Positions 1 through 20,843 are shown, numbered from the stretch's first letter. The stretch: 20,843 nt of DNA from a candidate division FCPU426 bacterium (GCA_030637655.1 DAOWGI010000071.1:1-20843), one strand, 5' to 3'. Made by a program: numbers and translations. Notes: generated by a model not told the origin, from the letters alone.

Positions 1-277
1 AGACGCGATAAATCGCGTCTCTACAAAAAAACGATTTTCTCTGTCTTTGGTCTCGAATTTTTGAGACGCTATAAATCGCGTCTCTACAAAAAAACGATTT
101 TCTCTGTCTTTGGTCTCGAATTTTTGAGACGCGATAAATCGCGTCTCTACAAAAAAACGATTTTCTCCGTCTCTGGTCTCGAATTTTTGAGACGCGATAA
201 ATCGCGTCTCTACAAAAAAAACGATTTTCTCTGTCTTTGGTCTCGAATTTTTGAGACGCGATAAATCGCGTCTCTAC
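1..277 (-). repeat. Tandem array of 63-64 bp units, each a GTAG-type REP palindrome plus a constant linker; truncated by the window start
   Basis: Units start at 1, 64, 127, 190 and 254. Each begins AGACGCGATAAATCGCGTCTCTAC, which reads GTAG-AGACGCGAT-TT-ATCGCGTCT on the minus strand. The first four are followed by a near-invariant linker AAAAAAACGATTTTCTCTGTCTTTGGTCTCGAATTTTTG. Variation is limited to a few substitutions and one extra A. Confidence 0.95.
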
Positions 278-336
278 GATACAACCATCTTTTTTTAAAA
301 AAAACGAAAGATTTATCACCTTTTCCTGTCTCAAAT

Positions 337-364
337 ATAGAGACACGATAAATCGCGTCTCTAT
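337..364. repeat. Diverged REP copy just upstream of the RAYT gene
   Basis: ATAGAGACACGATAAATCGCGTCTCTAT has the same palindromic core with one stem substitution and ATAG in place of GTAG. It is preceded by a diverged version of the array linker (AAAAAAAACGA...GTCTCAAATATAG). Confidence 0.85.
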
Positions 365-388
365 CCTGCGGTAATTAATAGGCCGGCT

Positions 389-937
389 ATGAAAAATGAA
401 TTTTATAAAAATAAATATAGAATTTTATCAACGCGTCTTAAGAATTGGGATTATTCAGACGAAGGGATGTATTTTATTACCATCTGCACATTGAATAGAG
501 AACGTTTTTTTGGAGAAATAAAAAGAGGAAAGATGGTATTGAATGAATATGGCAAATGTGCGGATGTTATTTGGCAAGCGATTCCTGAAAAATATAAAAA
601 TACAAATATCGATGAATATTGTATTATGCCCAATCATATTCATGGAATCATTGAAATATGCTGTAGAGACGCGATTCATCGCGTCTCTGATATAAAAAAG
701 GGTGGTATCACCAATAACGACAATCCCATGTTGTTGCGCCACTCGTTAGCAACTATTATAAGATGGTATAAAGGGCGGACATCCTATGAAATGCATCAAA
801 AGCAAAAGGGATTATATTTTAAGTGGCAACCAAGATATTATGATCACATTATACGTCAGGAAAAAACTTTGGATCAAATAAGAGAATACATTCACACCAA
901 TCCTGTTAATTGGGAAAGGGATGATTATTTTAAGTAA
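389..937 (+). CDS. rayT: REP-associated tyrosine transposase (RAYT / TnpA-REP; Y1 HUH, IS200/IS605-related), 182 aa
   Basis: RLKNWDYS...YFITICT N-terminus, HUH motif MPNHIHGII, WQPRYYDHIIR, catalytic Tyr in YIHTNP, and GTAG-REP palindromes on both sides. Confidence 0.93.
   Translation: MKNEFYKNKYRILSTRLKNWDYSDEGMYFITICTLNRERFFGEIKRGKMVLNEYGKCADVIWQAIPEKYKNTNIDEYCIMPNHIHGIIEICCRDAIHRVSDIKKGGITNNDNPMLLRHSLATIIRWYKGRTSYEMHQKQKGLYFKWQPRYYDHIIRQEKTLDQIREYIHTNPVNWERDDYFK
663..687 (+). repeat. REP copy inside the RAYT coding sequence, in frame
   Basis: GTAGAGACGCGATTCATCGCGTCTC is read as CRDAIHRVS about 7 codons after the HIH motif (635-643). Confidence 0.9.
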
Positions 938-1000
938 TACGAAATATCGTTATCGAGAGGTGTTTTTCGGGACGTTGTTTGGTAATCCGGTGAGGTTTTT

Positions 1001-1025
1001 GTAGAGACGCGATTTATCGCGTCTC
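1001..1025 (+). repeat. REP copy downstream of RAYT, inverted relative to the upstream array
   Basis: GTAGAGACGCGATTTATCGCGTCTC is the exact reverse complement of the array REP. Its flanks (TTTTT before, AGAAA after) also resemble the array flanks. Confidence 0.92.
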
Positions 1026-1081
1026 AGAAACAACCACATTATTTCATTCCATCGCAAAGGGTGGGCCTTGCATTCCTGTGG

Positions 1082-1110
1082 TTGTCAAAAGCACGCAAAA
1101 AGCATACAAT
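1082..1110 (+). promoter_or_regulatory. Putative sigma70 promoter of the helicase-exonuclease gene
   Basis: TTGTCA (1082-1087), 17 nt, TACAAT (1105-1110). SD AGAGGA at 1205-1210 precedes the GTG at 1219. Confidence 0.65.
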
Positions 1111-1131
1111 TACCCGAGTCCTGGCAGGCTA

Positions 1132-1171
1132 ATTTATTTTAAAAAATCATGCCTGGTTTTTTTAAATAAAT
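1132..1171. promoter_or_regulatory. AT-rich inverted repeat in the putative 5' UTR of the helicase gene
   Basis: ATTTATTTTAAAAAATCA-tgcc-TGGTTTTTTTAAATAAAT forms an 18-bp stem with one mismatch and one G-T pair. Confidence 0.4.
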
Positions 1172-1218
1172 GGTCTATACCAATAACATTTTCTAATACG
1201 TAAAAGAGGAAACTTGTT

Positions 1219-4155
1219 GTGACCAATATCGAGAAATTAGTACAACGATTGACCCGTGGCCGGGAATTTGTGGAGCGGCTCGCGCATTACCGTTATCTTG
1301 AGGCGCAACCTGCCAAGCTCGAAAATATGGATGAAAAATGTCCGCCGGCGATTCGCGAAGCTGTCATACAATGCGGGGTGAAGAAACTTTTTTCGCATCA
1401 AAAAGAGGCGCTGGATCATTTGCGTAAGGGCAAACATACGGGTATTACCACCCCAACCGCATCCGGCAAGACCTTGATTTACAATATTGCGGTTAGTGAA
1501 ATGCTGCTGCAAGATCCTAAAGCACATGCCCTATACATTTTTCCGCTCAAGGCCCTGGCCCAGGATCAACTCAAGACCATTAACACCTTTTTTGAAAAGG
1601 TGGGAGATGAAAATTTAAGTGCGGCAGTATATGACGGTGATACACCGACGTCGGCGCGCAGTCGTATTAAGAAAAAACCACCGCGGGTTATTTTCACTAA
1701 TCCGGACATGCTCCACTTTGGCCTGTTGGCTTATCCGGAAGGGTGGCTGGAATTTTTTAGAAAATTAAAATTTGTGGTAATCGATGAGGCACATACCTAT
1801 AGGGGTGTTTTTGGTTCGCACGTGGCTCTGATTCTTCGTCGTCTTCGTCGTCTCTGTGGACAACCGGGACCAACCATTATTGCCAGTTCCGCGACCATGG
1901 CCAATGCCAAAGAGTTTTTGGAGACCTTAACCGGCCAGGACTTTACTATTGTGGAGAAAAGCGGCGCGCCGCGCCAGGGACGGCACGTAGTCCTGTTAAA
2001 TCCCTTAAGTAGTCCCTACTCTGATGCGGCTGTGGTTTTGCAGGAGTGTCTGGAACAGGACGTAAAAACCATTGTTTTTACTAAATCCAGAAAAATTACC
2101 GAGCTGATCCATATTTGGGTCAAAGAGGGCAGGCCCGAAAACGCCAAGAAAATTGCGGCTTATCGCGCCGGCTATTTGCCTGAAGAACGCCGGGAAATTG
2201 AACGGAAATTATTCCAGGATGAGTTGTCAGCAGTTATTAGTACCAGTGCCCTGGAAGCCGGCATTGATGTCGGCGGACTGGATGCGGCTGTTTTAGTCGG
2301 CTATCCAGGTACCATGATCAGTACCTGGCAGCGAGTGGGTCGGGCCGGTCGTCAGGAACGGGATGCTGTGATGATTCTGATTGCTCTGCCGGATGCTTTG
2401 GATCAGTACTTTCTGCGGCATCCGGATGCTTTTTTTGCATCCAAGTTTGAGAATTGCGTGCTGGATCCCAGCAATGAACAACTTTTGCGCCAACATCTGC
2501 CTTGTGCTGCTAAAGAGGAAATACTTACCTCAGAGGACAAAACGATTTTTGGTCAGGAGACCTGGGACAAGCTGCCGTCTTTAGTACGCGAGGGAGTACT
2601 GAATGAAAATGCGGATGGGACGCAGTGGTATTGTGCTCTCAAAATGCCGCATCGCGGCTTGGACATCCGCTCAGTGGGCGGGCAATACGAGATAAAAAAC
2701 GATCAAAATGGCAAGATTTTAGGGAGTATTGACGAACAGCGCGTGTTTAAAGAATGCCATCCGGGTGCAATTTATTTGCATGCCGGAGTGCGGTATGAAG
2801 TAGTGGGTTTGGATTTGGACAACCGTATTATATTGATTCGGGAGACTGCTGCGGATTGGTATACACAGTATACCAGTTCTGAGGATGTGGAAATATTGGA
2901 TCTGACTGCTGAGCAGCAGATAAAAGAGTCTGCCAATAAATTTCAGGCAGGTTTGGTACATGTTAGGGTTACTGAAAAGATTGTTTCATATGAGAGACGA
3001 CGGGTGCGTGATCAATCGTTTTTGTCTGAGCATAAACTTGATCTTTTGCCCCGGGTTTTTGAGACTCAGGCGGTTTTAATTACAGTTCCGGATGAATGGA
3101 GAAAACGCTGTTTGGAATTTTCCCTGGATTTTGGCGGGGGTCTGCACGCTGTTGAACATACCTTGATTGCTGCTTTGCCGGTTAAAGTATTGTGTGACCG
3201 TTGGGATTTGGGCGGCTTGTCAATGTTAGCGCATCCCCAGGTGAGACAACCCTGTATGTTTGTGTATGACGGTTTTCCCGGTGGGATCGGTCTGGTGAGC
3301 AAAGGTTTGGAAGTATTAACCGACTGGTTAGAAACCACCAAGGAAATGGTGGCCACCTGCGAATGTGAGGAAGGGTGCCCCTCGTGTATTCATTCGCCCA
3401 AGTGCGGGAGTAGGAATCAACCCTTGGACAAGCAAGCCTGTCTGATGATTCTCGCAGCCATGACACGTGCTCCTTTGTCTTCGCTGGACATTGCCTCGCG
3501 CCAAATATTTACCTGCGCACCAGTAAAATCTGCGGAGACTATCCCAACTCCGCAATCAAGCACAGCCTCCGGAAAGAAAGATGAATTTCACCTGCTGGTT
3601 TTTGATTTGGAAACCAAATACAGTGCGGCGGATGTGGGTGGCTGGGAAAATTCGCATCGCATGGGCATGTCTGTGGGTGTGGTATATGATCATACCCGGG
3701 GAAAATGCATAGCGTATCGGGAAGAACGGGTTCAAGACCTTATCCGGCATTTGCTGTCCGCGGATGTGGTAGTGGGATTTAATATCGATAAATTCGATCT
3801 GGCAGTGCTCTCTTCGTACAGTCCTTATATTCAACGCATCAAGACTTTGGATATTATAAAAGATGTGCATCGTATGCTGGGCTATCGTTTGTCGCTCAAT
3901 CATTTGAGTGAACATACCTTGGGACGCGGAAAAACAGCCGAAGGTCTGCAAGCTATTACCTGGTATCAGGAGGGAAGATGGCAGGAATTGGAAGCCTACT
4001 GTCAAGCAGATGTGGAAATTACCCGCGATCTCTTTTTTTTCGGCCTGCAGTATCAGTATCTTTTGTATGAGAGGCGCGGTATTATACTCAAAGTTCCGCT
4101 GGACTGGAAACAGCGCTTTGCCGGGCATGGGATTCTTGACCCAACCGGTGATTAA
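1219..4155 (+). CDS. DEAH-box helicase of the YprA/MrfA/SftH (Hrq1-like, DUF1998) family fused to a C-terminal YprB/MrfB-like RNase_H_2 (DEDD) exonuclease, 978 aa
   Basis: Q motif LFSHQKEA; I TPTASGKT; Ia PLKALAQDQ; II DEAH; III SSAT; V TSALEAGIDVG; VI QRVGRAGR. DUF1998 signature LHAVEH..CDRWDLGG..YDGFPGGIG..CECEEGCPSCIHSPKC. After a linker: VFDLET..GFNIDKFD..YCQAD exonuclease motifs (from ~3592). Confidence 0.93.
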   Translation: MTNIEKLVQRLTRGREFVERLAHYRYLEAQPAKLENMDEKCPPAIREAVIQCGVKKLFSHQKEALDHLRKGKHTGITTPTASGKTLIYNIAVSEMLLQDPKAHALYIFPLKALAQDQLKTINTFFEKVGDENLSAAVYDGDTPTSARSRIKKKPPRVIFTNPDMLHFGLLAYPEGWLEFFRKLKFVVIDEAHTYRGVFGSHVALILRRLRRLCGQPGPTIIASSATMANAKEFLETLTGQDFTIVEKSGAPRQGRHVVLLNPLSSPYSDAAVVLQECLEQDVKTIVFTKSRKITELIHIWVKEGRPENAKKIAAYRAGYLPEERREIERKLFQDELSAVISTSALEAGIDVGGLDAAVLVGYPGTMISTWQRVGRAGRQERDAVMILIALPDALDQYFLRHPDAFFASKFENCVLDPSNEQLLRQHLPCAAKEEILTSEDKTIFGQETWDKLPSLVREGVLNENADGTQWYCALKMPHRGLDIRSVGGQYEIKNDQNGKILGSIDEQRVFKECHPGAIYLHAGVRYEVVGLDLDNRIILIRETAADWYTQYTSSEDVEILDLTAEQQIKESANKFQAGLVHVRVTEKIVSYERRRVRDQSFLSEHKLDLLPRVFETQAVLITVPDEWRKRCLEFSLDFGGGLHAVEHTLIAALPVKVLCDRWDLGGLSMLAHPQVRQPCMFVYDGFPGGIGLVSKGLEVLTDWLETTKEMVATCECEEGCPSCIHSPKCGSRNQPLDKQACLMILAAMTRAPLSSLDIASRQIFTCAPVKSAETIPTPQSSTASGKKDEFHLLVFDLETKYSAADVGGWENSHRMGMSVGVVYDHTRGKCIAYREERVQDLIRHLLSADVVVGFNIDKFDLAVLSSYSPYIQRIKTLDIIKDVHRMLGYRLSLNHLSEHTLGRGKTAEGLQAITWYQEGRWQELEAYCQADVEITRDLFFFGLQYQYLLYERRGIILKVPLDWKQRFAGHGILDPTGD

Positions 4156-4160
4156 AATGT

Positions 4161-4237
4161 TGCAGGGGCGACCGGTCCGTCTTCGCTGACGCTTTGCCGA
4201 GACAAGGCCGGTTGCCCCTGTAGACTGCTATTTTTTT
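4161..4237 (+). terminator. Long GC-rich hairpin after the helicase stop; REP-like stem, possible terminator
   Basis: TGCAGGGGCGACCGG (4161-4175) pairs with CCGGTTGCCCCTGTA (4208-4222) with two G-T pairs. A T7 run at 4231-4237 lies 8 nt downstream, which is non-canonical spacing. Confidence 0.5.
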
Positions 4238-4251
4238 ACCATAAAAAGCAA

Positions 4252-4480
4252 GGTAACATGTCAGTGAAGTGCTGTGCTTTGTCAAATAACCCGGGAACAT
4301 ATGGTCTGCTGATTTATTTTTTCCCAAGGGGAAAGCGCGCTTTTACCCAGCCGGATACGAAATTCTAAATAAGTTATCCGTTCGGCAATTTTGAATTTGC
4401 GCATTCAGAGGCAAGTCGCGTCCCTGGGAAAAAATAAATCAGCAGACCATATGTCTTTCTCGCTTCACTGACATGATACC
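4252..4480. mobile_element. Non-autonomous MITE-like element (229 bp), probably with a second element nested at 4303-4448
   Basis: Terminal inverted repeats GGTAACATGTCAGTGAAG (4252-4269) and CTTCACTGACATGATACC (4463-4480) match 17/18. Direct repeat AAGCAA at 4246-4251 and 4481-4486. Internal perfect 30-bp inverted repeat at 4297-4326 / 4425-4454. Confidence 0.82.
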
Positions 4481-4498
4481 AAGCAAGTGTTTTCAGGG

Positions 4499-4528
4499 TT
4501 GACGCGTGCCTAAAAGCAATGATACTAT
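4499..4528 (+). promoter_or_regulatory. Putative sigma70 promoter of the 4569-6893 unit
   Basis: TTGACG (4499-4504), 18 nt, TACTAT (4523-4528) with an extended-10 TG at 4520-4521. SD AGGAG at 4556-4560. Confidence 0.55.
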
Positions 4529-4568
4529 AATTCAACTAAATTAAAAATAATCAGCAGGAGCACGTGCT

Positions 4569-6182
4569 GTGTGGGCCTCACTATATACTCCAATCGGATC
4601 CCTTAAATATGAAAAATTAAACTATCGCATTATCCGGTTTTCTACCCTGATGGATGAATTGATAGGGCAAAAATTTAGTGGTTATGTAGAAATATTAGCG
4701 CCGCATGAGCATGGCCTCATCATTTTGTACAATGGAAAAGTCTGCAACTGCTTCTATGAAGGCACGGAAGAGCTGAACCTTTCCCGTGAAGAGGTGATCG
4801 GGCATTTTTTGCGCACTGAGACCAAAGAGCGGGATTCCATAATTAATGTTGGTGAATTAGCACCCCGGGTTATTGTGGCCTTGGGTGCGCTGGAAGCCCG
4901 GCAACCGGCGCACCGGGAATTGGAAACCATTTTTCTTGATATGGGCCGTCTATTTGAAACCCTTTCCCGCAAACATTTTACCGGAGTGCTCCGGTTTTAT
5001 CGCATTCGCAACAATACCCGCTTGGGAAACATCCTGCTCCGTTTGAAAAAAATCACCGCGGATCAGTTGCGCGAAGCCATCCGGCTTCAGCTCTCCGGAG
5101 AAGGCGCCTTGCGCTTAGGTGAAGCGTTGGTCCGAAGTAGTGCCATTGGCGAAAAAGATTTGGAAGATGCCTTAGACCGGCAGAGCAATACGCGTAAAGG
5201 TTCTGATATGGAATTGGCCATCGCCTTGTTTTCTGAAGGCGAATTTTTAGGTGGCTACCGTGACGTGGATAAAAAAAATGTCACGGACCGGCAGGAAGTG
5301 ATCAGCTGGCTGGCAACTTCAGAAGTCCTCATGGATATTATTGACGGTATATTGCCGCCGGTGATTGATATCACAACGATCCTGCATCCGGGAAAAGCGG
5401 TCAAGCCGGCACGGTCTGCGGTGTCCGGTCCTGAGAAATCCAAACCGGAAGTCAAATCAACAACACACAAAGCTGAGACAACCAAAGAAGCAATCGTTGC
5501 CGGCGAAGCTAAAGAAAAAACAGCGTTGGAAGACGCGGCCATTCAAGAATTGACCAAAGAAATATTTATGTTAAAAGCGGATGATCTTATTTTGGATATA
5601 CATACGCATCCAACGGCACCTGCTATGGGGGATGATGAGGCAGCCGCTGATGCGGACCTGCAATGGCTGGATAAGATAGTGGAAGGCAAGAATGAAAAAG
5701 CCGCTGAAAAAAAAATAGAAGCCAAACAACCTTCTTCGGAAAATAAACCGGATAAGATTACGAAAAATATTATTAGTGATGAGAAGACACCGGATCAGCG
5801 GGAAGAAAAATCTGGAACATTGCCCGAGAAAACAGTAACTCGCCCGGAGAAATCTCCGGCTTCAAAATCAACATCCGCAGAGAGCAAAACAGAAGCTGCG
5901 GATTCGGATGAACCGGTTATTTCGGCAGCCGGAGCTTCGAGCGATAGTCAAGTGCTGGGAATCGAAGCGATGGAAAAAGTGCTTAAACAATATATGGGTT
6001 TCTTAGGGATAGCTTTGTTGGAACGGGAAAAACAGCATTTTGCGATTACGGAAATACGCAATGTCCGTATTTCACAGTTAAAAAGCATTAATCAAAGCTT
6101 ATTTCATTCCACCAGCTTGATTGTGGGAAACAAGACCGCGGAAAAGATCATGCTGGAGATTGAGGATTACATTGGAGGCTAA
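4569..6182 (+). CDS. Cytoplasmic signalling protein, 537 aa: two DUF4388/DUF2226(PATAN)-like repeats, MshEN-type motif inserted in the second, charged low-complexity linker, small helical C-terminal domain
   Basis: Repeat 1 LMDELIGQKFSGYVEI..GLIILYNGKV; repeat 2 LFETLSRKHFTGVLRF..[insert]..AIALFSEGEF. Insert aa 151-205 is RLGNILLRLKKITADQLREAIRLQ-LSGEGAL-RLGEALVRSSAIGEKDLEDALDRQ. The linker is K/E/A/S/P-rich and the C-terminus reads LKQYMGFLGIALL..IVGNKTAEKI. Confidence 0.7.
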   Translation: MWASLYTPIGSLKYEKLNYRIIRFSTLMDELIGQKFSGYVEILAPHEHGLIILYNGKVCNCFYEGTEELNLSREEVIGHFLRTETKERDSIINVGELAPRVIVALGALEARQPAHRELETIFLDMGRLFETLSRKHFTGVLRFYRIRNNTRLGNILLRLKKITADQLREAIRLQLSGEGALRLGEALVRSSAIGEKDLEDALDRQSNTRKGSDMELAIALFSEGEFLGGYRDVDKKNVTDRQEVISWLATSEVLMDIIDGILPPVIDITTILHPGKAVKPARSAVSGPEKSKPEVKSTTHKAETTKEAIVAGEAKEKTALEDAAIQELTKEIFMLKADDLILDIHTHPTAPAMGDDEAAADADLQWLDKIVEGKNEKAAEKKIEAKQPSSENKPDKITKNIISDEKTPDQREEKSGTLPEKTVTRPEKSPASKSTSAESKTEAADSDEPVISAAGASSDSQVLGIEAMEKVLKQYMGFLGIALLEREKQHFAITEIRNVRISQLKSINQSLFHSTSLIVGNKTAEKIMLEIEDYIGG

Positions 6183-6189
6183 AGTCTAG

Positions 6190-6543
6190 ATGGATCGTGT
6201 GCTGACAGCAACCCAATATTTTATTTTTGTTAACCTGACAAGCGTCATTGCTATTGTGGGTGGTTTGGTTTTGTGGGGCGGTTTTATTTACATGGGTTTA
6301 GTATCACGCCGTTTTGAACAGGCCTATGGCATTGTCACGCATTGGATATTTCAAATGCTTGCACCTGTTGGAATCTGTGTTTATTTGACGATGCAGTCGG
6401 TGGCTTCTTTGCGCCATCAAAACATGGGGCCGATTGAACTCTGGACCGGATACACCCTGCTGATCTGGTCAGCCATACTTTCATTATGGGGCGCTTACCG
6501 GTTTTATAGATTGTTCCGGCAACTTGCGCAGGAGCAAACATAA
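6190..6543 (+). CDS. Small membrane protein of unknown function (about 3 TM), 117 aa
   Basis: Three hydrophobic segments; SD GGAGG at the end of the previous gene; 7-nt gap after the 6182 stop. Confidence 0.8.
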   Translation: MDRVLTATQYFIFVNLTSVIAIVGGLVLWGGFIYMGLVSRRFEQAYGIVTHWIFQMLAPVGICVYLTMQSVASLRHQNMGPIELWTGYTLLIWSAILSLWGAYRFYRLFRQLAQEQT

Positions 6544-6545
6544 TT

Positions 6546-6893
6546 ATGGAAAGCATAATGTATCGTGCCAGTTTTTTCTTATACGAGGTCAGCTTTTTAT
6601 TGCTGGCCATAGCCTTGTGGTACCATAGTCTTTCCATGCGCAAAATCAATCAGGCCTTGCGGCAGCCGCCGTACTGGATCTGGACTGCCATTGGCTCAGC
6701 CATGCTGGTCATGTGTGCTTTTAACCATTATTTTGTCTACCATCACATCTCACCGGTGTACATGCGCAATCAATCGCATGACCTGTTGATCAGCATGTAT
6801 ATCTTCAAAACCCTTTCCATGTTTTACATCCTGGGGGCGGGTGTTTCCCTGGTTGTAAGCAACCTTTTTTACCTCAATAAAACCAAACAATAA
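6546..6893 (+). CDS. Small membrane protein of unknown function (about 3 TM), 115 aa, likely paralog of 6190-6543
   Basis: Three hydrophobic segments; 2-nt gap from the previous stop; AGGAG SD. Shares the loop motif L..R[RK]..QA.....[HY]WI[FW] with the preceding protein. Confidence 0.8.
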   Translation: MESIMYRASFFLYEVSFLLLAIALWYHSLSMRKINQALRQPPYWIWTAIGSAMLVMCAFNHYFVYHHISPVYMRNQSHDLLISMYIFKTLSMFYILGAGVSLVVSNLFYLNKTKQ

Positions 6894-7041
6894 ATCTTGC
6901 TTATGAAACAATAAATTTCATAGTCTGACCTAAGCAAGGCTCCCCGGGATTAGCTTAGCCATTATATTGTAGATAAGAAAAATGTGTGATCAGCCATTTG
7001 TATTTTGTAGGTACTATTATTTTGTGTAAAGGATAGCTGAA

Positions 7042-8382
7042 ATGACGTTCTTGCTGGAAGACAAAAATGGTTTTATCAAAGTGTTATCAAGAATGCTGCG
7101 AAAATATACTTGGTGGATCAATGGATTTATTGTGTTGGGTGCGGCCGCGGCCTTGGTTGCAACTCTGGTTACGCTTACCTCAATGGAGAATAAGCAACTC
7201 GAAGATTTTAAAAGTCTGGCAGAAAGTATTTATGAACAATCACAAGATTCGCTGCTGCAAGAACAACTCAATAATATGTTTGGTTTTATTAAATTTTTAG
7301 ACGGCATGCCTAATATTCACTATGTTGCTTATTGGGTAAATAATAAACGTGCCTTGGAAACTAAAACAGTTGAGCGCGTCAGTGTATACTTTCGAGAAAA
7401 GCCCGAAGCAGAATGGGATGGCTATGTTGAAAATAGTTTGGTTTATTTCAGTAAAAGAATGAAACCTGCCTTGCAAACCTTGGATAAACAGAGGGCCAAA
7501 TTGGGAATTGTTTTTTCTTTGGAAGCATTTATTTCTAAAAAAAAACTAATTATTCAGTCCGGCATAGGGACAACCATTCTGTTGCTGTTGCTGGTCTTGG
7601 TGGTTACTTTGCTCAATAGGACCAATGCTACTTTACAATCCACACAAAACAAATTAACAGAGGCTGAACAAATCAAATCAGGTATGATTTCAACGATTAC
7701 TCATGATGCGAAAAACAATTTAACTGTAATAAACGGGCAGATTGAGAATCTAATGATTAAACAGGAGCGCAAGCTGCCGCTGGACAATCTGGAAACAGTA
7801 CTCAAAGTCATTCGACGCAATGCGGAATCCTTAACAACGTTAATACGCGACTTTAGTGATAATGAACAGTTAAGCAAAGGTAATTTTGCAGTATTTCCTA
7901 AACAATGCGATATCATGGCTATTGTTCATTCGGTAGTGGAATCCATGGCAAGTACTGTTGCGCAAAACCAGCAGGAGATAATATGTGATCCCCCAGGAAG
8001 TCTGGGTACGGTCCGGGCAGACGAAACCAGACTCAAACAAGTGATACAAAATATACTTTCTAATGCTATGAAATTTGCCGCTCCGCAAACAATTATAAAG
8101 GTTAAGGTTGAAAAGAATGAGAAAGAATGTATTTTAAGGATTAGTGATCAGGGAACTGGTATTGAACAAGGAAAATGGGAAATCATATTTAATTCTTTTG
8201 TGCGTCTCCAGCCGGAAAAGGTTGAGGGGACAGGGTTAGGGCTAGCCAATTCTCGCAGGTTTATTCGTCTAATGGATGGTGAATTGGGCGTGGAAAAAAG
8301 TGTTGTAGGGCAAGGCACAACTTTTTATATCAAACTGCAATGTTTGGCACCGGCAAAAGCTGAACGGATCAAGGAGCAATAA
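7042..8382 (+). CDS. Membrane sensor histidine kinase (2 TM, extracytoplasmic loop, HisKA, HATPase_c), 446 aa
   Basis: TM segments FIVLGAAAALVATLVTL and IGTTILLLLLVLVVTLL. H box ITHDAKNNL, N box QNILSNAMKF, G1 DQGTGI, F box IFNSF, G2 GTGLGL. Confidence 0.95.
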   Translation: MTFLLEDKNGFIKVLSRMLRKYTWWINGFIVLGAAAALVATLVTLTSMENKQLEDFKSLAESIYEQSQDSLLQEQLNNMFGFIKFLDGMPNIHYVAYWVNNKRALETKTVERVSVYFREKPEAEWDGYVENSLVYFSKRMKPALQTLDKQRAKLGIVFSLEAFISKKKLIIQSGIGTTILLLLLVLVVTLLNRTNATLQSTQNKLTEAEQIKSGMISTITHDAKNNLTVINGQIENLMIKQERKLPLDNLETVLKVIRRNAESLTTLIRDFSDNEQLSKGNFAVFPKQCDIMAIVHSVVESMASTVAQNQQEIICDPPGSLGTVRADETRLKQVIQNILSNAMKFAAPQTIIKVKVEKNEKECILRISDQGTGIEQGKWEIIFNSFVRLQPEKVEGTGLGLANSRRFIRLMDGELGVEKSVVGQGTTFYIKLQCLAPAKAERIKEQ

Positions 8383-9755
8383 TGGCTAAGATGCTTGTTG
8401 TAGATGATAATAAAGAAATTGTCGCAATGATACAAGATCGTTTCCAACTCGAAGGGTACAAAACAGAAGTGGCATTTGACAAACAAAGTACCTTTGATAA
8501 AATTATAAGCTTTCAACCGGATGTCGTTGTTTTGGATGTGTATTTGGAACAAGCTGAGACTGGAATAGATATTCTTAAGCACCTTAGGGAGCAATGGCCC
8601 AAAGAGGAGTTGCCGGTTATTGTACTCACCGGCCAACCGGATTCTGAATTGTGCTTAAATGCGTTACATGAGGGAGCTGACGATTTTATTTCTAAACCCA
8701 TTGATTTTGAAATATTAATGAATGCTATTAAAAATGTCATAGAAAAAAAACAAGAGGATTTGGAAACTACGGAAGTTTGGCAGATGAAAATAGAAGGGTC
8801 TTCCGATACAATAATTAATTTAACTAAAAAAATATATCAAACATCCCAGGCGGAAGTGGACACTATGATATTGGGAGAAACCGGTACCGGAAAGGATTTG
8901 GCTGCATTTGTATTCCACAAAAACGGCGAAAGAAAAGCGAAACCTTTTATTGTGATTGACTGTACGACGATTCCCGAAGCTCTTTTTGAGTCTGAGGTAT
9001 TTGGTGTTGCCAGAGGAGCGTACACCCATGCTTATGAGTCGCGCCCGGGAAGGGCTGCGAAAGCTCAGGGCGGTATCTTATTTTTTAATGAAATTGGGGA
9101 ATTGTCATTAGATGTGCAGGCAAAACTTCTTGTGTTTTTAGAAACGAAGAAATATACACCCTTAGGAAGTGGTCAAGAGCATAAATTAGATGATGTGATT
9201 CTATCAGCAACCAGTCGTGATTTGCGAAAACGTGTTGAACAGGGAAAGTTTCGGAAGGATTTATATTATCGTCTTATGCAAAATGTAATAAAAATGCCGC
9301 CTCTTAGAGAACATAAAGAGGATCTGCCGCAGTTGGTTAAGTATTTTTTGAAATTATTTAATGAACAGTTTAAAAAAAATATTATTTCTGTTTCTTCCGA
9401 TGTTTTTAAAATTCTGCAAAACCACTCCTGGGAGGGAAATGTGCGGGAATTGAAAATGGTCGTTTTGCGTGGTGTGCACAATTGTCAAGGTCGTATTCTG
9501 GAAAGGGAGCATATTAAAGATGTGTTTGATCCGGAAAAGCGCGAGCGGAGCCAAAACACCAGTGATTCCAAGTATTGTTTTGAAAGCTATGGTACTGCGA
9601 AAGATAAAATATTGTATGGGTTTCATCAAGATTATCTGCAATATCATCTAAAACAACATCAGTGGAATATTCGGAAAACTGCTGAGACCATTGGGATAAC
9701 ACGTGAACATTTATCAAAATTACTAAAAACCCATAATATACAACGCCCGAAATAA
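8382..9755 (+). CDS. NtrC-family response regulator (REC - sigma54-activator AAA+ - Fis-type HTH) with atypical motifs, 457 aa
   Basis: REC VVDDN..LDV..LTG..SKP; Walker A GETGTGKD; ESEVFG..GAYTHA; Walker B ILFFNE; FRKDLYYRL; WEGNVREL; HTH WNIRKTAETIGITREHL. Start overlaps the kinase stop (TAATG). Confidence 0.93.
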   Translation: MAKMLVVDDNKEIVAMIQDRFQLEGYKTEVAFDKQSTFDKIISFQPDVVVLDVYLEQAETGIDILKHLREQWPKEELPVIVLTGQPDSELCLNALHEGADDFISKPIDFEILMNAIKNVIEKKQEDLETTEVWQMKIEGSSDTIINLTKKIYQTSQAEVDTMILGETGTGKDLAAFVFHKNGERKAKPFIVIDCTTIPEALFESEVFGVARGAYTHAYESRPGRAAKAQGGILFFNEIGELSLDVQAKLLVFLETKKYTPLGSGQEHKLDDVILSATSRDLRKRVEQGKFRKDLYYRLMQNVIKMPPLREHKEDLPQLVKYFLKLFNEQFKKNIISVSSDVFKILQNHSWEGNVRELKMVVLRGVHNCQGRILEREHIKDVFDPEKRERSQNTSDSKYCFESYGTAKDKILYGFHQDYLQYHLKQHQWNIRKTAETIGITREHLSKLLKTHNIQRPK

Positions 9756-9788
9756 AATGTGATTAACAACTAAATATTGGCAAGTAAG

Positions 9789-9827
9789 CGGGACAAATGC
9801 TTCACACAGTGTGAACTATTTGTCCCG
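9789..9827. promoter_or_regulatory. 39-bp near-perfect palindrome; candidate upstream activator sequence (UAS) for the enhancer-binding protein, alternatively a terminator
   Basis: CGGGACAAAT-GC-TTCACAC-A-GTGTGAA-CT-ATTTGTCCCG has 17/19 paired positions and a 1-nt centre. It is centred about 115-120 bp upstream of the predicted sigma54 start site. Confidence 0.6.
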
Positions 9828-9858
9828 TTTTAGTATTAAACGAAGTTTATGGCTGTTG

Positions 9859-9871
9859 GAAAGTGCTGATT
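9859..9871 (-). promoter_or_regulatory. Candidate IHF binding site between the UAS and the sigma54 promoter
   Basis: Minus strand AATCAG-CACT-TTC versus consensus WATCAR-N4-TTR (last base mismatched). The position is typical of sigma54 promoters. Confidence 0.4.
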
Positions 9872-9897
9872 TATAAAGAATATGGGTAGATATAGTT

Positions 9898-9914
9898 CCG
9901 GCACGCTACTTGCT
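9898..9914 (+). promoter_or_regulatory. Sigma54 (-24/-12) promoter upstream of the ECF sigma gene
   Basis: CCGGCACGCTACTTGCT: GG (9900-9901), 10 nt, GC (9912-9913). It matches YTGGCACG-N4-TTGCW at all but one position. Confidence 0.8.
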
Positions 9915-9975
9915 TTATAGCCTGGTAGTCAATACCTTGGGGATAAAGGTTAATGAGGCGAAGGGAGTGGCAACC

Positions 9976-10599
9976 ATGTCATTGGAAGAAAGAAGCGCAG
10001 GTAAAACTAAAACCGAATGTACAGATGAGGAACTTATTGAAGCCATTAGATGTGGAGACAGAGAGGCGGCGGATGAAATCATAAAGCGGTACTATATCAA
10101 GGTTGGCAATACTTGTCGTAGATATTTTATATGTCCTGATGACATTAATGATGCCACGCAGGAAGTTTTTACTAAAATATTTGCAGAGAAAAAGGTTGGA
10201 CATTATCGCGGCCAAGCTCAATTTTGGACCTGGCTGTACCGGGTTGTATGTAATACCTGTAAAACTATGCTGCTGAAGCAGCAACAAGCCCGAAAAATAT
10301 ATTCTCTTGATCACCGGATTATGTGGGAAGAAAAAGAGCAGTATGGCAATATGCTGGGAAGTCCTGAGTATAATATACATGCTGAACAAAAGAAGGATCT
10401 GGTGTTAAGAATGATGAAAGCATTGCCGCGAAATTACCGCGCCATTATTTATTTGATTTATTGGAAAGGCTGCAGCTATAAAGAAGCGGCGCATCACATG
10501 AATGTTCCAATTAACATTTTAGGTGTGCAACTTATGCGAGGTAAAAATATGCTAAATAAAATTGGCAGGCCTTTATTCAGCGAGTATACCTATAATTGA
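9976..10599 (+). CDS. ECF-type sigma70 factor, about 207 aa
   Basis: TDEELIEAIRCGDREA, region 2 DATQEVF..FWTWLYRVVCN, region 4 ALPRNYRAIIYL..GCSYKEAA. Start moved from the track's TTG 9910, which lies inside the sigma54 promoter, to ATG 9976 with SD AGGGAG at 9962-9967. Confidence 0.92.
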   Translation: MSLEERSAGKTKTECTDEELIEAIRCGDREAADEIIKRYYIKVGNTCRRYFICPDDINDATQEVFTKIFAEKKVGHYRGQAQFWTWLYRVVCNTCKTMLLKQQQARKIYSLDHRIMWEEKEQYGNMLGSPEYNIHAEQKKDLVLRMMKALPRNYRAIIYLIYWKGCSYKEAAHHMNVPINILGVQLMRGKNMLNKIGRPLFSEYTYN

Positions 10600-10674
10600 T
10601 TAGTTGCTGAAATTCCATAAAAAATATTACAATACTCCGGCGAGATGGTGATCTTTTGAACCTGCGGGAGGTGG

Positions 10675-13608
10675 ATGTCATGTATGGAAAATAAAAAGCA
10701 TGTGCAATATATGATTAATCAATTCGGTCTGGGTTTTATTTGTGTGGTTCTACTTTGTGTTTCCCAGGGGTATGGCGGACAATGGGTCGTGCCTGTTGAT
10801 CTTCCCAATAATGTTCAGGCACATACAGCAACTTTGTTACCCAATGGACTGATTTTGATTGCCGGAGGTCAAGGGCCGACTAAAGTTTATTGTGACGCCT
10901 GGCTATATGATGCTCGTATTGGCAGTTATAGTGCTACCGGGGATATGACGCAACCGCGTTTTTGTCATACTGCGACTTTGCTGCCGGATGGTAATGTGCT
11001 TATTGTTGGTGGGATGGGAAATGCCGGGAAACCATGTCGTGCCATCACGATATACCATACCAGATTAAAAGAATTTAAAACAGTTGCTCAATTAAACCAT
11101 CCTCGCTTAAATCATGCTGCAGTTTTGCTGCCGGATGGAAAAGTGCTGATCATAGGTGATACCAAAGAAATTGAAGTGTATGATCCGAAAACCAAATCCT
11201 GCAAAGTCCTGGGTAAGACACCGGCACTTCTGCATCGCCCTACAGCAACCCTGCTTTCTGATAAAACGATTCTTTTGGTGAATGGAAAAAAACGCCTTGT
11301 CTATCGCTATACCTATCTGACCAATACTTTTAAAAAAATTAAACGTCTTCATTATAAACGTGATCATCATACAGCCACATTTCTGCCTAACGGACAGGTC
11401 TTGATTCTTGGAGGTGCACAAAAAGCAGAAATCTTTTGTCCGCAAAAAAACACATTGATAAAAAGCGCGGCACTTACAAAGATGCGGGTCCATCATACAG
11501 CTACGCTTTTGCCTGACGGAAAAGTCATGGTGGTTGGTGGCGGGCTGGAGCAAAAGGGGACTTCGGTTGAAGTCTATGATTACGTTTTAAAATCATTTCA
11601 AGAAGTGGATAGTATGAAGCATGGCAGAAGCAAGCATAGTGCCACTATGCTGCCGGATGGGAGTGTCTTTGTCTATGGTGGTGGAGAAGGTGTCGGTGCT
11701 GAAGTATTTCAACCCAGTGCGGGGAAATTTTATACCACTAAACTTCTGGAAAAATCGCGGAATACACACACGGCTACTTTACTGCCCAGTGGTCAAGTCC
11801 TGGTTGTAGGAGGATACAATGGAGCATACTTGAAATTTTGTGAGTTATTTGATCCGGTTACCAACCAATTTATAAAAACCGGTAATTTGTCTGTGCCGCG
11901 CCATTGTCACAGTGCGACCTTGTTACCGGATGGAAACATACTCATAGCAGGTGGATATGGTGATGAGAAGTATTGGGCGAGTGCTGAATTGTATCAAATC
12001 ACAACCCGGATTTTTACAAAAATAGGAAACATGACCAGCAAACGTGAAAAACATACAGCCACCATATTACCGAGTGGTGATGTCCTGATGACCGGAGGAT
12101 TTAACAGCAGGCATCTTTCCAGTGCTGAGGTTTATGATGTGAAGGGCAGAACTTTTTATCCTGTTGGATCTATGGCGTATGCCCGGGAAAAACATAGCGC
12201 AACTTTACTTCGAGACGGAAAAATACTCATTACCGGGGGCTATGACGGCAAACAGTATTTAAAAGCAGCTGAGATTTATGCGCCTAAAAAGCGAAAATTC
12301 AAGACCAGTGGGAATATGTTGCAGCCTCGACGGATTCATACTGCCACGCTCTTGCCGTCAGGTAAGGTGTTGATTGTTGGCGGTATTAATAAAAACGGTT
12401 TTTTAAGAAGTGCGGAAATTTATGATCCGGAAATTGGGTTTGCAAAAACCGGTAATTTGAACAAGGCGCGTAACGGACATACGGCAACGTTGTTGCCAAA
12501 TGGCAAGGTTATGATTGCCGGAGGCGGCGTGACAGACGTTGAGTTGTATCATCCGGATACCGGTGAATTTGCGTACACACCTAGCATGACTATTAAGCGG
12601 CGGGAACACTCGGCAACATTATTAACCACAGGTGAAGTGCTTATCATCGGTGGTGAAGATGGTTTCAAATACCTGAATTCTGCTGAACGTGCCCGCTATA
12701 CTGAATATGTATATAAGTATGGAGTTCAATCCTGCCAACCGAAGATTACTACGTGCACGGCCAACGTTTTTCCGGGGAAACCGTGCATAATCAAGGGAGA
12801 AAAATTCTGTGGGCCCTGGGGTGCTGGAGATGGTCAGGGCACTGGAAATTCGGCGGTCAATTATCCTCGGGTCTATCTACGTGCAGTTGGCAGTGGTGGT
12901 ATGAGTGCTTATGGACCATCTGGATATCAGATGGATGTAACGGAATTGTTATTTCCAATGGATTGGACACAAGCGCAAAATTGCTTAGTCTTTTCCATGC
13001 CGGATATCACGCCTGGCTATTGGTTGGTTACGGTTGTTTGCAATGGGATATCATCAGAAGCCAAGCTCTTGTGGAACAAGCGCACTCAGATTATCCTTCC
13101 CGCTCCTGGTCCGGTTACGAATTTGAGCAGTTCTATACTAAAAAGAACAGTACCTACAACTGAAGGGTGGGTTGAAAATTTTGCCGGTCCAACAGGGAAC
13201 CAACCATCCCAATGGCTTGATGAAAGCGATGATTGGGGTGCGAATGCTGAACTGAACTATTCCTGTCAAACCGGCTATGCAGCCATGACCCGTACGGCGG
13301 ATAGTGATTGGGGTCGAGTTCAAACTCAATGGATACGGTGTGATGTCAGTACATATAACTACATCGAAGCAAAGACCATAAGTGTATCACCAGGCGCCAA
13401 ATGGAATATCGCTTTGGTCGAAAGAGGAACCAATAAATGTTATGATTTAGTGAGCGGATCTACTAATTATGGAACCCGGGAAGCGGATTTTCAAAAACAA
13501 ACAGGTTGGCAGGGAACAAAAGAATTCTCAATTCGTATTAATATGGAAGGAACAGAAGGGCAATATATTATCCTCGATTCAGTACGGGTTTTTCGAGTTA
13601 ATCAGTAA
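10675..13608 (+). CDS. Secreted kelch-repeat protein, about 977 aa: 14 repeats (likely two 7-bladed propellers), Ig-like domain, C-terminal ~145-aa beta-sandwich module
   Basis: Signal-like FGLGFICVVLLCVSQGYG. 14 countable H[TS]ATLLP.G.VL..GG repeats, followed by QPKIT..PGYWLVTVVCNG, then GWVENFAG..LDSVRVF. The start may be 10675, 10684 or 10711. Confidence 0.9.
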   Translation: MSCMENKKHVQYMINQFGLGFICVVLLCVSQGYGGQWVVPVDLPNNVQAHTATLLPNGLILIAGGQGPTKVYCDAWLYDARIGSYSATGDMTQPRFCHTATLLPDGNVLIVGGMGNAGKPCRAITIYHTRLKEFKTVAQLNHPRLNHAAVLLPDGKVLIIGDTKEIEVYDPKTKSCKVLGKTPALLHRPTATLLSDKTILLVNGKKRLVYRYTYLTNTFKKIKRLHYKRDHHTATFLPNGQVLILGGAQKAEIFCPQKNTLIKSAALTKMRVHHTATLLPDGKVMVVGGGLEQKGTSVEVYDYVLKSFQEVDSMKHGRSKHSATMLPDGSVFVYGGGEGVGAEVFQPSAGKFYTTKLLEKSRNTHTATLLPSGQVLVVGGYNGAYLKFCELFDPVTNQFIKTGNLSVPRHCHSATLLPDGNILIAGGYGDEKYWASAELYQITTRIFTKIGNMTSKREKHTATILPSGDVLMTGGFNSRHLSSAEVYDVKGRTFYPVGSMAYAREKHSATLLRDGKILITGGYDGKQYLKAAEIYAPKKRKFKTSGNMLQPRRIHTATLLPSGKVLIVGGINKNGFLRSAEIYDPEIGFAKTGNLNKARNGHTATLLPNGKVMIAGGGVTDVELYHPDTGEFAYTPSMTIKRREHSATLLTTGEVLIIGGEDGFKYLNSAERARYTEYVYKYGVQSCQPKITTCTANVFPGKPCIIKGEKFCGPWGAGDGQGTGNSAVNYPRVYLRAVGSGGMSAYGPSGYQMDVTELLFPMDWTQAQNCLVFSMPDITPGYWLVTVVCNGISSEAKLLWNKRTQIILPAPGPVTNLSSSILKRTVPTTEGWVENFAGPTGNQPSQWLDESDDWGANAELNYSCQTGYAAMTRTADSDWGRVQTQWIRCDVSTYNYIEAKTISVSPGAKWNIALVERGTNKCYDLVSGSTNYGTREADFQKQTGWQGTKEFSIRINMEGTEGQYIILDSVRVFRVNQ

Positions 13609-13686
13609 CGGTTCTGATTAGTTCACCCGAAATTGCATCCTATTATTAACTTCATACAAAATTCTGCTAAAAAACATAAAAAAGAA

Positions 13687-13715
13687 TGTAATATTTTCAT
13701 CTCAAATTAGTCTGA
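13687..13715 (+). promoter_or_regulatory. Putative ECF-sigma promoter, copy 1
   Basis: TGTAATATTTTCATCTCAAATTAGTCTGA lies 75 nt upstream of ATG 13791 and is 20/29 identical to 14832-14860, with identities concentrated at both ends. Confidence 0.65.
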
Positions 13716-13790
13716 ATAAGTAGAAGCCGAATACTGGCGCTACCTGGATTCGAGCATAACTGCGAACTATACAGGAAAGGGGATAAAGCA

Positions 13791-14735
13791 ATGAAAAAAG
13801 CACTTATTACAATGATTGCCATGATTGTTATTATTTTTTCCGGAGGTGTCCTGTGGGCAGAACAAACCAATTATGATATTGGGAAAGTAGTTGCTCCGGA
13901 ACTGAAATTAGGTTTAGGTGCCAGACCAGTAGCTCTAGGTGAAGCTTATGTGGCTTTGGCCGATGATCTTAATGCCACTGCCTGGAATCCAGCTGGTTTA
14001 TCCCGCATTACTGGAGCACAAGCCGGGTTTATGCATAATATATTTATTCAAGAAACTTTGTTGGAATATGTAGCTTTTGCTTACCAACTTTTTCCGGGAG
14101 CAGGTTTGGGAGCTAATGTATTTTATTTTAATTATGGCAGTATTAAAAAAGTGGATTTTGATGGCGTAGTCCCTGAAGTTGTTGGTGAGTTTAATCCTTC
14201 GGCATTGATTTTATCCCTGGGTTATGGTCAACAAGTGCTGGAAACATTATCACTTGGCGCGACTGTGAAATATTACAGCCAGAATATTGATACGAAAAAT
14301 TATTCGGCAGTGGTTTTTGATATTGGCGGTCTGCTGCAAACCGGCGTGGAAAAGTTAACCATTGGTTTGGCTGTTCAGAATCTGGGAGCACAAGTAGCGG
14401 GTAAAAATTTACCTATGAATGTCAAAGCTGGTGCGGCCTATGGTATTCCCATTCTGATGAATTCCGGGGATTCGTGGAATGTCTTGCTTGATGTCAACGT
14501 TCCTTTTGGTGATACTAATTATAGCTCAGCCAATATTGGGACAGAGTATTGGTATAATAATATGATAGCCGTGCGAGTTGGTTATAAGATCAAAGATGCC
14601 GGCGAATTAGGCGGAGTAACAGGGCTGACTGCTGGTCTTGGTGCTAAATTGTCTGTGATCAATCTGGATTATGCTATGGTCTCCTATGGAGATCTGGGAT
14701 TAACCCATCAGATGGCGATTGGGGTGAGCTTCTGA
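13791..14735 (+). CDS. PorV/PorQ-family (UPF0164-like) outer-membrane beta-barrel protein, 314 aa
   Basis: Signal peptide, LKLGLGARPVALGEAYVALADDLNATAWNPAGLS signature, amphipathic beta-strands, and the ending DYA..YGDLGLTHQMAIGVSF with a terminal Phe. Confidence 0.88.
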   Translation: MKKALITMIAMIVIIFSGGVLWAEQTNYDIGKVVAPELKLGLGARPVALGEAYVALADDLNATAWNPAGLSRITGAQAGFMHNIFIQETLLEYVAFAYQLFPGAGLGANVFYFNYGSIKKVDFDGVVPEVVGEFNPSALILSLGYGQQVLETLSLGATVKYYSQNIDTKNYSAVVFDIGGLLQTGVEKLTIGLAVQNLGAQVAGKNLPMNVKAGAAYGIPILMNSGDSWNVLLDVNVPFGDTNYSSANIGTEYWYNNMIAVRVGYKIKDAGELGGVTGLTAGLGAKLSVINLDYAMVSYGDLGLTHQMAIGVSF

Positions 14736-14779
14736 AAATAGGAGTCATTGGAGTGTAATTGGATTACTTCAGAGTGTTT

Positions 14780-14812
14780 GTAGGGGTGGGCGCAATGTCC
14801 GGCCCTGTTTTT
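14780..14812 (+). terminator. Imperfect hairpin with T-tract after the PorV-like gene; starts with GTAG, so possibly a decayed REP
   Basis: GTAGGGGTGGGCG-CAA-TGTCCGGCCCT-GTTTTT. The stem has one mismatch and several G-T pairs. Confidence 0.4.
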
Positions 14813-14831
14813 ATAAAAAAATCACGCCTGT

Positions 14832-14860
14832 TGTTATATTTCCGCTTCTTTTTAGTCTAA
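14832..14860 (+). promoter_or_regulatory. Putative ECF-sigma promoter, copy 2
   Basis: TGTTATATTTCCGCTTCTTTTTAGTCTAA lies 71 nt upstream of ATG 14932 and has the same element spacing as copy 1. Confidence 0.65.
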
Positions 14861-14931
14861 CTCCCAGGTTAAGGGAAATTTTTATAAACGCACATATTTT
14901 AAATTGGATTGAATAGCCGGGGAGGTGTGAG

Positions 14932-17900
14932 ATGAAGTTTCGAAATTCAGTAAAAATCATAAGCGTGTTGATCTGTACAGTATTATGGCAGAATAGCGCA
15001 CAAGCTTACCATTTTGGGACAGCTTGGGATGAGTCAGATAGCAATGGCAAACCTTCAGATGCGCTTTATTTGGATGATGAAAAAGATCGGGGTTTAAATG
15101 CCCGCAATCTATATCTGCGTTGGAATCTATTTGAGTCCACTGGGGATAATCAATGGGATACTGGTTATATTAATCAAAAAAAGGCTGAACTGCGGAGGTA
15201 TCGAGATCATGGTTTTGATGTTATTCTGCGAATTAATTTTTTTCCAGTGCCGGAATGGTATTTCCAAACCTATCCAAACGCGCGATTTAAAAATCAATAC
15301 GAGGTAGAATGGAAACCGGAAGTACATGGTCTGGATAAAGATGAAATAGACACTAGTGCCGCCAGTATCTGGCATAATCCAAGCACTAATCCATATCAGA
15401 ATCAATTTGATGAATATCTTTCACAAATCGTGACTGAGTTGGGCACTGATTTTCATGCTGTCTATTTATCTGCCGGACAGTACGGTGAAGTTTCTTATCC
15501 GGTTCATGTGTTGGATGCCAATGATGAAGGCCGCAGCGCTATACACCGCACTGAGGATTTTCAAGGCAACAATAATTGCTATTGGGCGTATGATACCAAT
15601 GCCAGAATTTCGCTGGCAGCTGCGTATGCAGGTGATGCACGGTTGCAGGAAATTCTGGATTTTAAACCAGCTCTGCCGGGAACCAAAGATCCTTTTGCCG
15701 GCGAACGAATAACCAATGGCGGATTTGAAGATAACTATTATCTCACCATGTTTACCGGTCCAGCTCAAGCCATTTCAGGCTGGCGGACATCCACCCTGGT
15801 TGCTATTGATCAACCTGGCAGTTGGCAGCTCACTATTGCAACCATAGGCAGTAATACTGGAGCACAGCATCTGCAGCTTGGGAGTCCTGGCGGAAATCAA
15901 TATTATCTGCACCAAGAAGTAAAAGTCGTAGCTAATCGCAGTTATACCTTGCAAGCTTATGTCAAAGGCTCAGGTGCCAATACTGCTGCGATTCGCTTGC
16001 GGCAAGTGGATGAGACAGGTACTATTCTTAATGAAACCGTGCTTGACTCAATTGCAACAACCTGGACACAAGTAAGCCGGAATATCACCATGCATAGCAA
16101 TGTTGTAAAAGCCTATGTGGATATCTATATATCCTCCGGCAGCGGCACGATTGAGATTGATGCACTGTCCTTAGATGATGGACAAGGAACTGATCATTAT
16201 GCAGCTGAAAAATACCTCGCTTGGTATCATCAAAGTCTGGTGGATTATATTAATTGGCTTATTCCAGTAGTGCGAGGAAAATTTGCGAATTCGAAACTCT
16301 TTTTAATGGAAGGTGGGTATGCTGCTTTAGCTGGTGATATTGAACAAGAAGTTCAGGATGATTTGATGGCGACTAGTAAGAACAACTATTGGGTTAGACG
16401 TGGATTAGTGCCGGACCGCTATTTAGCTGGTATCACCCCTGCCAATCGAGCTAATTTATATTTTTTAAATACAGCCATGCAGCTTGATCAACGCGCTTAT
16501 GGTGAAATAGCTTGGGAAACCAGCGCTCTTTACACTGATTATTCACCGCCTCATTATTTTGCCATGCTGGCGGATAAATACAGTTTAGGCAAATACGGTG
16601 AAAATGCCGGCAAAGATTGGTATGTAGGCATGCAGGCTGCCTTTAAGAACATGGCCGAGTATGGGTATGAAGGACTAGCCTGGTATACTGCCGGTTACTT
16701 ATTTGAACCATGCAATAATTACGCGGATATCAAGCAATACGCAGATAAGATTGCAGAATATAATCTGCTTCCAGCCAAATCAACTACCGGAACTTCGGCG
16801 GCGCCGCTTGTCACAGGCTGGGAAGGAGATACGGAACCTCGAGGGTATGACAATATTTATGAAGCCAAAAGTAATGTGGAAACCTATGCTGAGGAAGAAT
16901 ATGCTTTTCCTCTGTCTACGCGTGCTTATTCAGGGAACAAGGGAGTACCGGCTTTTACAGATAATCAATACTTAGTCGTGGCCGGTCATGCTACCGCCAA
17001 TTCAGCGTATTGCTATTCCTGGCTTTTCAATGACGTACTCATTTCTTATCATAATATTAAAATTGAACCTGGCATGAAACTGCGTTATCGTATTTATCAT
17101 TTGGAAGGAGATAAAATAGGTGATGGGAACCGCTGCGTGGGTATTGATTTTATGCATACTGCTGAAGGGGCTGATCCTAATGTGCCGGAAAATCGTGCTT
17201 ATTTCCGGGATTCAGGATTAGAAGATCAAGCTGGTGTGCCCGTACATCCGGATGCGCGTCATGTCACTGCCAATCCTGCCAATACCTGGAATGATGTGGC
17301 AGTGGATCTGAGCAGTCTGCAGGATCGTATCATTCATCAAGTATTCGTTGTTTTTGATGATAAAAACACGTCATCTCACGGAACTTATTATCGTGCCTAT
17401 ATCGATGATTTGCGTTTTGGTGATCCGTCTGCTGGTTATGAAGAACATTTTACCGGACCTGCTAACGAAATACCTGCCGGCTGGATTGAACGCAGTAGCA
17501 ATGTCACACTCAGGAGAGATGGGATCACGCATGCCCAAACCAAGCTGGTGAATGCAACCTTTGGTGATGTTGAAGGTCCTTTGGTAGCTGATTATGATGA
17601 CACACAATACGATGCTATTGAATTTAAGATAACTAATATGACTGCAGGCGCGTATTTTGATTTTGGTCTGCAGCAGCACCGCGAAGGACGAGAGTATTTG
17701 TATACTGACCGCTTCAGTCATTTGGATGTTCCGGGTACATACCGAGTACGCTTTTCTGCGATTGCCACGACCGCGGATGTTTCCTCCATTTCAACAATCT
17801 TTTGGTTTAACGGACAGACAGGTCATACAGCTGATCTTGACTACATAAAATTAGTTCAACATCCGCCTGTTCCTGTAGCAACGCTTTCTCCGCAGGGGTG

Positions 17901-19779
17901 GGTTGAGGAGTTTGACGGTGCAGTCAACGAAACGCCTGTTGGTTGGCGTGACCGAAAAGCTTGGGGTGAATACAACGCTAGGATTGAGCAGAATGGCAAT
18001 GGTCAGGCTGTGATTACACTTGGCAATTTGAATACCTATGGTGATGTAGTGTCTCCGGTTATTATGAACCTGAATGCAACTGTGTTCAATGCTGTAGAAA
18101 TCAAGCTGGAAGACATTTCCGAAAAAACACATCTGGATATTGGTTTGCAGGAGGAAGGTGGGCAACAACGTTATTTTTCATTATTTAGCGGATTGTCGCA
18201 AGGCGGGGTACAGCGTGCATATTTAGCAGATATTCAGGGTAATCCTGACTATTCCGGATTTTCAATAAAAGTATGGATCAACGGACAGACTGGAAGCTGC
18301 ACTAAGATTGATTATCTCCGTATTTGTGAATCCGGTGCGCAAGGTTTTTCAGACCATTTTACCGGTCCTGCTGATGAAGTGCCGGTTGGCTGGAATGTGA
18401 TCAATAATGCAAGCTTTACTAATGACGGAAGCACTTTAGCGCGCTTAACCTTGCAGAATGCCACTAATTCGGTGGGCACGGTGCAGTCCTCAGTCATTCG
18501 AAATCTGGATTTGGATATATATAATACACTGGAAATCAATGTGCACAGCGTGGGACCGAGTTTTTATGCGGTGTATGTGACGATGATAGAAGAAAATGGT
18601 GGAATGTGGAGCGGCCCCGGCATCTACGGACCAGGGACCAAACATATTAGAATTAATGACCAGCATCATATTGACAGGGGGTATATGGATCCGAGAGCCT
18701 TTTCTGTCCGGGTAGACCTGCTGGCCTATGAAGCAGGGGATTATGTTAATATTGATTCAGTCCGGATTATTCGGGAAGATCAGGTAAGCACACCAACTAT
18801 TACTACATTTACACCGACTTTTACGTTCACTGCAACACCGACTACTACCATGACAGCTACACCCACAATAACACCTACACCACTGACTCCGCAAAAATTA
18901 TTTGCCTGGCCGGAAAGCGGGATCATTATGTATCCTGATAAAGCGCAGAGTGTCTTGGCGGTTTCAAAATACGCCGGAGTGTGCCAACCCAATATTCGAG
19001 TGCATTACGAAGTTGTTCGCGGGTCCGGTATGTTTGGCGATTTTCAAGAGACTTACACAAGTACAGGTCCGGCAGGTGAACGGGCAAGCGTGATTTTTAC
19101 TGCCTCCAGCCAGGTTTGGTATCTTAATATTATTCGTGTAGATAATCAGGGATTAGGGTACGGATTTCAAGGCCGCTGCTATATACCCATCGTTGTGATA
19201 CCAGAACAATGCAGTGGAGCCGGCGCTGATGGATCAACGGAAAGCACTGTTGAAAATGTGAGTTATCCTACTGAGGAAGAGGCGCGAACTGCAGGAGAAG
19301 AAATATTGAATGGGGAAATGCAAGCTGCAGGTGTAATTGATCCCCCACCGGAGACATTTACGTCAACTCCCACAGTAACACCTACGAATACACCCACAGT
19401 TACAGTCACGTGGACACCGACGCCGACTAAAGAAGCGGCAACAGCAACCTGTACATCCACTCCAACCATGACGCCTACTACCATGCCCTGGCTTAAGCCG
19501 GAAAAAGTCCTGGCTTACCCGCAGCCTGCCAAGGGTAGTGTGATCTTTGCCTACAACATTGCCGGTCAGGTGAAAGTGGTCATAGATATTTATTGCGTTA
19601 CCGGTGAACGCATAGCGCATATTGAGGAGCATAAAGACGGAGGAACCGGGCAGACATTAAGAACGCAATGGGATGCTTTGGATATCGCGCCGGGTATTTA
19701 TATTTGCCGGATTGTAATAAGAAATCCGGGTGGTAAGGTGATATTAAACCGGAATAAGAAGGTGGCCTTGATACAATAA
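14932..19779 (+). CDS. Large secreted multidomain putative glycoside hydrolase, 1615 aa: GH14/GH42-like barrel with inserted CBM4/9-like domain, four further beta-sandwich modules, Pro/Thr linkers, Ig-like domain, T9SS type-A-like C-terminal domain
   Basis: Signal peptide ending AQA. LRWNLFES..WD..GFDVIL..PEW; GQYGEVSYP; YWAYD; YLAWY; YGENAG. ITNGGFED..IDALSL insert. Two TPT-rich linkers. Terminal LAYPQP..IDIY..TGE..WD..APGIY..KKVALIQ. SD GGGGAGGT. Confidence 0.85.
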   Translation: MKFRNSVKIISVLICTVLWQNSAQAYHFGTAWDESDSNGKPSDALYLDDEKDRGLNARNLYLRWNLFESTGDNQWDTGYINQKKAELRRYRDHGFDVILRINFFPVPEWYFQTYPNARFKNQYEVEWKPEVHGLDKDEIDTSAASIWHNPSTNPYQNQFDEYLSQIVTELGTDFHAVYLSAGQYGEVSYPVHVLDANDEGRSAIHRTEDFQGNNNCYWAYDTNARISLAAAYAGDARLQEILDFKPALPGTKDPFAGERITNGGFEDNYYLTMFTGPAQAISGWRTSTLVAIDQPGSWQLTIATIGSNTGAQHLQLGSPGGNQYYLHQEVKVVANRSYTLQAYVKGSGANTAAIRLRQVDETGTILNETVLDSIATTWTQVSRNITMHSNVVKAYVDIYISSGSGTIEIDALSLDDGQGTDHYAAEKYLAWYHQSLVDYINWLIPVVRGKFANSKLFLMEGGYAALAGDIEQEVQDDLMATSKNNYWVRRGLVPDRYLAGITPANRANLYFLNTAMQLDQRAYGEIAWETSALYTDYSPPHYFAMLADKYSLGKYGENAGKDWYVGMQAAFKNMAEYGYEGLAWYTAGYLFEPCNNYADIKQYADKIAEYNLLPAKSTTGTSAAPLVTGWEGDTEPRGYDNIYEAKSNVETYAEEEYAFPLSTRAYSGNKGVPAFTDNQYLVVAGHATANSAYCYSWLFNDVLISYHNIKIEPGMKLRYRIYHLEGDKIGDGNRCVGIDFMHTAEGADPNVPENRAYFRDSGLEDQAGVPVHPDARHVTANPANTWNDVAVDLSSLQDRIIHQVFVVFDDKNTSSHGTYYRAYIDDLRFGDPSAGYEEHFTGPANEIPAGWIERSSNVTLRRDGITHAQTKLVNATFGDVEGPLVADYDDTQYDAIEFKITNMTAGAYFDFGLQQHREGREYLYTDRFSHLDVPGTYRVRFSAIATTADVSSISTIFWFNGQTGHTADLDYIKLVQHPPVPVATLSPQGWVEEFDGAVNETPVGWRDRKAWGEYNARIEQNGNGQAVITLGNLNTYGDVVSPVIMNLNATVFNAVEIKLEDISEKTHLDIGLQEEGGQQRYFSLFSGLSQGGVQRAYLADIQGNPDYSGFSIKVWINGQTGSCTKIDYLRICESGAQGFSDHFTGPADEVPVGWNVINNASFTNDGSTLARLTLQNATNSVGTVQSSVIRNLDLDIYNTLEINVHSVGPSFYAVYVTMIEENGGMWSGPGIYGPGTKHIRINDQHHIDRGYMDPRAFSVRVDLLAYEAGDYVNIDSVRIIREDQVSTPTITTFTPTFTFTATPTTTMTATPTITPTPLTPQKLFAWPESGIIMYPDKAQSVLAVSKYAGVCQPNIRVHYEVVRGSGMFGDFQETYTSTGPAGERASVIFTASSQVWYLNIIRVDNQGLGYGFQGRCYIPIVVIPEQCSGAGADGSTESTVENVSYPTEEEARTAGEEILNGEMQAAGVIDPPPETFTSTPTVTPTNTPTVTVTWTPTPTKEAATATCTSTPTMTPTTMPWLKPEKVLAYPQPAKGSVIFAYNIAGQVKVVIDIYCVTGERIAHIEEHKDGGTGQTLRTQWDALDIAPGIYICRIVIRNPGGKVILNRNKKVALIQ

Positions 19780-19967
19780 TATTGCAGGGAACAGTCCCCC
19801 AACCGAATGGATAGCTATAGAATGGGATTCCCTTCGGTTGCGACCCGTGGGGGCGGGTTTGCGACTGCAGAGAGTCTCTTTTCTTAAATAATTTTACCGA
19901 TCGGGGAAATCCGTCCTTTGCGTTTGAATTTAAAATCCAAAATAAATTATTGTAATAAGTGGGAATG

Positions 19968-19994
19968 GGGAATAGGATGTCTCTTCCTATTCCC
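19968..19994. terminator. Hairpin in the intergenic region, possible terminator
   Basis: GGGAATAGGA-TGTCTCT-TCCTATTCCC forms a perfect 10-bp stem followed only by a short ATTT tail. Confidence 0.35.
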
Positions 19995-20153
19995 ATTTAC
20001 CATGGTCGAATTGCTGGTTTCCTGCGCATTTCTGTGGTATACTTCAACTATAGAGAAATATTAGGAAGAGTATCTGTGAGCGTTAAGGTATAAGTTATGT
20101 TTTTTTGAAAAGCAGCGCAAATAAAGCGTTTTTGAAGGAAGTGATGATCAGAA

Positions 20154-20843
20154 ATGCAGCCTGTAAGATCGTTCCGAATTATTCTAATTATAGCGCTCTT
20201 GTTGGGAGCGCGCGTTGTTTGGGGCGCTGATATCTGGAGAGAAGATTTTGTAGGTTTTTTTTTATTACAACCTCCTGGATGGTCAGATGAAACCGAGGAC
20301 CCCGCCAGTGATGCCGAGATATTTTGTTCCTACACGCCATTTTATGCTGCAATTACCCGCACTGCTGAGGGCACTCAAGGCAGCGTTTTATCGCCTGAAA
20401 TAACCTGCAATGTGGCTAGTTATGGAAATATTAAAATTAGCATTATCAGTGTTAGCCCATCTGCCACATGGAAAATTAGTATTGTAAAAGGTGCTTCGAC
20501 CTGGCCTTTAAATGATTTTACCATGGATACCGGAGTCTTGGTTTACGATTATGCTGAGAAAACCGGCATGAAAGGAAGTAATACTTTTTATATTCAATTG
20601 ACCTTGCAGGGAGCAGCCGGGGAGAATATGGAAGTGGATTATATTAGTATTAATGATGAAGCGGCGCCTACACCAACCTTTACGCATACAGAAGAAGCAG
20701 TAGCCACACCAACCTTTACGCATACAGAAGAAGCAGTAGCCACACCAACCTTTACGCATACAGAAGAAGCAGTAGCCACGCCAACCTTTACACATACAGA
20801 AGAAGCAGTAGCCACGCCAACCTTTACGCATACTGAAGAAGCG
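20154..20843 (+). CDS. 5' part of a secreted protein that runs off the window and is absent from the ORF track: signal peptide, shared beta-sandwich module, 12-aa Thr/Pro/Glu repeats
   Basis: Hand translation is open for 230 codons: MQPVRSFRIILIIALLLGARVVWGADIWREDFVGFFLLQPPGWSDETEDPASDAEIFCSYTPFYAAITRTAEG..ISVSPSATWKISIV..EVDYISINDEAAP(TPTFTHTEEAVA)n. It aligns clearly with the kelch protein C-terminus. Confidence 0.9.
   Translation, partial: MQPVRSFRIILIIALLLGARVVWGADIWREDFVGFFLLQPPGWSDETEDPASDAEIFCSYTPFYAAITRTAEGTQGSVLSPEITCNVASYGNIKISIISVSPSATWKISIVKGASTWPLNDFTMDTGVLVYDYAEKTGMKGSNTFYIQLTLQGAAGENMEVDYISINDEAAPTPTFTHTEEAVATPTFTHTEEAVATPTFTHTEEAVATPTFTHTEEAVATPTFTHTEEA
20670..20843 (+). repeat. 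36-bp coding tandem repeat (TPTFTHTEEAVA), at least 4.8 copies, truncated by the window end
   Basis: ACACCAACCTTTACGCATACAGAAGAAGCAGTAGCC units start at 20670, 20706, 20742, 20778 and 20814 and differ only at synonymous positions. Confidence 0.97.

What the first reader, a model, noticed from the sequence alone, without database searches (positions are those of the whole stretch)
7042..14932. Multi-tier cascade readable from the DNA: histidine kinase -> enhancer-binding protein -> sigma54 -> ECF sigma -> secretion barrel and secreted glycan-active cargo
Seen: coupled HK and RR genes; then palindrome (9789-9827), IHF-like site (9859-9871) and -24/-12 promoter (9898-9914) in textbook order before an ECF sigma gene; no recognisable anti-sigma gene beside it; and a shared bipartite ECF-like motif before the PorV-like and GH genes. 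Established: bEBPs act from UAS sites ~80-150 bp upstream with IHF looping, and most ECFs are controlled by anti-sigma factors, some transcriptionally. Inference: a signal is relayed through two alternative sigma factors to co-induce a T9SS-like shuttle and its cargo. This is my best candidate for an undescribed system in the window.
Basis: partly seen in the sequence, partly recalled or inferred. Interest (0 to 1): 0.8.

Follow-up and report, generated by a model that had tools for sequence, protein, structure and literature searches.

The report
Sigma-54-driven ECF sigma beside glycan-secretion genes
A two-component sensor pair sits directly upstream of a textbook sigma-54 promoter that drives an ECF sigma factor gene, next to genes for secreted carbohydrate-acting proteins. 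This layout is already known from other secretion systems, and its last step, from the ECF sigma to the secretion genes, is not shown here.

Summary
The histidine kinase (7042-8382) and an NtrC-type response regulator (8382-9755) overlap by one base. A 22-nt-arm palindrome lies at 9786-9830. An exact GGCACG-N4-TTGC -24/-12 promoter lies at 9900-9913 (0.06 expected per window). The ECF sigma gene (9976-10599) has no anti-sigma neighbour.

Not supported:
- The IHF site has 2 mismatches, which is chance level.
- The shared motif is not ECF-like. TGTWATATTT-N11-TAGTCT does sit before both genes at matching distances (2 of 1000 shuffles), but it has no AAC-type -35, and its 5' half reads as a sigma-70 extended -10.

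Its C-terminal CBM-like module recurs three times in the 1615-aa cargo.

The cargo's N-terminus is a glycoside-hydrolase-like TIM barrel with a CBM4/16/22-like insert. The barrel protein belongs to the PorV/PorQ family.

The palindrome also looks like the terminator of the kinase-regulator operon.

The kinase-regulator-sigma-54-ECF steps are plausible (about 0.55-0.6). The ECF-to-barrel/cargo step is conjecture.

Known parallels are HrpRS-sigma-54-HrpL-T3SS and PorXY-SigP-T9SS. No orthologous locus could be fetched.

I rate this a new variant of a known kind, of moderate interest.

The parts
7042..8382 (+). Membrane histidine kinase. Two predicted TM segments flank an extracytoplasmic stretch of about 125 aa, followed by HisKA + HATPase_c.
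   Evidence: Pfam HATPase_c 84.1 bits, HisKA 27.9 bits. The TM segments were read from the translation. The stop overlaps the RR start in TAATG.
8382..9755 (+). NtrC-type response regulator / bacterial enhancer-binding protein: REC, sigma-54 AAA+ domain, and a C-terminal Fis-like HTH region. L1 loop reads GAYTHA; Walker B reads FFNEIG.
   Evidence: Sigma54_activat 178 bits, Response_reg 77.2 bits. It aligns over its full length to NtrC, AtoC and NtrX models but below their equivalog cut-offs. D9, D52 and K105 are conserved.
9786..9830 (+). Near-perfect palindrome. Either an RNA hairpin terminating the HK-RR operon, or the enhancer (UAS) for the RR, or both. Its centre lies about 117 nt upstream of the predicted TSS.
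   Evidence: 22-nt arms, 86% complementary. + strand RNA folds at -25.5 kcal/mol (z -6.6, 0 of 200 shuffles as good), followed by UUUUAGUAUU. The - strand folds at -22.5 kcal/mol. GGGACAAAT occurs only in the two arms.
9900..9913 (+). Sigma-54 promoter core GGCACGctacTTGC (GG at -24, GC at -12). Predicted TSS about 9925.
   Evidence: The only exact match in the window; 0.06 expected. No sigma-70-like hit on the + strand in 9756-9975.
9976..10599 (+). ECF (group 4) sigma factor, sigmaE-like, with no adjacent anti-sigma gene.
   Evidence: Sigma70_r2 and r4_2. TIGR02937 77.5 bits, above its 42.9 cut-off; RpoE model 101 bits, below its 236 cut-off. Best solved relative is E. coli sigmaE 1or7, E 2e-23. 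Only two homologues at 45% identity were found among 5.8e9 clusters.
10622..10631 (-). Third intergenic copy of TGTAATATTT, on the opposite strand, in the ECF-Kelch gap.
   Evidence: 4 exact TGTWATATTT sites against 0.28 expected. Two of them defined the pattern.
10675..13608 (+). Secreted Kelch-repeat protein (about 14 blades) with a C-terminal CBM-like module. Probably co-transcribed with the ECF gene.
   Evidence: Kelch_4 235 bits. Signal-peptide-like N-terminus. No structured element in the 75-nt gap (z 0.31). C-terminal residues 805-977 match three cargo modules (E 5e-8, 9e-7, 8e-4; alignment).
13687..13713 (+). Shared promoter-region element, copy 1 (TGTAATATTT-N11-TAGTCT), ending 77 nt before the barrel gene.
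13791..14735 (+). PorV/PorQ-family outer-membrane beta-barrel.
   Evidence: NF033709 170.9 bits, above its 90 cut-off. The PorV equivalog (89 against 250) and PorQ equivalog (107 against 220) are below cut-off. PDB PorV 6h3i_F E 7e-7.
14787..14812 (+). Terminator-like hairpin plus T-run after the barrel gene.
   Evidence: Listed by the consensus scan. The fold is -18.1 kcal/mol with z -1.56, so support is weak.
14832..14858 (+). Shared promoter-region element, copy 2 (TGTTATATTT-N11-TAGTCT), ending 73 nt before the cargo gene.
14932..19779 (+). 1615-aa secreted multidomain protein: signal peptide, GH-like (beta/alpha)8 barrel with a CBM4/16/22-like insert, three CBM-like modules, Pro/Thr linkers, and a T9SS-type C-terminal domain.
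   Evidence: CBM_4_9 22 bits and Por_Secre_tail 20.6 bits, both below cut-off. Family profile against PDB: GH42 8ibr E 1.4e-7, GH5 E 5e-6. AF2 model pLDDT 87.1. Foldseek: GH14 beta-amylase 3voc E 1.9e-13, TMt 0.67; CBMs TMt 0.62-0.77. Module model pLDDT 84.9, closest to CBM11/22/29/30 and GH16 sandwiches at TM 0.4-0.56.

Best explanation
This is a glycan-related gene cluster, probably from a lineage near candidate division FCPU426. Its upstream half is a transcriptional relay.

Proposed mechanism:
1. The membrane kinase senses an extracytoplasmic signal and phosphorylates the NtrC-type regulator. This is inferred from the domains.
2. The regulator activates the sigma-54 promoter at 9900-9913. 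The promoter is shown in the sequence; the link to this regulator is inferred from adjacency.
3. The resulting transcript carries the ECF sigma gene and, most likely, the secreted Kelch-repeat protein gene.
4. The hairpin at 9786-9830 ends the kinase-regulator transcript, so the ECF gene is insulated from read-through. It may also serve as the regulator's binding site.
5. With no anti-sigma partner next to it, the ECF sigma would be controlled mainly by how much of it is made, as with HrpL.

The neighbouring PorV/PorQ-family barrel gene and the GH-like, CTD-bearing cargo gene have their own promoters, which share one element. The two are functionally tied to the Kelch protein through a shared CBM-like module.

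Whether the ECF sigma drives those two promoters is open. The shared element looks more like a sigma-70 extended -10 plus a common downstream box than like an ECF promoter.
For: - HK-RR coupling and domains.
- The exact -24/-12 element is unique in the window (0.06 expected), correctly oriented, 62 nt before ATG 9976, with no rival sigma-70-like site in the gap.
- The RR keeps its phospho-acceptor residues, and keeps Y and T in the L1 loop. HrpS is always GAYTGA and active, and T is the key contact (PMC3105312 passages). GSFTGA, GAYTGA and GAFSGA variants are accepted as active (PMC6615313 passages).
- Walker-B Asn also occurs in 5 homologues that have a canonical GAFTGA.
- The hairpin is strong, 3 kcal/mol better on the + strand, and followed by a U-run.
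- No anti-sigma gene is beside the ECF gene. By contrast, 2 of 4 distant ECF loci examined carry a zf-HC2 gene directly downstream.
- No structure in the ECF-Kelch gap.
- The Kelch C-terminal module equals the cargo modules. One cargo homologue, P0154, fuses the GH-like domain with Kelch repeats.
- The shared element lies at matched positions before the barrel and cargo genes.
Against: - rpoN cannot be seen in the window.
- The RR's L1 loop (GAYTHA) and Walker B (N for D) are non-canonical. In its 13 closest relatives, none has GAFTGA and several lack the Thr. The clade may therefore have drifted away from sigma-54.
- Pfam gave no HTH_8 hit for the RR at E <= 0.001.
- No second copy of the palindrome half-site exists, and the IHF site fails.
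- No orthologous locus was available. The genome scan returned only ECFs at 22-44% identity (best segment; the four best E-values at 22-29%), and none of the 7 loci has RR, Kelch, PorV or cargo homologues.
- Contig-length fingerprints of ECF, RR and cargo homologues do not coincide.
- The shared motif reaches only 12 of 500 shuffles without the positional constraint. It contains no AAC-type -35 and no sigmaE-type pattern.
Confidence: 0.55

Rival explanations
1. The full four-tier cascade. The ECF sigma directly recognises TGTWATA (-35) and TAGTCT (-10) before the barrel and cargo genes, and co-induces a T9SS-type shuttle and its cargo.
For: - The two-copy element lies at matched distances from the start codons: 2 of 1000 shuffles, and the best of 45 real pairs.
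- GTC/TCTGA-like -10 motifs are typical of sigmaE-like ECFs (recalled), and the ECF's best solved relative is sigmaE.
- A terminator-like site before copy 2 shows that the cargo gene needs its own promoter.
- The genes are adjacent, and the module shared between the ECF-operon Kelch protein and the cargo links them.
- A TCS-ECF-T9SS precedent exists (PMC4800418 abstract).
Against: - No AAC in the -35 position, and no GAAC-N17-20-TCWRA site before either gene.
- The 5' half is TGnTATATT / TGnAATATT, which is an extended -10.
- The same 10-mer also occurs on the opposite strand at 10622 and 14268. That does not fit a directional -35 element.
- Significance is marginal without the positional constraint.
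- No conservation data.
Confidence: 0.22
2. The barrel and cargo promoters are housekeeping sigma-70 extended -10 promoters, possibly sharing a repressor or activator box (TTAGTCT). The ECF regulon is its own operon (Kelch) or lies elsewhere.
For: - TGT-TATATT (5 of 6 plus TG) and TGT-AATATT (4 of 6 plus TG) are read directly.
- Canonical sigma-70-type promoters are visible elsewhere in the window: TTGTCA-N17-TACAAT before the helicase gene, read.
- A-tracts lie upstream of both elements.
Against: - Neither site was listed by the sigma-70 scan, because both lack a -35 hexamer.
- The conserved TTAGTCT at fixed spacing is not explained by a -10 element alone.
Confidence: 0.4
3. The palindrome is only the terminator of the kinase-regulator operon. 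The sigma-54 promoter is served by a different enhancer-binding protein, or the adjacent regulator acts on a distant target.
For: - Continuous complementarity across 20 pairs, including spacer positions, with G-U pairs that help only the + strand RNA, followed by a U-run.
- Enhancer sites are usually 15-19-bp dyads (recalled).
- The regulator's L1 loop is degenerate.
Against: - bEBP genes commonly lie next to their targets (established knowledge).
- The palindrome centre at -117 is within the usual enhancer distance.
- It contains a nested 7-1-7 dyad, TTCACAC-A-GTGTGAA, of transcription-factor size.
Confidence: 0.3
4. The -24/-12 match is a chance occurrence, and the ECF gene is transcribed by read-through or from an unrecognised promoter.
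For: 6 of 100 shuffled windows contain one exact match.
Against: The match falls in the one 220-nt gap where it is expected, on the right strand and at the right distance from the start codon, directly after a bEBP gene. A strong hairpin blocks read-through.
Confidence: 0.07

Closest known systems
HrpR/HrpS - sigma-54 - HrpL (ECF32) - type III secretion regulon of Pseudomonas syringae (in Erwinia, fed by the HrpX/HrpY two-component system; the Erwinia detail is recalled)
   Same: Enhancer-binding protein(s) activate a sigma-54 promoter in front of an ECF sigma gene that has no anti-sigma partner and is controlled transcriptionally. That ECF then switches on a secretion apparatus and its substrates (PMC8999054 passages). 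HrpS also carries Tyr in the GAFTGA loop (PMC3105312 passages).
   Different: Here the activator is a classical REC-containing NtrC-type regulator paired with its own kinase. The ECF is sigmaE-like rather than shown to be ECF32. The neighbouring genes are a PorV/PorQ barrel and glycan-active proteins, not a T3SS. No hrp-box-like ECF promoter was found.
PorY-PorX-SigP cascade controlling type IX secretion genes in Porphyromonas gingivalis
   Same: Two-component system, then ECF sigma, then T9SS component genes including porV (PMC4800418 abstract; related titles and abstracts in the listing).
   Different: PorX is not a bEBP. It binds SigP protein directly, and porX, porY and sigP are unlinked. 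Here the link would be transcriptional through sigma-54, the genes are contiguous, and only one T9SS-related component is visible.
NtrB/NtrC-type two-component systems with sigma-54 target operons next to the regulator gene
   Same: Domain architecture of both proteins. An exact -24/-12 core. A dyad about 117 nt upstream of the predicted start.
   Different: All equivalog models score below cut-off (NtrC 285.6 against 558.6). The L1 loop is GAYTHA and Walker B has Asn. The target is a sigma factor gene.
sigmaE (RpoE)/RseA-type ECF-anti-sigma pairs
   Same: The best solved relative is E. coli sigmaE. Two of the four distant relatives examined in genomes carry a zf-HC2 anti-sigma gene next door.
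   Different: No anti-sigma gene is adjacent here, and a sigma-54 promoter stands where an autoregulated ECF promoter would be.

Membership tests
Bacterial enhancer-binding protein (sigma-54 activator, NtrC class) | Sigma-54 interaction AAA+ domain (PF00158) | tested here: met
   178 bits against a cut-off of 20.2.
Bacterial enhancer-binding protein (sigma-54 activator, NtrC class) | GAFTGA sigma-54 contact loop | tested here: inconclusive
   The loop reads GAYTHA. Y and T are kept and G5 is His. Among the 120 best homologues: 53 GAFTGA, 20 GAYTGA, 1 GAYTHA.
Bacterial enhancer-binding protein (sigma-54 activator, NtrC class) | Walker A and Walker B (hhhhDE) ATPase motifs | tested here: inconclusive
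   Walker A (GETGTGK) is present. Walker B reads FFNEIG, with Asn for Asp. 15 of 120 homologues share Asn, and 5 of those have a canonical GAFTGA.
Bacterial enhancer-binding protein (sigma-54 activator, NtrC class) | Phosphorylatable receiver domain with a cognate kinase | tested here: met
   Response_reg 77.2 bits. D9, D52 and K105 are conserved. The kinase gene overlaps by one base.
Bacterial enhancer-binding protein (sigma-54 activator, NtrC class) | rpoN present in the same genome | not testable with these tools
   Only the 20.8-kb window is available. The collections that would hold the source contig are closed.
Sigma-54-dependent promoter | GG at -24 and GC at -12 in TGGCAC-N5-TTGC register | tested here: met
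   cGGCACGctacTTGCt at 9899-9914. The exact 10-base core is unique; 0.06 expected.
Sigma-54-dependent promoter | Enhancer (UAS) 80-150 nt upstream, bound by the activator | tested here: inconclusive
   A dyad is centred at -117, but it also has all the features of an intrinsic terminator. Binding is not testable.
Sigma-54-dependent promoter | IHF site between the enhancer and the promoter (optional feature) | tested here: not met
   No site with <=1 mismatch lies in 9831-9899. The claimed site has 2 mismatches. Window-wide matches are at chance level.
ECF (group 4) sigma factor | Only regions 2 and 4; matches the ECF superfamily model | tested here: met
   PF04542 + PF08281. TIGR02937 77.5 against 42.9.
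ECF32 / HrpL-like, transcriptionally controlled ECFs | Assignment to the ECF32 group | not tested
   No ECF-group models were available. The best solved relative is sigmaE.
ECF32 / HrpL-like, transcriptionally controlled ECFs | No cognate anti-sigma; sigma-54 promoter upstream | tested here: met
   No anti-sigma domain in either neighbour. The promoter is at 9900-9913. An anti-sigma gene elsewhere in the genome cannot be excluded.
PorV/PorQ family (T9SS outer-membrane barrel) | Family model NF033709 above cut-off | tested here: met
   170.9 against 90.
PorV/PorQ family (T9SS outer-membrane barrel) | PorV or PorQ equivalog score | tested here: not met
   PorV 89.2 against 250; PorQ 106.6 against 220.
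Type IX secretion system | Core machinery (SprA/Sov, PorK/L/M/N, PorU) in the genome | not testable with these tools
   None of these is in the window. The rest of the genome is not available.
T9SS cargo (type A CTD) | C-terminal sorting domain above the curated cut-off | tested here: inconclusive
   PF18962 20.6 against 27; TIGR04183 16.2 against 23. The 58-61%-identical homologue P0152 gives CHU_C 26.7 and Por_Secre_tail 23.3, also just below cut-off.
Glycoside hydrolase (clan GH-A / GH14-like TIM barrel) | Sequence membership in a named GH family | tested here: not met
   No GH Pfam hit for the window protein. Homologues give only partial Glyco_hydro_42 hits, with most of the hits at or below that model's 21-bit cut-off.
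Glycoside hydrolase (clan GH-A / GH14-like TIM barrel) | (beta/alpha)8 fold resembling solved GHs, with conserved acidic residues | tested here: inconclusive
   Family profile against GH42, E 1.4e-7. Model against GH14 beta-amylase, E 1.9e-13, TMt 0.67. Two near-invariant Glu residues (E161 and E532 of the trimmed query). Their catalytic roles are not established.

The most novel reading that the evidence does not exclude
An NtrC-type regulator with a naturally degenerate sigma-54 contact loop (GAYTHA) and a Walker-B Asn still drives a perfect -24/-12 promoter. That promoter makes an ECF sigma with no anti-sigma partner. The ECF in turn switches on a PorV-type shuttle, a Kelch lectin-like protein and a new GH-like enzyme that share a new CBM-like module. 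If so, this is a sigma-54 to ECF to T9SS-cargo relay in a barely studied phylum near FCPU426. It would be the first such two-sigma relay linked to type IX-style secretion outside Bacteroidota.
Probability: 0.2. Interest if true: 0.55.

Novelty: new variant of a known kind. Interest (0 to 1): 0.35.

Why it matters
If the relay is real, the 'enhancer-binding protein to sigma-54 to ECF sigma to secretion genes' design, known from plant-pathogen type III secretion, has also been adopted in an uncultivated lineage to control secreted polysaccharide-acting proteins.

It would also provide natural test cases for how much the GAFTGA loop and the Walker B aspartate can vary in working sigma-54 activators.

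Independently of the regulation, the cluster defines two things that could guide enzyme discovery:
- an unassigned GH-like family, with 176 relatives at E <= 1e-3 among 1.84e9 representatives;
- an unnamed CBM-like module shared by two neighbouring secreted proteins.

As it stands, the regulatory logic is a reasonable annotation-level hypothesis and not a new kind of system.

Tried and rejected
- **Contig-length fingerprints as a proxy for linkage.** No coincidences between the ECF, RR and cargo homologue lists. This is only a weak negative.
- **Complex prediction**, for the barrel with the cargo CTD, was unavailable (nothing was folded).
- **Rfam** at E <= 1 gave only a spurious miRNA hit at 4297-4454.
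- **tRNAs:** none.
- **IHF consensus** rejected.
- **SigmaE-type promoter pattern** rejected.
- **Other copies of the palindrome half-site:** none.
- **Direct PDB sequence search with the cargo:** nothing meaningful.
- **Kelch protein as an anti-sigma factor:** rejected. Only about 17 residues precede the hydrophobic segment, there is no zf-HC2, and the protein looks secreted.
- **TTG 9910 as the ECF start:** rejected. It lies inside the promoter, and the homologues align from the ATG 9976 region.
- **Literature.** The search 'Goldbacteria' + 'type IX secretion' found 1 paper, and its only T9SS mention is a reference title. The search 'sigma-54' + 'ECF sigma factor' + 'enhancer-binding protein' + 'two-component' found 5 papers. 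From their titles and abstracts, and from passages of two of them, none describes a T9SS-linked case.

Full report
**What is in the window**

All long ORFs lie on the + strand. Pfam and NCBIfam scans give the following genes, in order:
- a REP-associated tyrosine-transposase-like ORF (389-937);
- a DEAH helicase with an MrfA Zn-binding domain (1219-4155);
- a DUF4388 protein with an MshE-type c-di-GMP-binding motif (4569-6182);
- two small unknown ORFs;
- a histidine kinase (7042-8382);
- an NtrC-type response regulator (8382-9755);
- an ECF sigma factor (9910 or 9976 to 10599);
- a 977-aa Kelch-repeat protein (10675-13608);
- a PorV/PorQ-family barrel (13791-14735);
- a 1615-aa multidomain protein (14932-19779);
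- an open-ended repeat protein (from 20154).

It is the ECF gene's immediate neighbour.

**Checking the observation**

*Kinase and regulator.* The two genes overlap in TAATG, with an AAGGAG ribosome-binding site upstream.

*Palindrome.* It is real and slightly longer than stated: arms 9786-9807 and 9809-9830, 22 nt, 86% complementary.

*Sigma-54 promoter.* The core GGCACGctacTTGC at 9900-9913 is the only exact GGCACG-N4-TTGC in the window, on either strand. Shuffles give 0.06 per window, and 6 of 100 shuffles hold one. With one mismatch allowed there are 3 matches against 1.3 expected, so only the exact site is meaningful. It lies 144 nt after the regulator's stop codon and 62 nt before ATG 9976. 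That ATG has an AAGGGAG Shine-Dalgarno sequence and is where the two closest homologues begin to align. TTG 9910 lies inside the promoter and is not the start. The consensus scan lists no sigma-70-like site on the + strand in 9756-9975.

*IHF site.* The claimed site at 9859-9871 has two mismatches to WATCAANNNNTTR. Sites with at most one mismatch occur at chance frequency (39 against 35.7 expected), and none lies between the palindrome and the promoter.

*Shared motif.* It exists as TGTWATATTT-N11-TAGTCT at 13687-13713 and 14832-14858, with 19 of 27 positions identical.
- Scored as the best ungapped 27-mer between the two intergenic regions, 12 of 500 dinucleotide shuffles do as well. Unrelated intergenic pairs in this window reach 19-22.
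- If the two sites must lie at the same distance (+-5 nt) from their start codons, only 2 of 1000 shuffles reach 19, and the pair is the best of 45 real pairs. This criterion was chosen after seeing the data.
- The element is therefore probably real.
- Nothing marks it as an ECF promoter. It has no AAC-type -35. A sigmaE-type pattern (GAAC-N17-20-TCWRA) matches once in the window, on the minus strand at 20148, against 2.5 expected.
- The 5' half reads TGn-TATATT / TGn-AATATT, which is a sigma-70 extended -10.
- The 10-mer TGTWATATTT occurs four times against 0.28 expected (two of the four defined the pattern). The other two are on the opposite strand, at 10622-10631 in the ECF-Kelch gap and at 14268-14277 inside the barrel gene. 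That is hard to reconcile with a directional -35 element.

**The regulator**

It has a receiver domain with conserved D9, D52 and K105, a sigma-54 AAA+ domain (178 bits), an AAA lid, and a C-terminal region that aligns to the end of the NtrC, AtoC and NtrX models. It scores below every equivalog cut-off.

Two motifs deviate from the norm:
- The sigma-54 contact loop reads GAYTHA.
- Walker B reads FFNEIG, with Asn for Asp.

Among the 120 best homologues, self included:
- The loop is GAFTGA in 53, GAYTGA in 20 and GSFTGA in 16.
- Walker B has Asp in 100, Asn in 15 and Ser in 4, with 1 unscored.
- Five of the Asn proteins have a canonical GAFTGA.

In the 13 closest sequences (P0029-P0041, 35-43% identity), none has GAFTGA, one has GAYTGA, ten have Asn, and several lack the Thr.

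From the literature (passages read):
- HrpS is always GAYTGA and active, and the Thr is the key, >97% conserved contact (PMC3105312).
- GSFTGA, GAYTGA and GAFSGA variants are treated as functional (PMC6615313).

The window's protein keeps both Tyr and Thr, so activity is plausible but not assured.

The named sequences among the closest homologues are labelled 'candidate division FCPU426'. FCPU426 is equated with Goldbacteria, a phylum with a characterised cellulose degrader (PMC7031533 passages). The taxonomic placement is only a lead from 41-43% identity.

**Palindrome: enhancer or terminator**

As + strand RNA it forms a 14+6-pair hairpin at -25.5 kcal/mol (z -6.6; 0 of 200 shuffles as stable), followed by UUUUAGUAUU. 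The minus-strand RNA is 3 kcal/mol weaker because two G-U pairs are lost.

Complementarity runs through the spacer positions as well. That is what selection on an RNA stem produces, and it is not required for a protein-binding dyad. The hairpin starts 31 nt after the regulator's stop codon.

On the other side, its centre is about 117 nt upstream of the predicted start at about 9925, within the usual enhancer range. It also contains a nested 7-1-7 dyad, TTCACAC-A-GTGTGAA. The half-site GGGACAAAT occurs nowhere else in the window.

I consider 'terminator, possibly doubling as enhancer' the best reading. A terminator there is in fact needed for the ECF gene to depend on the sigma-54 promoter.

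**The ECF sigma and its neighbour**

The ECF passes the superfamily model (77.5 against 42.9). It is closest to sigmaE models (101 bits, below cut-off) and to E. coli sigmaE among solved structures (E 2e-23).

It is rare. Only two homologues at 45% identity, both metagenomic, were found among 5.8e9 clusters; the rest are <=34% over most of the length.

No anti-sigma gene is adjacent. In the four distant ECF loci I examined (of the 7 fetched), the gene directly downstream has a zf-HC2 anti-sigma domain in 2 of 4.

The 75-nt ECF-Kelch gap shows no structure (z 0.31), so co-transcription is likely.

The Kelch protein has a signal-peptide-like N-terminus with only about 17 residues before the hydrophobic segment. 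That rules out an anti-sigma role.

**The secreted proteins**

*Shared module.* The Kelch protein's C-terminal residues 805-977 are homologous to three tandem modules of the cargo: 833-922, 973-1131 and 1137-1284 (blastp E 8e-4, 5e-8 and 9e-7). The four-way alignment has 14 invariant columns. No Pfam family matches. An AF2 model (pLDDT 84.9) is a beta-sandwich closest to CBM11/22/29/30 and GH16 folds, at modest TM scores of 0.4-0.56.

*Cargo N-terminus (residues 26-640).* It has 176 relatives at E <= 1e-3 among 1.84e9 representatives.
- Of 26 relatives scanned, 15 give partial Glyco_hydro_42 hits at E <= 0.01, most of them at or below that model's 21-bit cut-off. Several carry CBM60, CBM96, dockerin or fn3 domains. 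P0154 fuses this domain with Kelch repeats.
- A profile of 26 sequences hits GH42 beta-galactosidases (E 1.4e-7) and GH5 endoglycoceramidase (E 5e-6) over about 80 residues.
- The AF2 model (pLDDT 87.1, pTM 0.88) is most similar to GH14 beta-amylases (3voc, E 1.9e-13, TMt 0.67). Its inserted domain matches CBM4/16/22 (TMt 0.62-0.77).

'Glycan-active' is therefore supported at fold level, without assignment to a named GH family.

*C-terminal domain.* It scores just below the curated cut-offs (20.6 against 27; 16.2 against 23).

*Barrel.* It passes the PorV/PorQ family model but not the PorV or PorQ equivalogs, and it matches solved PorV.

No other T9SS component is in the window.

A terminator-like site follows the barrel gene, so the cargo gene needs its own promoter, and copy 2 of the shared element is in the right place.

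**Comparative evidence, which is mostly missing**

- None of the 7 contains the -24/-12 core or homologues of the RR, Kelch, barrel or cargo proteins.
- Contig-length fingerprints do not coincide. ECF homologues: 58761 and 11043. RR homologues: 8495, 19246, 13486 and others. Cargo homologues: 17138, 16944, 33509, 58144, 9807, 26877 and 10966. This is a weak negative for conserved linkage.

**Comparison with known systems**

- The bEBP to sigma-54 to anti-sigma-less ECF to secretion apparatus and substrates design is the HrpRS/HrpL (ECF32) paradigm (PMC8999054 passages).
- A two-component system acting through an ECF sigma on T9SS genes is the PorXY-SigP cascade (PMC4800418 abstract).
- The present locus would combine the transcriptional logic of the first with the secretion context of the second, using a classical kinase/NtrC pair.
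- My literature searches found no T9SS-linked sigma-54-to-ECF case. The library does not cover subscription journals.

**Verdict**

My confidence is about 0.55-0.6 for the steps down to the ECF sigma and about 0.2 for the ECF acting on the barrel and cargo promoters.

I rate this a new variant of a known regulatory design, in a poorly sampled lineage, of moderate interest.

The more original by-products are three:
- the regulator clade with a degenerate GAFTGA loop and a Walker-B Asn;
- the unassigned GH-like family;
- the unnamed CBM-like module shared by two neighbouring secreted proteins.

Noticed in passing
window 1-1033: A tandem array of 63-nt units (1-284), each holding the palindrome GAGACGCGATAAATCGCGTCTC. 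Further copies lie at 336-369, 662-695 (inside the ORF) and 1000-1033. They flank an ORF (389-937) that matches the REP-associated tyrosine transposase model only partially (73.4 bits against a cut-off of 80). This looks like a REP/RAYT-type element.
   Followed up: partly
window 4297-4454: A 33-nt inverted repeat (97% complementary, 92 nt apart) nested inside a second one (4252-4269 / 4463-4480). It lies upstream of the DUF4388 gene whose product carries an MshE-type c-di-GMP-binding motif. Rfam gave only a spurious miRNA hit here.
   Followed up: no
window 8382-9755 and homologues P0030-P0041: The regulator's closest clade has a degenerate sigma-54 contact loop (GAYTHA, KAATNI, GAYSGA, NAFNNA, GSFTSA, GSFTHA, GAFSEA and others). 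Asn replaces the Walker B Asp in 10 of 13 members. Walker-B Asn also occurs in 5 more distant homologues that have a canonical GAFTGA.
   Followed up: partly
window 13087-13605, 17407-18801: An unnamed module of about 155 aa (F-x-G-P...P-x-G-W...) occurs once at the Kelch protein's C-terminus and three times in the cargo. The predicted fold is a beta-sandwich resembling CBM11/22/29/30. No Pfam match.
   Followed up: yes
protein P0154 (homologue of window 14932-19779): A 1724-aa relative, 41-42% identical in the GH-like domain, carries Kelch repeats at 1523-1607. It thus fuses the two functions that are separate neighbouring genes in the window.
   Followed up: partly
window 20154-20843: An open-ended ORF with no family match. 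It contains at least four 36-nt tandem repeats (20655-20842) that encode a 12-aa Pro/Thr/Glu-rich unit.
   Followed up: no
window 1219-4155: A DEAH-box helicase with an MrfA Zn-binding domain. It matches the 'helicase/secretion neighbourhood' model TIGR03817 at 714.9 bits, below that model's 874.1 cut-off.
   Followed up: no
window 10622-10631 and 14268-14277 (minus strand): Two further exact copies of TGTAATATTT on the opposite strand, one in the ECF-Kelch gap. If they are extended -10 elements, they would drive antisense transcripts into the ECF gene and the barrel gene.
   Followed up: no
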